The notes under the pieces are model-generated. The model saw only the letters and a list, made by a program, of their open reading frames with translations. It was not told where the DNA came from and did no database searches. A DNA stretch of 64,000 nt, from the NCBI GenBank assembly GCA_035559535.1, contig DATMBG010000006.1, positions 62,001-126,000 of the forward strand. The letters run 5' to 3'. Positions 1-64,000 of the stretch are shown here, in pieces. The position numbers and the translations under genes are program-made. This stretch comes from Candidatus Limnocylindrales bacterium (GTDB lineage Bacteria > Moduliflexota > Moduliflexia > Moduliflexales > JAUQPW01). Numbering within the stretch: position 1 is the stretch's first letter; each line of letters starts with the position of its first letter.

Positions 1-643
1 CTCCTATCCAGGTCCCTGTCAGAATTCCACCCAGAAGAGTGGGAATAAGGAGGCCCAGGAACACCCAAACAAAATAAAGCCGATTAACTTTAAAGAGAAG
101 AGTATCTCGAAGTAAATCGGGTATATAATGGCTCCAATCGGTAACTTCGTGGACAAATAGCCATCCGGTATGGGCATGCCATAGCCCACGGAGCAAACCG
201 GAAATTCCATCCCCATGGAGATGAGGTGAATGAGGATCGCCTGATTGATCGCTGTAAGCGTGATGGCGCCGATGAATAGCTGCCCAAAAAAGGACAGGCC
301 CTTGAGCAGCCATGGAACCGAGGATGGCAAGAATAACCCGTACTACCCGGTTGGTTTTGAAAGCACGATGGGAAAAATGCCGATGGAACCCCACTCCAAT
401 TCCAATTATGGTGGCCGCGTACATACCGATGAGAAGACCTAACTCCACAAGACCCAGAGCATATCCCCAGAATAGAATAGTGGCAGCAAGGAACCCGAGA
501 AAGGGCGTAATGACAACCACCAGGGCAATAGTTCGTTCGAACTTTTGGGCAGGTAAACTGGCCATTGCTATCCCAGGAAACTCAGATGGCTTTGAAGGGG
601 TTTTAAATTTTGCCTGGCTTCCTAATTTAGTGACCTCTGACAT
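1..643 (-). CDS. Membrane-bound fatty acid (acyl-CoA/ACP) desaturase, delta-9/JamB-like; partial, runs off the left edge
   Basis: Not in the ORF track; translated by hand. ATG at 643 with AGGAGG RBS at about 650-655. Reads MSEVTKLG...IGVGFHRHFSHRAF...AAQGPVLFWAAIHRRHHAYSDQSGDPHSPHLHG...GLWHAHTGWLF, containing His boxes HxxxxH and HxxHH plus hydrophobic segments. No stop codon before position 1. Confidence 0.93.
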   Translation of the reverse strand, partial: MSEVTKLGSQAKFKTPSKPSEFPGIAMASLPAQKFERTIALVVVITPFLGFLAATILFWGYALGLVELGLLIGMYAATIIGIGVGFHRHFSHRAFKTNRVVRVILAILGSMAAQGPVLFWAAIHRRHHAYSDQSGDPHSPHLHGDGISGLLRGLWHAHTGWLFVHEVTDWSHYIPDLLRDTLLFKVNRLYFVWVFLGLLIPTLLGGILTGTWIG

Positions 644-881
644 GACTGGCCTCCTTTAGGTTTTCTTATTAAAAGGATTTTAATTGCAAAAATCACACTC
701 TATCTAACCGATGGTCCACTTACTGCCTAAGGTATTGAGAGATTTTGATAGAAAAGATTTGTTTCAGGCAGTGTCCTATTAAACAGGAAAGTAACGAAAC
801 ACCATACTTACTTAATCCCGTAGAGTAAGTCAACTGGAAAAATACGGAATAATTAAATTAGTTGGTATGAGGTTACTTAGA

Positions 882-897
882 TGCAAAGAGTGAACCA
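882..897 (-). promoter_or_regulatory. Possible sigma-54 -24/-12 promoter for the desaturase
   Basis: Minus strand TGGTTCACTCTTTGCA (GG-N10-GC, TTGCA) in an AT-rich intergenic region about 240 nt upstream of the ATG. Confidence 0.4.
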
Positions 898-1174
898 TTT
901 ATTTTAAGGGATAAAAGAAGGCTTATAGCTTATACCCATCCCTATTTCATGGGGTAATTATACGATCCTGGGAATTATAGGACTCCAGTAGGGGTAAATG
1001 TCAAACCGGCTCCTATTTATAGAAAACTTCTTGATACTACCTGTGGAAAGGAATTTTAAAAAGTTGAGATTTCAGTGGCATTCCTTGAGCTTCTAAACAG
1101 TAACCTTCGGTTTCCTGAAGACTGGAAAAAACTTTTCGCAGAAGCTATTTTTACAGGAATTTTATGGCTCTACT

Positions 1175-1216
1175 CCCTCACCCCCGGCCCCTTTCCTGAA
1201 GCCTGGGGAGAGGGGT
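1175..1216. repeat. REP-like hairpin (CCCTCACCCCC..GGGGAGAGGGG family)
   Basis: ccctcacccccggcccctttcc...ggggagagggg; the same motif recurs near 23975, 50500, 56780 and 58900. Confidence 0.75.
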
Positions 1217-1281
1217 ATAAATAATTGTTCAAATTTAACTTTACAGAGTATGAGTTATCCCCTTCAATTCAGATACAGACT

Positions 1282-3108
1282 TTACTCTTCCAGCACGTTT
1301 AGGCTTCCAGATAGAAATCCGGCCCGGCAGGCATAATGCTGGATTTTGCCACTGGAGGTTTTAGGAATGCTATTTGCTTTAAGTAGCAATACAGCATGAA
1401 TGTGCATTTCGTGATTTTCTACTACCGCCTGTCGAATGCTCCCAACTATTTCCTTGATGCTCCAACGTCTTAAATCATAGGAATGCTCCAGTTCGGCTAC
1501 AATAACGAGTCGTTCTTCACCATTCTGATCTATGGAAAATGCTGCACAGCAGCCCGGGCGTAAAGCCGGATGGCTCTGTTCCACGGTCTGTTCGATATCT
1601 TGAGGATAATAATTACGACCCCCTAGGATGATCAAATTCTTCAGACGACCCGTGACGAACAGCTCCCCCTTCTTCAAGAATCCTAAATCTCCTGTACGAA
1701 GAAAGGGGCCCTCACCGGTATCTGCCAGATAAGCCTTGAAGGTCTGCTTTGTCTCTTCGGAGCGATTCCAGTAGCCTTGAGCAACGCTGGGTCCTGATAC
1801 CCAAATCTCTCCCACCCGGTCAGGTGAACATAGGGTTAAGGATTCTGGATCGACAATAATAATCTTCTGACCCGGTAAAGATCGACCACACCCTATGAGT
1901 TTTTGGGTATCCTTTGTAGAACTATCGAGAGGGGATGCTTCTACTACCTGGTTCTGTTTTAGAGCAGTTCTCAGAACGCTGAGAACCGTGGGAAGGGTTC
2001 CTTTCAAACCACCGGAAACGATTAAAGTTGCCTCGGCCAGTCCGTAGCAAGGATAAAAGGCTTCTCGACGGAAGCCACAGGGTTCAAAGGCCTCTACAAA
2101 GCGGTCCAGAGTTTCTGCACGAACAGGCTCAGCACCATTGAAAGCCACCTCCCAGCAACTTAAGTCAAGGGTGGCTCGTTGTTCCGGGGTGATTTTCTGT
2201 ACACAGAAGTCGTAGGCAAAATTCGGACCTCCACTGGTAGTAGCTCTGGTACGGGAGATAGCTTGAAGCCATCGAAAGGGGCGTTGTAGAAAGGCAAATG
2301 GCGACATGAGTGTAACCGGAAATCCGCCATAAAGTGGCTGCAGGATACCCCCAGCAAGTCCCATGTCATGGTAAGGTGGCAACCAGATAACTCCCCGACT
2401 CTTGGGAGTATGCCCAAAACATTGATGGATCAGGGTTAAATTGTACAATAGATTACCATGGGTGAGTCTGACTCCCCTGGGCACCCCGGTAGAGCCCGAA
2501 GTGTACTGAAGAAACGCCAGGGCATTACCATCTATCGCCGGATTTTGCCATGCCTCAGCTAAAGTTTCCTGTAAATCCGGCAAAGGTTCATCTTGTTGGA
2601 TGCTGTCCAGGGTCTGTCCCAGGTAGAGTTGAAGAGGGGTCAAGGCATCCAGGGTATCGGTTATTATCCAGTGTAGGTTTTTCAAGAGGGGAGTCGGATC
2701 TAACCAACATCCTATACGGGATAAAATGGATTTCGTGGTAAGTGCCACCGTCGCCTGTGCGTCCTCTGCAATAGCCTGAAGGCGAGACATAGAACGGTTA
2801 AACCTGGGTGGATAAGCCGGAACGGCTATCACACCTGCGTACAGGCAGCCAAAAAATGCGGTAATGTATTCCAGACCCGGTGGATAGAGCAATAGGGCCC
2901 GTTCTCCGGTTACACCTGCATTTTGAAGCCAACCACCTATCATCCGGGCCTTCCGGTCCAGTTCCTCGTAGCTTATCTGAAGTTCTTCTCCTTCCCCATC
3001 AACCAGAAAAGTATAAGCCTTCTGCTGAGGTTGTTGAAGCGCCCTCAAACGGAGAAGATCGACCAGGGTAGAAATTTCGGCAGTAGAATTGAAAGGAAGT
3101 CCCGTCAT
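1282..3108 (-). CDS. Fatty acyl-AMP ligase (FAAL)
   Basis: AFLQYTSGSTGVPRGV, WLPPYHDMGL, GGPNFAYD, YPCYGLAEATL followed by the FAAL insertion, LRTGDLGF, IPKTSSGK. Confidence 0.95.
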   Translation of the reverse strand: MTGLPFNSTAEISTLVDLLRLRALQQPQQKAYTFLVDGEGEELQISYEELDRKARMIGGWLQNAGVTGERALLLYPPGLEYITAFFGCLYAGVIAVPAYPPRFNRSMSRLQAIAEDAQATVALTTKSILSRIGCWLDPTPLLKNLHWIITDTLDALTPLQLYLGQTLDSIQQDEPLPDLQETLAEAWQNPAIDGNALAFLQYTSGSTGVPRGVRLTHGNLLYNLTLIHQCFGHTPKSRGVIWLPPYHDMGLAGGILQPLYGGFPVTLMSPFAFLQRPFRWLQAISRTRATTSGGPNFAYDFCVQKITPEQRATLDLSCWEVAFNGAEPVRAETLDRFVEAFEPCGFRREAFYPCYGLAEATLIVSGGLKGTLPTVLSVLRTALKQNQVVEASPLDSSTKDTQKLIGCGRSLPGQKIIIVDPESLTLCSPDRVGEIWVSGPSVAQGYWNRSEETKQTFKAYLADTGEGPFLRTGDLGFLKKGELFVTGRLKNLIILGGRNYYPQDIEQTVEQSHPALRPGCCAAFSIDQNGEERLVIVAELEHSYDLRRWSIKEIVGSIRQAVVENHEMHIHAVLLLKANSIPKTSSGKIQHYACRAGFLSGSLNVLEE

Positions 3109-3159
3109 AGCTCAAACAGGAGCAGGTTCTTGAGCCTGAAGCTGGATGGTTAACGGTCC

Positions 3160-5490
3160 CTAATTAATTACATCCTTTATGATCCGAACTTTGTCTCCAT
3201 CCTTCAATAAAGTTTGACCGATGGTCACTACATTTTCGCCTTCATTGATTCCGCTCAAGATTTCCACAAGACCGTCTCCGGCTGACCCCACCTTAACGTA
3301 ACGCAATTGGGCAATGGAATCTGTCCCGACTACAAAAGCACTGGCTTTCCCGGCAGAGTCGACAATGGCTACTTTAGGTACTGTAGGAACGGTGCGAGAG
3401 TTTTGAATTCGAGCAAAGGCGGATAGGCCCGGTTTCAGAATCCGATTGGGATTATCGACCCGAATATGAGCTTTAAAAGTCCGGGTATCTGTATTGGTAT
3501 TTGGCTCGATTTTCACAATTGTGCCTTCCAAAACTTCATTGGGGAGGGAATCTAAAGTTACCTTTGCGGTCTGTCCGAGATGAACCGAAGTTAACTTTTC
3601 TTCGGCGACATTGGCAACGACCATAGCCGGCTGGATATTTCCGATAACCAACAAGCTGGTGCCTCCGGTACCTCCGATAATTTCACCCGGGTTGATATTT
3701 CGTTCGGTAATAACCCCTACGATGGGAGATCGTACAATTGAATTATCCAGGTCATATCGGGCCTTAGCCAGGGCTTGAAGTGCAGTTGTGTAGTTAAATA
3801 TGGCAGAGGTTAAATCTGCCTGGGAAGTAACCTCTTCATTTTTGAGGGCATTTTGGGATTTTAGCAGGTTTTCCAGGGCAGTATAGTAATCGTTCTCGGC
3901 TTGTGCCATGGCCGATTTATTGGTAACCTCTTCATTTTTGAGAGCATCTTGGGCTTTCAAGAGGTTTTCCAGGGCAGTTACATAATCCGATCTGGCCTGA
4001 GTAAGCGTAGAATTATTTGTAAACTCCTCGTTTTTCAAACTATCTTCAACTGTTTTAAGGTTCAGTAAAGCCGTACTATAATCGGCCTGTGCCGCAGCTA
4101 ATGCCGATCTATTGACTACCTCTTCATTGACCAGGGCATGCTGTGCTTTAGCAAGATCTTCTAAGGCCGTTGTATAATCAGATTGAGCCTGGGTAAGGTC
4201 GGCTTTATTGGTTACTTCTTCATTTTTCAACTCCGTTTGAACTGTTTTAAGGTCATATAAGGCCGCACTATAGTTAAACTCCGCCGAGCTTAATTCTGCC
4301 TTATTTGTAATCTCTTCGTTTTTTAAGTTATTCTGAGCGATGATATGATCTTCTAAAGATTTAACATAATTGCTTCGGGCTACGTCCAGGGCATTTTGCG
4401 CCTGCTCAAGGGCTGCTTGAGAGACAACGGATTGGTTGGTTAATTGTTTCTGACGAGCCACGGCGGCTTCACTGACCTGCACGGTGGACTTGCCGGATAT
4501 AACAGATGCTTTGGTGGTTTCCAGATGTGCAACCCACTCATCGTGCCGGGTAGGCTGGGTTTTTTTGGTCTGTTCTAACTTGGCTTTGGTACTCTCTACA
4601 TTGTCCTGGGCCTTTTTAAGATTGGCTAAAAGTTGCTCATGATTGGTAGGTTGGGTTTTTTCCACTTCTTCCAGTTTTGCTTTGGTCTTCTCAACCGTTG
4701 CTTCCGCACTTTTCACCGCGGCAACCAGTTCCTCATGTCCGGTCGCTTGCGTCTGCTTGAGCTCTTCCAACTTAGCTTTATTGCTCTCCACATCATCCTG
4801 GGCTTTTTTAAGATTGGCTAAAAGCTCTTCGTGTTGGGTGGGTTGGGTTTTTTCCACCTCTTCCAATTTTGCTTTGGTCTTCTCAACCATTGCTTCCGCA
4901 CTTTTCACCGCGGCAACCAGTTCCTCATGTCCAGTCGCTTGCGTCTGCTTGAGCTCTTCCAGCTTGGCCCGGGTTTTCTCTACATTTGTCTCGGCACTTT
5001 TCACCGCAGCAACCAACTCCTCATGTTGGGTAGATTGGGTCTGTTTGATTTCTTCCAGCTTGGCCTTTGTCATATTAACCTGCTCCTCGGCGCTTTTTAA
5101 AGCAGAGATTAATAAAGTCTGATCCAGTTCGAACAGAATCTGACCTTCCTCGACATAATCTCCTACATCCACATGGACCGCTTTCACACGGGTTCCTACC
5201 AAAGTTGAAGTAATATGGGCAAAGGATGACGGTTGTACTTCGGCGCTTGCTCCAATCTCCTCGGTGATAGTCGTTACTTTTACCGGATAGACCTTAACGG
5301 GCATGGGAGCTCCTGCCTGACGACTCTTCACAGGATTCGTTTGAATGTCATGCTTCCCGATAGCCCAAAAGATATAAGCCGGAACCAAAAGAATGGTTAA
5401 TAAACTTAAAAGAAGAGAACTCCACTTTAAAAGTTTTAACCATCGAGGGGGTGTTAATTTTACGGATTTATCGTTCATCATATTAACCAC
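3160..5490 (-). CDS. Efflux periplasmic adaptor (membrane fusion protein, HlyD/AcrA family) with a greatly extended alpha-hairpin
   Basis: N-terminal TM helix; lipoyl half-motifs VHVDVGDYVEEGQILFEL and IVRSPIVGVI; RxxxLxxxxxxS tip (RQKQLTNQSVVS); C-terminal LKPGL and GINEGENVV. Confidence 0.9.
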   Translation of the reverse strand: MVNMMNDKSVKLTPPRWLKLLKWSSLLLSLLTILLVPAYIFWAIGKHDIQTNPVKSRQAGAPMPVKVYPVKVTTITEEIGASAEVQPSSFAHITSTLVGTRVKAVHVDVGDYVEEGQILFELDQTLLISALKSAEEQVNMTKAKLEEIKQTQSTQHEELVAAVKSAETNVEKTRAKLEELKQTQATGHEELVAAVKSAEAMVEKTKAKLEEVEKTQPTQHEELLANLKKAQDDVESNKAKLEELKQTQATGHEELVAAVKSAEATVEKTKAKLEEVEKTQPTNHEQLLANLKKAQDNVESTKAKLEQTKKTQPTRHDEWVAHLETTKASVISGKSTVQVSEAAVARQKQLTNQSVVSQAALEQAQNALDVARSNYVKSLEDHIIAQNNLKNEEITNKAELSSAEFNYSAALYDLKTVQTELKNEEVTNKADLTQAQSDYTTALEDLAKAQHALVNEEVVNRSALAAAQADYSTALLNLKTVEDSLKNEEFTNNSTLTQARSDYVTALENLLKAQDALKNEEVTNKSAMAQAENDYYTALENLLKSQNALKNEEVTSQADLTSAIFNYTTALQALAKARYDLDNSIVRSPIVGVITERNINPGEIIGGTGGTSLLVIGNIQPAMVVANVAEEKLTSVHLGQTAKVTLDSLPNEVLEGTIVKIEPNTNTDTRTFKAHIRVDNPNRILKPGLSAFARIQNSRTVPTVPKVAIVDSAGKASAFVVGTDSIAQLRYVKVGSAGDGLVEILSGINEGENVVTIGQTLLKDGDKVRIIKDVIN
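4604..4962. repeat. Near-identical 192-nt tandem duplication inside the adaptor gene
   Basis: ttggtcttctcaacc...cttttcaccgcggcaaccagttcctcatgtcc...gcttgcgtctgcttgagctcttcca occurs twice, offset by 192 nt (2 x 32 codons). Confidence 0.9.
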
Positions 5491-5572
5491 TCACCGTTAA
5501 CCATTGACAATTTAATAGGTTAAAGGTTTATTGTTAAGTCGTTTCTTAAATTCTTGATCATCTTAATAATTC

Positions 5573-6490
5573 TTAATCAATTCTTAATAAACCTTTGATC
5601 AGAAAACCAAATCCCAGTGAGACCCCAATAAATACTACCAACCAATCCAAATGCCAGCCTCCCGGTACCTCATTAAAATATCTGGGAAGATAATTAATCC
5701 GGATTACTTCAATCCAGGGATTCTCAGGAAGAGGGGTTTCATAAGGGTTATAGAAAGCCGAGAGAAACCCTTCTTGCCTTAGCTCCGGAACTATTTTCAA
5801 TTCGTGGGTTACTCCCAAGTTTATCGCCTCTGATTTCACTTCATCTGAAGGCGAAGATAAGATATTAAGATGGGTCCCTGGATTATCCGAGGCCAGCCCT
5901 TCTATGACCACCTGTTTACTGAACGTCTGGCCAAGCAACTGGAATTGGAGTGAATATTCTCCGGCTTTTTTCGCCTTGAGCCGCCAGTTAATTTCCCTTT
6001 CTTCTTCCAGACGTAGAGGTGGGGTCTCCACTTCAATGGCTTCTGGAGCTTTGAGAGTAATATCCAGGTCCAGAGGAGATTTTCCGGCTACCGTCTTGAC
6101 GGTTACAATAAAAGACTCCTCCGGTCTAAAACTTCTATATCCGTAGCGCGCATTCAGGGGTACTAGGATAAAGATAATAAGGAAAATGAGAACGAGTCCA
6201 GGTTTCAAGGAAAGGCCCATATATTTAAAATTATTCCATAGAATCTTTTTCTGGGCTAAAAGCATCTGAGTAAGATCCTCCTTATAAACCCGGATCTCCA
6301 TAAAATGGATTTTAATCTGATTCTTAACCTTTCGGATGGCTTCCTGATTAGAGGTAAATCGGTAAATTAAAACCATTAAAGTCCCCATCAGGATAGAAAT
6401 AGCCGTTAGTCCTATGATGGGATGAAATCGATGAAAGGGTATGAGAAGGATTTGTAATAGAGAATCGGATATATTTAATAGGGTTCGCAT
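5573..6490 (-). CDS. Membrane protein with an EMC3/TMCO1 (DUF106, Oxa1-superfamily)-like N-terminus and a soluble beta-rich insert
   Basis: TM1 (IIGLTAISILMGTLMVLIY), coiled coil (SNQEAIRKVKNQIKIHFMEIR...QKK), TM2 (LKPGLVLIFLIIFIL), soluble domain, then a C-terminal TM (WLVVFIGVSLGFGFLIKGLL). Family assigned from architecture only. Confidence 0.6.
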   Translation of the reverse strand: MRTLLNISDSLLQILLIPFHRFHPIIGLTAISILMGTLMVLIYRFTSNQEAIRKVKNQIKIHFMEIRVYKEDLTQMLLAQKKILWNNFKYMGLSLKPGLVLIFLIIFILVPLNARYGYRSFRPEESFIVTVKTVAGKSPLDLDITLKAPEAIEVETPPLRLEEEREINWRLKAKKAGEYSLQFQLLGQTFSKQVVIEGLASDNPGTHLNILSSPSDEVKSEAINLGVTHELKIVPELRQEGFLSAFYNPYETPLPENPWIEVIRINYLPRYFNEVPGGWHLDWLVVFIGVSLGFGFLIKGLLRID

Positions 6491-6492
6491 AA

Positions 6493-6687
6493 TTAATCAA
6501 TATATCCTAAACCACGAAGCCGTTTTTCTACTTCTTTTTCTCCCTCAGATTCCTCCCATTTGGCCAACTCTTTTTCTAAAAGATGGGTGATTAACTCCTC
6601 AACGGAAGAATATCCGGCATGGGTAGCATATTTCTCAGCTTTCTCTAAAAGATCCTTCTCAAGTTTAATTTTAGATTTTCCTAGCAT
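6493..6687 (-). CDS. Small ribbon-helix-helix (CopG-like) protein with a C-terminal RLRGLGYI motif
   Basis: KIKLEKDLLEKAE..AGYSSVEELITHLLEKEL pattern; ends EKEVEKRLRGLGYID; stop is 2 nt from the next start. Confidence 0.75.
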   Translation of the reverse strand: MLGKSKIKLEKDLLEKAEKYATHAGYSSVEELITHLLEKELAKWEESEGEKEVEKRLRGLGYID

Positions 6688-6806
6688 TTATAAATTGTTC
6701 GTTGTTCGTTGCTCGTAGTAGCCCCAGAGGCGTAAAAACCATAAGGACAGGCTTTTTGGCTTATTTCTCTCTGGATCTCCCATGGCAAAGAACAACGAAT
6801 AGCGGA

Positions 6807-8861
6807 CTAGAAAATAGGTTTTCCTTCCATTTCTTGACTCTCCAATCCAAATTCCTTTAAGATCGTCGGAGCGATATCGATGAGTCCCGGGTGGGTCGAT
6901 TGGATCTTCTTATTGGTCAGAATGAGACCCGGCACCAGTTCCGCCGCCATGCAATGGTCGCCGCTCCATTTTTTTCTGTTTTCTCCCAAAAGTTCCTGGG
7001 GAACTTTTCCTAAAGCCGTTTCCCAGGAAGCCCGATAACCCCGGTCATAGCCTATAATTAAATCGGGAGTCGTTCGAGGATCATACCCCGAATAAATCTC
7101 CTCAGCTCGATAAACCCTTTTAATAATAGGTCTCTGGTTTTCAGGATCTTTAACTTCCAGGAGTTTTTGGCTGAGTTCCTTAATCAGTTTTTCTCTCTGT
7201 AAAGTGGGTTCTATAATGCCTTGGCTTTCACGACCCCTTAAATTGAGATAAAGACTGTTGAGACCTAAGGCGTAAGCTTTTGTACCCAACCAATCTATAT
7301 TCTCGAAAAACTCATCACTTTCCTTTCGGGCTGGATCCAGGAATTTCATATATCCATTCTGAACCAGCCAGGTATTCAAATTAAAAAACTTATAGAACGG
7401 GGCAAAGCCATGATCCGACACGACGATAAGGGTAGTATCCGAATCTAACCGGCTCATGGTCGTGGCTAAGATATCATCCATGTGTTTGTAAACAAATCGG
7501 ATTACATCTTTTTCAGCGGGGGGGAAGGATCCATCTTCCCTGGAGGAATACATGGGATGTTGGGGATCCCTGTAGCGCCAGAACATATGTTGAAGAAGAT
7601 CGGTGGAGGAGAAGTAGGCAAAGAGTAGGCCGTCTTTAAAACGTTCCAACTCAAATCGGTAAATTTTAAGCTGGTCTTGCATGACGAACTTACTTTGCTG
7701 GAGAAACTCCGCATCACTCAAACGGTTTTCGTTCAATGCCCAGGTATCCTCTGCGATTCCCTGGGTATAAAAACGTCCTATAGATTTTGCTAGCTGAGCG
7801 GAATAATCTGCCGGCGTTGAGATGGGAAAAGGAGGTTCCAGGGGATCGATATTCAGGGGGGAAACATACAATTCAAACTCAGGATGAACCTGTTTAAGAT
7901 AGAATCGGCAAATACCTACAATTTTGGAGAAAGGGGCCAGCTTAAATTCAACCCGAATCCAATCACTCCATTCTCCTTCTTTTAGAAGGATTTCCTGATC
8001 TTGTACTACAAACTTAGCAACAGGGTTTACGGGATCTACCTTTACAGTAAATTCTGTTTCGACAGGGGGGGCATCTTTTTTAAAGAGATTACTCGGACCG
8101 ATCAGGGTAGACCGAATCTCCTGGCCTTTCTTGTCTACATGGTAAATCTCGCCGCTGGTAACCTTCCCCTCCTCCTTGGGTTTTGTGGTATAGAAGGAAA
8201 AAGTTCCATAGGTCCCCCGGATATCCGGAGTGCCCATTCCAGAGAGAGACCTGGCTTTACTTTGTACAGGAGGAAAATTTACCGGAATTCGCAGAACTGT
8301 GGAAGGGATATTATGCTCGCTCAGGATTTCCCAAAAAGCTTTTCCTTTCCTGAGGAGTTCTGTTTTAACATTGGAAAGGGGGATGACCCAATTTCCCAGG
8401 CTTATTTTCTTTTCCGGTGCCCGGACCCGGGCCATGGAAAAAAATGGAATATACTGTTCTGGATCCCGAGAAATAAAGTCGTAAATGTTGTGTTTACCCG
8501 GATTTAATCCGGTAATGAAGGTAGACCAGGCTACCGGGCTCTGAGGAGGAACGGTAGTGGCCAGGGGTAAAAAATCTCCCTGTTCCCTGAGAGCCTGAAA
8601 GTGAGGAAGATCTCCCTCTTTTATAAATTCATCCAATAAAGCCGGGTCCATTCCATCAAATCCAAGCACCAGAACCTTTTTTGAAGGTCCTGGGAGCGCA
8701 GATGCCGTGCCTGTCAGGACCTGTCTCTTCTTCGCGAGACGTACGGGTCGATGGCCATCGACCCGTACATCTCGGTTTACATCCATGAAAAAAATCCCGA
8801 GAAGAGCAAACAGGCAGACAAAATAGCCTATGCCAGTCAGTAGAAGCTTAAATCGAGTCAA
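6807..8861 (-). CDS. Alkaline phosphatase superfamily, type I phosphodiesterase/nucleotide pyrophosphatase-like, with N-terminal signal/anchor
   Basis: LGFDGMD, TTVPPQSPVAWSTF (Ser nucleophile), TDLLQH, VSDHGF, SGDH; hydrophobic N-terminus. Confidence 0.9.
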   Translation of the reverse strand: MTRFKLLLTGIGYFVCLFALLGIFFMDVNRDVRVDGHRPVRLAKKRQVLTGTASALPGPSKKVLVLGFDGMDPALLDEFIKEGDLPHFQALREQGDFLPLATTVPPQSPVAWSTFITGLNPGKHNIYDFISRDPEQYIPFFSMARVRAPEKKISLGNWVIPLSNVKTELLRKGKAFWEILSEHNIPSTVLRIPVNFPPVQSKARSLSGMGTPDIRGTYGTFSFYTTKPKEEGKVTSGEIYHVDKKGQEIRSTLIGPSNLFKKDAPPVETEFTVKVDPVNPVAKFVVQDQEILLKEGEWSDWIRVEFKLAPFSKIVGICRFYLKQVHPEFELYVSPLNIDPLEPPFPISTPADYSAQLAKSIGRFYTQGIAEDTWALNENRLSDAEFLQQSKFVMQDQLKIYRFELERFKDGLLFAYFSSTDLLQHMFWRYRDPQHPMYSSREDGSFPPAEKDVIRFVYKHMDDILATTMSRLDSDTTLIVVSDHGFAPFYKFFNLNTWLVQNGYMKFLDPARKESDEFFENIDWLGTKAYALGLNSLYLNLRGRESQGIIEPTLQREKLIKELSQKLLEVKDPENQRPIIKRVYRAEEIYSGYDPRTTPDLIIGYDRGYRASWETALGKVPQELLGENRKKWSGDHCMAAELVPGLILTNKKIQSTHPGLIDIAPTILKEFGLESQEMEGKPIF
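8741..8768. repeat. Perfect 28-bp palindrome inside a CDS
   Basis: gtacgggtcgatgg|ccatcgacccgtac; a near-identical intergenic copy lies at 8926-8953. Confidence 0.9.
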
Positions 8862-8868
8862 TAGTTTG

Positions 8869-9021
8869 CCGTCTGTTATCCGTTGTCTGTAATAGCTCCA
8901 GAGACCCAGAAAACATGGAGATAAAGTACGGGTCGATGGTCATCGACCCGTACGTTTTATTTCTCCCCAGGTTCTCTGACTCTTTGTGGCCAAGCACAAC
9001 AAACAATGGGCAACGGACGCC
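8869..9021. repeat. Nested intergenic hairpin: 7-mer arms, inner arms and a central palindrome at 8926-8953
   Basis: ccgtctgttatccgttgt...acaacaaacaatgggcaacgg flanks gagacccagaaaacatggaga...tctccccaggttctctgactct, which flanks gtacgggtcgatggtcatcgacccgtac. Confidence 0.7.
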
Positions 9022-9023
9022 TG

Positions 9024-11207
9024 TCAAAACAGCGATTTTCCATCAAAATAAGGCGGAACTTCAACTCCTAAGGATTTTAAAATGGTTGGAGCAATATCGA
9101 CAATATGGGGAGATGTTGTCCGAACAGGTCGATTGCAGAAAAGAACTCCCGGGACCAATTGAGGATCCATACAGTGATCTCCACCCCAGGCTTTTTCGTT
9201 ATTTTTAAAGACCTGCTCATCTAACCTTCCGGTTACTGATTCCCAGGAAGCCCGATATCCTTTATTATATCCGATGATGAGATCGGGAGCATTCTCCATG
9301 TAGGGACCCGAGTAAACCTCCCGGCTATCATAAACTCTCCGGATAGCAACCTCACCGGTTTCCTCATCCTTCAAGCCTGTGAGTTTCATGCTCAATTCTT
9401 TCTTCAACTCCTCAAACTCTCTCCCGGGTTTCACAATTCCCATGGCTTCCCGCCCTTTCAGGTTGATATATAGGCCTGCCAGGCCTAAAGCGTATGCCTT
9501 GGTTCGACTCCAATCTACCCGTCTCAGCCAATCATTCCCCCTACTTCCGGTGTTTTCTTCCAGAAACAGATAACCATTCTGATATAACCAGGTATTCAGA
9601 TTAACCCCACGTTGGAACCGGCTAAATCCATGATCGGACATAACCAGAAGAAGGGTCTTCTCATCAACCTTTTCCATTACCCGCCCCAGCAGATCATCCA
9701 TACGCTTATAAAGGTCCGGTATGACACCTGTAAGGGAGTGGGAGAGTGGGGGGGTATGGGAGTATGGAGGTGGGGGAGTATGGAAGTGTGGAAGTATGGA
9801 AGTGTGGGGGTGTAGGGGAGATTCGCCTATACTCCCATACTCCCTCCCCTCCATACTTTCTTTCTTCCAATACTTCCAGAACATGTGCTGAATCCGATCG
9901 GTTGTATCGAAAACACATACACATAGACCTTTTCGAATTTTCTCTAATTCGTGAAAGAGCATCTTCTCCCGCTCTTCATGGATCAGGTAAGCCTGTTCCA
10001 GAAAAGCTTTTTCATCCAGTGCCCCTTCGTTTAAGGCCCAGGTATCCTCGGCGAGTCCTAAGGTCGTATAACTTCCGATTACTTTAGCCAGGTAGATGGA
10101 GTAGATAAAGGGATATGATATGGGAAGGGCCGGATTTTCGGGGTCGATGTTGATGGGGGAGAGATAGAGTCCAAATTCCGGGAAGATACTTTTGAGATAA
10201 AACCGACAGATCCCGTAAACTTTCATTCCCAGACCTAATTTGAAGGTGAGGCGAACCCAGGGAGAATATTGTCCTTTTTTGAGCCGAAGCTTCTGACCTG
10301 AAACTTCCAGTTCAACCTCTTCTGAATCTTTATAGATGGTAATGAAAAGGGGCAGTTTGATTTCGGTGCGTTTCTTAAGGATTGGATTTTCCGGTCCTTC
10401 AATAAAGGTTCGGATTTTGTTTTCTACGATTTCTACTTTAAAAAATCTTCCTTCGGTGTGCCCTTCAAGTTCATCCTGGCTGGTTGTATAGTAGGAAAAG
10501 GTGCCTTGCGAGCCTCTTAGATCGGGTACCCCCATAGCCGATAACACACGGCCTGCAAACTTTTCCGGCGGAAAGGTAATGGGAACCCGCAGAATAGAAC
10601 TGGAAATACCTTTTTCCCCGAGGATATTCCAAAAGGGTTTTCCTTTCCGCAGAAGTTTAATTTGAGGTCTTCCCAAAGGAATCACATACTTTCCCAGGGA
10701 GAGGGTTCTGGAAGGTCCTCCAATATGAGCTGAAGAAAGGTAGGGAAGATAGGTTTTGCGATCGCGGCTCAAGAAATCAAATATATTATGTCTTCCCGGA
10801 TTGACTCCCGTGATAAAGGAAGACCAGGCAACCGGGGATATGGAAGGGGTAGTCGTCTGAAGTCGGTGATAGCTCCCCATCTCTTTGAGTTTTGAAAAAT
10901 TTTTGAGATGTCCTTGTTCCATGAGCTCTTCCACCGTAGAGGGGTCCATACCATCCAATCCGATCACAATAACCCGATCGATATCACTTTTAACATAGCC
11001 TTTTTTCCTTTTCAATTTGATTAAAACAAGCCTTACAGGCAACAGGATAAGGGCCAGTAAAGCTAAAAGAAAGGTAGCCAACAAAATAAAAAAGGAACTA
11101 AAAAAGGCAAACCCAGCTCCCGGGCCAATATAGGCAGAGGCTATGGAAGGTAAACCCAGCAAAGCCACTATAAACAGATAAAATATAATGAGGCTTTTTT
11201 TCATCAT
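9024..11207 (-). CDS. Alkaline phosphatase superfamily phosphodiesterase-like protein with signal peptide, YIGPG motif and TM anchor (paralog of 6807-8861)
   Basis: Likely start MMKKSLII at 11207 (the longer ORF start overlaps the upstream gene); ASA|YIGPGAGFAFF then TM then KLKRKK; IGLDGMD, TTTPSISPVAWSSF, TDRIQH, MSDHGF, GGDH. Confidence 0.9.
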   Translation of the reverse strand: MMKKSLIIFYLFIVALLGLPSIASAYIGPGAGFAFFSSFFILLATFLLALLALILLPVRLVLIKLKRKKGYVKSDIDRVIVIGLDGMDPSTVEELMEQGHLKNFSKLKEMGSYHRLQTTTPSISPVAWSSFITGVNPGRHNIFDFLSRDRKTYLPYLSSAHIGGPSRTLSLGKYVIPLGRPQIKLLRKGKPFWNILGEKGISSSILRVPITFPPEKFAGRVLSAMGVPDLRGSQGTFSYYTTSQDELEGHTEGRFFKVEIVENKIRTFIEGPENPILKKRTEIKLPLFITIYKDSEEVELEVSGQKLRLKKGQYSPWVRLTFKLGLGMKVYGICRFYLKSIFPEFGLYLSPINIDPENPALPISYPFIYSIYLAKVIGSYTTLGLAEDTWALNEGALDEKAFLEQAYLIHEEREKMLFHELEKIRKGLCVCVFDTTDRIQHMFWKYWKKESMEGREYGSIGESPLHPHTSILPHFHTPPPPYSHTPPLSHSLTGVIPDLYKRMDDLLGRVMEKVDEKTLLLVMSDHGFSRFQRGVNLNTWLYQNGYLFLEENTGSRGNDWLRRVDWSRTKAYALGLAGLYINLKGREAMGIVKPGREFEELKKELSMKLTGLKDEETGEVAIRRVYDSREVYSGPYMENAPDLIIGYNKGYRASWESVTGRLDEQVFKNNEKAWGGDHCMDPQLVPGVLFCNRPVRTTSPHIVDIAPTILKSLGVEVPPYFDGKSLF
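9733..9862. repeat. GGGAGTAT/ATACTCCC 8-mer inverted array translated in frame within the AlkP gene
   Basis: gggagtgggagagtgggggggtatgggagtatggag...atactcccatactccc; encodes EYGSIGESPLHPHTSILPHFHTPPPPYSHTPPLSHS. Confidence 0.85.
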
Positions 11208-11256
11208 TTTGTTTTTGTTGGTTGAAATGTAAGCTAGCATGTAACTCCAGGGGGTG

Positions 11257-11802
11257 TCAAGATTGAAATTTTTTACCGCCCCAGTGTATGACCAGAAAAA
11301 GGATAATACCAAATAAGATGGTTTCAAAGGCGATGGTTTCCCAATTGATTATAGACCATATTCCCAATTTAAAATCTACAGAAGGAAGTAAGGCCATAGG
11401 GGAGGTATATTTTTTAGTGATCCAGGGATAAAATATAGCGATCCCCTGTCCGCTCCGGTGCCCCAATTCATCTCCGCAAAAAAAGTCCATAAAGCCATGG
11501 GAGAAGATGAGGATAAAATACCGGAAAATTTTTTGTAATCTCTGTTCGATGGGAGAAAAAAAGCTCAGGGTCACGGCCAGCAGGAGGGCAAAAAAGGGAC
11601 TATGGGTAAAAGTCCTATGGATGGCATGCCGGTCCCCATAGACCCAAATCCCTGCCAGCATATCTATATCCGGTAAATTGGCCAGCGTCACGGCCGTCAG
11701 GATCTCCCATTTTTGTTCCCATACCTGCCCCCACCGTTTATAAGGATTCCACAAAAAGTAGAGACTCAGGCCTGCCAGAGAATGACCTACCGGTGATGAC
11801 AT
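11257..11802 (-). CDS. Membrane metal-dependent hydrolase (YdjM/DUF457-like)
   Basis: MSSPVGHSL, NLPDIDM, HRTFTHS, SHGFMDF motifs; start chosen at Met 11802. Confidence 0.85.
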   Translation of the reverse strand: MSSPVGHSLAGLSLYFLWNPYKRWGQVWEQKWEILTAVTLANLPDIDMLAGIWVYGDRHAIHRTFTHSPFFALLLAVTLSFFSPIEQRLQKIFRYFILIFSHGFMDFFCGDELGHRSGQGIAIFYPWITKKYTSPMALLPSVDFKLGIWSIINWETIAFETILFGIILFLVIHWGGKKFQS

Positions 11803-11859
11803 CAATGAAATAGGAACCAGAAATCCGAATTCAAAATCCAAAATTTAAACTTCTGGCTT

Positions 11860-13068
11860 CTAATTTCTACCTTCCGACTTCTGAAGTACTTTCTCATACA
11901 CCTCATCGATCTTCTCGGTGATAGCATTTAAACTAAACAATTCATCGACAGTTTTGCGGGCATTTTCTCCCAATCGACGTCGAAGTTCGGGATCTTTTAG
12001 GAGTTTAACAATCCCCCAACCGATTTCTTCGGCGCTGTGATCCTTCACTACAATGGCATCATACATGTTTTTCAAACCCTTAGAAGATCCGAGTGGACAA
12101 ACGATGGCATTTCCGGCTGCCATGTAGTTAAGCATTTTGATGGGAACACCCGGGCAATCCGGTCTAGAAACGACGGCAACGTCGGCTGCAGCTAAAAAGT
12201 AGGGAATTTCTTCCAAAGGCCTTTCGTCGGTGAAGAGGATATTTTTCAGAACTCCTAATTCGCTGGCCATAGTTCGGTACTTAGCAAGCTGAGCCTCATC
12301 GATATAGTTCCCAACCATCAGAAGAAGGGCTTGGGGAAATTCAGAGACAACCACTTTCATAGCCTGGATGAGGTAATCGATCCGCTGAAATTCATTGAGA
12401 AGTCCCGTATAGATGATCACCGGTCTTCCCCCTAAATTATATTTACGCCGCATGAGCTCTGGATCTTTATTTTGGAACATGGTCGGATCAATTCCCATTC
12501 GGATCAGGGTCATTTTCTTAGGATCAATTCCCTTCTCAAGGAGGAAATCGAACAATTCTTCTGCAATGGGAATCACATGATCTGCCATACGAGGAACCGT
12601 ATAGTCTAAGGCTTTAGCAAGACCAACGGCCAGGAATTTAGGTCGGATGAAATCATAGCTGGGTAATTCATCAATCATAGAATTGAGTTGAGTATATACC
12701 AAAGGTTTGCCCGTCCATTTCTTACCCAAATATCCAATAATCCCTCCTTCATAGTTATAGCCATGAATCACATCTACTCGATACTTTTTAATAACTTGAC
12801 AAAGCTTCCAAACCATTTGCAAATCAAATAGAGGTCTTTGGGCCGTGGGTCCTACGACGATCCGTTGGGAACCCCCAACCATACGGACTCGATGAAGGAT
12901 CAATCCGGGGTGGAGGGGAATTTTATCTTGAAGGGGATAGGTAATGACATGCACTTCATGACCTTTCTTGGCCTGAACCTGGATAATCTCTCGAATACTG
13001 GCCGGGGTTCCATGATTAACCGGAAACGGGCAAGGAGCTATGGCAGCTATGCAAAGAGGTCGTTTCAT
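11860..13068 (-). CDS. Glycosyltransferase family 4 (GT-B fold)
   Basis: GHEVHVIT, IIYTGLL..QRIDYLIQA, AADVAV..GVPIKMLNYMAAG, ELRRRLGENAR. Confidence 0.9.
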   Translation of the reverse strand: MKRPLCIAAIAPCPFPVNHGTPASIREIIQVQAKKGHEVHVITYPLQDKIPLHPGLILHRVRMVGGSQRIVVGPTAQRPLFDLQMVWKLCQVIKKYRVDVIHGYNYEGGIIGYLGKKWTGKPLVYTQLNSMIDELPSYDFIRPKFLAVGLAKALDYTVPRMADHVIPIAEELFDFLLEKGIDPKKMTLIRMGIDPTMFQNKDPELMRRKYNLGGRPVIIYTGLLNEFQRIDYLIQAMKVVVSEFPQALLLMVGNYIDEAQLAKYRTMASELGVLKNILFTDERPLEEIPYFLAAADVAVVSRPDCPGVPIKMLNYMAAGNAIVCPLGSSKGLKNMYDAIVVKDHSAEEIGWGIVKLLKDPELRRRLGENARKTVDELFSLNAITEKIDEVYEKVLQKSEGRN

Positions 13069-13071
13069 GTT

Positions 13072-13162
13072 AGAGAAGTAGAGGGGTATGGGAGTGGGAA
13101 AGTATTAGGAGAATATACTCCCATACTCCCATACCCCCCTGCCCCCATACCCCCACACTCTC
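13072..13162. repeat. 8-mer tandem inverted-repeat hairpin (GGGAGTAT/ATACTCCC)
   Basis: gaggggtatgggagtgggaaagtat...atactcccatactcccatacccc. Confidence 0.85.
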
Positions 13163-13173
13163 GGTAGCTTTCC

Positions 13174-14118
13174 TTAAAAGGCTTTTAATTGCTTACTAAA
13201 CCACTCCGTTGTCTGTTTCAGACCGTCATCGATAGAAGTCTTGGGTACCCATCCCAGCTTATCACCTGCTTTTTTGATGGAGATGTAATAGGTCTCTACT
13301 TTTTCCTTCTTCGTCAGGTCAAAGGATACATTTAAATGAGGCACTAATTCTTGGAGACTATCCAGAATAGATCGTGTAGAGGTTTGGGTTTCCCCACAGA
13401 TGTTAAATATTTCATTCTCCTGATCCAGGGCCAGTACCACGGCGTCCACCAAATCTTCCAGGTAAATAAATTGACGTGTGCGTTTTCCTTCTCCCCAGAC
13501 TACAATACGTTCTCCTTTTAAACCCTGCTCGATAAAAGTTCGGATCACATTAGATCCGTTCCCACATCCATATACAGAACCGAATCGCAGGATAATGTAT
13601 TTGATTCCATACTTTTTCTGATAGTCTTTAATGAGTTGTTCACTGAACAGCTTGCTCCGGGAGAAAGGTCCTAGATTGGTGATATCAATGGCCGTGGTTT
13701 CATCTACAAAATCTCGGCCACAATTCTCATAAATTAAAAATGTACTGGCAAAGAGAATCTTAGGGATTTTATGGGTACGGCAAATTTCTAAAATGTTAGC
13801 CGTTCCCATTTCGTTAATATAGACCGCATGGTAAGGATTGGAGTTCGCATCATCGGCAACTAATCCAGCAAGATGGCAGACGATATCCACATCTTTGGGT
13901 ATTGCCCGGCTGAGTTCATCAAGTTTAGTAATATCCACCAGTTTTAACCTTTCTGCCGGATAGCCATTTCCGTTAAGGGAAGCTTGCTTATCTATTACCA
14001 GAACCTGATGGCCTATTGCCTGGAGTCTCCTGACCAGGGCTTGACCAATAAATCCGGCACCACCTGTAACGACAATATTTTTAGGAACTATTGGATTTTT
14101 TGAATTCATGCCAGGCAC
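13174..14118 (-). CDS. NAD-dependent epimerase/dehydratase (extended SDR)
   Basis: VTGGAGFIG, VCHLAG, FAST..IY, LRFGSVYG, WGEGKRTRQFIYLEDL; the YxxxK motif reads FSRSK. Confidence 0.88.
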   Translation of the reverse strand: MPGMNSKNPIVPKNIVVTGGAGFIGQALVRRLQAIGHQVLVIDKQASLNGNGYPAERLKLVDITKLDELSRAIPKDVDIVCHLAGLVADDANSNPYHAVYINEMGTANILEICRTHKIPKILFASTFLIYENCGRDFVDETTAIDITNLGPFSRSKLFSEQLIKDYQKKYGIKYIILRFGSVYGCGNGSNVIRTFIEQGLKGERIVVWGEGKRTRQFIYLEDLVDAVVLALDQENEIFNICGETQTSTRSILDSLQELVPHLNVSFDLTKKEKVETYYISIKKAGDKLGWVPKTSIDDGLKQTTEWFSKQLKAF

Positions 14119-15215
14119 CTCCCAATGGAATCGACTACATATCTGGCCTCTTCATCTGTCAGGGTATAATAGATCGGAGGACAGATATGCCTTTTAGCCA
14201 GATCTTCCGAAACAGGCAGACTTTCTGTTGCATAATCTTTAAAAACCGGTTGTAAATGGCAGGGAACTTCATAAACGTACCCTCCCATGGTCACGTTATA
14301 ATCTGCCTTCATTTTTTTATGGAATAAATCTCGATCTACCCCTGGGGGAAGGAAAGCTATATATTTGTAGAAATTGTGTCGGACATTGGCAGGAACTTTC
14401 AAAGTACTAATCTGAGGGATTTCACGGAATTTCTCATCATAAATTTTAGCAATTTCATTTCTTCGTTGAATAAACGAATCCAGTTCACTTAACTGAGCAA
14501 GTCCCAGAAGGGCTTCTACTTCCGGCATCCGCCAGTTATATCCGAACTCCCGATGGTAATTGGTGTTATTGATCTTCGCATGATTCCTCAGGAGCAAAGC
14601 CCGGTTATAAATATCCGGATCGTTGGTGGTAACCATTCCGCCTTCCCCCGTCGTCATAACCTTGGTTGAGAAAAAAGAAAATCCTGCTGCGATCCCTAAG
14701 GTTCCTGCTTTTCTGCCATCCAGAGCGCTCCCATGGGCATGGGCAGCATCTTCGACCAGGAGGAGTCCTTTTTCCTTACAAAGGTCCATGAGTTCATAGG
14801 TATGGGGAGAGACAAGTCCTCCGATGTGAACGGTAATAATGACCTTGGTCTTCGGAGTTAAGCGCTTTCGCACATCCTCAGGATCTACAGTCATATCCGA
14901 GGTACAATCTGCAAAAATCGGTCGACCTCCCGCACTTATTACTGTATAGGCTGTGGCGGCGAAGGTCATCGTAGGGACGATGACATCATAATCTTTCACG
15001 CCGATGGCCCGAAGGATAATCTCTAAAGCTGAAGTTCCACTATTACAACTAACGGCAAATTTAGTTCCTATATAACTGGCAAAGCTTTTCTCAAAGTTCT
15101 CTCCATGCTTATACATGGAGAGAAAAGACTTTCCTTCTAAAATCTCTCGAAAATGGGTCAGAATAAACTCAATACTAGAAGGTGAAAAATAAGCTTTCGT
15201 TGCAGCTATCTTCAT
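14106..15215 (-). CDS. DegT/DnrJ/EryC1/StrS PLP-dependent sugar aminotransferase
   Basis: NSGTSAL, VEDAAHAHG, FSFFSTKVMTTGEGG (PLP Lys), GYNWRM. Confidence 0.93.
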   Translation of the reverse strand: MKIAATKAYFSPSSIEFILTHFREILEGKSFLSMYKHGENFEKSFASYIGTKFAVSCNSGTSALEIILRAIGVKDYDVIVPTMTFAATAYTVISAGGRPIFADCTSDMTVDPEDVRKRLTPKTKVIITVHIGGLVSPHTYELMDLCKEKGLLLVEDAAHAHGSALDGRKAGTLGIAAGFSFFSTKVMTTGEGGMVTTNDPDIYNRALLLRNHAKINNTNYHREFGYNWRMPEVEALLGLAQLSELDSFIQRRNEIAKIYDEKFREIPQISTLKVPANVRHNFYKYIAFLPPGVDRDLFHKKMKADYNVTMGGYVYEVPCHLQPVFKDYATESLPVSEDLAKRHICPPIYYTLTDEEARYVVDSIGRCLA

Positions 15216-15345
15216 GTGGTAGATCTCCTTAAAAATGTCGGTTTAGCTTACTCTCGTATCAGAAACAGCCAAAATCGAATCTGGGAAAAAAGGTTTTCTT
15301 AACCTGTGTGTTAGACGACCTGATAATCGACCTGCTTTAAGAACT

Positions 15346-15361
15346 AGCAATATACATACCA
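15346..15361 (-). promoter_or_regulatory. Sigma-54 -24/-12 promoter candidate upstream of the DegT gene
   Basis: Minus strand TGGTATGTATATTGCT matches TGGYAY-N5-TTGCW, about 130 nt upstream of the ATG. Confidence 0.6.
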
Positions 15362-15385
15362 TCCTGCGATAAGATAACTCCCCAC

Positions 15386-17116
15386 CTATTCAATGTATCC
15401 CATTCCCTTAAGTCTTTCGCTGATCTCAAGGGTTTCTTCATCCGAGTAAGTGTCTACATCGGTTTTTTCCCATCCACCTCCTCCTACCTGACGGGTGCGA
15501 ATAGGATTTTTCAGCCGGTAGGTATCCTGAAAAGCTTCCATCAGAACCCTTCCTTCTAAATCATCTGGAACCGGTACACCTAACAGATAGAGTATGGTGG
15601 AAGGAAGGTCTATAATGCGAGCTCCCTGAAGAGGAAAATTACGCTTGATCATGGGTCCCACCATCATAAGAATTCCTTGATCTCGATGGCTTCCTGTACG
15701 ACCCGAGAAAAACTTAGGCTCACCGGGGGAATCCGGTTTCAACCGCGTAATCGGAGCTCGATCTTTAGAGTAGTAACTGGATCTACTTTGGTAAGAATAT
15801 CCCCGATCCAGACTCCACTTGATTAAGAGATCTGGAGCCCTATGAACGTATTTACCCTGATAAACTTCTTCCCGTGTATAAACCTCTTCCACCACAGGTT
15901 GTTGAGTTTCAGGATCCTTCCACGCCTTCAGGAGCCGGATCACCCGTTGACGGATCTTTTCGTATTCCTCTCCCGGTTCGACAATTCCTTCCGGTTCTCT
16001 CCCTTTCAAATTGATCCAAATCGTCGGGTAGTAAGGTGTTTCTTCAGAATAAGCCAGGGTATTCTTCCAATCTATGGCAGAGAAGCGTAGCCAGGATTCC
16101 ATTTTATTAACGATGTGGGTTCTTCGACGAAAAAGCTCTTTCTTAATGCGTGGAGGGATAGTTTTAAGGCCCCAATGCTTAGCCCAATTCAAGACTTTAG
16201 AAAATATACTTTGGAAAGAGGTTTTCTCACTGGAAGCGCGAAATTTGAGAAGTCCTATGCTTTCCAACCATCGATTCAGGTAAATGACCTTGTCTCCGGC
16301 CCCACCGAATCCGTGATCTGACATAAGAATAACCACGGTGTCTTCGGATATCATGCCGGTCAGTTCTCCAATAATACGATCCAGGGTCTGATAGACGGTG
16401 AGAACGGCTTTGGCACATTCCGGTGATTCATGGGGGTCGTGGAGAGGTGAGTTCGGATCGTGATACTTCCAGTAGTGATGGCCGATCAAATCCGATTCTC
16501 CAAACAAAATCATGAAGCAGTCCCAAGGTTCTCGCTGCAAAAGGTATTTCGCAGTTGCCGCTTTCCGTTCAATGGTCTTCAAAATAACGGGGAGTGCTTC
16601 TGCCGGGCGGCCTTCATTCATATATTTCATGATATCTGCCGAAATGATATAGCCTCCGATACTTCGTTTCAGCTCTTCGTAGAGTTCCGGAGGATACATA
16701 GAAGTAGGATCGGCCTCCGAAGCCACTCCCGGAGCATCAAAGCCACAAATCATAACCCCGTTAATTTCTTCAGGCGGATAAGTGACCGGTACTGCCACCA
16801 CCCCAACACGCTTACCTGCTTCGCTGAGGATCTTCCAGATGGTTTTGCTCTGCCGACGTTTGGCATTGACGAACTCTATCTCGTAACTTCCCGGTTTACG
16901 CTCGGTAAAATCAAAAATACCATGATTCCCCGGGTTTTTCCCGGTCATAAAGGTTGTCCATGCCGGAAAAGTCATGGGAGGAAAGGTCGATTGTAATTCC
17001 CCATAGGATCCACGCTCCATAATTCTGGCTAAATTGGGCAATTTGCCTTCAGCCGCCCAAGGCCGGATTAAGTCGAAGGTTCCTCCATCGAGACCGATAA
17101 TAAGTATCTTGTTCAT
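15386..17116 (-). CDS. Alkaline phosphatase superfamily phosphodiesterase-like protein (cytoplasmic) with an RLKGMGYIE tail
   Basis: IGLDGG, STFPPMTFPAWTTF (Thr nucleophile), SDLIGH, MSDHGF, GSH; AGGAGG RBS; no signal peptide. Confidence 0.9.
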   Translation of the reverse strand: MNKILIIGLDGGTFDLIRPWAAEGKLPNLARIMERGSYGELQSTFPPMTFPAWTTFMTGKNPGNHGIFDFTERKPGSYEIEFVNAKRRQSKTIWKILSEAGKRVGVVAVPVTYPPEEINGVMICGFDAPGVASEADPTSMYPPELYEELKRSIGGYIISADIMKYMNEGRPAEALPVILKTIERKAATAKYLLQREPWDCFMILFGESDLIGHHYWKYHDPNSPLHDPHESPECAKAVLTVYQTLDRIIGELTGMISEDTVVILMSDHGFGGAGDKVIYLNRWLESIGLLKFRASSEKTSFQSIFSKVLNWAKHWGLKTIPPRIKKELFRRRTHIVNKMESWLRFSAIDWKNTLAYSEETPYYPTIWINLKGREPEGIVEPGEEYEKIRQRVIRLLKAWKDPETQQPVVEEVYTREEVYQGKYVHRAPDLLIKWSLDRGYSYQSRSSYYSKDRAPITRLKPDSPGEPKFFSGRTGSHRDQGILMMVGPMIKRNFPLQGARIIDLPSTILYLLGVPVPDDLEGRVLMEAFQDTYRLKNPIRTRQVGGGGWEKTDVDTYSDEETLEISERLKGMGYIE

Positions 17117-17260
17117 GAAAAGAACGCCTCCTGGTTCATCACAGAATAAAGTGATTCAAAAATTATACAGTTTGGGGAAAGAAGGTAGCCGTTATCCTTA
17201 CACCTTTTAGTCTGCTTTTTCAGGGAAATAGATGCATTTCGCAGACCGCCTCTATTTTAG

Positions 17261-18289
17261 CTATGCAAGATATAAACCGTTTCCTTCTACTTCTAAAAGT
17301 TCACAGGATCCCTGTTTTTCCCCTTTATAGCCCTGCGCGATCTGCCTCAATTCTTCTTTGTAAACCTCCTCCATGAGCCTTCTCGCCTTTCCCAGGTTAT
17401 AAACCCCGGTTAAGCCTACCCTTTGTGCATTTAGTGCAGCCGCAGCGTGGGCAAACAAATTGGCCCGGAGAACGTCTGGCTCCTTTACATAGTAGGCCAG
17501 AAAAGCCGAAATGAAGACATCTCCACAGCCGGTGGGATCTACTACCTTTTCCAGAGGGACCCCTCGGGAGACGTAAAAATAGATGGTATTATCGGCATCT
17601 CGATAAACAAGCTGAGATCCTTCCGATCCAAGGGTAATCAATACCACCGAAACCCCCTGTCGAATCAGTTTTAATGCAGTCTGCAGATAGGGCTCTTCTA
17701 AAAGACTTGCCCCATCGGATAAGGTTCTGATTTCATTCTCATTCAGTTTAACGATATCTACCCGGTCTAACCACTTTCGCCAATCTGGAATAGGTCGGAA
17801 AAACTTGGTTCCATCCTCCTTTAAACCGGTACTGAGCCATTGAACATCCACACAGAGTAGCCCGGTTCTATGGGTTTTGAGGTAATTCAGGGCTTCCAGC
17901 GAAATATCCGATCCGGAGATAAAATTCACAAGTATGGCTTCTGCAGACAGACCCCCTTGGACCTCTGATAACGAAAGGGGAGAAACTCGACAGGCGAGTT
18001 TTTCTGTTCGGGTATTCACAGAGGTGTAAGTAATTACATTTTCGTTGGTTCCCCCCGGGTCCCTCTGGATGTGATCCAGCCGAATCTGGGGAAAAGGTTT
18101 ACACAACGAGAGGATAGCTTCATAGTGATCCACTCCTATTTTGCATATCGGCAAGATGGTATCACCGGCAGGAAGGAGAGTAGCCAGGGACAGAACATTA
18201 TAGAGAATTCCCCCAAAGCTTTGCTGGATCTTTCCATCGGGCAAAATGAGGGTATCGAGATTGATGGTTCCAATAACAGCAATATTCAA
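17261..18289 (-). CDS. PfkB-family carbohydrate kinase
   Basis: IAVIGTINLD, VKLNENE, ITLGSEGS, VDPTGCGDVF. Confidence 0.9.
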   Translation of the reverse strand: MNIAVIGTINLDTLILPDGKIQQSFGGILYNVLSLATLLPAGDTILPICKIGVDHYEAILSLCKPFPQIRLDHIQRDPGGTNENVITYTSVNTRTEKLACRVSPLSLSEVQGGLSAEAILVNFISGSDISLEALNYLKTHRTGLLCVDVQWLSTGLKEDGTKFFRPIPDWRKWLDRVDIVKLNENEIRTLSDGASLLEEPYLQTALKLIRQGVSVVLITLGSEGSQLVYRDADNTIYFYVSRGVPLEKVVDPTGCGDVFISAFLAYYVKEPDVLRANLFAHAAAALNAQRVGLTGVYNLGKARRLMEEVYKEELRQIAQGYKGEKQGSCELLEVEGNGLYLA

Positions 18290-18390
18290 CAGGTAACGCG
18301 AAACCGGGTTTCATGGGAACCTGGGAATAACCCGTTCTTTAGGGGACATGAAACGGAATTTCGCGGGAATGAGGAAATGACTCTTCTACT

Positions 18391-18798
18391 CTATTTTTCC
18401 GATTTTTCGTATAACTCGATAAGCACCCCTCCAGTACTTTTAGGATGTACAAAAGCAGCCCTGGTGGTTGGATTGACCTGTCTGGGAGTTTTATCAATGA
18501 GCTCAACACCCTGGGCGGCCATGGCATCTAGTGCCTTTTGAATGTCATCCACTAAAAAACAAATATGATGAATACCCTCTCCTCGCTTTTCAAGAAACTT
18601 CTGGACCCCTTTATTTTCTGGAGTCGGCTCAATAAGTTCCAGGTGACTCTCACCTACGGGAAAAAAAGCTGTCCGAACCTGATAAGTATCCACCTGATGA
18701 ACCCCCTCCAGCTTGAGACCAAGGACTCTGGTATAAAATTCAACAGTCTTATCCAGATTTTTAACAGCGATTCCGATATGATCTATTTTCTTGAACAT
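18391..18798 (-). CDS. mce: Methylmalonyl-CoA epimerase (VOC family)
   Basis: IDHIGIAV, LELIEP, FLEKRGEGIHHICF, FVHPKSTGGVLIEL. Confidence 0.88.
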   Translation of the reverse strand: MFKKIDHIGIAVKNLDKTVEFYTRVLGLKLEGVHQVDTYQVRTAFFPVGESHLELIEPTPENKGVQKFLEKRGEGIHHICFLVDDIQKALDAMAAQGVELIDKTPRQVNPTTRAAFVHPKSTGGVLIELYEKSEK

Positions 18799-19050
18799 AC
18801 CTGCCCTGTGTTTAGAGTCTTGAAGTAAGGGCCTATGGTTTGCCTGCCCCTACCTCAGGATTCGGTACGGATTGTTTTCTTTTTGAAATTAAACATAGGG
18901 GATACCCTCCGAAAGGTCAAGTACTTTTTCTTCGGAACAAGGTAGATTACTTTTCCCTCTGAAACGTGGTTGACACGTTCTATAAAAAACTACATAATAA
19001 AAAAGGATTTAATTCCTATATATCCCTTCCCTGCTATGTACGATAGAGTT

Positions 19051-19980
19051 ATGGAATGGATCGAAATAAGCATCATGACTTCCCAGGAAGCTCAGGAGTT
19101 GATTTCCAATTTTTTAATGGATCTGGGTTCTCCTGGGGTGGTTTTGGAAGATAACTCTCCCCTACCTCCCTTCCCGGAGTCGGAGATAGACTCGAGGAAG
19201 GAAGTCAAAGACTGCCTCATCAAAGGCTATTTTCCCTTGAAAGTCGATCTCACGAAGGTAACCGATCAGGTCGGTAAATATCTGGCCCTGTTGGAGAGTA
19301 ATCAGATTTCTGTAGGGGCTAAAACTTTGCAAACTCGGATTCTTCGGGAAGAAGACTGGGAGTCTAATTGGAAGAAATATTTTAAACCCTTTCCGGTTGG
19401 AAAGCGGTTGGTGATCAAGCCGTCCTGGGAATCCTGTGAGACAAAACCTGATCAGGTTGTGATCGATATAGATCCAGGAATGGCCTTCGGTACGGGAAAA
19501 CATGAAACAACCCAGTTATGCCTGGAATTATTGGAAGAAAGTATATCTCCGGGTATTCGGGTACTGGATATAGGTACGGGCTCGGGTATTCTGGCCATAG
19601 CAGCCGCCAAACTGGGAGCCTCTCGAGTTTTAGGGGTAGAAATAGATCCCGTTACCATCCAGTATGCCCGAGAAAATTTAATTAAAAATGCCGTTCAATC
19701 TAAAATAACCTTATATTTAGGGTCTTTAGAGAGTCTGGGTCAGGTAGATGAACCCTTTGATCTGGTTCTTATGAATATAAGGCCCCGGGTGATTCTTTCC
19801 CTGGTAGAGCCTCTAAAGAAGTATTTAAAACCTGCAAGCCTTCTTATCTTATCTGGAATATTACAAACTGAAGAACAGGAATTTATAGAAGCTTTAAAAG
19901 AAAAATCACTGATTATAAAGGAACAAAAACTTAAAGGAGAGTGGATTGCTCTGGTTTGTATGCAAACATTCGCCTGTTAG
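19051..19980 (+). CDS. prmA: Ribosomal protein L11 methyltransferase
   Basis: EEDWESNWKKYFKP, IDPGMAFGTGKHETT, VLDIGTGSGILAI; likely start MEWIE at 19051. Confidence 0.95.
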   Translation: MEWIEISIMTSQEAQELISNFLMDLGSPGVVLEDNSPLPPFPESEIDSRKEVKDCLIKGYFPLKVDLTKVTDQVGKYLALLESNQISVGAKTLQTRILREEDWESNWKKYFKPFPVGKRLVIKPSWESCETKPDQVVIDIDPGMAFGTGKHETTQLCLELLEESISPGIRVLDIGTGSGILAIAAAKLGASRVLGVEIDPVTIQYARENLIKNAVQSKITLYLGSLESLGQVDEPFDLVLMNIRPRVILSLVEPLKKYLKPASLLILSGILQTEEQEFIEALKEKSLIIKEQKLKGEWIALVCMQTFAC

Positions 19981-20025
19981 CAATACACAAACTGAGAGTA
20001 GCTGTGCCCCTATTTAATACGAGCC

Positions 20026-20766
20026 ATGGTGCAGAATCGGTTTTATGTAAATCCAAAATGGATCAGAGGAACAATGGTAACAATACGAGGTACAGATGTA
20101 TGGCATATTACCAAGGTATTACGGTTTGGAGAAGGAGATCGGATTTACGTTTTTGATGGAACCGGAAAAGAATATTATGTGCTCATAACAGAAAAAACTC
20201 CCAAAGAAGTAACAGGCGTTATCCTCGAAAAAGAATATAAAAATGTAGAATCCCCTTTAAAAATTACCCTGGCTCAAGCCTTACCTAAGGCTGGTAAAAT
20301 GGATTTGGTTGTGCAGAAGGCAACCGAACTGGGAGTCCATCGAATTATTCCTCTCAAAACAGAGAGGGTGGAAACTAAAATGGATATACGGAGCTTTGAA
20401 TACAGGCGGGAACGCTGGCAACGGATTTCAGTAGAAGCGGCTAAACAATCCGGCCGGGTTATGATTCCCGAGATTGAACCGCTCATCTCCTTTGAATCGT
20501 TCTTAGCCAGGGATTTTGAAGGACTTAAGATACTTTTTTGGGAGGAAGAAAAAGAAATCAGATTCCGGCAAGTTTTGGAACAACAGAACGAAGTCCACGA
20601 AGTAATCGTTGTTATCGGACCCGAAGGGGGATTTTCCTCAGAAGAAGTAAAAAAAGCCAGGGAGAAAGGATTCTCCACTGTTTCGTTAGGGCCGAGGATC
20701 CTAAGGACGGAAAGCGTTTCGATTGTGGTGTTGGGAATTCTTCAATACGAATGGGGAGACTTTTAA
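20026..20766 (+). CDS. rsmE: 16S rRNA m3U1498 methyltransferase
   Basis: HITKVLR, QKATELGV, EAAKQSGR, IGPEGGFS, LGPRILRTE. Confidence 0.95.
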   Translation: MVQNRFYVNPKWIRGTMVTIRGTDVWHITKVLRFGEGDRIYVFDGTGKEYYVLITEKTPKEVTGVILEKEYKNVESPLKITLAQALPKAGKMDLVVQKATELGVHRIIPLKTERVETKMDIRSFEYRRERWQRISVEAAKQSGRVMIPEIEPLISFESFLARDFEGLKILFWEEEKEIRFRQVLEQQNEVHEVIVVIGPEGGFSSEEVKKAREKGFSTVSLGPRILRTESVSIVVLGILQYEWGDF

Positions 20767-21077
20767 GGGACGCAGGAATGTTGGGACATGGAGACGCGAA
20801 GAGTGAGGGACTTGAGGACCCAAGGAAATGTCCCTATGTCCCCTACTCTTTTAGGGATAGGTTTTTTCTAACCTAACCCCCTTCCCGGCGCGGGAAGGGG
20901 GAACTTGGGAATAACCTGAGTCCCAACTCTTCCCTTCTCCACGAGGGAAGGAGAGTCGGAAGGGTTAGGCCCAAAAAACCTACCCTTGTAAGCGTCCCCA
21001 CGCCCCATGTCTCCGTATCTCGGTATCTCCGAGTCTCCGTGTTTCAACATCCCCGTGCCCCAAAGTCCCCGCATCCT
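20767..21077. repeat. Composite repeat: GGGGACGC/GCGTCCCC-type 8-mer arms enclosing a MITE-like element
   Basis: gggacgcagga..gggacatggagacgcg on the left and gcgtccccacgccccatgtctccgt..tccccgtgcc on the right; lies between convergent genes. Confidence 0.75.
20853..20987. mobile_element. MITE-like element, family C (ends AGGG(A)TAGGTTTTTT)
   Basis: agggataggtttttt ... aaaaaacctaccctt with internal hairpins; the same ends occur at 53901-54075. Confidence 0.55.
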
Positions 21078-22270
21078 CACAGCCGGGATTGCCCCTTCAA
21101 ATCCTTTACATCTATGAAAGCGAATTTGGGATCTGCTGCTCGAATGTAAACTTCCGGTAATCCCAGTTCTTTACGGACTATATTGGTTCCTTGAACCAGG
21201 GCGACACACTTATAAAAAGCGATCCTTCGCGATAGACCTTCTCGACCGAACCCGCAATCGGTGCTGATGATTAACCGTTCCGGGGGGATATACTCCAGAG
21301 CTTTTCGAATCAGGTTGGCCACTACTTCTGGAGGTTCCACAACGGTATTGGTGTGACTGACCACACCGATAACGATTTTTTTATCGGTTTTATATTTACC
21401 AAAGAGAGGGAGGTCTTTTCCGCCTGTACTGGCACATTCAAAGGTAATAGCGTCGGCGTTCAACTGGAGAAGGTGAGGAAGTGCCCGTTCATAGCTGGGC
21501 CTTTCCCAAAAGACGGCTTGTTGATTTGGATTTCCCCAGCAGGTATGGGCCCAGATCTCAGCCTCTACTCCCTCAACCTGCCTGTTAAAGGCTTCTGTAA
21601 AAAACTCCAGGTCTTTCTCTGTAATGCCTGGATCCTGGGCAGCCATGTGGTGAGGGGGTTCTTCCACCTGAATTAAAGGACAGCCCGCTGCAGCTAACTC
21701 TTTTAATTCCTGGTTCATAATTTCGGAAAGTTCCAGGATAAGCTCTTTTACGGAAGAGTAATACTGATTCCAGAGCATCGAAGGGAGGATTTGCGCACTA
21801 ATGGTTCCGAATTTTACCGGCTTACTGGTCAAGCGCTGAGCTACCTTCCAAAGAGCCGCATATTGTAGAGGTCCTCGGGTTACTTTATCCACAACAGCAG
21901 GAGGTTGATAGGCTTCTTGAACTTCCCATAAGATATGACCTGGACGATGTTTGAACGTAGTAGCCCAAACCGGTGAAGTATCGTAATGACCCTGGATTCC
22001 ACCTAAACGTTCAAGAACATAGAAAAACCAGGATTTGCCTCCAACGGCCAGATCAAACCGCGAATCCCCATCGGTTACAATATCCAATCCGGCCCGCTCT
22101 TGCTCATTGATAATACAGGTAACGGCATCGATGTATTGTTCACGAAATATAGAATCTCCCAGGGCTACCTTAAAGGGACGCCCATTCAAACTTTTTGTGA
22201 ACCAATAAGGTCGAGGATAAGATCCGGTCATGGTAGTAGGCAAGATCATGTCCTTGGTTACTTTTAGCAC
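21077..22270 (-). CDS. Cobalamin-independent methionine synthase II family protein (single-barrel MetE C-terminal type)
   Basis: TGSYPRP, QERAGLDIVTDG, IQVEEP, HTCWGN (HxC Zn ligands), STDCGF. Confidence 0.85.
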   Translation of the reverse strand: MLKVTKDMILPTTMTGSYPRPYWFTKSLNGRPFKVALGDSIFREQYIDAVTCIINEQERAGLDIVTDGDSRFDLAVGGKSWFFYVLERLGGIQGHYDTSPVWATTFKHRPGHILWEVQEAYQPPAVVDKVTRGPLQYAALWKVAQRLTSKPVKFGTISAQILPSMLWNQYYSSVKELILELSEIMNQELKELAAAGCPLIQVEEPPHHMAAQDPGITEKDLEFFTEAFNRQVEGVEAEIWAHTCWGNPNQQAVFWERPSYERALPHLLQLNADAITFECASTGGKDLPLFGKYKTDKKIVIGVVSHTNTVVEPPEVVANLIRKALEYIPPERLIISTDCGFGREGLSRRIAFYKCVALVQGTNIVRKELGLPEVYIRAADPKFAFIDVKDLKGQSRL

Positions 22271-22293
22271 GGTAAGCTCCCTTCTGTAATGAA

Positions 22294-22384
22294 AGTAGGG
22301 GAGTATGGGAGTGTAGGAGTATAGGAGAGTCCCACTCCCATACTCCCATACTTCCCTACTCCCATACTCCCACCCCTACACTCC
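22294..22384. repeat. 8-mer tandem inverted-repeat hairpin (GGGAGTAT/ATACTCCC)
   Basis: ggggagtatgggagtgtaggagtataggagag...ctcccatactcccatacttccctactcccatactccc. Confidence 0.85.
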
Positions 22385-22386
22385 TT

Positions 22387-23472
22387 TTATCTCACAGCAT
22401 ATTTCTCGATGGCCTTCCGATCTAAAGTCAATCCCAGTCCAGGCTCTTCCGGCAGAATCAAATAACCCTCCTCAACTTTAAAGGGATTAACCATCAATTC
22501 ATCAAACCATGGCATATACTCACAGATCGTAACATTGGGGGAGGCTGCTGCAGCGTGTGCAGTAAATTCGGTATAGATATGGGGAGAAACAGGTACATGG
22601 AAAGAATCGGCCAGAATGGCTGCTTTTCTCCATTCGGTGATTCCTCCCATCCGAGCCAGATCCGGCATGAGGATGTCGGCAGCTCGATGCTGCAACATCT
22701 GCAAGATTCCCTCCCGTGTATAGACTGTTTCCCCACTGGCCAGAGGCGTATCCACTGCTTCAGCAACCCGAGCACTTCCCTCTAAATCATTAGCCGGGAC
22801 CGGCTCCTCATACCAATAAAGATTGTAGTCGGCCAGTCGTTTCCCCATTTCAATGGCATAATGAACCGTGAACCCTTGATTGGCATCCACAGAAAGAAGG
22901 ATATGATCCCCGATAATCCTCCGAACGGCTTCGATTCGGTCCAGATCCTCTTTCATGGTTGGTTTCCCGATGCGCATCTTGAAGGCTTTAAATCCTTGAC
23001 CTACAAATTCTTTGGCTTCTGCAATCAGATCCTCTTTGGAGTAGGACAACCACTGACCACCACTGTGATAGACCAGTAGTTTATTTCGGCACCCTCCAAA
23101 TATTTTGTACAAAGGCATTTCTGCTAATTTTCCTATGATATCCCAAAGGGCCGTATCAATAGCAGACAGGGCCATTACCGGTAAACCGCTCCATCCCACA
23201 AAATTAATCCGCTTCCACATTTTCTCCCAAATTTTTTCCACAAATTCAACTTCCTCTCCGGTTACGACTTGAGCTAGATCCTCGACCATAGCCTTCAAAG
23301 CCCTGGTCTGATGCTGGCTAAAGGTAAATACCAAACCGAATCCTTCTATACCACTCTCAGTAACGGTTTCTACCAGGACCGTTTCAACTGTGTGGACCCG
23401 ATGAATAGAGGTAGCCAATTCCCGTTTGAGGGGAAGAGATAACAAGGTAGTTTTAACCTGTTTTATTTTCAT
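22387..23472 (-). CDS. Mandelate racemase/muconate lactonizing enzyme family (enolase superfamily)
   Basis: SAIDTALWDI, FKMRIG, VDANQG, WYEEP, SGE, MPDL..MGGIT, VSPH, PGLG; likely start MKIKQ. Confidence 0.9.
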   Translation of the reverse strand: MKIKQVKTTLLSLPLKRELATSIHRVHTVETVLVETVTESGIEGFGLVFTFSQHQTRALKAMVEDLAQVVTGEEVEFVEKIWEKMWKRINFVGWSGLPVMALSAIDTALWDIIGKLAEMPLYKIFGGCRNKLLVYHSGGQWLSYSKEDLIAEAKEFVGQGFKAFKMRIGKPTMKEDLDRIEAVRRIIGDHILLSVDANQGFTVHYAIEMGKRLADYNLYWYEEPVPANDLEGSARVAEAVDTPLASGETVYTREGILQMLQHRAADILMPDLARMGGITEWRKAAILADSFHVPVSPHIYTEFTAHAAAASPNVTICEYMPWFDELMVNPFKVEEGYLILPEEPGLGLTLDRKAIEKYAVR

Positions 23473-23932
23473 TCCACCATTCTCCCTTTTATAGATTCCT
23501 ATTGGAACAGTTTTAGAATCAGGTATTCCCATACCTTCATCCCGAATATCTCTTTCTTATCCCACTTTATAAAAGCAAAATGATACACGAAAACTCAGTT
23601 TGGAGCAAGAAAAAAATAAGCTTTCTCTACAGAAACTTAACTTTTTGACAAGGGAGTAGAAGCAGTCTAAGAAACATAAATATCCGTTTTTTACAATGGT
23701 CGGGTCTTTGGACTTTCCTATTTTACAGGGCCTTTCAAGCAGTTCGCCCCATCTGAATCTCGCTCCACAACTCCCTCTGGTTAACCTGCTCTGTGGGAAA
23801 CGACGATTCTACAATTTAACCCGGAAGAACTCCATATTTTGAGAGGAAGGTTAAACAGGACTCAACTCCTGAAATTTGCAGATGGTAAACAGATTCATTA
23901 AAGAGTAGGTCAAACGTCTCGTTTTTAAAGAG

Positions 23933-24066
23933 TAGTATACTGTTACTTTAATTTTGCTTAATGTTTAAGTGGTCCTCACCCCCGGCCCCTCTCCCACGCT
24001 GCGGGAGAGGGGAATCGGGGAGTGAAAGCAGTACTAGAAGGTCAAAATTAAGGTAACAGTGTAGTA
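23933..24066. mobile_element. MITE-like element, family A (24-bp TIRs, TA termini) carrying a REP-like hairpin
   Basis: Left tagtatactgttactttaattttg vs reverse complement of right tactacactgttaccttaattttg (21/24 match); related ends at about 50461, 56738 and 59010. Confidence 0.7.
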
Positions 24067-24134
24067 GGTCAAACGTCTCGTTTGACATTTCGGAGATTTT
24101 ATTCATTAAGGTCAAACGAGACGTTTGACCTACT
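24063..24134. repeat. GTAGG-type REP doublet hairpin overlapping a stop codon
   Basis: agtaggtcaaacgtctcgtttgac...gtcaaacgagacgtttgacctact; partial copy at 23903-23924. Confidence 0.8.
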
Positions 24135-24687
24135 CCTGAATCCCTATATCTCCAGCCTTAAGGGACCCGGTACCATAGGCTATCCGCTTCCCGGCTCCAT
24201 CCACTATCAGAAAACTGATCATATCAGACTCTTCCTTGTTGTCTACAAGCATCAGCCAGAACCGACAACCGGGAATTTCCTCCTGATCCACGGTACAGGT
24301 TCCGGTAAGAAAAACAGTCGGTGTTACGGCTTTTCCCAGTGAAGTCAACTGATCAAAGCGGTCAACGGCGATTCTATGCCGGACTTGGGTATCATTCAAT
24401 GTATACGCATCTATTTCCAGGTGATAGGGGAAATTCTGTATTTGACCTTGATGACACTTTACTTCTATGGTGACGGTAAATTCCCCCGAATGGTTCTCAT
24501 CTTTTCTACTTGCAATACTCCCTATGGCTTTTCCCTGCACCAATTGATTTTTACAGGGTTGTATCTGGGGAATAGGTAGGGATTGAGCAGGGATAGAACG
24601 GTACGTGCTTAACAAAACCATAAGGGTAAGAACGACCACCCCCACGTTTCCCGCCCCGTGGACGGGAAAGATGATTGTCTTTGCCAT
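24130..24687 (-). CDS. Hypothetical exported protein
   Basis: AAGGAG RBS; hydrophobic N-terminal segment; beta-rich body with 4 Cys; no family recognised. Confidence 0.65.
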   Translation of the reverse strand: MAKTIIFPVHGAGNVGVVVLTLMVLLSTYRSIPAQSLPIPQIQPCKNQLVQGKAIGSIASRKDENHSGEFTVTIEVKCHQGQIQNFPYHLEIDAYTLNDTQVRHRIAVDRFDQLTSLGKAVTPTVFLTGTCTVDQEEIPGCRFWLMLVDNKEESDMISFLIVDGAGKRIAYGTGSLKAGDIGIQE

Positions 24688-25076
24688 GATCCGGTACTCC
24701 TTTCAGGTATGGGATCATAGAAAAATTTCTTCAGCAGGATCGCGCTGTAAAAATTTCAAAATTTCTCCCATGGAACCCTATGCCAAACATCTTTTCTATA
24801 TTATTTCTATCTTTTGGTCATTACTATCCCGTTCCTTATGGAATTGTCAACTCTTTTTTGCATATAAGGTGAATAATGAGTGGCGAAATAGCCAATGACG
24901 GGTAGTTATCTTTATCCCATTCACTATTCTCCATAATCCCTCCCTTGAGGGGGAATGGGGCATAGGTCCCAGGATAAGAGTGAGATTTCTGAGGGGCTTC
25001 CCTTCCTGATCTTCCTTCCTTTGCAGGGGAAGGAACTTTAAGGCGAAGGTCCTTCCCCTGTGAAACGGGCTTATTT

Positions 25077-25260
25077 TTACCCACATTTTTCGATTTAGGA
25101 GGATGGGCTCAAAACGGTTAGTAGGTCAATCATCCCGGTTGACCCACCTTGCAAAAAGAGGAATTTTTCCCTCACGAAGGGGATTCGATACATTTCGCTA
25201 CTCAACCAGCAAGATAGCTAAACCAGTTATTAATCCCCTGAAATGAAAAAATGTGGGTAA
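25077..25260. mobile_element. MITE-like element, family B (TTACCCACATTTTT TIRs)
   Basis: ttacccacatttttcgatttaggaggat ... atcccctgaaatgaaaaaatgtgggtaa; a solo right end lies at about 51393-51418. Confidence 0.65.
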
Positions 25261-25391
25261 TGGTTAGGTGAAACGTGGGAGGAACAGGGTGGGAGCGCTT
25301 TAACCTGGCACCTATGGAGGAATGAAGGGTGTATAGACAGAAAAACGTGATACCTATTAGATGGTTCCAGTTACCCATATTTTTTTATTTA

Positions 25392-25419
25392 TTGACTTTT
25401 TACTTAAAAAAGCTAAAAT
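25392..25419 (+). promoter_or_regulatory. Sigma-70-like promoter for the amidase
   Basis: TTGACT-N16-TAAAAT about 90 nt upstream of the ATG. Confidence 0.5.
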
Positions 25420-25510
25420 CTCCCTGACTTCATTTATTAAGCCTGGAGTAGTCCGGTATTGGACTTTAGAAAAGTAAATAGTGATTAATTTAAGGATCAG
25501 GAGGTGTTTT

Positions 25511-27049
25511 ATGACCGTTGGAAACAATACCCGGGGAATTACTCCCCCGACCCTTGAGGAGTTGAGTGCCATTGCCAGAGAATATCACATGAATCTCAGT
25601 CAAGAGGACTTAAAGGTCTTTCAAACGCTCATCGAAGGGTCCCTTGCCTCGTACAGAAGGATTGCCGAGATGGTGGAACCGAAGCTTCCGGTTAAGTACG
25701 ATCGTAATCCGGGATATAGGCCCTCACCGCAGGAAAATCCCTTAAATGCCTGGTACTGGCGATGTTCGATTAAGGGAGCCGATACAGGGAAGCTGGTCGG
25801 TAAGAAGATTGCCATCAAAGACAATGTCTGTGTAGCCGGTATCCCGATGATGAACGGGTCTGCGATCTTAGAGGGTTATATCCCCGATGTAGATGCCACC
25901 ATTGTAACCCGTATACTCGATGCCGGAGGTGAGATTATTGGAAAAGCCGTTTGTGAGGATCTATGTTTTTCAGGGGGTTCGCATACTTCAGCGACCGGCC
26001 CCGTCCGTAATCCCCATAATCCCAAGTACTCTGCAGGTGGATCCTCGAGCGGGAGTGCGGCTTTGGTTGCCCATGGAGATTGTGATATGGCCATAGGGGG
26101 AGACCAGGGAGGTTCCATTCGTATACCCAGTTGTTGGTGCGGAACCTACGGTTTAAAGCCAACCTACGGGCTGGTTCCTTATACCGGTATTTTTCCCATC
26201 GAGCAGACCCTGGATCATACAGGTCCCATTGCAATGACCGTGGAAAATGTAGCCCTTTTATTGGAAGTTATTGCTGGAGAAGATCCTCTGGATCCACGTC
26301 AGAGAGGGAAAATCGAGACCAAGCCTTATACCCAGGCCTTGACCGGCAATGTCAAAGATCTCAGAATTGGGATTGTTCAGGAAGGCTTTGGATGGCCGGG
26401 TGCTTCGGAAGAAGACGTAGACCGGGCGGTGAAGGAAGCGGCTTTTTCGTTGAGTAAGCTTGGAGCCCATGTTGAAGAAATCTCTATCCCCCTGCACCGA
26501 GACGGTATCCATATTTGGAACCCCATTGCCATCGAAGGGGCTACCCTCCAGATGATTCGTACCGATGGTATGGGACTCAATTGGAAAGGCTACTATACAA
26601 CTTCTCTGGTAGATTACTATGGAAGGGGTCGGCGGGCATTGGCCGATCAATTTTCTGATACCACCAAGATGGTAATCTTAATGGGACAGTACATGGCCAA
26701 CAAGTATTTTGGTCGTTATTATGGTAAAGCCCAAAACCTGGGTAGAGTGTTGAGGGCTGCCTATGACGATGCCTTAAAAAAGGTTGATTTGCTGGTTATG
26801 CCAACCCTTCCCATGAAGGCCATGCCTCTCATCGAGAATCCCACATGCGAGGAGTATTTTAAAACAGCCCTGGGAATGATCCAAAATACCTGTCCCTTTG
26901 ATGTTACCGGCCACCCTGCGATGAATGTACCTTGTGCTAAATCCAATGGACTTCCTATAGGGATGATGCTTATCGGGCGTCACTTTGAAGATGATGTGGT
27001 TCTTCGAGCTGCCCATGCATTCCAACAAACGGGAATGTATAACCCATAG
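25511..27049 (+). CDS. Amidase (amidase-signature family)
   Basis: IAIKDN, GGSSSGSAA, GGDQGGSIRIPSCWCG (Lys-Ser-Ser triad); AGGAGG RBS before ATG 25511. Confidence 0.93.
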   Translation: MTVGNNTRGITPPTLEELSAIAREYHMNLSQEDLKVFQTLIEGSLASYRRIAEMVEPKLPVKYDRNPGYRPSPQENPLNAWYWRCSIKGADTGKLVGKKIAIKDNVCVAGIPMMNGSAILEGYIPDVDATIVTRILDAGGEIIGKAVCEDLCFSGGSHTSATGPVRNPHNPKYSAGGSSSGSAALVAHGDCDMAIGGDQGGSIRIPSCWCGTYGLKPTYGLVPYTGIFPIEQTLDHTGPIAMTVENVALLLEVIAGEDPLDPRQRGKIETKPYTQALTGNVKDLRIGIVQEGFGWPGASEEDVDRAVKEAAFSLSKLGAHVEEISIPLHRDGIHIWNPIAIEGATLQMIRTDGMGLNWKGYYTTSLVDYYGRGRRALADQFSDTTKMVILMGQYMANKYFGRYYGKAQNLGRVLRAAYDDALKKVDLLVMPTLPMKAMPLIENPTCEEYFKTALGMIQNTCPFDVTGHPAMNVPCAKSNGLPIGMMLIGRHFEDDVVLRAAHAFQQTGMYNP

Positions 27050-27343
27050 GGGTATTTAATACGATATACCTTAAACCCGGAATTAACCCGGATAACGGGA
27101 GAACTTGTAGGGGCACGTTGTAACGTGCCCCTTCGCTTTTTCTTACTTCCCCACTTTTATTCCTTGGCAATCTTGATTTCCACAATACGGTTTTGTGTAA
27201 GTAAAACCCTTCAATCGGTTCGAATTTTGTTTACCTCAATAAGCTTTAAACATGCTAATCGGGAAAAAGACCAACTCAAAGGCTTAAGGGGGTTTGGGAA
27301 CTTCCTTATTACACCGCTTTACAGTCCCATTAGCTCCACCGGC

Positions 27344-27790
27344 TTAAAGTTTATATAGCATCCAATATACTACCACTCCAGTTACCGAGACATAGAGCCA
27401 AATAGGAAGGGTCCACCGGGCAATCTTCCTATGCTTGACAAACTGTTCTTTCCATGCTCGATAAAGGGTTATCAAAGCCAGAGGAACAATCCCGGCAGCA
27501 AGGAGGGTGTGGGAAATAAGGATTGTAAAATAGACCGGTCGAATCCAGCCCTGTCTGGTAAAACGTACCGAACCTACCTGATAATGATAGGTCAGGTAAG
27601 AAATAAGGAACAGAATCGATGTCATAAAGGCTAGCAGCATGCAGGTCTTATGAGCGGTCACCTTTTTTTGTTTGATAAAGAGAAATCCGGCCATCAAAAA
27701 GAGGGCACTGATTCCATTTAAAATGGCGTTAACGGTTGGTAAGTCGGAGATTGAAATCACGATTTTTAAAAGATAATCTGAGAAAGACAC
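27344..27790 (-). CDS. DUF420 (CtaM-like) oxidase assembly membrane protein
   Basis: LPTVNAILN, HKTCM, FLISYLTYH, YFTILISH, HRKIARWTLPIWLYVSVTG. Confidence 0.88.
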   Translation of the reverse strand: MSFSDYLLKIVISISDLPTVNAILNGISALFLMAGFLFIKQKKVTAHKTCMLLAFMTSILFLISYLTYHYQVGSVRFTRQGWIRPVYFTILISHTLLAAGIVPLALITLYRAWKEQFVKHRKIARWTLPIWLYVSVTGVVVYWMLYKL

Positions 27791-27909
27791 TTTTTCCGGT
27801 TCCGGTCGGTATAAGGACCCAAGCTTTCCTAAGGTCTCGGAGGAACAGATTCACTTTATTACCGGCCCGGAAGGGCGATCGTAGAGATCGCCCTTATAAC
27901 CTTTCGGGA

Positions 27910-28236
27910 TTACTTATGTTCAGCGGGTACTACCTGTGATGCTGTGGCCCGTGATCTATGATGAACAGCGGTCAGGTCTGGAAGAAGAGAGAATACCAGC
28001 AAGGAACAGATAATTAGAGGTGTAAGGGCAATGATTCCCAGGGTACGTTTTTCAAATTTAAGATGCATATAGTATAAGGCAACCAGCGAAGCTTTGCTCA
28101 GGGCTAGCAGGATAAGAAGGGCGCCTATAACTAATTTGCTAATGGGTAAGTAAATTACAACAAGTTCGGCAATGGTTAGGGCTCCCAGCCAATAAAACAC
28201 AGCCATGTAGTTAGGTTCTTTATGGACGTTTTCCAT
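27910..28236 (-). CDS. Cytochrome c oxidase subunit IV family protein
   Basis: LTIAEL, KASLVALYYMHLKFE; three TM helices; located in the oxidase operon. Confidence 0.85.
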   Translation of the reverse strand: MENVHKEPNYMAVFYWLGALTIAELVVIYLPISKLVIGALLILLALSKASLVALYYMHLKFEKRTLGIIALTPLIICSLLVFSLLPDLTAVHHRSRATASQVVPAEHK

Positions 28237-28253
28237 CTTTTTCTCCCCTTTCC

Positions 28254-28886
28254 TTAGATCAGATAAACAAATGTAAATACCAAAATCCAGACAAGATCTA
28301 CAAAGTGCCAGTACAAAGCAGCTATTTCGACAATATTGGGGAAATTCTTTTGTGAGAATTTTCCGGCAATGAGTCCTAGAAGTAAGACCACGGAAAGATA
28401 CAGAACTCCTCCTGTAACGTGAGCGCCATGGAATCCTGTAATGGCGAAGAAAGTGGTACCAAAAAGCCAGGCTCCATAGGGATTACTGGTGAAAGTTACG
28501 TGTTTTCCATGGATCAAGTGGGTCCATTCATAGGCCTGCATTCCCAGGAAAAGGGTTCCCCCGGCGATGGTCATCAAGATAAATTTAACAAATGCTTTTC
28601 GGTCACCCCTTTTGCTTGCAGACAGGGCTTTTACCATGGTTACACTACTACAGATCAGCAGGAAGGTCATAAAGGCTGTTAACTGAATTCCCAGTACATG
28701 GGATGGAACAGGCCAATCGGCACTTCCCGCTCGTATAGCCCCATAACCGGCCAGTAGGGTTCCAAAAGACATGGCATCTCCGGCAAGGAATATCCACATT
28801 CCCAGTTTACCCCAACTTTCGGGTGTAAGGGGCGATTCTGCTGGTTCGACACCTACATGTGCATGTGTAAGGGTAGCTTCGTTCAA
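28254..28886 (-). CDS. Heme-copper oxidase subunit III (copy 2)
   Basis: KLGMWIFLAGD, QAYEW, FFAITGFHGAHV, LYWHFVDLVW. Confidence 0.93.
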   Translation of the reverse strand: MNEATLTHAHVGVEPAESPLTPESWGKLGMWIFLAGDAMSFGTLLAGYGAIRAGSADWPVPSHVLGIQLTAFMTFLLICSSVTMVKALSASKRGDRKAFVKFILMTIAGGTLFLGMQAYEWTHLIHGKHVTFTSNPYGAWLFGTTFFAITGFHGAHVTGGVLYLSVVLLLGLIAGKFSQKNFPNIVEIAALYWHFVDLVWILVFTFVYLI

Positions 28887-28889
28887 TTT

Positions 28890-29171
28890 CTATTCTCCTT
28901 TTATGTCCAGGCCGGGCGTTACACGGACGTTCTTATTGAATCGGGTCCGTACACGCCGACGTCTGGAGTAAAGCAATATCCCTGCAATGGCTCCAGCAAC
29001 CGTGAAGGGCATTGCCATCATGAATCGAAGACTCCACCGAAGGCCCTGGCTTATAGGATCATCGGATGCATCCATACAGACTGCACAGGCCTGGGCAATC
29101 ATGGGAGTGAGCATCGTCATCATAGTTCCTAAAACGGGTAATACATAGCGGTTGATGAAAGAGTAAAGCAT
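28890..29171 (-). CDS. Small membrane protein with signal peptide, CxxC motif and TM helix
   Basis: AQA|CAVCMD...GLRWSLRFMMAMPFTVAGAIAGILLYSRRRR; AGGT RBS; tightly packed in the cox operon. Confidence 0.7.
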   Translation of the reverse strand: MLYSFINRYVLPVLGTMMTMLTPMIAQACAVCMDASDDPISQGLRWSLRFMMAMPFTVAGAIAGILLYSRRRRVRTRFNKNVRVTPGLDIKGE

Positions 29172-29272
29172 ATTACCTACCTAAAACGCGAAACGTAAAA
29201 CGTAAAGCGTGTTCGGTTAATATTTTATCTTCTGCGTTTTTATGGATTACGTTTCACGTTTCGTATTCTTAA

Positions 29273-29974
29273 TCAGCTTAAATACACCAGTGTGTAAAGA
29301 ACCGGCCAGAGAGCAACTACAAAATACCAATACATTCCGCAGATCTTCACACCGATGTAATGCCGGGTCATAAAATAAAGGCGATCCAAGGGGTTGTTTC
29401 TCCTTCTTACTCTGAAAAGCAAGATCAACAACCAAATTACAGCTCCCAGGACATGGGTACCGTGTGTACCAATCAACACATAAAAAGTAGATCCATATAC
29501 GCCCGATGAAGGTGTAAGACCAAACCGGATGAGTCGGATCCATTCGTATCCCTGAATGACCAAAAAGGTCAATCCAAGGCAGGCCGTAACCAAAAGTTTA
29601 TTGGCCAGTTGTTGATAATTTCTGTTTTGAATAGCCTGAAGGGCCTGATGCATGGTATAGCCACTCAAAAGTAAAATGGCCGTATTAATTCCGGTTACAA
29701 AAACTGGTAAGCGAGGTTGAAAAGGTGGTGGCCAGACCGCACTTCCGAAGCGGAAGAGAAGAAAAGCTCCGATGAGTCCGGCAAACAACATGACCTCGGC
29801 CCCTATAAATAGGACCATACCCACATAGGCATTGTTCATCTGAGAATCCATAAAATCCCCATCATCGTCATCGTCTGGACCAAAAGGAGGTTCAGGGATG
29901 GGCGGAGGTGGACCCTCTCCAATACTTTCAATCTCAAGGGGATCTATTACAGAGTCTAAAGTTTCTTTAGGCAT
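29273..29974 (-). CDS. Heme-copper oxidase subunit III (copy 1)
   Basis: GMVLFIGAEVMLFAGL, QGYEW, YGSTFYVLIGTHGTHV, MYWYFV. Confidence 0.9.
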   Translation of the reverse strand: MPKETLDSVIDPLEIESIGEGPPPPIPEPPFGPDDDDDGDFMDSQMNNAYVGMVLFIGAEVMLFAGLIGAFLLFRFGSAVWPPPFQPRLPVFVTGINTAILLLSGYTMHQALQAIQNRNYQQLANKLLVTACLGLTFLVIQGYEWIRLIRFGLTPSSGVYGSTFYVLIGTHGTHVLGAVIWLLILLFRVRRRNNPLDRLYFMTRHYIGVKICGMYWYFVVALWPVLYTLVYLS

Positions 29975-29992
29975 TTTCTAACAGCTTTGAAA

Positions 29993-30101
29993 TGTTCATC
30001 TACGAAGGGCTCCTTTTGAGACGCGGAGACAGAGGGACATGGAGATATGGGGACGCGGGGAAATGTCCCCGTGTCTCAAAAGGGGTCCTTCATGGATAAA
30101 C
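29993..30101. repeat. Long intergenic hairpin containing GGGGACGC-type 8-mers
   Basis: tgttcatc..gaagggctccttttgagacgcgg ... ccgtgtctcaaaaggggtccttca..gataaaca. Confidence 0.75.
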
Positions 30102-30144
30102 AAAATCGACAATTTACAAAAATGTAAAAACATAGTAACCGACT

Positions 30145-30264
30145 TTACTTCAAAATCGCAACAACGATGGCAATGATAACAAGTAGAACTATAATTGCCA
30201 TCAATATAGCGGCTACTCGACGATTTTTATCTGCGGTTCTACGTTCCTCGTTTGTTAAAACCAT
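30145..30264 (-). CDS. 39-aa single-TM protein downstream of the heme O synthase gene (CoxF-like position)
   Basis: Below the ORF-track size range; MVLTNEERRTADKNRRVAAILMAIIVLLVIIAIVVAILK; start overlaps the 3' end of cyoE. Confidence 0.65.
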   Translation of the reverse strand: MVLTNEERRTADKNRRVAAILMAIIVLLVIIAIVVAILK

Positions 30265-31157
30265 TTTTTATCCAAGGCCCAGATTCCGAGTTGTAAGGGA
30301 AGATATACAACAGAAGCAAGCAACAGGCGTCGCGCGGCTTCTAAGGAGCGAGAAACCGCGAGATCCAAGCCATAACCCAGGAATAGAATCCCCAGCACAA
30401 GGGCCGAGAAAAAATAAAGTGATCCGGCAAGTCCAATGAGAGTCGGCAAAAGACTTACCGTTAACAGAGCCAGGCAATGGTTTATAATCTGATAACCTGT
30501 ACTCTTACCGTCCGGGCTAATCACAGGGAGTAGCTTCATCCCTGCTCGGGTATAGTCTTCACGATACAGCCAGGCAATTGCCAGGGAGTGGGGAATCTGC
30601 CATAGAAACAGAATAGCAAACAGGATCCAGGCTCCTACGCCCAACTCACCTCGGGCGGCAGTCCATCCTACCACAGGTGGTAAGGCCCCGGGAACTGCCC
30701 CTACGATACTACAAAGTGAAGTTTTCTTTTTCAAGGGGGTATAAAGAAAAAGATAGCTGATTACGATGATCCCGGTAATCAGGGCACTTAACAGATTTGT
30801 GAGAAGAGCCAGGTAAAGAAGCCCGCCCAGCGTGATTGCCACTCCAAAAGCTAAGGCCTCAACCGGTTGAATTCGGCCATCTGGTAGTGGTCTAAAGCGT
30901 GTACGCTTCATACAGGCATCGGCCTCACGCTCCATATACTGATTCAAGGCAAGGGTACCTCCGGCTGCAAGGGTAGTCCCCATCAGTGTATAAAGTAAAG
31001 CGATTCCATCCACAGTTTCTTTAGATCCTATATAAAAACCTATACACGTAGTTATTAAAATCATCAAGACCACCCGAGGTTTCGTAAGTTCCAGGAAATC
31101 TACCGCTCGCCTCCACTTACGGATCAGTTCCACATCCCTTATTTCCATTTGTAACAT
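30255..31157 (-). CDS. cyoE: Protoheme IX farnesyltransferase (heme O synthase)
   Basis: LTKPRV, NQYMEREADACMKRTRFRPLP, YTPLKK, GAVPGALPP, WQIPH, YREDY. Confidence 0.95.
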   Translation of the reverse strand: MLQMEIRDVELIRKWRRAVDFLELTKPRVVLMILITTCIGFYIGSKETVDGIALLYTLMGTTLAAGGTLALNQYMEREADACMKRTRFRPLPDGRIQPVEALAFGVAITLGGLLYLALLTNLLSALITGIIVISYLFLYTPLKKKTSLCSIVGAVPGALPPVVGWTAARGELGVGAWILFAILFLWQIPHSLAIAWLYREDYTRAGMKLLPVISPDGKSTGYQIINHCLALLTVSLLPTLIGLAGSLYFFSALVLGILFLGYGLDLAVSRSLEAARRLLLASVVYLPLQLGIWALDKKWF

Positions 31158-32212
31158 CAGGCCAGTACCTCCCCAGAAGTAAGTCCCCGATCTGCTCCAG
31201 GTTCTAGCTCCTTGGATACCTGATAAGATCGAAGTGTTAAAATTAGGCTGGTTGCCAGAATGGCTGCACCTACCGTCACATGCAGGGTTGTAGGAAGCAC
31301 CGCCTTAAATGTCCAGATTGTAAAGGCTCCCAGCGCGATTTGTAGAATCAAAAGCCCTATCAACAGTAATCCTGGACGAAGTAAGAAAGATTCTTGGCGA
31401 TGCTGTCGAATAATATGGATCACGGTCCAGCTAATACAGAGCGTAACCAGCAGAGCCCCCAACCGATGTAGATAGTGAATCAGAACCGCCGAAGATTCCA
31501 AAGGTGGTACGAGCCGACCAAAGGCCAGCGGAAAATCCGGGATTGCAAGGCCGGCACCCATATGGCGCATAATAGCACCTAAAATGAGTTGGACATAAAT
31601 AACGGCTGTTGTCAAAGCACCTAACCGGGTTAGGGAGAGAGCAGAGATGTGGGGGTGTGGATGAGTCTTCACCTCTGCACCTTCATACTCCCATGCTCCC
31701 ACACGCCCATACTTTCTTTCTCCGGTACTCCCATACTTCCCTCCTCCCTTACTATCTTTTCCCCAGTTTGGGTTCGTGAAAACGGCCAGGGCTATGGTTA
31801 AACAGAAAAAGGCTTGTGCGAGACAGGCATGGGCTACGGAGACCGAAGTGGGTAGCTTGAGGAGAACCGTAATGCCGCCGAGAAGGCCTTGCAGGATAAT
31901 GGCCAGTAGGGCTATAAGTCCAAGCCGTCGAACCCATCTTCTGGATTCTTGCCAGTAAATCCAGATAGCTAATAGCGTCATAAGAAATCCAACCAGCGTA
32001 GCAGCCATACGATGGCCGTGTTCAAATAACACGCCACCTTCCATGGGAGGAAAGAACTGTCCAAAGGAGAGAGGCCAATCTGGAACGGCCAGACCCGAAC
32101 CCGTACTGGTAACCAGACCTCCTATAAAGATCAATATAAAAGTGGCTCCTGCCGTTAAAACCGCAAATCGATGAAGCCAGATGTTATTCACTTTGCCTGT
32201 TTGCTTAATCAA
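31157..32212 (-). CDS. ctaA: COX15/CtaA heme A synthase family
   Basis: GGLVTSTGSGLAVPDWP, FEHGHR, QGLLGG, AH, HYLHR, LHV; 8 TM helices. Confidence 0.85.
   Translation of the reverse strand: MIKQTGKVNNIWLHRFAVLTAGATFILIFIGGLVTSTGSGLAVPDWPLSFGQFFPPMEGGVLFEHGHRMAATLVGFLMTLLAIWIYWQESRRWVRRLGLIALLAIILQGLLGGITVLLKLPTSVSVAHACLAQAFFCLTIALAVFTNPNWGKDSKGGGKYGSTGERKYGRVGAWEYEGAEVKTHPHPHISALSLTRLGALTTAVIYVQLILGAIMRHMGAGLAIPDFPLAFGRLVPPLESSAVLIHYLHRLGALLVTLCISWTVIHIIRQHRQESFLLRPGLLLIGLLILQIALGAFTIWTFKAVLPTTLHVTVGAAILATSLILTLRSYQVSKELEPGADRGLTSGEVLA
31633..31750. repeat. GGGAGTAT/ATACTCCC 8-mer array translated in frame within ctaA
   Basis: catactcccatgctcccacacgcccatactt...gtactcccatacttccc; encodes GGKYGSTGERKYGRVGAWEYEG...HPHPH. 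Confidence 0.8.
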
Positions 32213-32364
32213 GAAGAAGTAGCAAGGGTTTTAGTTGTTTCCAACAACTAAAACCCTTGCTACCGCCCTTAAAATCAGATTCATGGGAGTTTGTGGTTTG
32301 TACCAACGACTTGAGTGATTTTTTAGAGAGAGTAGACGGTAACGGAAGTCGTTGGTACAGAATT

Positions 32365-34209
32365 TTAATGCGCCCCTTTGGCTGTGGTTGTTTCCAATCG
32401 CCGATCTTGAGGCAGCCAGTCTTCGGCTACTTCAGGGGAGCTATACTCATAGGGGCCCCTATAGACTGTGGGAATTTTATCGAAATTACCATGGGGAGGG
32501 GGTGAAGGGGTTGTCCACTCCAAAGTATTGGCATGCCAGGGATTTCGATCCGCCCGTTTTCCGGCGAACAAACTCCAGATGAAATTAAACAGGAAAATAA
32601 GCTGAACGGCCCCCAGGCAGAAAGCACTTATGCTGATAAACACATTAATAGGTTGGAGGGGATGTAAGAATTCATACTGCATGGGGTTGAAGATCCGGCG
32701 CATATGTCCACCCACACCCAGAATATGCATGGGGAAGAAGGTTGCATTGAAGAAGATGAAGGTGAGAATTGCATGGATTTTTCCCAGGGTTTCGTTCATC
32801 ATACGACCGAACATTTTGGGGAACCAGTAAGTAATAGCGGCGAAAATAGCAAAGATAATTCCGGCAACCACGTAGTGGAAATGAGCGACAATATAATAGG
32901 TATCATGGATGAAGATATCTACCGGTGTTGAAGCCATAAAGATCCCGCTTAATCCACCGATAACGAAATTGGACACGAAGGCAAGGCCAAAAAGCATAGG
33001 GGTTGTAAATCGAATAGATCCTCCCCACAGGGTACCTAACCAGTTAAAGGTTTTGATGGCCGAAGGAACGGCAATGACCATGGTGGTCATCATGAAAGTA
33101 GCCCCAATGAGGGGATTCATGCCGCTGACAAACATATGATGACCCCAGACGACCCAGGAGAGGAAAGCAATGGCCGTCATGGCAAATACCATCCCCCGAT
33201 AGCCGAAGATTGGTTTACGGGAAAAAACAGACAGAACTTCCGAAGTAACCCCCATGGCGGGAAGAACTAGAATGTAAACTTCGGGGTGACCGAAGAACCA
33301 GAAGAGGTGTTGCCAGAGGATAGGCTCCCCACCTCCTTCTGGAAGGAAGAAATGGGTTCCAAGCATACGATCAAACAGTAGCATAGCCAGGGCTGAAGTT
33401 AACACCGGAAGGGCCAGCAGAAGGAGAATGGCTGTAATGAAAAGGGACCAGGTTATCAGCGGCATTCGGAAAAAGGTCATCCCAGGGGCCCGCATGTTGA
33501 TGATGGTGGTAATATAATTAATGGATCCCATAAGCGAAGAGATACCCATGACAATAAGGCTGATACACCATAGATTCTGTCCCCAATTTACACCTGTATA
33601 TTCCACTTTAGCCGTAAGTGGTGCATAGGAGGTCCAACCTGCTGCTGCAGGCCCGCCTGGGACAAAAAGACTTGCTAACATGATAATACCGGATAGAAGG
33701 CCAACCCAGAAGGAAAGCATATTAAGAGTCGGGAAGGCCATATCCCGGGCCCCAATGGTAAGGGGAATAAGAAAGTTTCCAAAACCACCGACCATAATAG
33801 GCATGACCACGAAGAAGATCATCAATGTGGCATGCATGGTAAAGAGGGAATTATAGAGCGGTGCGGTGATGGCACCCATGGGCATGTTTTTGGTTAACCA
33901 GTTTTGTTCGCTTTCGGGTTTCGATAACCATTCGGCCCAGGTTTGATCCATGCTTGTTTTGGGCTCCCCGGTATCGATAAATTCTTTTGAAGCGCCGATG
34001 ATCGGTAGTGGTTTTTCAGGAAAGGCCAGTTCCCATCGGATTAACATGGCCATTAATCCCCCGATGATTAACATGAACAAACCCATAAAGAGGAACTGCC
34101 GACCTATCATCTTATGGTCGGTTGAAAAGATGTATGTGCGCACAAAGCCAGGATGAGCATGGGCTTCATGCACTTCATGCGTACCTTTGGCTGCTCTGGA
34201 TTCACTCAT
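32365..34209 (-). CDS. ctaD: Cytochrome c oxidase subunit I, A1 type
   Basis: STDHK, TMHA, DMAFP (D-channel), WFFGHPEVY, WGHHM, AIK (K-channel), AHFHY. Confidence 0.97.
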   Translation of the reverse strand: MSESRAAKGTHEVHEAHAHPGFVRTYIFSTDHKMIGRQFLFMGLFMLIIGGLMAMLIRWELAFPEKPLPIIGASKEFIDTGEPKTSMDQTWAEWLSKPESEQNWLTKNMPMGAITAPLYNSLFTMHATLMIFFVVMPIMVGGFGNFLIPLTIGARDMAFPTLNMLSFWVGLLSGIIMLASLFVPGGPAAAGWTSYAPLTAKVEYTGVNWGQNLWCISLIVMGISSLMGSINYITTIINMRAPGMTFFRMPLITWSLFITAILLLLALPVLTSALAMLLFDRMLGTHFFLPEGGGEPILWQHLFWFFGHPEVYILVLPAMGVTSEVLSVFSRKPIFGYRGMVFAMTAIAFLSWVVWGHHMFVSGMNPLIGATFMMTTMVIAVPSAIKTFNWLGTLWGGSIRFTTPMLFGLAFVSNFVIGGLSGIFMASTPVDIFIHDTYYIVAHFHYVVAGIIFAIFAAITYWFPKMFGRMMNETLGKIHAILTFIFFNATFFPMHILGVGGHMRRIFNPMQYEFLHPLQPINVFISISAFCLGAVQLIFLFNFIWSLFAGKRADRNPWHANTLEWTTPSPPPHGNFDKIPTVYRGPYEYSSPEVAEDWLPQDRRLETTTAKGAH

Positions 34210-34439
34210 CGTTTGTTTTTAGTTAGAGGGTTGTAAAGCGAAACGTCACTTCATACTCAGCAAAATCCTCTGAAACGGCGTTTCCCCTTACAACCCCTTA
34301 TCTCTGGTTCATCAACCCAAGCACCGCTTAACCATCCCGTCCACTGCAAAAACAACCAGAGAGGCAAAGATGGTTTAGATTCTTGGTTAAAGTTGGTTCT
34401 GTTTTCTTTGGCACAGGTCCTACACCTTTCCTGAGCAGG

Positions 34440-35135
34440 TTATTGCGCTTTTTCAGTCGAGGGCCATTTTTCCTTGACCCACGCAGCATACTCCTCAGGC
34501 GTATGGACGATTAAAGAACCGAGCATTCCGGAATGTCCAATTCCACAAAGTTCTGCACAAGGAAGTGGATATCTACCCGGTTTAGTCGCCTGAAACCAGG
34601 CCAAAATGGTCCGTCCAGGTAAAACATCTTGTTTTAAACGCAGGTGGGGAAGGAAGAAGCTATGGATAACATCCTTTCCTACCAACTCAACTCGAACTAC
34701 TTTATTAACCGGAACATGGATTTCATCCAGTATCGCCGGATCTCCGGGACGTGGAAGATCATCTTCTGTTCCAAACTTCCCGTCAGGTCCCGGGTAAGTA
34801 ATATCCCAGTTGAACTGCTTGGCAAGAACCCGAATCTGTACCTCTCCAGGCGGTATGTTCATTTTGATGTGACTCCAGGCTGCTTGGCTCTTGAATGCCA
34901 GCAAAATCAAAATGATTGCCGGAATAGCGGTCCAGATAATCTCGAGGGTGGTACTTCCATGGGTATAAATCGCCCGACGTCCCTCTTGATAGCGGTACTT
35001 AATAAGAAACACAATCATGGCTACCGTGACCAGCAGGAAAACAATTCCCGTAATATAGTAGATAAGATAGAAAAGGGAATCCACTTCCTTCCCGTACGTG
35101 GATACATCTTCTGGAAGCCAATTTAACATCCGCAT
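34440..35135 (-). CDS. ctaC: Cytochrome c oxidase subunit II (CuA; no fused cytochrome c)
   Basis: LEIIWTAIP, QFNW, DVIHSF, CAELCGIGHSGM; likely start 35135 or 35129. Confidence 0.95.
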   Translation of the reverse strand: MRMLNWLPEDVSTYGKEVDSLFYLIYYITGIVFLLVTVAMIVFLIKYRYQEGRRAIYTHGSTTLEIIWTAIPAIILILLAFKSQAAWSHIKMNIPPGEVQIRVLAKQFNWDITYPGPDGKFGTEDDLPRPGDPAILDEIHVPVNKVVRVELVGKDVIHSFFLPHLRLKQDVLPGRTILAWFQATKPGRYPLPCAELCGIGHSGMLGSLIVHTPEEYAAWVKEKWPSTEKAQ

Positions 35136-35338
35136 TTTTCTATCCTTTCCACGGTTCTCGTTTTGTATCTGAAGCACAAGCCTCAACTCCCATAGGGCTT
35201 ACCTCAATCTCTACCAAAACCGTGGAAGGATAGATATAAGAAATCACTTCGGGGCTTTGAATTCGATAAATTTTAGCTTCGGTAAGAAACGTCTTTGCCG
35301 AAAAGCCTAGAAGAACCTTACACTTAGGATACGAAATA

Positions 35339-35367
35339 ATACTAGGAATTAGGTTCTACTTTGTCAA
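35339..35367 (-). promoter_or_regulatory. Sigma-70-like promoter of the cox operon
   Basis: Minus strand TTGACA-N17-TAGTAT. Confidence 0.6.
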
Positions 35368-35404
35368 GAGAATATTTGTCTAGAACATCGAAAGTTAATT
35401 TAAA

Positions 35405-36406
35405 TTACTGCCATTCTCGAATAAATTTCTCAGCCATTAAAACATCCTCTCGACTCCCGATGATAAGAGGAACTCTTTGATGAAGTTCTGTAGGCTGAAT
35501 ATCTAGAATTCTTTCGTATCCTGTACTGGCCAATCCCCCCGCTTGCTCTATAAGGTAGGCCATAGGAGCCGCCTCATAAAGAAGTCTCAGTTTCCCCTTT
35601 GGGTTTTTACTATCCGCAGGATATAGGAAAATACCCCCATAGAGAAGATTACGATGAAAATCTGCAACTAACGATCCAATATAACGGGAGGAATAGGGAC
35701 GATCCGTTTTCTTATCTTCTTCTTTTAAATAGTTGATATAATTCTGAACCCCTTTTCCCCAACGGTTAGAATTCCCTTCATTAATACTATAAATTTTTCC
35801 CTTCTCAGGTATTCGGATGTTTTTATGGGAGAGAAGAAACTCTCCAACGGTCGGATCCAGAGTAAATCCGTGCACCCCATGACCCGTGCTATAAACCATC
35901 ATGGTACTGGACCCATAAAGAATATACCCGGCTCCTACTTGCTTATATCCTGGCTGGAGGACATCTTCTAAGGTCCCCCTTCCTTCCTTGGTAATTCTCC
36001 GATGAATAGAGAAAATGGTTCCGACACTGACATTGGCATCGATATTAGAAGAACCATCCAAAGGATCCAAAAGAACAATATATTTTCCCAGGGGGTATCC
36101 ATCTGGAATTGGGATCAAATCGGCTTCCTCCTCTGAGGCCAGAGCACATACATGGCCAGAACGCCCTAAAATTTCTAAGAGTACGTTATGGGCAAATTCA
36201 TCCAGTTTGGTGACCTTCTCCCCTTGAACGTTCTCCGTCCCTGTGAATCCTAATATATTGGTTAGACCGGCTCTCCTGACTTCTCGGGTGATAACTTTGG
36301 CTGCCAGGGTAATCGTCGATAAAAGGTCTGAGAATTCTCCTGTAGCACCTGGAATTTCCCTTTGTTGCTCTAAAATATACCGGGATATTGTCATGATTGG
36401 TTTCAT
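35405..36406 (-). CDS. fbp: Fructose-1,6-bisphosphatase class 1
   Basis: [49 protein letters not shown]; likely start MKPIM at 36406. Confidence 0.96.
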
Positions 36407-36648
36407 ATTAAAATCGACGCAAAGCCCCGACTTTGCCGGGAAAAAAGCGTCGCCTCCTTGAGACCTTAGTAACCTTAAGCCTGTCCTTCGATAACCAGGC
36501 ATATACTTTTATGCGACGTTTGTCAAAGAAAAAGTGGTTTTAATCAGCAGGATCCGGGTTGAGAGTCTTTTTGAAAGACCTGGATTCAAAAAGAGTCAAA
36601 TATAATTAAAAATTTTTATTTTGGAAGGCGAAAGATAGGTTTTTCTCC

Positions 36649-36676
36649 TTGACAAGGGGGAGGGTTTTTATATGCT
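36649..36676 (+). promoter_or_regulatory. Sigma-70-like promoter
   Basis: TTGACA-N16-TATGCT upstream of the 36734 gene. Confidence 0.55.
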
Positions 36677-36733
36677 TTAATAGCAGTAAACTTTTTGGAT
36701 CCTGACTCCAAACTCTTCACCTAGAGGTGCTCC

Positions 36734-37537
36734 ATGACAACCAACATATTTGATATCTTACCTCCTTCAACGGATAGGATTTGTGAAATTTATGCTCTAA
36801 AACTTGGGGAGATTACACGGGATACTTCCTTCGTTGTTTATCTCACCGATTTTGGCGTTCCCATCACTACGTTTTATTATGTTTGGTGCATTAAAGGATC
36901 TGATGGGATAGTCCTGGTAGATACGGGATTTACTTCAAAAATTCCCCAAAGTCAGGCCGTTCGTAACCTCACCAGTCCTGTAGATCAACTGGCTAAAATC
37001 GGAGTAGATGCCAAAGAAATTTCCACAGTGATCATCAGCCATCTTCACTGGGATCATGCTGGAGGATGTAACTTTTTTCCTAAAGCTACTTTTTATATCC
37101 AAAGGCGAGAATTTGAATTTTTTACCGAGAATCCTTTAAGTAAATATAAACCTTTCACAAAGGTTACTTATCAAGAAGGCTTGGAACAACTGGTTAAGCT
37201 TAAGGAAGCTGGACGGGTGAAGTTAGTGGAGGGTGCCGCTCCTATCGCTCCGGGTATTTCTGTGATGTTAGCTCCAGGACATACGCCAGGTCTTATGGTA
37301 ACCCTGGTAAACACGGCCCGGGGAATTGCTGCCATTAGCTCGGATTGTGGCCATCTATTTCGGAACTTCGAAGAGGAAATACCCTCCAGTATTATTACCG
37401 ATATGATAACCTGGCTGGAGAGTTACCGACGAATCAAGGGGGTTGTCTCGGCTCCGGACCTCATCTTTCCCGGTCATGATGCCCTGATGATAACCCGGTA
37501 TCCTCGTGTAGCAGAGGGAGTTTCCAAATTGGTATAG
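36734..37537 (+). CDS. Metallo-beta-lactamase fold hydrolase, N-acyl-homoserine lactonase-like
   Basis: VDTGF, SHLHWDHAGG, APGHTPG, SSD, FPGHD. Confidence 0.85.
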   Translation: MTTNIFDILPPSTDRICEIYALKLGEITRDTSFVVYLTDFGVPITTFYYVWCIKGSDGIVLVDTGFTSKIPQSQAVRNLTSPVDQLAKIGVDAKEISTVIISHLHWDHAGGCNFFPKATFYIQRREFEFFTENPLSKYKPFTKVTYQEGLEQLVKLKEAGRVKLVEGAAPIAPGISVMLAPGHTPGLMVTLVNTARGIAAISSDCGHLFRNFEEEIPSSIITDMITWLESYRRIKGVVSAPDLIFPGHDALMITRYPRVAEGVSKLV

Positions 37538-37584
37538 AACCTGGGGGTAGCCACAGGCTACCCCCACGGCCATTGAACAGGAGG

Positions 37585-37875
37585 TTATTGCTGTTTCTTT
37601 TCCTCTTTTTTCTCCATACCTCCTTTAGAGAAAGATAAATTTACCGTAATGGTATCACCTTCCTTAAGGTCTTTAATCTCAGCGGGAGGAAAATGTACGT
37701 CTAAGGTGCCCGCCCCGGTCTTTACGCTCACCATACCGGTATTGTGATCAATCTTGGTGATCGTACCGCTCATGCTGTGTTCCCCATGTTTCTTTTCCGG
37801 CTCAGCCGATAAGGCAGGAATGGCACTACCGATTACAAAAATAACGGCTATTAAAAGAGCTAAAACTTTCTTCAT
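37585..37875 (-). CDS. Small exported OB-fold protein (CusF/DUF5666-like)
   Basis: Signal peptide MKKVLALLIAVIFVIGSAIPALSA; HGEHSMSGTITKIDH..GMVSV..LKEGDTITV. Confidence 0.65.
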   Translation of the reverse strand: MKKVLALLIAVIFVIGSAIPALSAEPEKKHGEHSMSGTITKIDHNTGMVSVKTGAGTLDVHFPPAEIKDLKEGDTITVNLSFSKGGMEKKEEKKQQ

Positions 37876-38346
37876 GCCTTTTTGTTTACAAAACTTACTA
37901 TTGTCTGAGATTAAATAGTAAGTTTTGAAGGGCACTCCTAGTTGCCCGGAAAGATAACCCTATTCTCTAAAAAGGACCTTCTTAGCAGCTCACTTTTTAA
38001 ATTATGAAACAAATCTTAAAAACGTCAAGTACTCTTCAATAATTTCTTAATCCCTATCAAGTTTTAGATTAAAAAGTTAAGGCTCTTTCAATAAAGAAAG
38101 ACTGGGACAGGTGAAAAACTTGTCTTATCCGTTTAATACTCAATCTGGATAGAAATATCCTATGACCCATGGAGTGATCCCCCCAGGATCTCCCCTAAAC
38201 CGAGGAGTCATCATGCGATGTTTCAACGTAAAAATGGTATAAGGCCCATACCCATAATGAAGGATCTCTGATAAATCCCCGGTTATCCAGATCTGCTGAA
38301 GCGATATATGAAAATAACTTTTAAGTCTATAAGAAATTATATCCCT

Positions 38347-39279
38347 TTAATCAGAATTTTTAGGAGCGAAGGATTCTCCCTGGTCCTCCTGGTATAATTT
38401 TTTAAGACCTTCCTCTACATCCGATAGGGTAAAGCTTAAAAGGTTCTGGATTTTATTAATGGAAAAAGAGCAGTCGGCAGGCATATTGACCGTTAAGACA
38501 CTGGCCATGGAAGCCGGTTCTATAAGGTGGATAGGGTATCCATAGAGTTCGGCAAATTTCTTTCCGAATTCGTATCGTGTAATCCGCTCCCTTCCACCCA
38601 GATGAAATATCTCCCGTTTTGTAGAAATGGTAGCCACCTCCTTTAAAGCCTCAACAGCTTCAGAAACCAACAGGGGAGTCCTATATTGATCGGTAAATAA
38701 CTTCGTTTTACCTCCCTGGGTCCAGGTTTTTCGTAACCAGTCCAGAAAACTTTCGCTAAAACTATTGCCAAAACCGTACATTAAAGATATCCGTATGATA
38801 AGATAGTCCGGAGCATTTTCGGCTGTTACCACTTCTCCAAGTAGCTTGGTTTCCCCGTAAAAATTTAAAGGATCCGGAAGGTCGGTTTCTTTATAGAAAC
38901 TCCGTTTTCCATTAAAAACCAGGTCTGTGGAAACATAAATAAAGCGGCTATTTTTGGGAGATTCGAGGATTAGATTTCGAGTTCCCTCTACATTGATTCG
39001 ATAGGCCGATTCCTTATCTTTTTCACATACCTCTACCCTAGCAAGGGCTGCCGTATGGAAAATCAGATCAGGTTGGACTTTTTTCAGGACCTCCCGGACC
39101 TCACCTTTATCTGAGATATTTAACTTTAAAGTTTTAACCCTTTCCATTTGGAAAGGGTGATGGTAATAACCGGCGAAAACCCGGTAGTGATCTTTTAAAG
39201 CCTTTACCAGATTCCATCCGAGGAATCCACTCCCTCCGGTTACGAATACAGTTTTAGCGGGCTCTTTGTTTTCGTTCAT
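38347..39279 (-). CDS. dTDP-4-dehydrorhamnose reductase-like SDR (RmlD family)
   Basis: VTGGSGFLG, HTAA, YVSTDLVFNG, PLNFYGETK, FTDQYRTP. Confidence 0.88.
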   Translation of the reverse strand: MNENKEPAKTVFVTGGSGFLGWNLVKALKDHYRVFAGYYHHPFQMERVKTLKLNISDKGEVREVLKKVQPDLIFHTAALARVEVCEKDKESAYRINVEGTRNLILESPKNSRFIYVSTDLVFNGKRSFYKETDLPDPLNFYGETKLLGEVVTAENAPDYLIIRISLMYGFGNSFSESFLDWLRKTWTQGGKTKLFTDQYRTPLLVSEAVEALKEVATISTKREIFHLGGRERITRYEFGKKFAELYGYPIHLIEPASMASVLTVNMPADCSFSINKIQNLLSFTLSDVEEGLKKLYQEDQGESFAPKNSD

Positions 39280-39437
39280 AGAGTGAGGAGCCTCCTTTTT
39301 CTTCTGGGGATTTTATAAAGTAAAATCTATTCTATGGGGTAAGGTACGTTCTAAATCTTAGATAGCCATAAAAATGTATTGACATTGGGTTAATCCCCTG
39401 GAAAGATAAAGCGTCTATTATAGTGAATTTGGAGAAA

Positions 39438-40643
39438 ATGGGCATGGAAGATAATAGAATTTATTGGTTGGCCTTAAGTCTCGTACAAGGGGTAGGAGCT
39501 ATCCTCTTCAAACGATTAATAGAAGCCTTCGGCTCCCCACGTAATGTTTTTGAGGCTTCTCCAGAGGCCCTTCAACAGGTAGACGGCGTTGGGGCTAAAA
39601 CGGCCCATCATATTAAAACGTTCTTCAAAACAGATATCCTCAGAAAACAGCTTCAACTTTTAGAGAAACATCGGGTTCAGATTGTAACCCTTAGCGACTC
39701 AAACTACCCGGAGCTCTTAAGAAATATTTTCGATCCGCCTCCTGTTCTATATGTGAAAGGAACTTTCTCAGAAAGGGACCAGTTGGCCGTTGCCGTAGTT
39801 GGTTCGAGGAAATCTTCTTCATATGGGCGATTAACCGCCGAAAAGATCTGTTTAGATTTGGTTTCCAGGGGTGTCACCATTGTAAGTGGATTGGCCAGGG
39901 GAATCGATAGTTTTGCCCATCGGGGGGCCTTAAAGGGAGGGGGAAGAACTATTGCAGTTCTTGGAAATGGAGTTGATTGCATTTATCCACGGGAAAATCG
40001 AAGGTTATACGAAGCGATTGTGGAAAAGGGAGCGGTAATTTCTGAGTTTCCTTTAGGAACTCCGCCGGATCGAAAGAATTTCCCGGTTCGAAATCGAATT
40101 ATTAGTGGGCTGAGCCTGGGTGTTGTGGTAGTAGAAGCCGGTGATCAAAGTGGAGCTTTGATCACAGCCGACCAGGCCCTCGAGCAAGGGCGTGAAGTCC
40201 TGGCTATTCCCGGGAACGTTTCTTCCTACACCAGTCGAGGGACCCACCGTTTGATCAAGCAAGGTGCTAAATTAGTAGAAACTGCAGAAGATATTCTGGA
40301 AGAGCTTTCTCTATCCCGTATAGGGGCTGGAACCCAAATCCAACCTCTGCTTTCAAACTCTTCTCGCTCCATCCCACCCCATTCCCCCGAGCGAAAAGGG
40401 ATGATCTCTTCTTCACCCTTTCTTAAAGGTCTTAAAGGAGAAACGACTCCTCCCCTGGAAGATCTTACAGAAGATGAGAAGTCGGTCTATGCAGTCATCG
40501 GTTCTGAACCTTTGCACGTAGATGAAATTGTTCATCGCCTTCAACGTCCAGCAGGATTTGTGTTGGGAGTTCTCATGATGTTAGAGATGAAAAACAAAAT
40601 CAAGCAGCTTTCCGGCAAGATGTTTATACGAAATGACTTCTAA
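39438..40643 (+). CDS. dprA: DNA processing protein DprA
   Basis: YPELLRNIFDPPPVLY, AVVGSR, IVSGLARGIDSFAH, FPVRNRIISGLS, SGALITA; C-terminal winged helix. Confidence 0.96.
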   Translation: MGMEDNRIYWLALSLVQGVGAILFKRLIEAFGSPRNVFEASPEALQQVDGVGAKTAHHIKTFFKTDILRKQLQLLEKHRVQIVTLSDSNYPELLRNIFDPPPVLYVKGTFSERDQLAVAVVGSRKSSSYGRLTAEKICLDLVSRGVTIVSGLARGIDSFAHRGALKGGGRTIAVLGNGVDCIYPRENRRLYEAIVEKGAVISEFPLGTPPDRKNFPVRNRIISGLSLGVVVVEAGDQSGALITADQALEQGREVLAIPGNVSSYTSRGTHRLIKQGAKLVETAEDILEELSLSRIGAGTQIQPLLSNSSRSIPPHSPERKGMISSSPFLKGLKGETTPPLEDLTEDEKSVYAVIGSEPLHVDEIVHRLQRPAGFVLGVLMMLEMKNKIKQLSGKMFIRNDF

Positions 40644-40644
40644 A

Positions 40645-40720
40645 AAAGTGTGGGGGTATGAAAGTATGGAAGGATATCCTTCCACACTCCCATACCCCCA
40701 CACTCCCATACTCCTATATC
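40645..40720. repeat. 8-mer tandem inverted-repeat hairpin after dprA (possible terminator)
   Basis: gtgtgggggtatgaaagtatggaagg..ccttccacactcccatacccccacactcccatactcc. Confidence 0.8.
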
Positions 40721-41048
40721 CCCTCCACTTCTATCGGGTTAAAGCCTACTATTTCGAATAATAGTTATCTCTCCGACATTTGACATTGTTTGATAGCCGG
40801 GTGTAAGGTAGAAGATCCAACATTTTCTCAGAGGTTACTTAAAAAAGCATTTTTTACCCCTTCAGAGGTTTTGTTCTACCTCTAGGGGGTCTTCCTTTCT
40901 GTAAGCTGTCCTCGTTATAGGGCAGAGGAATAGACTTTGCAAAAAGTAATAACTGAGTCTCCGATAAGCATCTCTAGGGTTAGGAGAAAGTCCTCGAGGG
41001 TTTCTTTAGAAGTTTTATTTTTAAAAATATGGGAGGAGAGATAAATAT

Positions 41049-41456
41049 ATGGCAGAAAATAAGATATCAAGGGCTGAATCCGGTTTTGATTTAGGACAGC
41101 TCATTCAAAAACTTTTTCAAGATCTTTCCCGATTAATGCAAAACGAGGTTCAACTTCTGAAGATAGAGCTTGAAGAAGATGTGTCCAAGTTGATGAGGGG
41201 AAGCATTCTCCTGATAATCGGGGCGGTTTTTGGATTTTTTGCCTTTGGGGTTTTGACGGTTACCTTGATTGCGTTATTAATGAAGGTCCTTCATAGTTTG
41301 ATTTGGTCAAGTCTTATAGTAGGAATGGTCTACCTTATTATAGGCTATATTTTAATAGAGATAGGAAAAACTAAGGCCCGGCAAGCAACTCCTGTATTAA
41401 ATGAGAGTATAAAGGAGTTGCAAAAAGATAAGGACGTCATAGGAAAGGAATTATAA
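41049..41456 (+). CDS. YqjE/holin-X-like two-TM membrane protein
   Basis: DLSRLMQNEVQLLKIEL followed by two TM helices and P..NESIKELQKD; GGAGG RBS. Confidence 0.75.
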   Translation: MAENKISRAESGFDLGQLIQKLFQDLSRLMQNEVQLLKIELEEDVSKLMRGSILLIIGAVFGFFAFGVLTVTLIALLMKVLHSLIWSSLIVGMVYLIIGYILIEIGKTKARQATPVLNESIKELQKDKDVIGKEL

Positions 41457-41458
41457 TT

Positions 41459-41698
41459 ATGGAAGAGATAAGAAAGCCAGTGACAGAGCCTCTAAGTATT
41501 GAAGAGGTTAAACAGCAACTCAAAGAATCCATTGAAAGGGATAGAAGAGCTGTTGCTCGAACTATTCGGCATGTGGAGCGTGAATTCAAAAAAGAAGTAA
41601 CCCAATGGATGGATTGGCGGGAGTGGGTAAGAACTTACCCCGTCAAAGCGGTTATAGGAGCTGTCTTCATTGGATTTTGGTTAGGAAGGAAATTCTAA
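41459..41698 (+). CDS. Tail-anchored ElaB/YqjD/DUF3618-like small protein
   Basis: Coiled N-terminus; WVRTYPVKAVIGAVFIGFWLGRK C-terminal anchor. Confidence 0.65.
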   Translation: MEEIRKPVTEPLSIEEVKQQLKESIERDRRAVARTIRHVEREFKKEVTQWMDWREWVRTYPVKAVIGAVFIGFWLGRKF

Positions 41699-42209
41699 AA
41701 AAATTAACCGCCCGGGATGCCCGGTTTATCCAGATAGACCCTTCTTTCTACTTTGATGGGGTTATGAATAGAAAACATCCGGAGAAGGGGAAATTTATGC
41801 TTTTTACTCTGAAATTTTTTTGTATCCCTTAAAATTAGAGGGAGTTTTTGGCCTTTGTTTGCTTACTTAACCCGATTTTGTGAGGCTTAATCCCCTTGAT
41901 TTCTTCCCCAAGGGTTAAGCTTGCTGAAGTCTCTTTTCTGGTAGCGTCAAAGGGTATTTTTTATTCTACGAACCTCCCAACGCGTATCTTTAGGAAAAAT
42001 CAAGTATTATTCCCATCATCGGAAGTTGACAAGAACGGTTGTAGAGTGTATTGTGCACTTGTAATGGGACGATACGCGATCATACCTCCCATAAAAGTTT
42101 GCATAAACGCTCAAAGCGTGTTGTTTTCAGATGAGAGATCTTTCCGAAAGGAGAACATGTAACGGAGTTCACTTATCAAGGGCGACTCCGTTATTCGGAA
42201 TACTTATCT

Positions 42210-44513
42210 ATGACAAAATCTTTAGTGATTGTAGAATCTCCTGCGAAAGCAAAAACCATCAGTAAGTTTTTAGGTCCTCAATATACCGTTAAAGCATCTG
42301 TTGGGCATGTTAAAGACCTCCCGGAGAAAGAACTGGGGGTTGATATTGAGAATAATTTTAAACCTAAATACGTGGTTATCAAGGGTAAGAAAAAAATTTT
42401 ATCTGAAATCAAAGAGGCTGCCAAGAAAGCAGACGCGATTTATTTAGCTCCGGACCCGGACCGGGAAGGAGAGGCTATTTCCTGGCATATTGCCCAGGAG
42501 CTTAAAGACAAGCAAGATCACATCTACCGGGTTATGTTTAACGAGATTACCCGGCGAACGGTTCTGGAATCCATGAAGAATCCAGGTCGGATTGATCTCA
42601 ATAAAGTAGATGCCCAGCAGGCCCGAAGGATTTTGGACCGCCTGGTGGGATATAAAATTAGTCCCCTCCTCTGGAAGAAAGTTCGTAAAGGGCTTAGTGC
42701 AGGGCGGGTTCAATCGGTAGCGTTGCGGTTGATTTGTGAACGGGAGCGGGAAATTCAAAATTTTGTCCCGGAGGAATACTGGTCCATTACAGCTCATTTA
42801 AGAGGTGAGTTTCCGCCGGATTTCGAAGCCAGACTCTTTAAATCGGGCAATGAGAAAATCAAAATAGAGAATGAACAACAAGCCCGATCTATCTTGGAAG
42901 ATCTGGAGGGGGCTTCTTATAAGGTAGACAAAATTGACAAAAAAGAACGAAAGCGGAATCCAACTCCCCCGTTTACGACCAGTACTCTTCAACAGGAAGC
43001 TGCAAGGAAACTAAAATTCTCTGCGAAGAAGACCATGATGATTGCCCAGAATCTCTATGAAGGCCTTGAAATCGGTCAGGAAGGTGCAGTGGGTCTGATT
43101 ACCTATATGCGAACAGACTCTACTCGGGTATCGGAGGAAGCCCAGGCAGAAGCTCGCCAATACATTTTAGAAAAGTATGGAAAGGACTATGTTCCCGAAG
43201 TACCCCATAAATACAAAACCCAAAAAGCGGCCCAGGAAGCCCATGAAGCTATCCGCCCCACTTCGGTTTATCGGGTTCCGGCATCCTTAAAAAATTACCT
43301 GACGGAGGATCAGTACAAACTCTATGAGCTAATCTGGAACCGATTTATTGCCAGTCAGATGGAATCGGCCCTCTTAGAAGTAACAACGGTAGATATCCTG
43401 GCCGGTAAGTATCTCTTTCGGGCAACCGGGTCTGTGATAAAGTTTTTGGGGTTTATGAAAATTTATGTGGAAGGCAAAGATGATATCCAGCAAGGAATCA
43501 ATGAGGATGAAGGAGATTTGGATTCAGATCAGGATAAAATTCTACCTCCACTTCGAGTAGGTGAAGTCCTGACCCTCCTGAAGCTGGTTCCCAAACAGCA
43601 TTTTACCGAGCCTCCACCCCGGTACTCCGAAGCCAGCCTGGTCAAGGAGTTGGAAGCTCAGGGGATTGGGCGTCCCAGTACCTATGCAACGATTTTGAGT
43701 ACAATCCAGCAGCGGGATTACACGCGAAAGGAAAAGGGAAAGTTTGTTCCCACCGAGTTAGGTATGCTGGTAGTGGACCTTCTTCTGGAAAATTTCCCTC
43801 ACCTTTTTAATGTAAAATTTACTGCGGAAATGGAAGATCAGTTGGATAAGATCGAAGAGGGGAGAGCTAACTGGGTTCAATCTTTGGAAGAGTTTTACCG
43901 ATCCTTTAATCAAGAGTTGCAGAAGGCCTTTGTAGAAATGCGAGATGTTAAAAAAGAGATGGAGGAAGTAACCGAAGAGATCTGCGAGAAATGTGGTCAG
44001 CCTATGGTAATCAAGTGGGGCCGTTATGGGAAGTTTATGGCCTGTTCCGGTTTTCCTAAATGTCGAAACACCCGAAAAATCCCGCAAACTGAAGATGGTC
44101 AGGTCAAAACTCAAACCGAAGTGGTTACCGATGAAAAGTGTGAAAAGTGCGGTAATTCCTTAGTTGTTAGGGAAGGGAAGTTTGGAAGATTTCTTGCCTG
44201 CTCTACTTATCCCAGGTGTCAGTTTACAAAACCTTTCAGTACTGGAATTTCCTGTCCAGAAGAAGGGTGTAATGGGACGCTGGTAGAGCGGCGGGGACGA
44301 AATGGGAGAACTTTTTATAGTTGTAGTAATTATCCAAACTGCAAATACTCCCTGGCCTATAAACCTGTTGCAGAGCCTTGTCCAAAGTGTCAGGCTCCTT
44401 TTTTGATTGAAAAATGGGATAAAGATCGTGAGACTTCTATTATTCAATGCCAGCATAAAGGATGTGATTTTCAAAAGCAGGAGTCGGAGGCCAGAAACCC
44501 GGAGTTAGAGTAA
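42210..44513 (+). CDS. topA: DNA topoisomerase I (type IA)
   Basis: LVIVESPAKAKTI, DPDREGEAI, SAGRVQS, LITYMRTDS, GIGRPSTY; C-terminal C4 zinc fingers. Confidence 0.98.
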   Translation: MTKSLVIVESPAKAKTISKFLGPQYTVKASVGHVKDLPEKELGVDIENNFKPKYVVIKGKKKILSEIKEAAKKADAIYLAPDPDREGEAISWHIAQELKDKQDHIYRVMFNEITRRTVLESMKNPGRIDLNKVDAQQARRILDRLVGYKISPLLWKKVRKGLSAGRVQSVALRLICEREREIQNFVPEEYWSITAHLRGEFPPDFEARLFKSGNEKIKIENEQQARSILEDLEGASYKVDKIDKKERKRNPTPPFTTSTLQQEAARKLKFSAKKTMMIAQNLYEGLEIGQEGAVGLITYMRTDSTRVSEEAQAEARQYILEKYGKDYVPEVPHKYKTQKAAQEAHEAIRPTSVYRVPASLKNYLTEDQYKLYELIWNRFIASQMESALLEVTTVDILAGKYLFRATGSVIKFLGFMKIYVEGKDDIQQGINEDEGDLDSDQDKILPPLRVGEVLTLLKLVPKQHFTEPPPRYSEASLVKELEAQGIGRPSTYATILSTIQQRDYTRKEKGKFVPTELGMLVVDLLLENFPHLFNVKFTAEMEDQLDKIEEGRANWVQSLEEFYRSFNQELQKAFVEMRDVKKEMEEVTEEICEKCGQPMVIKWGRYGKFMACSGFPKCRNTRKIPQTEDGQVKTQTEVVTDEKCEKCGNSLVVREGKFGRFLACSTYPRCQFTKPFSTGISCPEEGCNGTLVERRGRNGRTFYSCSNYPNCKYSLAYKPVAEPCPKCQAPFLIEKWDKDRETSIIQCQHKGCDFQKQESEARNPELE

Positions 44514-44605
44514 AAGCGGAATCAAATTTAGAAATCGGTATTCGAAAGAAAATCCAGATCCTATCGGAAATTTTTGTATTCTGACTTCTAATTCCTGAAT
44601 ATCCA

Positions 44606-45376
44606 ATGACCATCATTATAGATGGATATAACTTTATCGGTCGGTCTCGAAAATTAAGGATCGAAGATCCCCACTGTCGAGAAAAGCTCTTTCGAAAATT
44701 GACCGATTATTGCAGACTTCGAAAGAAGGATGTTATTGTTGTCTTCGATGGGGCTTGTCTGGGACCCGGGGTGGATAAAAAACGGACCTACGGAAGGATT
44801 ACGATCCTGTATTCTTCAGGAGGGCTTAGTGCCGATGAAGAGATTGTAAGACTAATCCGTGCCGACAAACAAAAAAAGCAATTGCTGGTAGTCACTTCGG
44901 ATCATGAGGTTCAAAACTATGCAAAATCCATGGGGACCCAGGTGACTAAATCGGAAGAATTTGAGCGGGATATCGAGAGAGTTTTTGCTCAAAATCGCGG
45001 CCGGGAAGAGAGAAACCGCCGCCTTTCCAACAAAGAGGTCCAAAAGTGGCTGGAAATCTTTAGTCAATCTCCCTCAGATGAGGGAGAAGTTGACTTCCCT
45101 TCGGGAGAGGATGTAAAATCTTTTCCTGAGGAAAGTCCTCCAAAAAGAGAAGCCACGGCAATGCAAGGGAGTAGTATAGATGAATCGGCGTCCCCATTTC
45201 AGAAGAAACTTCCCAGTGTAGCTAGAAAAAACAAAGGAGTTCTCCAAGAAGAAAGGATTCAAAAGCTAAAAAAGATAAAGAAAAAAATGCCCGAGAAACA
45301 AACCCTGGATCGGGTTCATGTTCATCTTTCTGAGTTAGAAATTCAAGAATGGCTGAAAATCTTCAAGGAAAAATAG
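44606..45376 (+). CDS. NYN/PIN-fold ribonuclease (YacP/Rae1-like) with a long C-terminal tail
   Basis: IIIDGYN, VVFDG, SADEEI, VVTSD. Confidence 0.8.
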   Translation: MTIIIDGYNFIGRSRKLRIEDPHCREKLFRKLTDYCRLRKKDVIVVFDGACLGPGVDKKRTYGRITILYSSGGLSADEEIVRLIRADKQKKQLLVVTSDHEVQNYAKSMGTQVTKSEEFERDIERVFAQNRGREERNRRLSNKEVQKWLEIFSQSPSDEGEVDFPSGEDVKSFPEESPPKREATAMQGSSIDESASPFQKKLPSVARKNKGVLQEERIQKLKKIKKKMPEKQTLDRVHVHLSELEIQEWLKIFKEK

Positions 45377-46359
45377 AAACTTATTTAGATAAATTCCTGG
45401 GATATCTGCAGATAGAAAAGAATTTATCCCAACGAACAATTGAAAGTTATCGAACCGACCTGCTTCAGTTCGAGAAGTTTCTCCAAGATACCCGGTTTGG
45501 TATAAAAGAGCACTCCCCAGAAGGTTTGATAGATTGGACAAGGATAGATAAAACCGTTATCCGGGCTTTCCTGGGCCATTTACATGAAAAAGGTCGGGCT
45601 AAGACTTCGATAGCCAGGAAATTAGCTGCCATTCGTTCCTTTTTAAAATATTTGAATCGGGAGGGTATTTTGACTCTGAACCCGGCTTCCTTTGTAACCA
45701 GTCCCAAGCTTCCCCAAAGAATACCCTCCTTTCTATCTGTTTCCGAGGTATCCACCCTGCTGCAGTCTGTAGATCCCCAGGTAAATCCTGAAAATTCAAG
45801 TTCTCAAACTTCAAAGAGAATAGGCTTCTCAGCCCCTCATCTCCTTAGCTTAAGGGATCATGCCATCTTAGAGGTTTTATATGCTACGGGGATAAGGGTT
45901 GGAGAGCTGGTTAATCTGAAGATTAATCAGGTTAACTTTGAGGAAAAAACAATCCGGGTACGAGGTAAAGGAAAAAAAGAGCGGATGGTTTTATTGGGAA
46001 CACCTGCTGTGGCAGCTTTGAAGGCTTATTTGCTCGAAAGAGAACGGTTGGAATCTCTGTTAAGAACTGAGAGAAATGAAAATCCACCTCTTTTTGTCGA
46101 CTATAAAGGGGATCCTCTAACAGACCGAAGTATACGGCGTATTGTAGAGAAGTGCGTGCGAAAGAGCTTACTTTCTAAGCAGATTTCTCCCCATTCCCTT
46201 CGTCACACGTTTGCAACTCATCTGTTAGACTCTGGAGCCGATTTACGTGCTATTCAAGAATTACTGGGTCATGAGAGTCTGTCCACGACTCAAAAGTATA
46301 CCCATGTAAGTATAAATAAACTGATGGAGGTCTATGAAAAAGCGCACCCGAAAGCGTAA
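45349..46359 (+). CDS. xerC: Tyrosine recombinase XerC
   Basis: ARKLAAIRSF, YATGIRVGE, GKGKKER, PHSLRHTFATHLL, QELLGH, TTQKYTH; topA-xerC-hslVU synteny. Confidence 0.93.
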   Translation: MAENLQGKIETYLDKFLGYLQIEKNLSQRTIESYRTDLLQFEKFLQDTRFGIKEHSPEGLIDWTRIDKTVIRAFLGHLHEKGRAKTSIARKLAAIRSFLKYLNREGILTLNPASFVTSPKLPQRIPSFLSVSEVSTLLQSVDPQVNPENSSSQTSKRIGFSAPHLLSLRDHAILEVLYATGIRVGELVNLKINQVNFEEKTIRVRGKGKKERMVLLGTPAVAALKAYLLERERLESLLRTERNENPPLFVDYKGDPLTDRSIRRIVEKCVRKSLLSKQISPHSLRHTFATHLLDSGADLRAIQELLGHESLSTTQKYTHVSINKLMEVYEKAHPKA

Positions 46360-46483
46360 ATAGTCCTTTGTTGGTTGTCTGTTGCTTTGTAAGGCTAGAA
46401 TGACCTGTTCCCTGATTCCTATAAACCGACAACCTGAAATCTATCCGGAGAAGGGTCAATGAGCAGTTTAATAAATAAAAGAA

Positions 46484-46511
46484 ACAACGGACAACGGACA
46501 ACGGACAACGG
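46484..46511 (+). repeat. (ACAACGG)4 heptamer tandem repeat
   Basis: Four perfect copies; related heptamers at about 6695, 8870-9020 and 63345-63430. Confidence 0.9.
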
Positions 46512-46518
46512 ACAAGAA

Positions 46519-47046
46519 ATGTTTCATTCTACAACAATTTTATCTGTTCGGCACAAAGGCCGTGTTGCTATGGCTGGAGATGGACAAGTTACCTTTGGGG
46601 ATACAATTATGAAGCATAATGCTCGAAAAGTCAGGCGGATGTACCATGATAAAATTATAGCGGGCTTTGCGGGTGCCGCTGCAGACGCTTTTGCCCTTTT
46701 TTCCAGATTTGAAAATAAAGTAGAAGAATATCGGGGTAACTTATACAGAGCCTCGGTAGAGCTGGCTAAGGACTGGAGAACAGATAGAATTCTTCGAAGG
46801 TTAGAAGCTCTACTGGCTGTGGCAGATCGGGATTATTCTTTGATTATCTCGGGAACAGGAGACATTATCGAACCCGATGATGGCATTATCGGTATAGGTT
46901 CTGGGGGTTCTTATGCGCTGGCGGCAGCCAAAGCTTTGGTCCATCATACCGATTTGAGTGCGAGGGAAATTGTTGAGGAGGCCATGAAAATCGCTTCCTC
47001 TATTTGTGTTTATACCAACGATAAAATTATCGTTGAAGAACTTTAA
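46519..47046 (+). CDS. hslV: ATP-dependent protease peptidase subunit HslV
   Basis: STTILSVR (Thr nucleophile), [24 protein letters not shown]; alternative start at 46459. Confidence 0.97.
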
Positions 47047-47195
47047 ACTTTATTAGAAATAAGTTTTTATAACTACTCTCCCACAAAGACACAAAGGCCC
47101 AAAGATTCAAAAAGAAAAATAGAAAAATCTAACCCTTTGTGTTTCTCCATGTCTTCATGTCTTTGTGGGGAGATGGTTTATTTCTGAATCAGAGA

Positions 47196-48587
47196 ATGAT
47201 TATAAAAGACCAGGATAATTCCTTAGAGAAAACCGAAAGCCTGATGGATACTCTAACTCCTCGACAAATTGTTTCCGAGTTAGATAAATACATCGTTGGT
47301 CAAGTCGATGCCAAACGTGCAGTGGCTATTGCCTTGCGAAATCGCTGGCGACGACAAAAACTAAGTCCTGAATTGCGAGATGAAGTGGCTCCTAAAAATA
47401 TTATCATGATTGGACCCACCGGAGTGGGTAAGACAGAGATCGCCAGGCGGTTGGCTAAACTGGCTCAGTCTCCCTTCCTCAAGGTAGAGGCTTCTAAATT
47501 TACCGAAGTGGGTTATGTAGGTCGGGATGTGGAGTCGATGATTCGGGACTTGACCGAATTGGCAGTCAATATGGTCAAGGCAGAAAAACAGGAGGAGGTT
47601 AAGGAAAAAGCCAGAGTCCTTGCCGAAGAGAGACTCTTAGATCTTTTGTTCCCGTCTTCTAAACCTTCTGAAGAAACCTCCGCAGTTTCCCCAGAGGACT
47701 CTCGAAGCAGTACCCGGGAAAAGATTAGAAAGCTCCTTGCCAGTGGACAATTTGATGACCGATTGGTAGAAATAGAGGTACGAGATCGAACCCTTCCCAT
47801 CGTGGAGATTTTTTCCAATGCTGGTATCGAAGAAATGGATATTAATATCAAGGATATGCTTCCACCCGGGCTTTTTCCGACACGAACTAAAAAACGAAAA
47901 GTAAAAGTATCAGAAGCCAGGAAGATCTTGGAGCAAGAGGAAGCCCAGAAATTGATAGATATGGATGAAGTGACCCGGCTTGCTATTCAGAGAACCGAAC
48001 AAACCGGTATTGTCTTTATAGACGAAATAGATAAGATCGCAGGCCGAGAGAATTATGGGGGACCGGATGTATCCCGGGAAGGAGTCCAACGAGATATCTT
48101 ACCCATCGTGGAAGGATCTACAGTTAATACGAAATATGGTATGGTAAGAACCGATCACATTTTATTTATTGCCGCCGGGGCTTTCCATGTCTCAAAACCT
48201 TCGGATCTTATTCCGGAATTACAAGGGCGATTCCCTATTCGGGTTGAGTTAGAACCGCTGACAGAAAATGACTTTATCCGAATCTTAACGGAACCTCAAA
48301 ATGCTCTGATTAAACAATATACCGCTTTATTGGAAACCGAAGGAGTCCGGCTGGAGTTCACCGAAGATGCTATCAAGGAAATTGCATCGGTCGCGGCTAT
48401 CGTGAATGAGAGAACCGAAAACATAGGAGCCAGAAGGTTGCATACGGTGATGGAGAAACTTTTGGACGAAATCTCCTTCAATGCTCCTGAACTAAAAGAG
48501 AAAACAGTCGTTATCGATGCAGAATATGTCAGGACCCGATTGAAAGATATTGTAGAGGATCAAAACCTGAGTCGATATATTCTGTAA
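47196..48587 (+). CDS. hslU: ATP-dependent protease ATPase subunit HslU
   Basis: [13 protein letters not shown] pore loop, FIDEIDK, QGRFPIR, NIGARRL, LSRYIL; start could be 47244. Confidence 0.97.
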
Positions 48588-48661
48588 ATAACTGAACAAC
48601 CCGGAGGAGCAGGGATAAAAAAATAGTCTCTGTGTCCTCTGGGGTTTCTGCCTCCCGGTTT

Positions 48662-49399
48662 TTATATACCCCTACTCAGCCGTTCAATCAAGAATACCGG
48701 TAGATTTACTTTTCTCATTTTCTGCTGAGTGGTTTGAATATCATAGGGAACCCGTCGAACTTCCACTCTTTTCTTATCCAGATCATAAATTGCATAGGCT
48801 GCTGAAGGATTACGATCTCGAGGTTGACCCACACTCCCCACATTTATGATGTAACGGAAGCCATTCCGGATCTGAAGGGTAAAAGCATCTTTTCTTTCCT
48901 CTATTAAACGATTCTTATCATCGAGGGCGTAGTAAACGGGAATATGCGAATGACCGATAAAAGAGATAGATTCGGTCATATCTTTTAGATGATAAATTGC
49001 ATCGGCGGGAGTAGAAATATAATCCCAGTTTAAAGGATTTTTGGGAGTAGCGTGAACGAAAAGAATATGGTTTTCCCTCACAGAAATCTGGTAAGTCTCT
49101 AATATTTTCCTGTTCTGATCAGATAAAACATCTTGGGTCCAGAGTATCGCATAGGCTGCATAGGGATTAAAATACTCGAGATCGGTTAAGCCGAGGAGGG
49201 CATGATCATGATTTCCCATGATGGTGAAGTTCGTCCGTTCTGCAATAAACTCCACACATTCATTAGGGTTCGGTCCATATCCCACAACATCTCCAAGACA
49301 GACAATCTTATCCGAAGGAGAGACTTTTCCTATCTCTTTAAAGACCGCCTGTAAAGCCTCTAAATTACTATGAATATCCGAGACGATAATGTATCTCAC
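48662..49399 (-). CDS. Calcineurin-like metallophosphoesterase
   Basis: SDIHSN, LGDVVGYG, GNHD, HA, GHSH, NVGSVGQPRD. Confidence 0.92.
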   Translation of the reverse strand: MRYIIVSDIHSNLEALQAVFKEIGKVSPSDKIVCLGDVVGYGPNPNECVEFIAERTNFTIMGNHDHALLGLTDLEYFNPYAAYAILWTQDVLSDQNRKILETYQISVRENHILFVHATPKNPLNWDYISTPADAIYHLKDMTESISFIGHSHIPVYYALDDKNRLIEERKDAFTLQIRNGFRYIINVGSVGQPRDRNPSAAYAIYDLDKKRVEVRRVPYDIQTTQQKMRKVNLPVFLIERLSRGI

Positions 49400-49442
49400 G
49401 GCTATCCTTCAGGAAACCCCTTCTCTGAGAAACCTGGATTGC

Positions 49443-49925
49443 TTAATCTGGATTCTTTGAGGTTTTAGATAGGTCCCTGACTCCAGGGCCTGGAGGGGAT
49501 GGAATATTTTCCGATTTTTTCTTGACCATTGTATGATGAATTTTATCTAAGATACCGTTAATAAAGGCACTGGATTTATCGGTGCTATATTTTTTCGCAA
49601 TATCCAGAGCCTCGTTAATGGTGACTTTGGGAGGAATTTCGTCTTCATAAAGCAATTCATAAATCGCAAAACGAAGTATATTTCTATCCACAGTTGCCAT
49701 CCGATCCAGGGTCCAGTTGGTAACATTTTGTATGATAAGTTTATCGATCTCCTCTTTATGTTCCATGACCCCCCTGACCAGGCGACTCGCAAATGCCTGA
49801 ATCTCAGGAGAATACCTGGTTAAGAACCAGAATTCTGTAAGGGTTTTATCTACCTCCCTAGGTAAAATATCCAGTCCGTATAATATTTTCAGAGCAACCT
49901 CACGGGCCTGTCTTCGTACACCCAT
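49443..49925 (-). CDS. nusB: Transcription antitermination factor NusB
   Basis: RRQARE, DRNILR, INEALDIAKKYS, FINGILD; follows ribH. Confidence 0.96.
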   Translation of the reverse strand: MGVRRQAREVALKILYGLDILPREVDKTLTEFWFLTRYSPEIQAFASRLVRGVMEHKEEIDKLIIQNVTNWTLDRMATVDRNILRFAIYELLYEDEIPPKVTINEALDIAKKYSTDKSSAFINGILDKIHHTMVKKKSENIPSPPGPGVRDLSKTSKNPD

Positions 49926-49946
49926 ACTTCTTTTGTTTTAGAAATC

Positions 49947-50432
49947 CTAGGGAGTTCTCGAACTAAACTCCATTTCTTTAAGTAAATTAACCATCTCAAT
50001 AGCTGAAAGGGCTGCATCCCATCCCTTATTTCCCACTTTGGTTCCAGCCCTCTCTATGGCCTGTTCGATGTTATCGGTTGTCAAAACTCCGTAAATTACA
50101 GGAAGACCTGACTCTAGAGATGCAATAGCGATGCCTTTTGTAACTTCCGAGGCAATATATTCAAAATGGGGTGTTGCCCCTCGAATGACAGCACCTAAAC
50201 AAATAACCGCATCAAAGCGACCACTCTGAGCCATTTTTTTAGCAATAAGCGGTATCTCAAAAGCCCCCGGCGTTTTGGCAATGGTGATATCCTGCTCATC
50301 GGCTCCATTTCGATAAAGAGCATCTAAGGCTCCCTCCAATAAACGCTGGGTAATAAAGTCGTTGAATCGACTCACAACAATTCCAAACCGAAAACCCTCA
50401 GCCGATAATTTACCTTCCAGTATTTTAGGCAT
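49947..50432 (-). CDS. ribH: 6,7-dimethyl-8-ribityllumazine synthase
   Basis: [40 protein letters not shown]. Confidence 0.97.
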
Positions 50433-50460
50433 AATTCCTCGTGGAGCAGTAAACAGTGGG

Positions 50461-50600
50461 TAGTACTTTGTTTACCCAGTTTTATTTAACTTTTAAGTGG
50501 CCCTCACCCCCGACCTCTCTCCCACAAGGGGAGAGAGGAGTTAGGACATGGGCAATTTCCAGGTTCCCTCTTCCCAATGCGGGAAGAGGACTAGAAAAAC
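50461..50600. repeat. MITE family A end plus REP-like hairpins between ribE and ribH
   Basis: tagtactttgtttac...ttaacttttaagtggccctcacccccgacctctctcccacaaggggagagagg. Confidence 0.65.
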
Positions 50601-50729
50601 TACCTCTGAAAACTCTTGTTTTTCCCGACCCTGTTCCGGATCAAGGGGAATAGAACGCGTTCTCAAGGAATCCTGAAGATCACTCCAACTTATTTACCAC
50701 TCCCTACCTGATAGCCTACCACCTACCGC

Positions 50730-51389
50730 TTACGGCCCACCGTCTAAAAACCCATGTTCGACCAGGAAAGCCAGATCTATGGAACGCTGCTTAGATTCCG
50801 GCCGACCTTGAAGAAGTTTCTCCACATAACGTCCTAAGATATCTGTTTCCAGATTAACCGTATCCCCTACTTTTTTAAAACCCAAGGTTGTTTTGGCCGC
50901 AGTAAAGGGTACAATAGCAACCGAAAAACCATTCGAAGAGGTCTGAATAACAGTTAAACTAATTCCATCTACTGCTATTGAGCCCTTCGGTACTATATAA
51001 CATAGTAATTCTTCAGGAGCTGAAATAGTGAGAAAAATAGTATTTTCCTTAACTTGTTTACTTAAAATTTGACCTGTTCCATCTACATGCCCTAAAACCA
51101 GATGCCCACCCAGCCGATCTGTTAACTTAAGAGATCTCTCCAGATTAACCGGGTCGCCACTTCTCAGGTCCTTTAAATTAGAAACCCGCAAGGTTTCCAG
51201 AGAGATATCCGCGCAGAAAGTAGACGAAGTAATCTCTGTGACGGTCAGACAAACCCCATTGACCGAGATACTATCCCCTAATTTCATATCTTCGAGGACC
51301 GTTTTAGCCCCAACCTTCAATATATAACTATTTCCTCGAGAAATAATTTCTCGAATGGTACCTATCTCTTCAATAATGCCGGTAAACAT
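50730..51389 (-). CDS. ribE: Riboflavin synthase (alpha chain)
   Basis: MFTGIIEE start, SVNGVCLT, VNLER, GGHLVLGHVD, DGISLT. Confidence 0.96.
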   Translation of the reverse strand: MFTGIIEEIGTIREIISRGNSYILKVGAKTVLEDMKLGDSISVNGVCLTVTEITSSTFCADISLETLRVSNLKDLRSGDPVNLERSLKLTDRLGGHLVLGHVDGTGQILSKQVKENTIFLTISAPEELLCYIVPKGSIAVDGISLTVIQTSSNGFSVAIVPFTAAKTTLGFKKVGDTVNLETDILGRYVEKLLQGRPESKQRSIDLAFLVEHGFLDGGP

Positions 51390-51444
51390 AATTATCTCTG
51401 AAGTAAAAATGTGGGTAAAGATCCGTCTACCTGGGGTTAGGTTA

Positions 51445-52551
51445 TTAAATATGTACATATCCCTCGATCATCACATCTTCCCCCAGCATCCTGGTTTGTA
51501 TCTGATATAAAGGAATAGCTTCTGAAAGATTTAAGATTCCTTCTCCCCCTACCGGGGTAGGTGCATTCCGACCCCCGATAATTTTGGGAGCAATAAAACA
51601 GATGACCTTATCGACCAGGTTTTCTTCAAATGCCGAAGCATTAATCTCGGCTCCTCCCTCGATCAGGAGAGAAGAAATTTCCATCTGACCTAGCTGCTCC
51701 AAAACGGATCGAAGAAGGACTTTTCCCCGATCATTTCTTTTAACCGAAAAAACCAAAGCCCCTTGGGCTTCCAGATGTTTCCTTTTCTCCACAGGAGCCG
51801 ACTCCAGGGTAAAAATCAAGGTTTTTGCTACAGGATCTTTATCTAAAACCCGGGCTTCTAAAGGTATACGCAACGTGCTATCTATAATAACCCGATGGGG
51901 GTTACGTCCTGACCGGTTTTCTAAACGAACGGTTAACAAAGGGTCATCTTTTATGACCGTATTAATCCCCACCATTACGGCATCCAATTCACTCCGTAAC
52001 CGATGAACCCATTCCCGGGATTGCGGACGGGTAATATATTTGGACTCCCCGGACACGGTTGCAATTTTACCATCCAGACTCATGGCCATTTTACAGACAA
52101 CAAAAGGTTGTCCGGTTGTAATATATTTGATAAAAGCTTCATTTAACTTTCGGGCTTCGTTTTCTAAAATCCCCACCTGAACTTCGATTCCTGCTGCCCG
52201 AAGTTCCTGGATTCCCCGCCCCTTTACTTTTGGATTTGGATCTTCCATAGCCACAACAACTCTTCGAATCCCTGCCTGGATAATACGACCGACACAGGGG
52301 GGAGTTCTTCCGTAATGGCAACAGGGTTCTAGATTCACATAGAGCGTGGCTCCTTGACTTTTTTCCCCCGCGTCTAGAAGCGCTTCGATTTCAGCATGGG
52401 GTTTTCCAGCTTTCTGATGATATCCTCTTCCCACAATTTCCCCATTTCGAACTACGACACTTCCTACCATGGGGTTTGGGCTGGTGCAACCCCGACCTTT
52501 TTCAGCCAACTCCAGGGCTGCCTGCATAAATAGAAAATCTTGATGTTCCAT
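51445..52551 (-). CDS. ribD: Bifunctional pyrimidine deaminase/reductase RibD
   Basis: PNPMVG, HAE, LEPCCHYGRTPPC, SLDGKIA, IEGG. Confidence 0.97.
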   Translation of the reverse strand: MEHQDFLFMQAALELAEKGRGCTSPNPMVGSVVVRNGEIVGRGYHQKAGKPHAEIEALLDAGEKSQGATLYVNLEPCCHYGRTPPCVGRIIQAGIRRVVVAMEDPNPKVKGRGIQELRAAGIEVQVGILENEARKLNEAFIKYITTGQPFVVCKMAMSLDGKIATVSGESKYITRPQSREWVHRLRSELDAVMVGINTVIKDDPLLTVRLENRSGRNPHRVIIDSTLRIPLEARVLDKDPVAKTLIFTLESAPVEKRKHLEAQGALVFSVKRNDRGKVLLRSVLEQLGQMEISSLLIEGGAEINASAFEENLVDKVICFIAPKIIGGRNAPTPVGGEGILNLSEAIPLYQIQTRMLGEDVMIEGYVHI

Positions 52552-52895
52552 AACCGCTGTTTTTTCTGCTTGTGTTTTATAAACTAATTATACATTCTAC
52601 CCAGGTTCATAGCAAGTTATGCCCGGGTATTGGAACTGTAACAATTCGTTACTAGGAGGCTGAAAGATCTTGGGACAGGGCCCTGGGAGCTCCAAACAGC
52701 TCGTTTCTATGGGATTTTACCCTTTATTTGATACGTATAGCATACCCCCCTTACCGTCCGGTTGTATTCTAAGCTAGAAAGAGAATAATCCCGGATTTAT
52801 TTTTTTATTGACCCGGGTTCGTTCAACACTTTATTCTGATTTAAGTCTGGATTGCAGATTCATCACCATCACAGTTTTACTGTTCCGAGGCGTGC

Positions 52896-53789
52896 ATGGG
52901 TAACTTTTCTAAGACAAGAAACGGCAAGTGGTGTGTGCTTGCAGCGGCCGTCTTGTGGGGTACAACCGGAACTGCTCAAGCTTTTGCTCCCCAGGGAGCC
53001 CAACCGGCGGTAGTCGGTACCGTACGTTTGGTCATTGGGAGTTTTGCCTTACTGATTCTGGCTGCAGTACGGGGAAAGTTATCTCATCAAAACCGCTGGT
53101 CAGTTGTCCCCACATTTTTGGCCGCCGGTAGTATGGCAGCCTATCAATTTTGCTTCTTCAACGGGGTTGCCAGGACGGGGGTGGCCGTAGGGACTATTGT
53201 CGCTATTGGAAGTGCTCCCATTTTCGCCGGTTTTCTGAGTTTCCTCATCAACAAAGAATACCCAGAACCGAAATGGATCACAGCAACCCTGCTGACTATT
53301 ATGGGTTGTAGTTTATTACTTCTTCCTGGGGGTCATGTGATTTTTAATCCTTTGGGTGTAGGTTTAGCGTTGGGCGCCGGAGTTGCCTATGCCATGTTTA
53401 CAGTAATCAGTAAACGATTACTTAAAGAACACCCCTCGGAGGCTGTGATGGCAATTACCTTCTGTTTGGGAGCCGCTTTACTCTCCCCCTTGCTATTTAC
53501 TGCCGATTTAAACTGGCTAACACAACCCCGTGGTCTGGCCGTAGCCTTACATTTGGGCTTTATTGCAACCGGAGCTGCCTATGCTTTGTTTGCTCAAGGT
53601 TTGATAACCGTTCCTGCAGCCAGAGCCGTCACTTTATCCCTTGCCGAACCCCTTACAGCCGGTACTCTGGGTATCATTGTCCTTGGTGAACGACTTACCT
53701 TGTTGGGTATCGCAGGAATTGGATTGATCCTGATCGGATTAACACTCCTTTCGGTGGGAAAAGATTCTCTTTCCATTAGATCCCCTTGA
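52896..53789 (+). CDS. DMT/EamA family transporter
   Basis: 10 hydrophobic segments; LWGTTG, SAPIFAG, LSLAEPLTA, LGE. Confidence 0.9.
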   Translation: MGNFSKTRNGKWCVLAAAVLWGTTGTAQAFAPQGAQPAVVGTVRLVIGSFALLILAAVRGKLSHQNRWSVVPTFLAAGSMAAYQFCFFNGVARTGVAVGTIVAIGSAPIFAGFLSFLINKEYPEPKWITATLLTIMGCSLLLLPGGHVIFNPLGVGLALGAGVAYAMFTVISKRLLKEHPSEAVMAITFCLGAALLSPLLFTADLNWLTQPRGLAVALHLGFIATGAAYALFAQGLITVPAARAVTLSLAEPLTAGTLGIIVLGERLTLLGIAGIGLILIGLTLLSVGKDSLSIRSP

Positions 53790-53900
53790 CACAGGTCCGA
53801 CCATGAATAGAAATTTATAAGACAGGAACTGAGCCTAAAATAATTCTTATCGTAACTGTTCATCCTCGTCCCAACCCTCTCCCAAGTTGTGGGAGCTTTT

Positions 53901-54075
53901 AAGGGTAGGTTTTTTGTAAATATAAATATTAATTGATGGGTGCCCCTATCCTTTCCCCATTCCTTCCCCCTTTTACAAGGGAGATAACTTTGACTGCAAC
54001 GTTCCTTTCCCCCCTTCCCAGCGTGGAAAGGTCAGAAAGGGGGCCTACTCCCATTCGCTCCTAAAAAACCTACCT
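53901..54075. mobile_element. MITE-like element, family C, inside a REP-like repeat
   Basis: aagggtaggtttttt ... aaaaaacctacct; flanked by ccaaccctctccc and ggttagggaagaggg halves. Confidence 0.55.
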
Positions 54076-54124
54076 CAGAAAGGTTAGGGAAGAGGGCCTG
54101 AATAGTTACTCAAAGGAGTAGCCT

Positions 54125-55438
54125 ATGATCTCCGTTGAGGAAGCTAGAGCCATTATTTTAAACCAGATTAAGGTGCTGGGTACCGAGAAGGTCAATTTAT
54201 TTTCTGCTCTAGGGAGAGTCTTGGCAGAAGATGTCCTGGCTCCTTTCAACATTCCTCCCTGGAATAACACGGCCATGGACGGATTTGCAGTTATAGCTCA
54301 AGATACCCGAGGAGCTTCCCGGGAACATCCCATCGTTTTGGAAGTGATTGAAGACCTTCCGGCAGGATATGTAGCCAGATATCCGGTTGGACCAGGACAG
54401 GCTATTCGGATTATGACCGGAGCACCTATTCCAGATGGAGCGGATGCAGTAGTTCGAGTAGAAGATACTGAACTCATTGACGATCGGCATATTAAAGTGT
54501 TTGTTGAAGTGGAGCGGGATCAGGATATTCGTATGGCAGGCGAGGATGTAAAGCAAGGAACCATTATTTTAGAAAGGGGTACCCTCCTTCGACCTGCCGA
54601 TGTGGGATTATTGGCCTCTATCCAGCGATCTTTCGTAGCCGTGTATCAGCGACCCGTAGTTGCTATTTTATCTACAGGAGATGAACTGGTAGATATCGAT
54701 GAACCTTTAATGAAGGGGAAGATTGTCAACAGCAATGGCTATTCCCTGGCGGCTCAAGTCCTGGAGTGTGGAGGAATTCCTATTCAGTTGGGAATTGCAA
54801 AGGATACCCCGGAGGATCTGGAAGAGAAATTCTCACACGGACTCAAGGCCGATGTTTTGATTTCTTCAGCGGGAGTCTCCGTAGGGGATTATGATTATGT
54901 CAAGCAGGTTTTAAAAAAACTGGGAGCCGATATGCAATTCTGGAAGGTGGCTATGAAGCCGGGGAGTCCTTTAACTTTTGGAATCATAAAAGAAAAACCG
55001 GTTTTTGGTCTTCCAGGAAATCCCGTCTCGGCCATGGTGACCTTTGAGTTGTTTGTACGACCCGCTCTTCTGAAAATGAGTGGTCACAAAAAAATATTCC
55101 GTCCCCTTCTCAGGGCGATAGCAGAAGAAAATATCAAACCGGTTAAAGGAAAAACCCATTTCGTGCGTGTACGGCTCTCTACAAGGAACGGTCGCTATTA
55201 TGCTTCTACCACAGGACCTCAGGGTTCCGGAATCCTTCGCTCCATGGCCTTATCCCATGGTCTGGCGGTTATTTCAGAAGGCCAGAACCCCATAAAAGTC
55301 GGGGAAGAAGTTCCGGTCATCGTAATGGATCGAAGCTTTGAGGATCGAGAAAGTATGAGCCTTCGTATCGAAGAGACGTTAATGGAAGATAAGCATTTTC
55401 ATTCCCACGATCCCGGTCATGAAGAATCTTGTTGTTGA
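54125..55438 (+). CDS. moeA: Molybdopterin molybdotransferase MoeA
   Basis: ALGRVLAED, AMDGFAV, IMTGAPIP, STGDEL, SVGDYD, MKPG, GLPGNPVS, QGSG. Confidence 0.96.
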   Translation: MISVEEARAIILNQIKVLGTEKVNLFSALGRVLAEDVLAPFNIPPWNNTAMDGFAVIAQDTRGASREHPIVLEVIEDLPAGYVARYPVGPGQAIRIMTGAPIPDGADAVVRVEDTELIDDRHIKVFVEVERDQDIRMAGEDVKQGTIILERGTLLRPADVGLLASIQRSFVAVYQRPVVAILSTGDELVDIDEPLMKGKIVNSNGYSLAAQVLECGGIPIQLGIAKDTPEDLEEKFSHGLKADVLISSAGVSVGDYDYVKQVLKKLGADMQFWKVAMKPGSPLTFGIIKEKPVFGLPGNPVSAMVTFELFVRPALLKMSGHKKIFRPLLRAIAEENIKPVKGKTHFVRVRLSTRNGRYYASTTGPQGSGILRSMALSHGLAVISEGQNPIKVGEEVPVIVMDRSFEDRESMSLRIEETLMEDKHFHSHDPGHEESCC

Positions 55439-55541
55439 GAGGTACCACCCTTGCCCTCTCCGTCAACGAGGAGAAACAGATAACGTGAAATAATGGTAAA
55501 CCCTTAATTCTACAAACACGCCTTCTAGTTGTATAACTCTG

Positions 55542-56528
55542 ATGAGGGGAATTGAAAGATTTTTATCGCTGATGGAAAAATTTAAACAAACTCGCCTGTT
55601 GGTAATCGGGGATATTATGCTGGACGAGTATATCTGGGGAGAGGTTCATCGTATTTCTCCGGAAGCTCCTGTTCCCATTGTAGAGGTTCAGTCTGAGAGC
55701 TTCCGGCTGGGTGGCGCAGCCAATGTAGCCCACAACATTCGATCCTTAGGTGGAGAAGTTGTAATTTGCGGGATAACCGGGGACGATTTCATGGGGCAAA
55801 GACTTAAGGACCTGCTGAAAGAGATAGGAGTTCCTGTTCACGGGATTTTTCATGAAGAGGGTCGACCTACTACCCTAAAGACCCGGGTTATTGCCCATAG
55901 TCAACAAATTGTCCGATTTGATCGGGAAGTTCGGGGAGATGTATCAGAAAGAACAACCCGGCAAGCTTTGGAATTTATAGAAGCCCAACTTCCTGGAGTC
56001 GATGCGGTAGTTCTGTCTGATTATGCTAAAGGTATGATCACCGTCAAACTTCTCAGAGAGCTAATTCCTCTGTGTCGGCAGAAGGGAAAAATCATTACGG
56101 TAGATCCCAAGATCCATCACTTCCCCGAATATAAAGGAATTACCCTCATGACACCTAACCATTATGAAGCAGGACTGGCCCTGAATATGCAGCTCAAGAG
56201 TGAACAAGAAATTATACTGGCCGGAAGGAAACTTCTGGAACAATTAGATGCCCAGGCTATTTTGATTACCAGGGGAAAAGAAGGTATGTCCTTGTTTGAA
56301 AAGGGAAATCCCCATGTTTCCCATATCTCCACCATGGCCCGAACCGTCTATGACGTAACAGGCGCCGGAGATACCGTCATCGGAACTTTAACCCTGGCTC
56401 TGGCCGCCGGCGGCAGTCTCCTGGATTCCGTCCTCTTAGCTAACCTGGCCGCCGGTCTCGTTGTGGGCAAAATGGGAACGGCTACAGTTACTCCGGAAGA
56501 ACTCAAAGAGGCGTTAGACAACCTGTAG
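55542..56528 (+). CDS. rfaE1: D-glycero-beta-D-manno-heptose-7-phosphate kinase (stand-alone RfaE domain I/HldA)
   Basis: GDIMLDEY, RISPEAPVP, GGAANVA, SDYAKG, VDPK, TPN, DVTGAGDTV. Confidence 0.93.
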   Translation: MRGIERFLSLMEKFKQTRLLVIGDIMLDEYIWGEVHRISPEAPVPIVEVQSESFRLGGAANVAHNIRSLGGEVVICGITGDDFMGQRLKDLLKEIGVPVHGIFHEEGRPTTLKTRVIAHSQQIVRFDREVRGDVSERTTRQALEFIEAQLPGVDAVVLSDYAKGMITVKLLRELIPLCRQKGKIITVDPKIHHFPEYKGITLMTPNHYEAGLALNMQLKSEQEIILAGRKLLEQLDAQAILITRGKEGMSLFEKGNPHVSHISTMARTVYDVTGAGDTVIGTLTLALAAGGSLLDSVLLANLAAGLVVGKMGTATVTPEELKEALDNL

Positions 56529-56737
56529 ATGGCTCGTACATCTTTCCATTCAGAGATGATTTCTATATAGATTCCTATATTCGTATCCTGAGTTATTAAC
56601 CTTTTCCCTTTTCTCTTCCAGCAGGCGGAAGACTTTGTTAAAGAATTGCTCCTACAGGGCATGGATTCTGCAAATTTCCTAAAGCCAATTCAATTGTTTC
56701 TTCCTGGATTACTATCCTTCAAACATTTAGCCTATAT

Positions 56738-56880
56738 TACTACACTGTTTACTTAGTTTTGGCTTAACTTTTAAGTGGCCTTTACCTCCCCCCCGACCTC
56801 CTCCCGCTTCTCCCTCCCTGTCCACGGGGAGGGAGAAGCGGGAGGAGGTCGGGGGGGAGGAGCCGAGGGTGAGGGCAGAG
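56738..56880. repeat. MITE family A end plus a long perfect GC-rich hairpin
   Basis: tactacactgtttac...ttaacttttaagtggcc; cctcccccccgacctcctcccgcttctccctccc / gggagggagaagcgggaggaggtcgggggggagg. Confidence 0.75.
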
Positions 56881-57061
56881 AGTTACATGGAATTAACTTT
56901 ATAAGATACAATCCAATTGGTCGTGGAAGGGATTAAATCGTTAAAAAAAAGTCGTCATAACGAAAACATCATCTTTTCTTAACCCTTTTTTAAGGAAAAC
57001 ATGTTACCGTGAAATAGCCCATAGATAACATTACTTAAAAAGACTGGAAGGGAGCTTAATT

Positions 57062-58735
57062 ATGCCAAAACAACGTTTTACTTCAATTATATGGAAAACC
57101 CGAATCTGGGTATTTCTTTTTTTAGGTTTATTCATTTTCATCTCTTTTTCTGATCTTGTAGCTCAAACTTCTATCTCGGAGTCTGGGATTACAAAGCCGG
57201 AATATCTGGTTTTGATAGTTCTAGATCAGTTAAGACCAGAACATTTAGATCGGTTCCATATGACCAACTTGAAGGCTCTCCAGCGGGAGGGAACTTTCTT
57301 TGGGAATGCCTATGTGGGACACATGACCAGTTTAACCGTTGTCAGTCATCCGGTCATCACTACCGGACTCCTTCCCAAACACCTTGGTTGGGCTGATGGC
57401 ATCTTGCGGGATGAAGCTGGAACCCTGGGTAAAAGGGAAGCTTACCACCTTACCATGGAGTTAAAGAAAGATCAATATTTTCAACTTCTGAAAAGCTATG
57501 GAGTTCCTTCCCTTCCCGATCTCCTTCATCAATACAAGGGGGGTAAAATCGTAGCTGTTAGTGTAAAACCTTATGCTGCTTATAGTTTCGGTGGCCCGGG
57601 TACCGATATTATTATCACCTTATCCGGTAAGTATAAATCGGATTCTTATCCGGGATATCCGGATAGCACTTATGCGGATCTGGTAGGATGGCGGGGTCCT
57701 GTAGGGGTTAATGTTCCTTCTTATATTTCACAACCCATCGGGGGACGCTTCTATCTGGATTCCAGAAATACCTATGGAACCGAAGGGAATATTTATCCTT
57801 TGGATGGAAATCGTTTCGTTCCGGGGTTGGATCCCAATCACCTGGGCGGAGATATCTGGGCAACCGATGTGGCTTTATCGGTAATGCGAAATGAGCAAGA
57901 TTGGCGGGCCATTTTGATTACCTTGGGGGGTATCGATAAAGTGGGACATATGTTTGGTACCCTTACCGATACCCAAATCTCTCTGGATCCTCTTATGAAC
58001 ATGATTCATATGCCTAATATTGCTCGAGTTGCCGATGAGCAGGTTGGCAGAATTGTTCGGGAGTTAAAAGCCCAGGGAAAGTACGAGAAAACCCTTTTGG
58101 TCGTCACAACCGATCATGGGGCTCAGCCTGCAGATTATTTTTACGGCGTAATGAAGCCTGGGCGGAGTGGTGAAAATTTGCATTACGGACGGGCCGAAAA
58201 TGGAGTCTATCTTTCCCCAAGCCCCGTCCTGGAGCCTTTAATTCAGACCCAGAATATCGACTTCAGTATCCAGGACTCAGCCATTCGCGTATGGCTGAAG
58301 GACCGATCTGAACCTAAGCTAAAAGAAGCGGCCAAGGTAGTTCTAACCTTGCCGGGGGTTATAGCGGCTTATTATAAGATTTCTGAAAACGGCGTTTTTC
58401 AATACCGTCTAGGGGGAAAAGACTTTGCCGGACTGGATATAGATCAACGCCAATGGTTTGAGGAACACACCGAGGAACTCCTCGGTACCATGGTGGCTCC
58501 CTATGCCGCCGATGTGGTGGGTGTACTTAAAAATCATGTGAATTATGCCATGGTAGGAGAACACGGTGGGCTTCAAGAACCCGTCCAAAGAATTCCTTTA
58601 CTTTTCGTCGGACCCAATGTTCCTCGTGGAGAGGTTTCCAAAGCACCTGCACGGTTGGTTGATGTGGCTCCTACCATCTTGTCCCTCATGGGAATCGAAA
58701 TACCTGAGAAAATGGATGGAAAAGCGCTGTTTTAG
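57062..58735 (+). CDS. Exported alkaline phosphatase superfamily protein
   Basis: Signal peptide; IVLDQLR, SLTVVSH (Thr nucleophile), IDKVGH, TTDHG, GEHG, VDVAPTI. Confidence 0.88.
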   Translation: MPKQRFTSIIWKTRIWVFLFLGLFIFISFSDLVAQTSISESGITKPEYLVLIVLDQLRPEHLDRFHMTNLKALQREGTFFGNAYVGHMTSLTVVSHPVITTGLLPKHLGWADGILRDEAGTLGKREAYHLTMELKKDQYFQLLKSYGVPSLPDLLHQYKGGKIVAVSVKPYAAYSFGGPGTDIIITLSGKYKSDSYPGYPDSTYADLVGWRGPVGVNVPSYISQPIGGRFYLDSRNTYGTEGNIYPLDGNRFVPGLDPNHLGGDIWATDVALSVMRNEQDWRAILITLGGIDKVGHMFGTLTDTQISLDPLMNMIHMPNIARVADEQVGRIVRELKAQGKYEKTLLVVTTDHGAQPADYFYGVMKPGRSGENLHYGRAENGVYLSPSPVLEPLIQTQNIDFSIQDSAIRVWLKDRSEPKLKEAAKVVLTLPGVIAAYYKISENGVFQYRLGGKDFAGLDIDQRQWFEEHTEELLGTMVAPYAADVVGVLKNHVNYAMVGEHGGLQEPVQRIPLLFVGPNVPRGEVSKAPARLVDVAPTILSLMGIEIPEKMDGKALF

Positions 58736-58897
58736 CTCATTGTCCATGGTTTTTTGTTGGTTGTATCGAAAGGACCCAATCAGGCTCTATAAGAACAATC
58801 TGTAGGGAACCGGTTAAATGGGTCATCCCTTTCCAGATTGAGAGAAGAAGGAAGGGCAGATCTACCAGAGTAGGGCTTAGCCGGGAGCACAACCATC

Positions 58898-59012
58898 TGC
58901 CTCACCCCCTAACCTCCATTGATGGGGAAATGTGGGGCTTCAGGAGAAGGGGAGCGCGGGGGTGAGGGCCACTTAAAGGTTAAGTAAGACTAAGTAAACA
59001 AAGCAACCCTAC
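58898..59012. repeat. REP-like hairpins plus MITE family A end in reverse orientation
   Basis: cctcacccccta...ggggtgagggccacttaaaggttaagtaagactaagtaaacaaag. Confidence 0.65.
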
Positions 59013-59064
59013 CGCGAAGGTAAAAGACAAAAACAACAGACAAGGCCTAAGGGATAGAGAACCC

Positions 59065-60819
59065 TCAGGCTTTTACATCTTCTAGGCTTTTGGGTAACTC
59101 CTGCAAGAAACTGGCATCAATACGATAAACTGTATCCCCAGATTTGGTTCGTGTATAAATCAGGCCGTTGTCTGTCTTCTTTCCGAGGATGAGCGTGGTA
59201 ATCTCTTCTCCGCCTTTCTTCCAAAGCGTGATTTCTACTTCAGGTTTGTCGAAACCGTAATCACTCTCAGGCTTTTGGTCTGTCGAGACCAATTCTTTAA
59301 ATTTTAAAAATTGAAGATCGGTTAAGAGGTTTCCCACCCGCCAGTCCTTAGCCTTTGCTTTTTCAGGTTCAACGAGTCTCCATTCCTTACCGGATTTTTG
59401 GAAAGTGAAAGTCTTATCCGGGTATTTAAGTGTAATTTTTTCGACATCCTCTCGATTGAAGGAAACGAGGGTCTTATCTCGAAGATCCATGGGGGTCTTT
59501 GTAAGGGTTTTAACAATAGCCGAATCTACCAGGTACACCGAATTACTTTCATTGGTTTTAACATACACTCCAGATCCTTCTTCCTTTCCAACCCAAAGGG
59601 TTTTAGGATTCTCCTTATCTTTCTCCCAAAGGTTTACCTGGATTTTAGGTGTATTCAGACCATAAGCTGCCAAATCTGAGGGGTTATCATGGGTAAACTC
59701 TTTAACCTTGAGCCCTCTTACTTCTGTTAAGACATCCGAGATGGCAGATTCATCGGCCTTTACTTGCTCGGGTTGTGTGAGGTTCCAATCTTTATCCGAA
59801 ACTTTCTCGGCTATCAAATCCATACCTTCTCGCTGAATTTGGACTTTTTTGATATCTCCCTTCTCAAAGGCCAGTACCGTTTTATCCCGGAGATCCATGA
59901 CCGTCTTGGGAAAATCTTTGGTCAGGTCATCGGGAACTAAAAATACATTATGGCTTCCTTCTCGTTTAGCATAAATCCCCTTTTTGGACTCATCAGATTT
60001 GCCCAGGAGGAGAGTTTTTTGGGCCATATCATCTCCTACCCATAAAGTAACCTGTATGGGCGGGTTATCCAATCCATACTTACTCAGGTCTTCTGGATTT
60101 TCTTCTATAAACTCCTTGACTTTGGTGAAATTTAATTTCGTCAAGATACTGGTAATTTTGTCCTTATCCCCTTTGTACTCCCCGGGTTGCGTTACTTTCC
60201 AATTCCCACCGCTAGCTTCTGCAACCATTTTGTTTTTATCCACAACAAATTCCAATTTCTTTACTTTATCTGTTTCAAAGGCAACAATGGTTTTATCCCG
60301 AAGGTCGAAAACCTTTTTATTGAGATCGTCCCGAAGGAATTTATCAACAAGATAGATTTTGGGGTCTACGTTTTTCTGAGCATATACGTAGAGTTCAGAG
60401 GGGGTCAGATCTCCAAAGTAAAGGGTTTGATAGGTTGGCTGGTCCTTAAGTTTAAAGGAAACTTGTAGAAAAGGTTTTACAAGACCGTAGTCTGCGAGTT
60501 TGGGAGTTCCTTCATCTACAGACCGGTCGCTTTGAGCAGTTTTAAGCCGACTGAGGAGGAACTCTATTGCTTTGTCATCGGCCTTTGCCTGGATAGGTTC
60601 TTCCAGAGCCCATCCGCCATCACTTTTCTTGACCACAATAGTCCCCTCTGGTCCGATTAATTTGACTTCCTGTACCTCCTGCTCCGAGAAAAGGAACAGT
60701 TTTTTCTTGTCTTCTTCAATTTTAGCTTGTTTCGCGGCAAATTTAACCTCGTAAAAATAATAATATCCTCCTAACAAGGCTAAAATAAGAAGTAAGATGA
60801 CCGTAGCTCTGAAATTCAT
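59065..60819 (-). CDS. Membrane-anchored protein with three DUF4340-like repeats
   Basis: N-terminal TM; three repeats of W..P..K(A/G)D...YGL..P...DLRDKT plus a fourth related segment. Confidence 0.85.
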   Translation of the reverse strand: MNFRATVILLLILALLGGYYYFYEVKFAAKQAKIEEDKKKLFLFSEQEVQEVKLIGPEGTIVVKKSDGGWALEEPIQAKADDKAIEFLLSRLKTAQSDRSVDEGTPKLADYGLVKPFLQVSFKLKDQPTYQTLYFGDLTPSELYVYAQKNVDPKIYLVDKFLRDDLNKKVFDLRDKTIVAFETDKVKKLEFVVDKNKMVAEASGGNWKVTQPGEYKGDKDKITSILTKLNFTKVKEFIEENPEDLSKYGLDNPPIQVTLWVGDDMAQKTLLLGKSDESKKGIYAKREGSHNVFLVPDDLTKDFPKTVMDLRDKTVLAFEKGDIKKVQIQREGMDLIAEKVSDKDWNLTQPEQVKADESAISDVLTEVRGLKVKEFTHDNPSDLAAYGLNTPKIQVNLWEKDKENPKTLWVGKEEGSGVYVKTNESNSVYLVDSAIVKTLTKTPMDLRDKTLVSFNREDVEKITLKYPDKTFTFQKSGKEWRLVEPEKAKAKDWRVGNLLTDLQFLKFKELVSTDQKPESDYGFDKPEVEITLWKKGGEEITTLILGKKTDNGLIYTRTKSGDTVYRIDASFLQELPKSLEDVKA

Positions 60820-60899
60820 TCAAAGACCTCTACCTTATACGCCATGTGCAATGGGTTTGGACCGGTAGGATGATCTCATTACACATGACGTAGTAGATA

Positions 60900-62480
60900 T
60901 TATTTGTGGCGTCTTCTTTCTACATAGACCACAATACCTGTTACAAGAACGGCAAGGGGTAACAAAACCACAGGCACCCAGAACATGACCCGACCTTGAA
61001 CTGCATTCAGGAGAATAGGTTGAGATTGAGGCTGCTTAGGACGGATAGCAATGAGGTTCTCTTCTTCCAGTAGCCAGCTTACGGTGTTTAGGAAGAGATC
61101 TCCATTCCCCTGGAGATTAAATCCAGAATCACTGATAAAATCGGAATCTCCAAAAACTACAATTCGAGCTTTAGTTTTTTTGGATTCCTGATCTTTTTGT
61201 TCTTCGGTTTTAGATTCTCCTTCCTTTTTAGGTTCCTCCTTGATTTCCACCGTAGCCAGGGCAGCTACCGAAACCGGACCTTTAAGATCTTTATCCTTAT
61301 CAAAACTGGCCATTCCTTGTTTGAGCCTGGCAATATCGGTCTCTCCCCAGCTTTCCGGGCTTGTTTTTGCCAGAGATTGGGCCGTAATCCCCTCGGGAAG
61401 CTGTTCCGCAACCCCTACAGACCGAGCCCAGGGAAAGAAACAGGCAATATGGAAGTCTCTGGTAATTTCATGGGGTTCATATTCTACTACAACAGGTACA
61501 GTTGGCTCTGCTCCAAATACCCGGCTCAAACGATCTACGATTACGTCATTTCCAATCTTAAATCCGTATTTAGCCAAAAAAGTAACCAACCCGGGAGCAT
61601 TTTCTGGATCGATCAGAACGAGAAGTTTACCGCCTCGTTTGAGGTATTCCTCTACGTTATCCAGTTCCTTAGGCAAAAGATCTTTTTTAGGTCCGTTGAT
61701 AATCAGAAGCGTGGCATCATCGGGGACTTTCTCCTCTCGTAATAACAAAAGTTCTTTGACTTCATAATTTCGGTCTGTGATGGCCTTTTTAACCTGACTA
61801 TAGCCTCTGGCACCCGACTCATTCAAATTGCCTTCATCATGTCCGGTCAGGAAATAAACAACTTTCTTTCCCTCCCGAATTACTTTAAGAATTGCATTGG
61901 TGATGGCCTGCTCAGAACTATCCGTAATCTTCTCTCGTTTATTTCCACTTTCCAGGACAATGGTTCCATAATCTCGAATTTCATAAGCTTTTGCTTTACC
62001 TGGATTACGATCTGGGTCTACGATCTCATATTTAAAATGAGAAGAATGGTAAGCGTATCGATCCAGAACATCGTTGATCCCTCGTTCTTCTCCTTTTCGA
62101 TAGAAAGCAACGGCCTGAACATCCCGGTCCAGAGATTTGAGAATCTTGACGGTCTGATCGGACAGACTATTTAGCTTGGCCGTGGTAAAATCCCAACGAT
62201 AATTATGCTTTACCGAGATGGCCTCTACAATGCTGATAATTCCTAAGACGATAAAAATCATGAGGGTTACATTGGCGCCATATCGGGTAGTGCGTTTTCC
62301 AAGAAGCCTTTTAACTCCTTCAAAGTTAAAATAAATATAGGTCAGCAAGGCCAGCAGTCCAACGATTAAAAAGATCGAAGCTACAGGGGTCAACTGGGAT
62401 CGGATAACATAAATTACACCACCACCTAAGGCCAGAATCAATCCGGCCAGACCTATTATAGAGGAATATTTTTGTAACAT
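60900..62480 (-). CDS. GldG-family ABC transporter auxiliary component
   Basis: RWDFT..KLNSLS..T, VYFLTGHDE, GGKLLVLIDP, VVFGDSDF, NGDLFLNTVSWL; C-terminal TM. Confidence 0.88.
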   Translation of the reverse strand: MLQKYSSIIGLAGLILALGGGVIYVIRSQLTPVASIFLIVGLLALLTYIYFNFEGVKRLLGKRTTRYGANVTLMIFIVLGIISIVEAISVKHNYRWDFTTAKLNSLSDQTVKILKSLDRDVQAVAFYRKGEERGINDVLDRYAYHSSHFKYEIVDPDRNPGKAKAYEIRDYGTIVLESGNKREKITDSSEQAITNAILKVIREGKKVVYFLTGHDEGNLNESGARGYSQVKKAITDRNYEVKELLLLREEKVPDDATLLIINGPKKDLLPKELDNVEEYLKRGGKLLVLIDPENAPGLVTFLAKYGFKIGNDVIVDRLSRVFGAEPTVPVVVEYEPHEITRDFHIACFFPWARSVGVAEQLPEGITAQSLAKTSPESWGETDIARLKQGMASFDKDKDLKGPVSVAALATVEIKEEPKKEGESKTEEQKDQESKKTKARIVVFGDSDFISDSGFNLQGNGDLFLNTVSWLLEEENLIAIRPKQPQSQPILLNAVQGRVMFWVPVVLLPLAVLVTGIVVYVERRRHK

Positions 62481-62494
62481 GCCGTGACGTGAAA

Positions 62495-62568
62495 GAATAG
62501 GAGCATGGGAGAATGGAGAAGTGAAGAGTTTCTCCCATCTCCCAGGCTCCTATTCTCCCTCTCTGTCT
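62495..62568. repeat. 8-mer-type inverted-repeat hairpin
   Basis: gaataggagcatgggagaatggagaa...ttctcccatctcccaggctcctattc. Confidence 0.7.
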
Positions 62569-62569
62569 T

Positions 62570-63340
62570 TTAGCCTCGCCATCTATTGGACTCCAGGGAT
62601 CTTAGGGTTAAAAACAAGAAAAACAGGGTAAAATTCAAGTAATAGATAAGATCTTTGGTATCGATAATGCCTTTGGCAAAGTTTTGAAAGTGCTCAATAA
62701 TGGAGAGATGCCGAAGAACACTTCCCAGGGTAGGACCCGTGTTTTCGGCAGAGAATCCGATAACCCAAAATATGATAAGAACCCCAAAACTAGCTACTGC
62801 AGCTATAATTTGATTTTCTGTCAGGGTAGAAATTAATATTCCCAGGGAAATAAATGCAGACCCCATCAAGAAAACGCCTAAATAAGCCGATATAAAAGGC
62901 TTAATATCCGGCCTTCCTACCCAGGCGATGAGGATTGGGTAAACCAGGCTTAAGGCCAGCATGATGGCAAAGACCGTTACACAGGCCAGGAATTTCCCCA
63001 GTACCACTTCGATATCCCGAATGGGATACGTCATGAGCAGCTCAAAAGTACCCAGCCGTTTCTCCTCAGAAAATAATCTCATGGTAAGAATCGGCATCAT
63101 CAAGAGGATAATAACTGCCATATTACTAAACAGAGGGTTGACCACACCTTCGGTGATATTGAGATTGGCTGCAGCAGCCGGTTGTTGCATGGCTTGAAAA
63201 CTGATCATGCTATAGAAGGTGACAATAGCCGAGAAGAAATATCCTGTGATGACTAGGAAAATAAACAGGACTACATAAGCAATAGGCGAGTAAAAATAAG
63301 ATCTTAGTTCTTTTTTAAAGAGATAGAAGATATTCCGCAT
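62570..63340 (-). CDS. ABC-2 type permease (GldF-like)
   Basis: KELRSYFYSPIAY, PILTMRLFSEEKRLGTFELL, GKFLA, TENQIIAA, HFQNFAKGIID. Confidence 0.92.
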   Translation of the reverse strand: MRNIFYLFKKELRSYFYSPIAYVVLFIFLVITGYFFSAIVTFYSMISFQAMQQPAAAANLNITEGVVNPLFSNMAVIILLMMPILTMRLFSEEKRLGTFELLMTYPIRDIEVVLGKFLACVTVFAIMLALSLVYPILIAWVGRPDIKPFISAYLGVFLMGSAFISLGILISTLTENQIIAAVASFGVLIIFWVIGFSAENTGPTLGSVLRHLSIIEHFQNFAKGIIDTKDLIYYLNFTLFFLFLTLRSLESNRWRG

Positions 63341-63432
63341 GTTCTATTGTCTATCGTCCGTTGTGCGCTGTTTATATGGAGATGGAGGATAACAGGAAAG
63401 AAACAACGAACAACGAACAATGGACAACGGAT

Positions 63433-64000
63433 CTATCCTTCCTCTTCGGTAACCAATTTGACAAAGACATCTTCCAAACTGATTTCCACCGGTCGTAACT
63501 CCAGCAACCCATTTCCACTCTGAACGATGGCATGTGCCAAATCCCGACGGACATCTCTATCTTTAGAAGCTTCAACTTCATAATTGAAAATATTTCCGGT
63601 TACCTGGTCTTTCCTTTGAACCCGATTAACTCCGTTGACCTCCTTCAAGATTTTCAAAACAGCCTCGGACGGTCCATCTACCTGAAGTAAAATACGTCGG
63701 GATGTCTGAGATCGAGAAGTAAGGTTCTCGGTAGTATCTTCTGCCACCACCTTTCCCTGGTTGATGATAACAACCCGTTGACAGATCATACTGACCTCCG
63801 GAAGAATATGGGAGCTCAGGATAATGGTTTTTTCGGTGGCAAGTTCTTTGATAAGATGACGGATATCGGTGATCTGTTTAGGATCCAATCCCATGGTTGG
63901 CTCATCTAAAATAAGAACTTCAGGATCATTGACGAGGGCCTGGGCCAATCCTACACGCTGCCGATATCCTTTAGAAAGGTTTTTAATCAATCGATTGGAT
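63433..64000 (-). CDS. ABC transporter ATP-binding protein (GldA-like); partial, 5' end beyond the window
   Basis: LSKGYRQRVGLAQAL, LILDEPT, SSHILPEV; frame stays open to the window edge. Confidence 0.93.
   Translation of the reverse strand, partial: SNRLIKNLSKGYRQRVGLAQALVNDPEVLILDEPTMGLDPKQITDIRHLIKELATEKTIILSSHILPEVSMICQRVVIINQGKVVAEDTTENLTSRSQTSRRILLQVDGPSEAVLKILKEVNGVNRVQRKDQVTGNIFNYEVEASKDRDVRRDLAHAIVQSGNGLLELRPVEISLEDVFVKLVTEEEG

Follow-up and report, generated by a model that had tools for sequence, protein, structure and literature searches.

Two related phosphodiesterase-type enzymes, a Tyr-tailed small protein and an EMC3-like membrane protein form the conserved core of a bacterial envelope system with a possible role in moving chemical groups across the membrane

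The window, as the whole 64,000-nucleotide stretch of DNA analysed here is called, contains four minus-strand genes, designated D106, p64, AlkP_B and AlkP_A, that make up the core of an envelope system conserved in many bacteria. These genes and the features associated with them are listed below with the evidence for each.

5573 to 6490, minus strand: D106, bacterial DUF106/Ylp1/EMC3-like membrane protein of 305 aa (AF2 model, family profile, PF01956, Atlas match).
6493 to 6687, minus strand: p64, CopG/RHH-like protein of 64 aa that has an acidic linker and a C-terminal tail, ending RLRGLGYID (76 of 76 loci, alignment).
6496 to 6525, minus strand: tail of p64, residues 55-64 (KRLRGLGYID; predicted interface with the AlkP_A cleft).
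6807 to 8861, minus strand: AlkP_B, putatively exported NPP-type (PF01663) paralogue of 684 aa (Pfam, signals of the orthologues).
9024 to 11207, minus strand: AlkP_A, membrane-anchored NPP-type (PF01663) paralogue of 727 aa with a predicted cytoplasmic catalytic domain (Pfam, topology of the orthologues).
9730 to 9814, unstranded: octamer tandem repeat within AlkP_A (orthologue alignment).
10974 to 11207, minus strand: N-terminal module of AlkP_A, residues 1-78 (motif counts, library search).
15386 to 17116, minus strand: AlkP_C, third PF01663 paralogue of 576 aa, COG3379 type and signal-less (Pfam 162.9 bits, tail, AF2).

The same order of the core genes was found in 80 loci from several phyla, labelled by their submitters as Aminicenantes, Acidobacteriota, Omnitrophota, Dadabacteria, Thermodesulfobacteriota, Chloroflexi and Pseudomonadota, and the arrangement is therefore far beyond chance. 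Among related loci with enough DNA to show the gene in question (eligible loci), p64 is in place at 76 of 76, AlkP_B at 65 of 66 and AlkP_A at 58 of 58, and order and strand are kept with median gaps of 54, 21 and 171 nt. That the four genes are simply unrelated neighbours is hardly credible, as order, strand and tight spacing persist in eligible loci across phyla and the D106 start codon lies just 2 nt past the p64 stop. The first-pass annotation, made from the letters of the window, had recognized four co-oriented genes and proposed a search for conserved synteny, and both points are borne out.

AlkP_A and AlkP_B are 44% identical and both contain SPVAWS, G(V/T)PD(L/I)RG, AEDTWALNE and GYRASWE, in agreement with their earlier description as close paralogues. 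Both match PF01663 (Phosphodiest), with 109.9 and 125.6 bits against a cut-off of 23. The invariant residues of AlkP_A include D85, S124, D437, H441, D525, H526, D677 and H678, and the catalytic motifs are retained in AlkP_B, for which no relative was found in the PDB by sequence. The longest open reading frame of AlkP_A spans 9024-11327, and translation probably starts at the ATG at 11207 (MMKKSL...). AlkP_C lacks an equivalent of the large β-rich insert at approximately residues 240-400 of AlkP_A, and the octamer repeat adds an in-frame His/Pro/Thr/Ser-rich insert of ∼31 aa that is found in none of the aligned AlkP_A orthologues.

The N-terminus of AlkP_A, MMKKSLIIFYLFIVALLGLPSIASA/YIGPGAGFAFFSSFFILLATFLLALLALILLPVRLVLIKLKRKKG, is as first described, with a Sec-type signal ending in A-S-A followed by Y-I-G-P-G-A-G, a membrane helix, P-V-R and KLKRKK. 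In its general form the module comprises a signal peptide, AxA/Y[IV]GPGAG, a single membrane helix, WPxR and a basic cluster. Signal, Y[IV]GPGAG, membrane helix and basic cluster are present in 55 of 55 AlkP_A orthologues, the residues behind the helix including a median of 7 K/R and 1 D/E, which places the catalytic domain, as predicted across the orthologues, on the cytoplasmic side, where it would be tethered right at the inner leaflet. An export signal is carried by 67 of 67 AlkP_B orthologues, of the Tat type in 57 and lipobox-like or an anchor in the other 10, and AlkP_B is accordingly predicted to be the exported paralogue, on the opposite side of the membrane to AlkP_A. The opposite topology proposed in the first-pass annotation is thus upheld for the orthologues. 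The single N-terminal hydrophobic segment reported for AlkP_B of the window is confirmed (MTRFKLLLTGIGYFVCLFALLGIFF), but it is a plain anchor or signal that lacks the Tat motif. By charge its orientation is ambiguous; a relative (L001) argues for N-in/C-out.

D106 has a core of three helices (24-46, 73-116 and 283-301), with a K/R-rich coiled coil past helix 1 and an inserted Ig-like β domain (∼120-270) separating helices 2 and 3. In the family alignment, helix 1 ends with the invariant residues S47 and Q49, and the β domain has T156-P-P-L-R160, W169 and R170 as invariant positions. The AF2 model has a pLDDT of 85 and a pTM of 0.76. The 305-aa sequence from the window matched no Pfam model even at E≤10; PF01956 (EMC3_TMCO1) is matched at E≤1 by 33 of 43 aligned family members, the best at 1.2e-7. 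When the family profile (A1) was searched against the PDB, archaeal MJ0480 (5c8j) was the only sequence at E≤10 (E 3.6e-8), and Atlas structure matches to archaeal PF01956 clusters gave TM scores of 0.64-0.65. D106 is a bacterial homologue of archaeal Ylp1/DUF106 and kin to the Oxa1 superfamily, as had been suspected. A canonical YidC is also encoded in the genome, and D106 is therefore an accessory member.

The N-terminal module of AlkP_A occurs elsewhere on its own. Its motif appears once in the genome under study, and the 56 matches across 80 loci are all in AlkP_A. A library search with the module returned 567 representatives at E≤1e-3, and in 78 of 80 metagenome loci it forms a stand-alone microprotein of 70-126 aa. 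A-x-A-Y-x-G-P-G-x-G, which includes the Tyr and the cleavage site, is invariant in this stand-alone family. A DUF106-like ORF lies beside the stand-alone module at 49 of 56 loci with room for it, directly downstream in 48, and none was found at the remaining 7 of 56. By hhalign, this ORF is a homologue of D106 (probability 99.4%, E 2.7e-21). The sister operon has a TM-anchored PF14269 aryl-sulfotransferase upstream (29 of 42) and a PF13469 PAPS-type sulfotransferase downstream (25 of 33), and so it too combines an exported and a cytoplasmic enzyme of matched chemistry. In the sister system, [LF]GY is the ending of just 8 of 32 sulfotransferases, so that not every cytoplasmic enzyme has a Tyr tail. 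Two membrane parts, D106 and the short module of signal, Tyr and membrane helix, are what the system is built around.

p64 was first described as a stand-alone LGY-tail peptide. Its tail is invariant, ...L57-x-G59-L-G-Y62-I63 (alignment A5), but p64 is not a bare peptide: it includes a CopG-like domain, and its tail is shared with the COG3379-type family. The Tyr residues of the module and of the p64 tail, whose conservation was to be checked, are both invariant or nearly so. AlkP_C, separated from AlkP_A by five genes, carries the tail in cis (...SERLKGMGYIE). Its family yields >6,365 matches, and 116 of 120 AlkP_C relatives end in a tail of the p64 type, the family C-terminus being YS.EEE..I..RL..LGYI[ED]. 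No characterization of this family was found in the literature searched, where one paper mentions the COG. The AF2 model of AlkP_C (pLDDT 87.6) has the NPP fold and matches 5egh (E 9e-17, TM 0.47 by query and 0.66 by target). Its closest folds are the hydrolases ENPP6, ENPP1, Xac NPP and PhnA, and ENPP7 is also among the fold matches.

p64 has no signal peptide, and is predicted to dock on AlkP_A with its invariant GLGYI tail covering the bimetal catalytic cleft. The predicted complex has an ipSAE of 0.70 (0.70-0.71 in three runs, with at least 87% of contacts in common and a partner pLDDT of at least 79), against 0.00 for the best of 3 controls. Of 80 solved complexes, 58 attain the mark used for such scores, as do 2 of 110 mismatched pairs, rates that are only approximate here because our own alignments were used as input. 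All ten tail residues fall in the predicted interface, which on the AlkP_A side includes residues 123 and 679, the neighbours of the nucleophile S124 and of H678 respectively, as well as H441, an invariant His interpreted as a metal ligand.

A CopG-type repressor of the operon, with the AlkP_A contact a modelling artefact and the tail a family quirk, would be an alternative account of p64. The predicted strand-helix-helix layout is typical of a CopG-type fold, Atlas clusters of p64 carry the automatic name CopG family, and there are weak matches to NikR-N and DUF6364, all of them, however, below the curated cut-offs. The tail type is found on enzymes and not on regulators, and the best conserved residues of p64 (G25, Y26, S28, E31, H35, L57 and G59-I63) are those of the predicted interface. 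Conservation of the partner surface is confined to AlkP_A (0.82 at interface positions against an average of 0.72 in AlkP_A orthologues, 0.67 against 0.69 in AlkP_B), and together with the null scores of the controls this makes a repressor very unlikely.

In an alternative account, which is less likely than not, D106 would do no more than insert the hairpin anchor of AlkP_A or keep it in place, with p64 an inhibitory or regulatory cap (pseudosubstrate) and the two enzymes independent phosphodiester hydrolases. The enzymes would then act each on its own side on nucleotides, lipid head groups or polymers, for instance in phosphorus scavenging or turnover. The module resembles the translocon-independent clients of the Oxa1 family, described as simple, with few helices and small translocated regions (excerpt of PMC5868721). 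The NPP-type catalytic residues are complete in both paralogues, the nearest folds of AlkP_C are hydrolases, a cytoplasm-facing nucleotide phosphodiesterase plausibly needs an inhibitor, and the predicted position of the p64 tail over the cleft suits a lid. However, this account leaves unexplained the stand-alone microprotein with an invariant AxA/YxGPGxG beside a DUF106-like gene, as well as the pairing of a cytoplasmic and an exported enzyme of matched chemistry in both systems, and the genome already has YidC.

No published description of the combination of D106, p64, AlkP_A and AlkP_B was found in the literature searched, consistent with the first-pass annotation, which knew of no characterized system of this composition. 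The combination comprises two related phosphate-ester enzymes, predicted on opposite membrane sides, beside a Tyr-tailed small protein and a bacterial cousin of EMC3, the membrane insertase of archaea and eukaryotes. The system may pass chemical groups across the membrane, and the best reading, which we infer tentatively, is a two-sided group-transfer machine. D106 would pair with the module as a heterodimer in the membrane, similar to EMC3-EMC6 or GET1-GET2, and through this pair the cytoplasmic enzyme would be linked to an exported one with the same chemistry. AlkP_A, its active site primed or gated by the p64 Tyr tail, would take a phosphoryl-containing group (phosphate, phospho-alcohol or nucleotidyl) from a cytoplasmic donor. 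The group would travel through the cytoplasm-open groove of D106, with the processed N-terminal Tyr of the module as the likeliest covalent way-station, and AlkP_B would deliver it outside. The logic would be like that of DltB-DltX-DltD, performed by unrelated proteins.

Precedents are available for several of these steps. The invariant Tyr of the membrane microprotein DltX is described as shuttling a group between a membrane enzyme and an outer enzyme, with the motif stand-alone in one pathway and fused in others (excerpt of PMC12148441). In Cpz8/Cpz4, a PAPS enzyme loads a carrier that an aryl-sulfotransferase unloads (excerpt of PMC6731281), and aryl-sulfotransferases are reported to accept tyrosine and Tyr peptides (excerpt of PMC13426309). 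These precedents, with the conserved core, the opposite topology, the Ylp1 homology, the sister system, the invariant Tyr and the p64 docking, speak for group transfer, which nonetheless remains a tentative reading. The mature module Tyr would be periplasmic, a membrane's width from the AlkP_A active site, and both enzymes retain the full set of hydrolase-type catalytic residues, which would also suit plain hydrolysis. p64 is firmly docked in the predicted complex, with no swinging, which fits a lid, pseudosubstrate or structural subunit equally well as a carrier. The modules without a DUF106-like neighbour, the scarcity of [LF]GY endings in the sister system and the AlkP_B of the window without Tat also count against it. 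In the excerpts of the literature searched, the role given to Oxa1-family proteins is that of insertases, and in one abstract of a lipid scramblase, rather than of conduits for small groups.

YidC has, in one excerpt (PMC11997395), been termed both an insertase and a lipid scramblase, and D106 with the module might likewise flip a membrane-bound phospho- compound (sulfo- in the sister system), the Tyr residues being structural. A cytoplasmic enzyme would make or trim the compound and the exported enzyme would use it outside; both the general idea and this detail appear unlikely. Lipid head groups are NPP-family substrates, with ENPP6 and ENPP7 among the fold matches, the catalytic domain of AlkP_A would be suitably placed at the inner leaflet, and Cpz8/Cpz4 employs a small phenolic carrier (same excerpt). 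Against this, no lipid-synthesis gene was found conserved with the core, and it does not account for why the processed N-terminal Tyr and the p64 tail are invariant.

Group transfer across the membrane, the interpretation offered in the first-pass annotation, is partly supported, and none of the four outcomes named there as contradicting it (both paralogues on one side, no synteny elsewhere, variable Tyr residues, no Oxa1-like fold) was found. That the module and a DUF106-like protein recur together among sulfotransferase genes, where again one enzyme is cytoplasmic and the other exported, leans towards it, as does the predicted position of the p64 Tyr tail over the AlkP_A catalytic cleft. The glycolipid or glycan acceptor suggested at the same time is without support; the sugar genes adjoining the core in the window are missing from a same-order relative.

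Among known proteins, the closest relatives of D106 are MJ0480/Ylp1 (5c8j), PF01956 EMC3_TMCO1, EMC3, TMCO1 and GET1. MJ0480 shares the three-helix core and the basic coiled coil past helix 1, with homology across helix 1, the coiled coil and helix 2 and a weak match in the last helix. Unlike MJ0480, D106 is bacterial, DUF106 being described as archaeal and eukaryotic (excerpts of PMC5868721 and PMC8675477), has the Ig-like domain of ∼150 aa, and is encoded with enzymes in a genome that also has YidC; the sequence from the window misses the Pfam model. Oxa1-superfamily heterodimers include EMC3-EMC6, GET1-GET2, TMCO1-C20orf24 and archaeal YidC with an EMC6-like partner (excerpt of PMC8675477). 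The D106 system similarly pairs a DUF106-type protein with a small membrane partner, known here from gene pairing, but this partner consists of a signal peptide and a single helix with a YxGPGAG N-terminus.

Both paralogues keep the Asp/His and nucleophile positions of the NPP branch of the alkaline-phosphatase superfamily (ENPP1/3/6/7, Xanthomonas NPP, PhnA; PF01663), but the nucleophile of the enzymes in the window is Ser rather than Thr, and they come with a membrane anchor or with a Tyr tail that acts in trans or in cis. AlkP_C belongs to the COG3379-type 'predicted AlkP superfamily phosphohydrolase/phosphomutase' family, whose C-terminus the p64 tail matches, whereas in the core system the tail is on a separate 64-aa protein. 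The sister operon resembles the two-step sulfation by Cpz8/Cpz4 in pairing a PF13469 sulfotransferase with a PF14269 aryl-sulfotransferase (PMC6731281, in excerpt), but its enzymes are predicted on opposite sides of the membrane and a protein Tyr is proposed as the carrier in place of a pyrone. DltB-DltX-DltD and PatA-PatB combine an MBOAT protein, a Tyr 'acyl shuttle' motif and an SGNH protein (PMC12148441, in excerpt). These protein families are unrelated to those of the core system, the motif is C-terminal (FxYxxF) rather than N-terminal (A/Y[IV]GPGAG), and the group is acyl, whereas a phosphoryl or sulfuryl group is proposed here from the genes. As far as that excerpt goes, the core and sister systems share with Dlt and Pat a membrane microprotein that has an invariant Tyr at its outer end, a motif that is stand-alone in one system and fused to an enzyme in another, and enzymes on both sides of the membrane.

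The genes considered here lie in a minus-strand run of the ORF listing, which bears out the four co-oriented genes noticed in the first-pass annotation (AlkP_A, AlkP_B, p64 and D106, together the core). Positions are forward-strand coordinates of the window.

1282-3108, minus strand, fatty-acyl-AMP ligase
3160-5490, minus strand, HlyD/RND-adaptor protein, 776 aa
5573-6490, minus strand, D106, DUF106/Ylp1/EMC3-like membrane protein, 305 aa
6493-6687, minus strand, p64, putative CopG-like protein with a C-terminal GLGYI tail, 64 aa
6807-8861, minus strand, AlkP_B, predicted exported PF01663 paralogue
9024-11327 as the longest ORF, probable start 11207, minus strand, AlkP_A, predicted cytoplasm-facing, anchored PF01663 paralogue
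11257-11841, minus strand, YdjM
11860-13068, minus strand, GT4 glycosyltransferase
13174-14118, minus strand, epimerase
15386-17116, AlkP_C, third PF01663 paralogue, identified by Pfam, without a signal

AlkP_A and AlkP_B are close paralogues, as had been proposed, with 44% identity and every motif named in the annotation common to both, and the N-terminal features ascribed to each are present in the sequence as described. The spacer between the two genes carries a perfect palindrome at 8926-8953 with a 12-bp stem (7 G-C pairs) that is terminator-like on both strands. In a scan for promoter-like and terminator-like signals, numbers were at the level of shuffled sequence (29 vs 25.4 ± 4.8 and 18 vs 21.2 ± 4.7, respectively). 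PADLOC anti-phage defence models, including those for PglZ-type AlkP domains, gave 0 families for the five proteins searched at E ≤0.01.

A scan of one genome per species (185,579 species) found 313 places encoding relatives of D106. The best 80 of these were kept and searched by tblastn with the window's proteins, and counts refer to loci with enough room. Wherever there is room, the core genes occur in the order AlkP_A, AlkP_B, p64, D106 on one strand, and synteny is conserved in the relatives' loci, with p64 in 76/76 eligible loci, AlkP_A in 58/58 and AlkP_B in 65/66 (L057 is the locus without it). Median gaps along this order are 171, 21 and 54 nt, and D106 is >500 nt from p64 in three loci. 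Orthologues share approximately 50-57% identity for AlkP_A, 44-54% for AlkP_B, 47-68% for p64 and 31-42% for D106. Directly upstream of the core, at least 40 of the 50 loci that could be scored have a signal-less AlkP of ∼431 aa, and the remaining flanking genes vary by lineage. The submitters' labels of the core loci are for the most part Aminicenantes, the others being Acidobacteriota/Terriglobia, Omnitrophota, Dadabacteria, Thermodesulfobacteriota, 'Deltaproteobacteria', Chloroflexi and Pseudomonadota. D106 is present in 6 of 41 genomes (40 relatives and the window's own), and its relatives are also found in many metagenome contigs. A variant arrangement, L084 (G025:C9), has a shorter D106-like ORF (243 aa) between two AlkP paralogues, and tblastn detected no p64 there at E ≤1e-5.

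Genes flanking the core were rejected as clues to a substrate. A same-order relative retains AlkP_A, AlkP_B, p64 and D106 but has, within ±10 kb of the core, none of the window's GT4, epimerase, DegT, YdjM, HlyD-type and fatty-acyl-AMP-ligase genes. Flanks of the Aminicenantes type, which include acyl-CoA synthetase, thioredoxin-like, HD, aminotransferase and nitroreductase genes, are lineage-specific. In the window, the YdjM, GT4, NAD-epimerase/dehydratase and DegT-type aminotransferase genes lie between AlkP_C and AlkP_A (11257-15215). PfkB-kinase and glyoxalase genes are found upstream (17261-18798) and are not near the core in the same-order relative. Next downstream of D106, the HlyD/RND-adaptor protein has an unusual length, its coiled-coil hairpin being multiplied by 96/192-bp tandem repeats (3827-5097), and is 97% identical in the same-genus locus L001. 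In six non-Aminicenantes loci (L019, L022, L046, L050, L060 and L069), a PF00884 sulfatase-family protein of ∼631 aa with an extra N-terminal region of ∼217 aa adjoins the core, and in L019 and L060 it is located between p64 and D106.

AlkP_A, AlkP_B and AlkP_C score 109.9, 125.6 and 162.9 bits, respectively, against PF01663 (cut-off 23). Across 30 AlkP_A sequences there is no variation at D85, S124, D437, H441, D525, H526, D677 or H678, and these eight columns are conserved in AlkP_B and AlkP_C too. From NPP structures, we take these residues to include the nucleophile (S124) and six metal-ligand positions. The NPP fold was modelled for AlkP_C alone among the three paralogues, and the best matches of this AF2 model (pLDDT 87.6) are ENPP6, ENPP1, Xanthomonas (Xac) NPP and PhnA, with E values of 1e-14 to 1e-16. 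A phmmer search of the PDB with AlkP_B returned 0 matches at E ≤0.01. An octamer tandem repeat inside the AlkP_A gene (9730-9814, GGGAGTGT/GTATGGGA type, ∼7-10 copies) encodes an in-frame His/Pro/Thr/Ser-rich insert of ∼31 aa that is absent from 29/29 aligned orthologues, and a similar array, ATACCCCC x5, occupies the GT4-epimerase spacer (13115-13155).

The opposite topologies claimed for the two paralogues agree with the N-terminal sequences of their orthologues. Each of the 55 AlkP_A orthologues whose N-terminus is complete starts with a basic n-region and a hydrophobic h-region, followed by a small residue at -1, the motif [YFW][IV]GPGAG and a membrane helix; in the window's protein, the putative signal-peptidase I site reads PSIASA|Y. 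The ∼26 residues after the helix contain a median of 7 K/R (minimum 5) and 1 D/E, and by the positive-inside rule the catalytic domain is therefore predicted to be cytoplasmic. The 67 AlkP_B orthologues carry putative export signals, a twin-arginine motif in 57 and lipobox-like signals or anchors in the other 10. The window's AlkP_B starts MTRFKLLL, without RR, so does not match the RRxFLK Tat motif, and has a plain anchor with ambiguous flanking charges. Since the C-flank of the L001 AlkP_B (91% identical) is nearly uncharged, an N-in/C-out orientation is favoured for the window's protein. Co-export of p64 with AlkP_B by Tat 'hitch-hiking' was rejected, as 10/67 AlkP_B orthologues and the window's copy have non-Tat signals.

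In 32 aligned p64 sequences, L13, G25, Y26, S28, E31, E40, E50, K55, L57 and the tail G59-L-G-Y-I63 are invariant. The protein resembles PF19891 DUF6364 (E 0.0017; 19.3 bits, below the 27.3 cut-off) and the NikR N-terminal models (E 0.003-0.005, below the curated cut-offs), and its Atlas feature neighbours are automatically named CopG family (score 0.95), without a common Pfam family. These resemblances are what speaks for p64 being merely a repressor. That possibility, and the possibility that the genes are unrelated neighbours, share whatever probability the readings considered below leave over; the one-strand gene order kept across the relatives' loci and the predicted contact of p64 with AlkP_A point elsewhere.

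The p64 tail is not confined to p64. AlkP_C ends in YSDEETLEISERLKGMGYIE, the same acidic linker plus tail, and five ORFs in the whole genome have this tail pattern, namely p64, AlkP_C, an AlkP-like ORF, a sulfatase-like ORF and a 150-aa ORF that is probably a chance match. The AlkP-like protein (578 aa) is encoded on AlkP_C's own contig (G000 contig C6, ORF ending at 25024 on the plus strand) and the sulfatase-like protein (581 aa, with a DPGETRNL motif) on G000 contig C37 (ORF ending at 144856, plus strand). Both end in RL(Q/K)G(I/L)GY(L), so the tail is found on two branches of the alkaline-phosphatase superfamily. The AlkP_C family has >6,365 matches, with the JGI name 'predicted AlkP superfamily phosphohydrolase/phosphomutase', and 116 of the best 120 matches carry the tail. 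Y557, L569, G573 and Y574 of AlkP_C are invariant in 40 aligned sequences, and the tail is modelled as a helix at 559-572 (AF2, pLDDT ∼80). The -LGYI tail is a hallmark of a family with >6,000 detected members whose function is not known. None of 311 candidates scored had p64 fused to a longer protein, a blank that is weak evidence in a search of this kind.

A complex of p64 (32 alignment rows) with AlkP_A residues 70-727 (30 rows) was predicted with scores of 0.71, 0.70 and 0.70, compared with 0.00 for the best of three controls. The runs have at least 87% of contacts in common, and partner pLDDT is at least 79. Of 80 solved complexes, 58 attain the mark used, as do 2 of 110 mismatched pairs; the counts hold only roughly here because alignments made for this analysis were used. 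The p64 interface (residues 22, 24-28, 31-32, 35, 47-50, 53 and all of 55-64) consists of exactly the invariant parts of the protein. On AlkP_A it involves 123, which adjoins the nucleophile S124, 231-236, 389-390, H441, 655-661, 674 and 679, which adjoins H678, together with a second patch (133-157, 188-190, 634-636 and 718-720). Conservation at these positions is 0.82 vs an average of 0.72 in AlkP_A orthologues, and 0.67 vs 0.69 in AlkP_B, and Q234, W390, P635 and I123 are specific to AlkP_A. The model supports binding of p64 to AlkP_A without showing it, and confidently predicts that the Tyr tail is seated over the AlkP_A cleft. With this interface, the tail-less AlkP_A appears to obtain in trans the tail that COG3379 enzymes such as AlkP_C carry in cis. 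For the AlkP_C (COG3379) family, this predicted position of the tail above the catalytic cleft offers a starting point.

The window's own D106 matched no Pfam model, even at E ≤10. However, its family did: 33 of 43 aligned members matched PF01956 EMC3_TMCO1 at E ≤1, the best at E 1.2e-7 (32.1 bits vs a cut-off of 27.1; profile positions 9-113 of 169), and some of the 92 relatives found in a large protein collection have the JGI name 'DUF106 family'. When the family profile was compared with the PDB, MJ0480 (5c8j, an archaeal 'YidC-like protein') was the sole sequence at E ≤10, with E 3.6e-8 over helix 1, the coiled coil and helix 2, and a weak second match over the last helix. The Oxa1-like nature first suggested for the 305-aa protein is borne out by this match. 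The AF2 model (pLDDT 85, pTM 0.76) predicts helices at 24-46, 49-68/73-116 and 283-301 and a beta domain (approximately 120-270) between the last two, and thus the DUF106-family arrangement of three membrane helices, the first two joined by a cytosolic coiled coil. Foldseek with the whole model against the PDB gave solely Ig-like beta-sandwich matches (best E 1.7e-3) and no Oxa1-family chain among the best 50, because the beta domain sits between the helices; homology to DUF106 rests on the profile comparisons. The ESM Atlas model matched two archaeal clusters that are 99-100% PF01956, with TM 0.64-0.65 over 248-249 residues. A low-confidence stretch, 201-228, is an insert confined to close relatives of the window. 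By the positive-inside rule, the K/R-rich residues that follow helix 1 and the basic C-terminal end are consistent with DUF106-family topology. On sequence grounds D106 is a bacterial DUF106/Ylp1 homologue, and since a canonical YidC (PF02096, 224.5 bits) is also present in the genome, it is an accessory member. DUF106 is described as archaeal and eukaryotic in the text seen of two papers (PMC5868721; PMC8675477), and literature searches found no paper on a bacterial DUF106 system. The bacterial branch, with a small membrane partner always and YidC alongside, is relevant to how membrane insertases evolved and to the range of their functions.

That small membrane partner corresponds to AlkP_A residues 1-78, the N-terminal module comprising signal, YIGPGAG, membrane helix and basic cluster. 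YIGPGAG occurs once in the window's genome and, in the 80 core loci, on AlkP_A only (56 matches). When 1.84 billion representatives were searched exhaustively by HMMER with residues 1-78, 567 matched at E ≤1e-3, and the motif is present in 142 of the best 150. Many are complete proteins of 70-126 aa in which a putative signal runs into A-x-A|Y-[IV]-G-P-G-A-G, a helix follows, then WPxR and a basic cluster, and a short hydrophilic tail ends the chain. A20, A22, Y23, G25, P26, G27, G29 and P54 are invariant in 11 stand-alone modules, and A is invariant at -3 and -1 throughout the stand-alone family. Two apparent fusions, P0335 (a D106-like C-terminal part running into the start of AlkP_A) and P0250 (a sulfotransferase-like part running into the module), look like merged or frame-shifted gene calls and were not used as evidence.

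A metagenome scan with the stand-alone alignment confirmed 445 places, 80 of which were kept (L085-L164), and in 78 of these the module is a small ORF of its own. The sister operon consists of an anchored aryl-sulfotransferase (PF14269), the Tyr-microprotein, a DUF106-like protein of ∼251 aa and a PF13469 sulfotransferase. Upstream of the module, 29 of the 42 loci with room encode an aryl-sulfotransferase (PF14269/PF05935) that has a membrane helix at its N-terminus, the ∼251-aa protein is encoded directly downstream, and the next gene is a signal-less PF13469 sulfotransferase in 25/33. HMMs detected the DUF106-like ORF in 49 of 56 loci with room, directly after the module in 48 and 1.6 kb away in one; seven are without it. 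The window-family D106 HMM alone reaches E 5e-17 on this ORF, hhalign of the two families gives a probability of 99.4% (E 2.7e-21, 233 columns), and the top PDB match of the sister family is again MJ0480 (E 7e-5). By these comparisons, the 251-aa protein and D106 are homologous, both being DUF106-like. An S-x-Q at the end of helix 1 (S47 and Q49 in D106) is invariant in both subfamilies, and the motifs of the predicted periplasmic domain differ. In four loci (L101:4870-5250, L121:8208-8585, L158:8213-8602 and L163:1880-2269), the DUF106-like gene is replaced by one for a ∼129-aa protein that has hydrophobic helices and a charged middle, lacks the beta domain and may be a minimal form; its HMM matched 12 loci. 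No p64 relatives were found in the 80 sister loci at E ≤1e-4. An [LF]GY ending, no more than two residues from the C-terminus, was seen in 8/32 sulfotransferases vs 1/470 other ORFs. PF13469 enzymes ending (L/F/Y)GY were seen in eight loci (L092, L095, L100, L107, L123, L124, L128 and L132), and in L094 the partial ORF at 1-465, which immediately precedes the module, ends EELRGLGYVN.

Comparison of these loci establishes a conserved core and a module/DUF106 pair that recurs in two putative enzyme systems, each of which is predicted to combine a cytoplasmic enzyme with an exported one whose chemistry matches. The same membrane pair between a cytoplasmic and an exported enzyme for two chemistries (phosphoester and sulfate) points to an undescribed inner-membrane coupling. 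The pair would couple the two enzymes, most simply by passage of a group across the membrane, and the presumably processed N-terminal Tyr of the module may be a way-station for that group. Of the trans-membrane transfer module originally proposed, the conserved core, the predicted location of the paralogues on opposite sides and the Ylp1 homologue stand, and passage of a group by the D106/module pair is a tentative reading, the likeliest of those considered but possible rather than probable. Against it, the portions of the literature available describe the Oxa1 family as insertases, and in one abstract as a lipid scramblase, rather than as conduits for small groups; a periplasmic Tyr would be far from the cytoplasmic active site; and p64 in the model looks firmly docked, not mobile. 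Docking of that kind would suit a scaffold or insertase serving independent hydrolases, with p64 as a lid, a reading only slightly less likely, although it does not account for the recurrence of the pair between matched enzymes. The described scramblase would be the model for D106 and the module flipping a lipid or small carrier, a role that we regard as quite improbable.

Passage of a group by the D106/module pair could also be generalised, though this broader proposal is speculative and, on balance, unlikely. The EMC3/Ylp1-like protein and a processed Tyr-microprotein (mature Y-x-G-P-G-A-G) would form a general trans-membrane group shuttle via a tyrosyl ester, of phosphoryl type (AlkP_A to AlkP_B) or sulfuryl type (PAPS sulfotransferase to periplasmic aryl-sulfotransferase). 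If correct, it would account for the source of activated sulfate for periplasmic aryl-sulfotransferases.

The literature searched held no description of the core system. The parts come from known superfamilies, but we know of no counterpart to their combination. No MBOAT or SGNH family was found among the neighbours scanned against Pfam. Precedents for passing on a group in this way are found in the available text of three papers. Cpz8/Cpz4 carry out a two-step sulfation (PMC6731281), and aryl-sulfotransferases, which are periplasmic, take tyrosine and Tyr peptides as acceptors, their natural acceptors being mostly unknown (PMC13426309). One pathway has the invariant Tyr of DltX as a stand-alone element, and others have it fused (PMC12148441). 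DltX-type acyl shuttles have a C-terminal FxYxxF, whereas the motif here is an N-terminal A|Y[IV]GPGAG, and the likeness is one of logic only. A general shuttle would follow the same principle as DltB/DltX/DltD, with an Oxa1-superfamily protein as the conduit.
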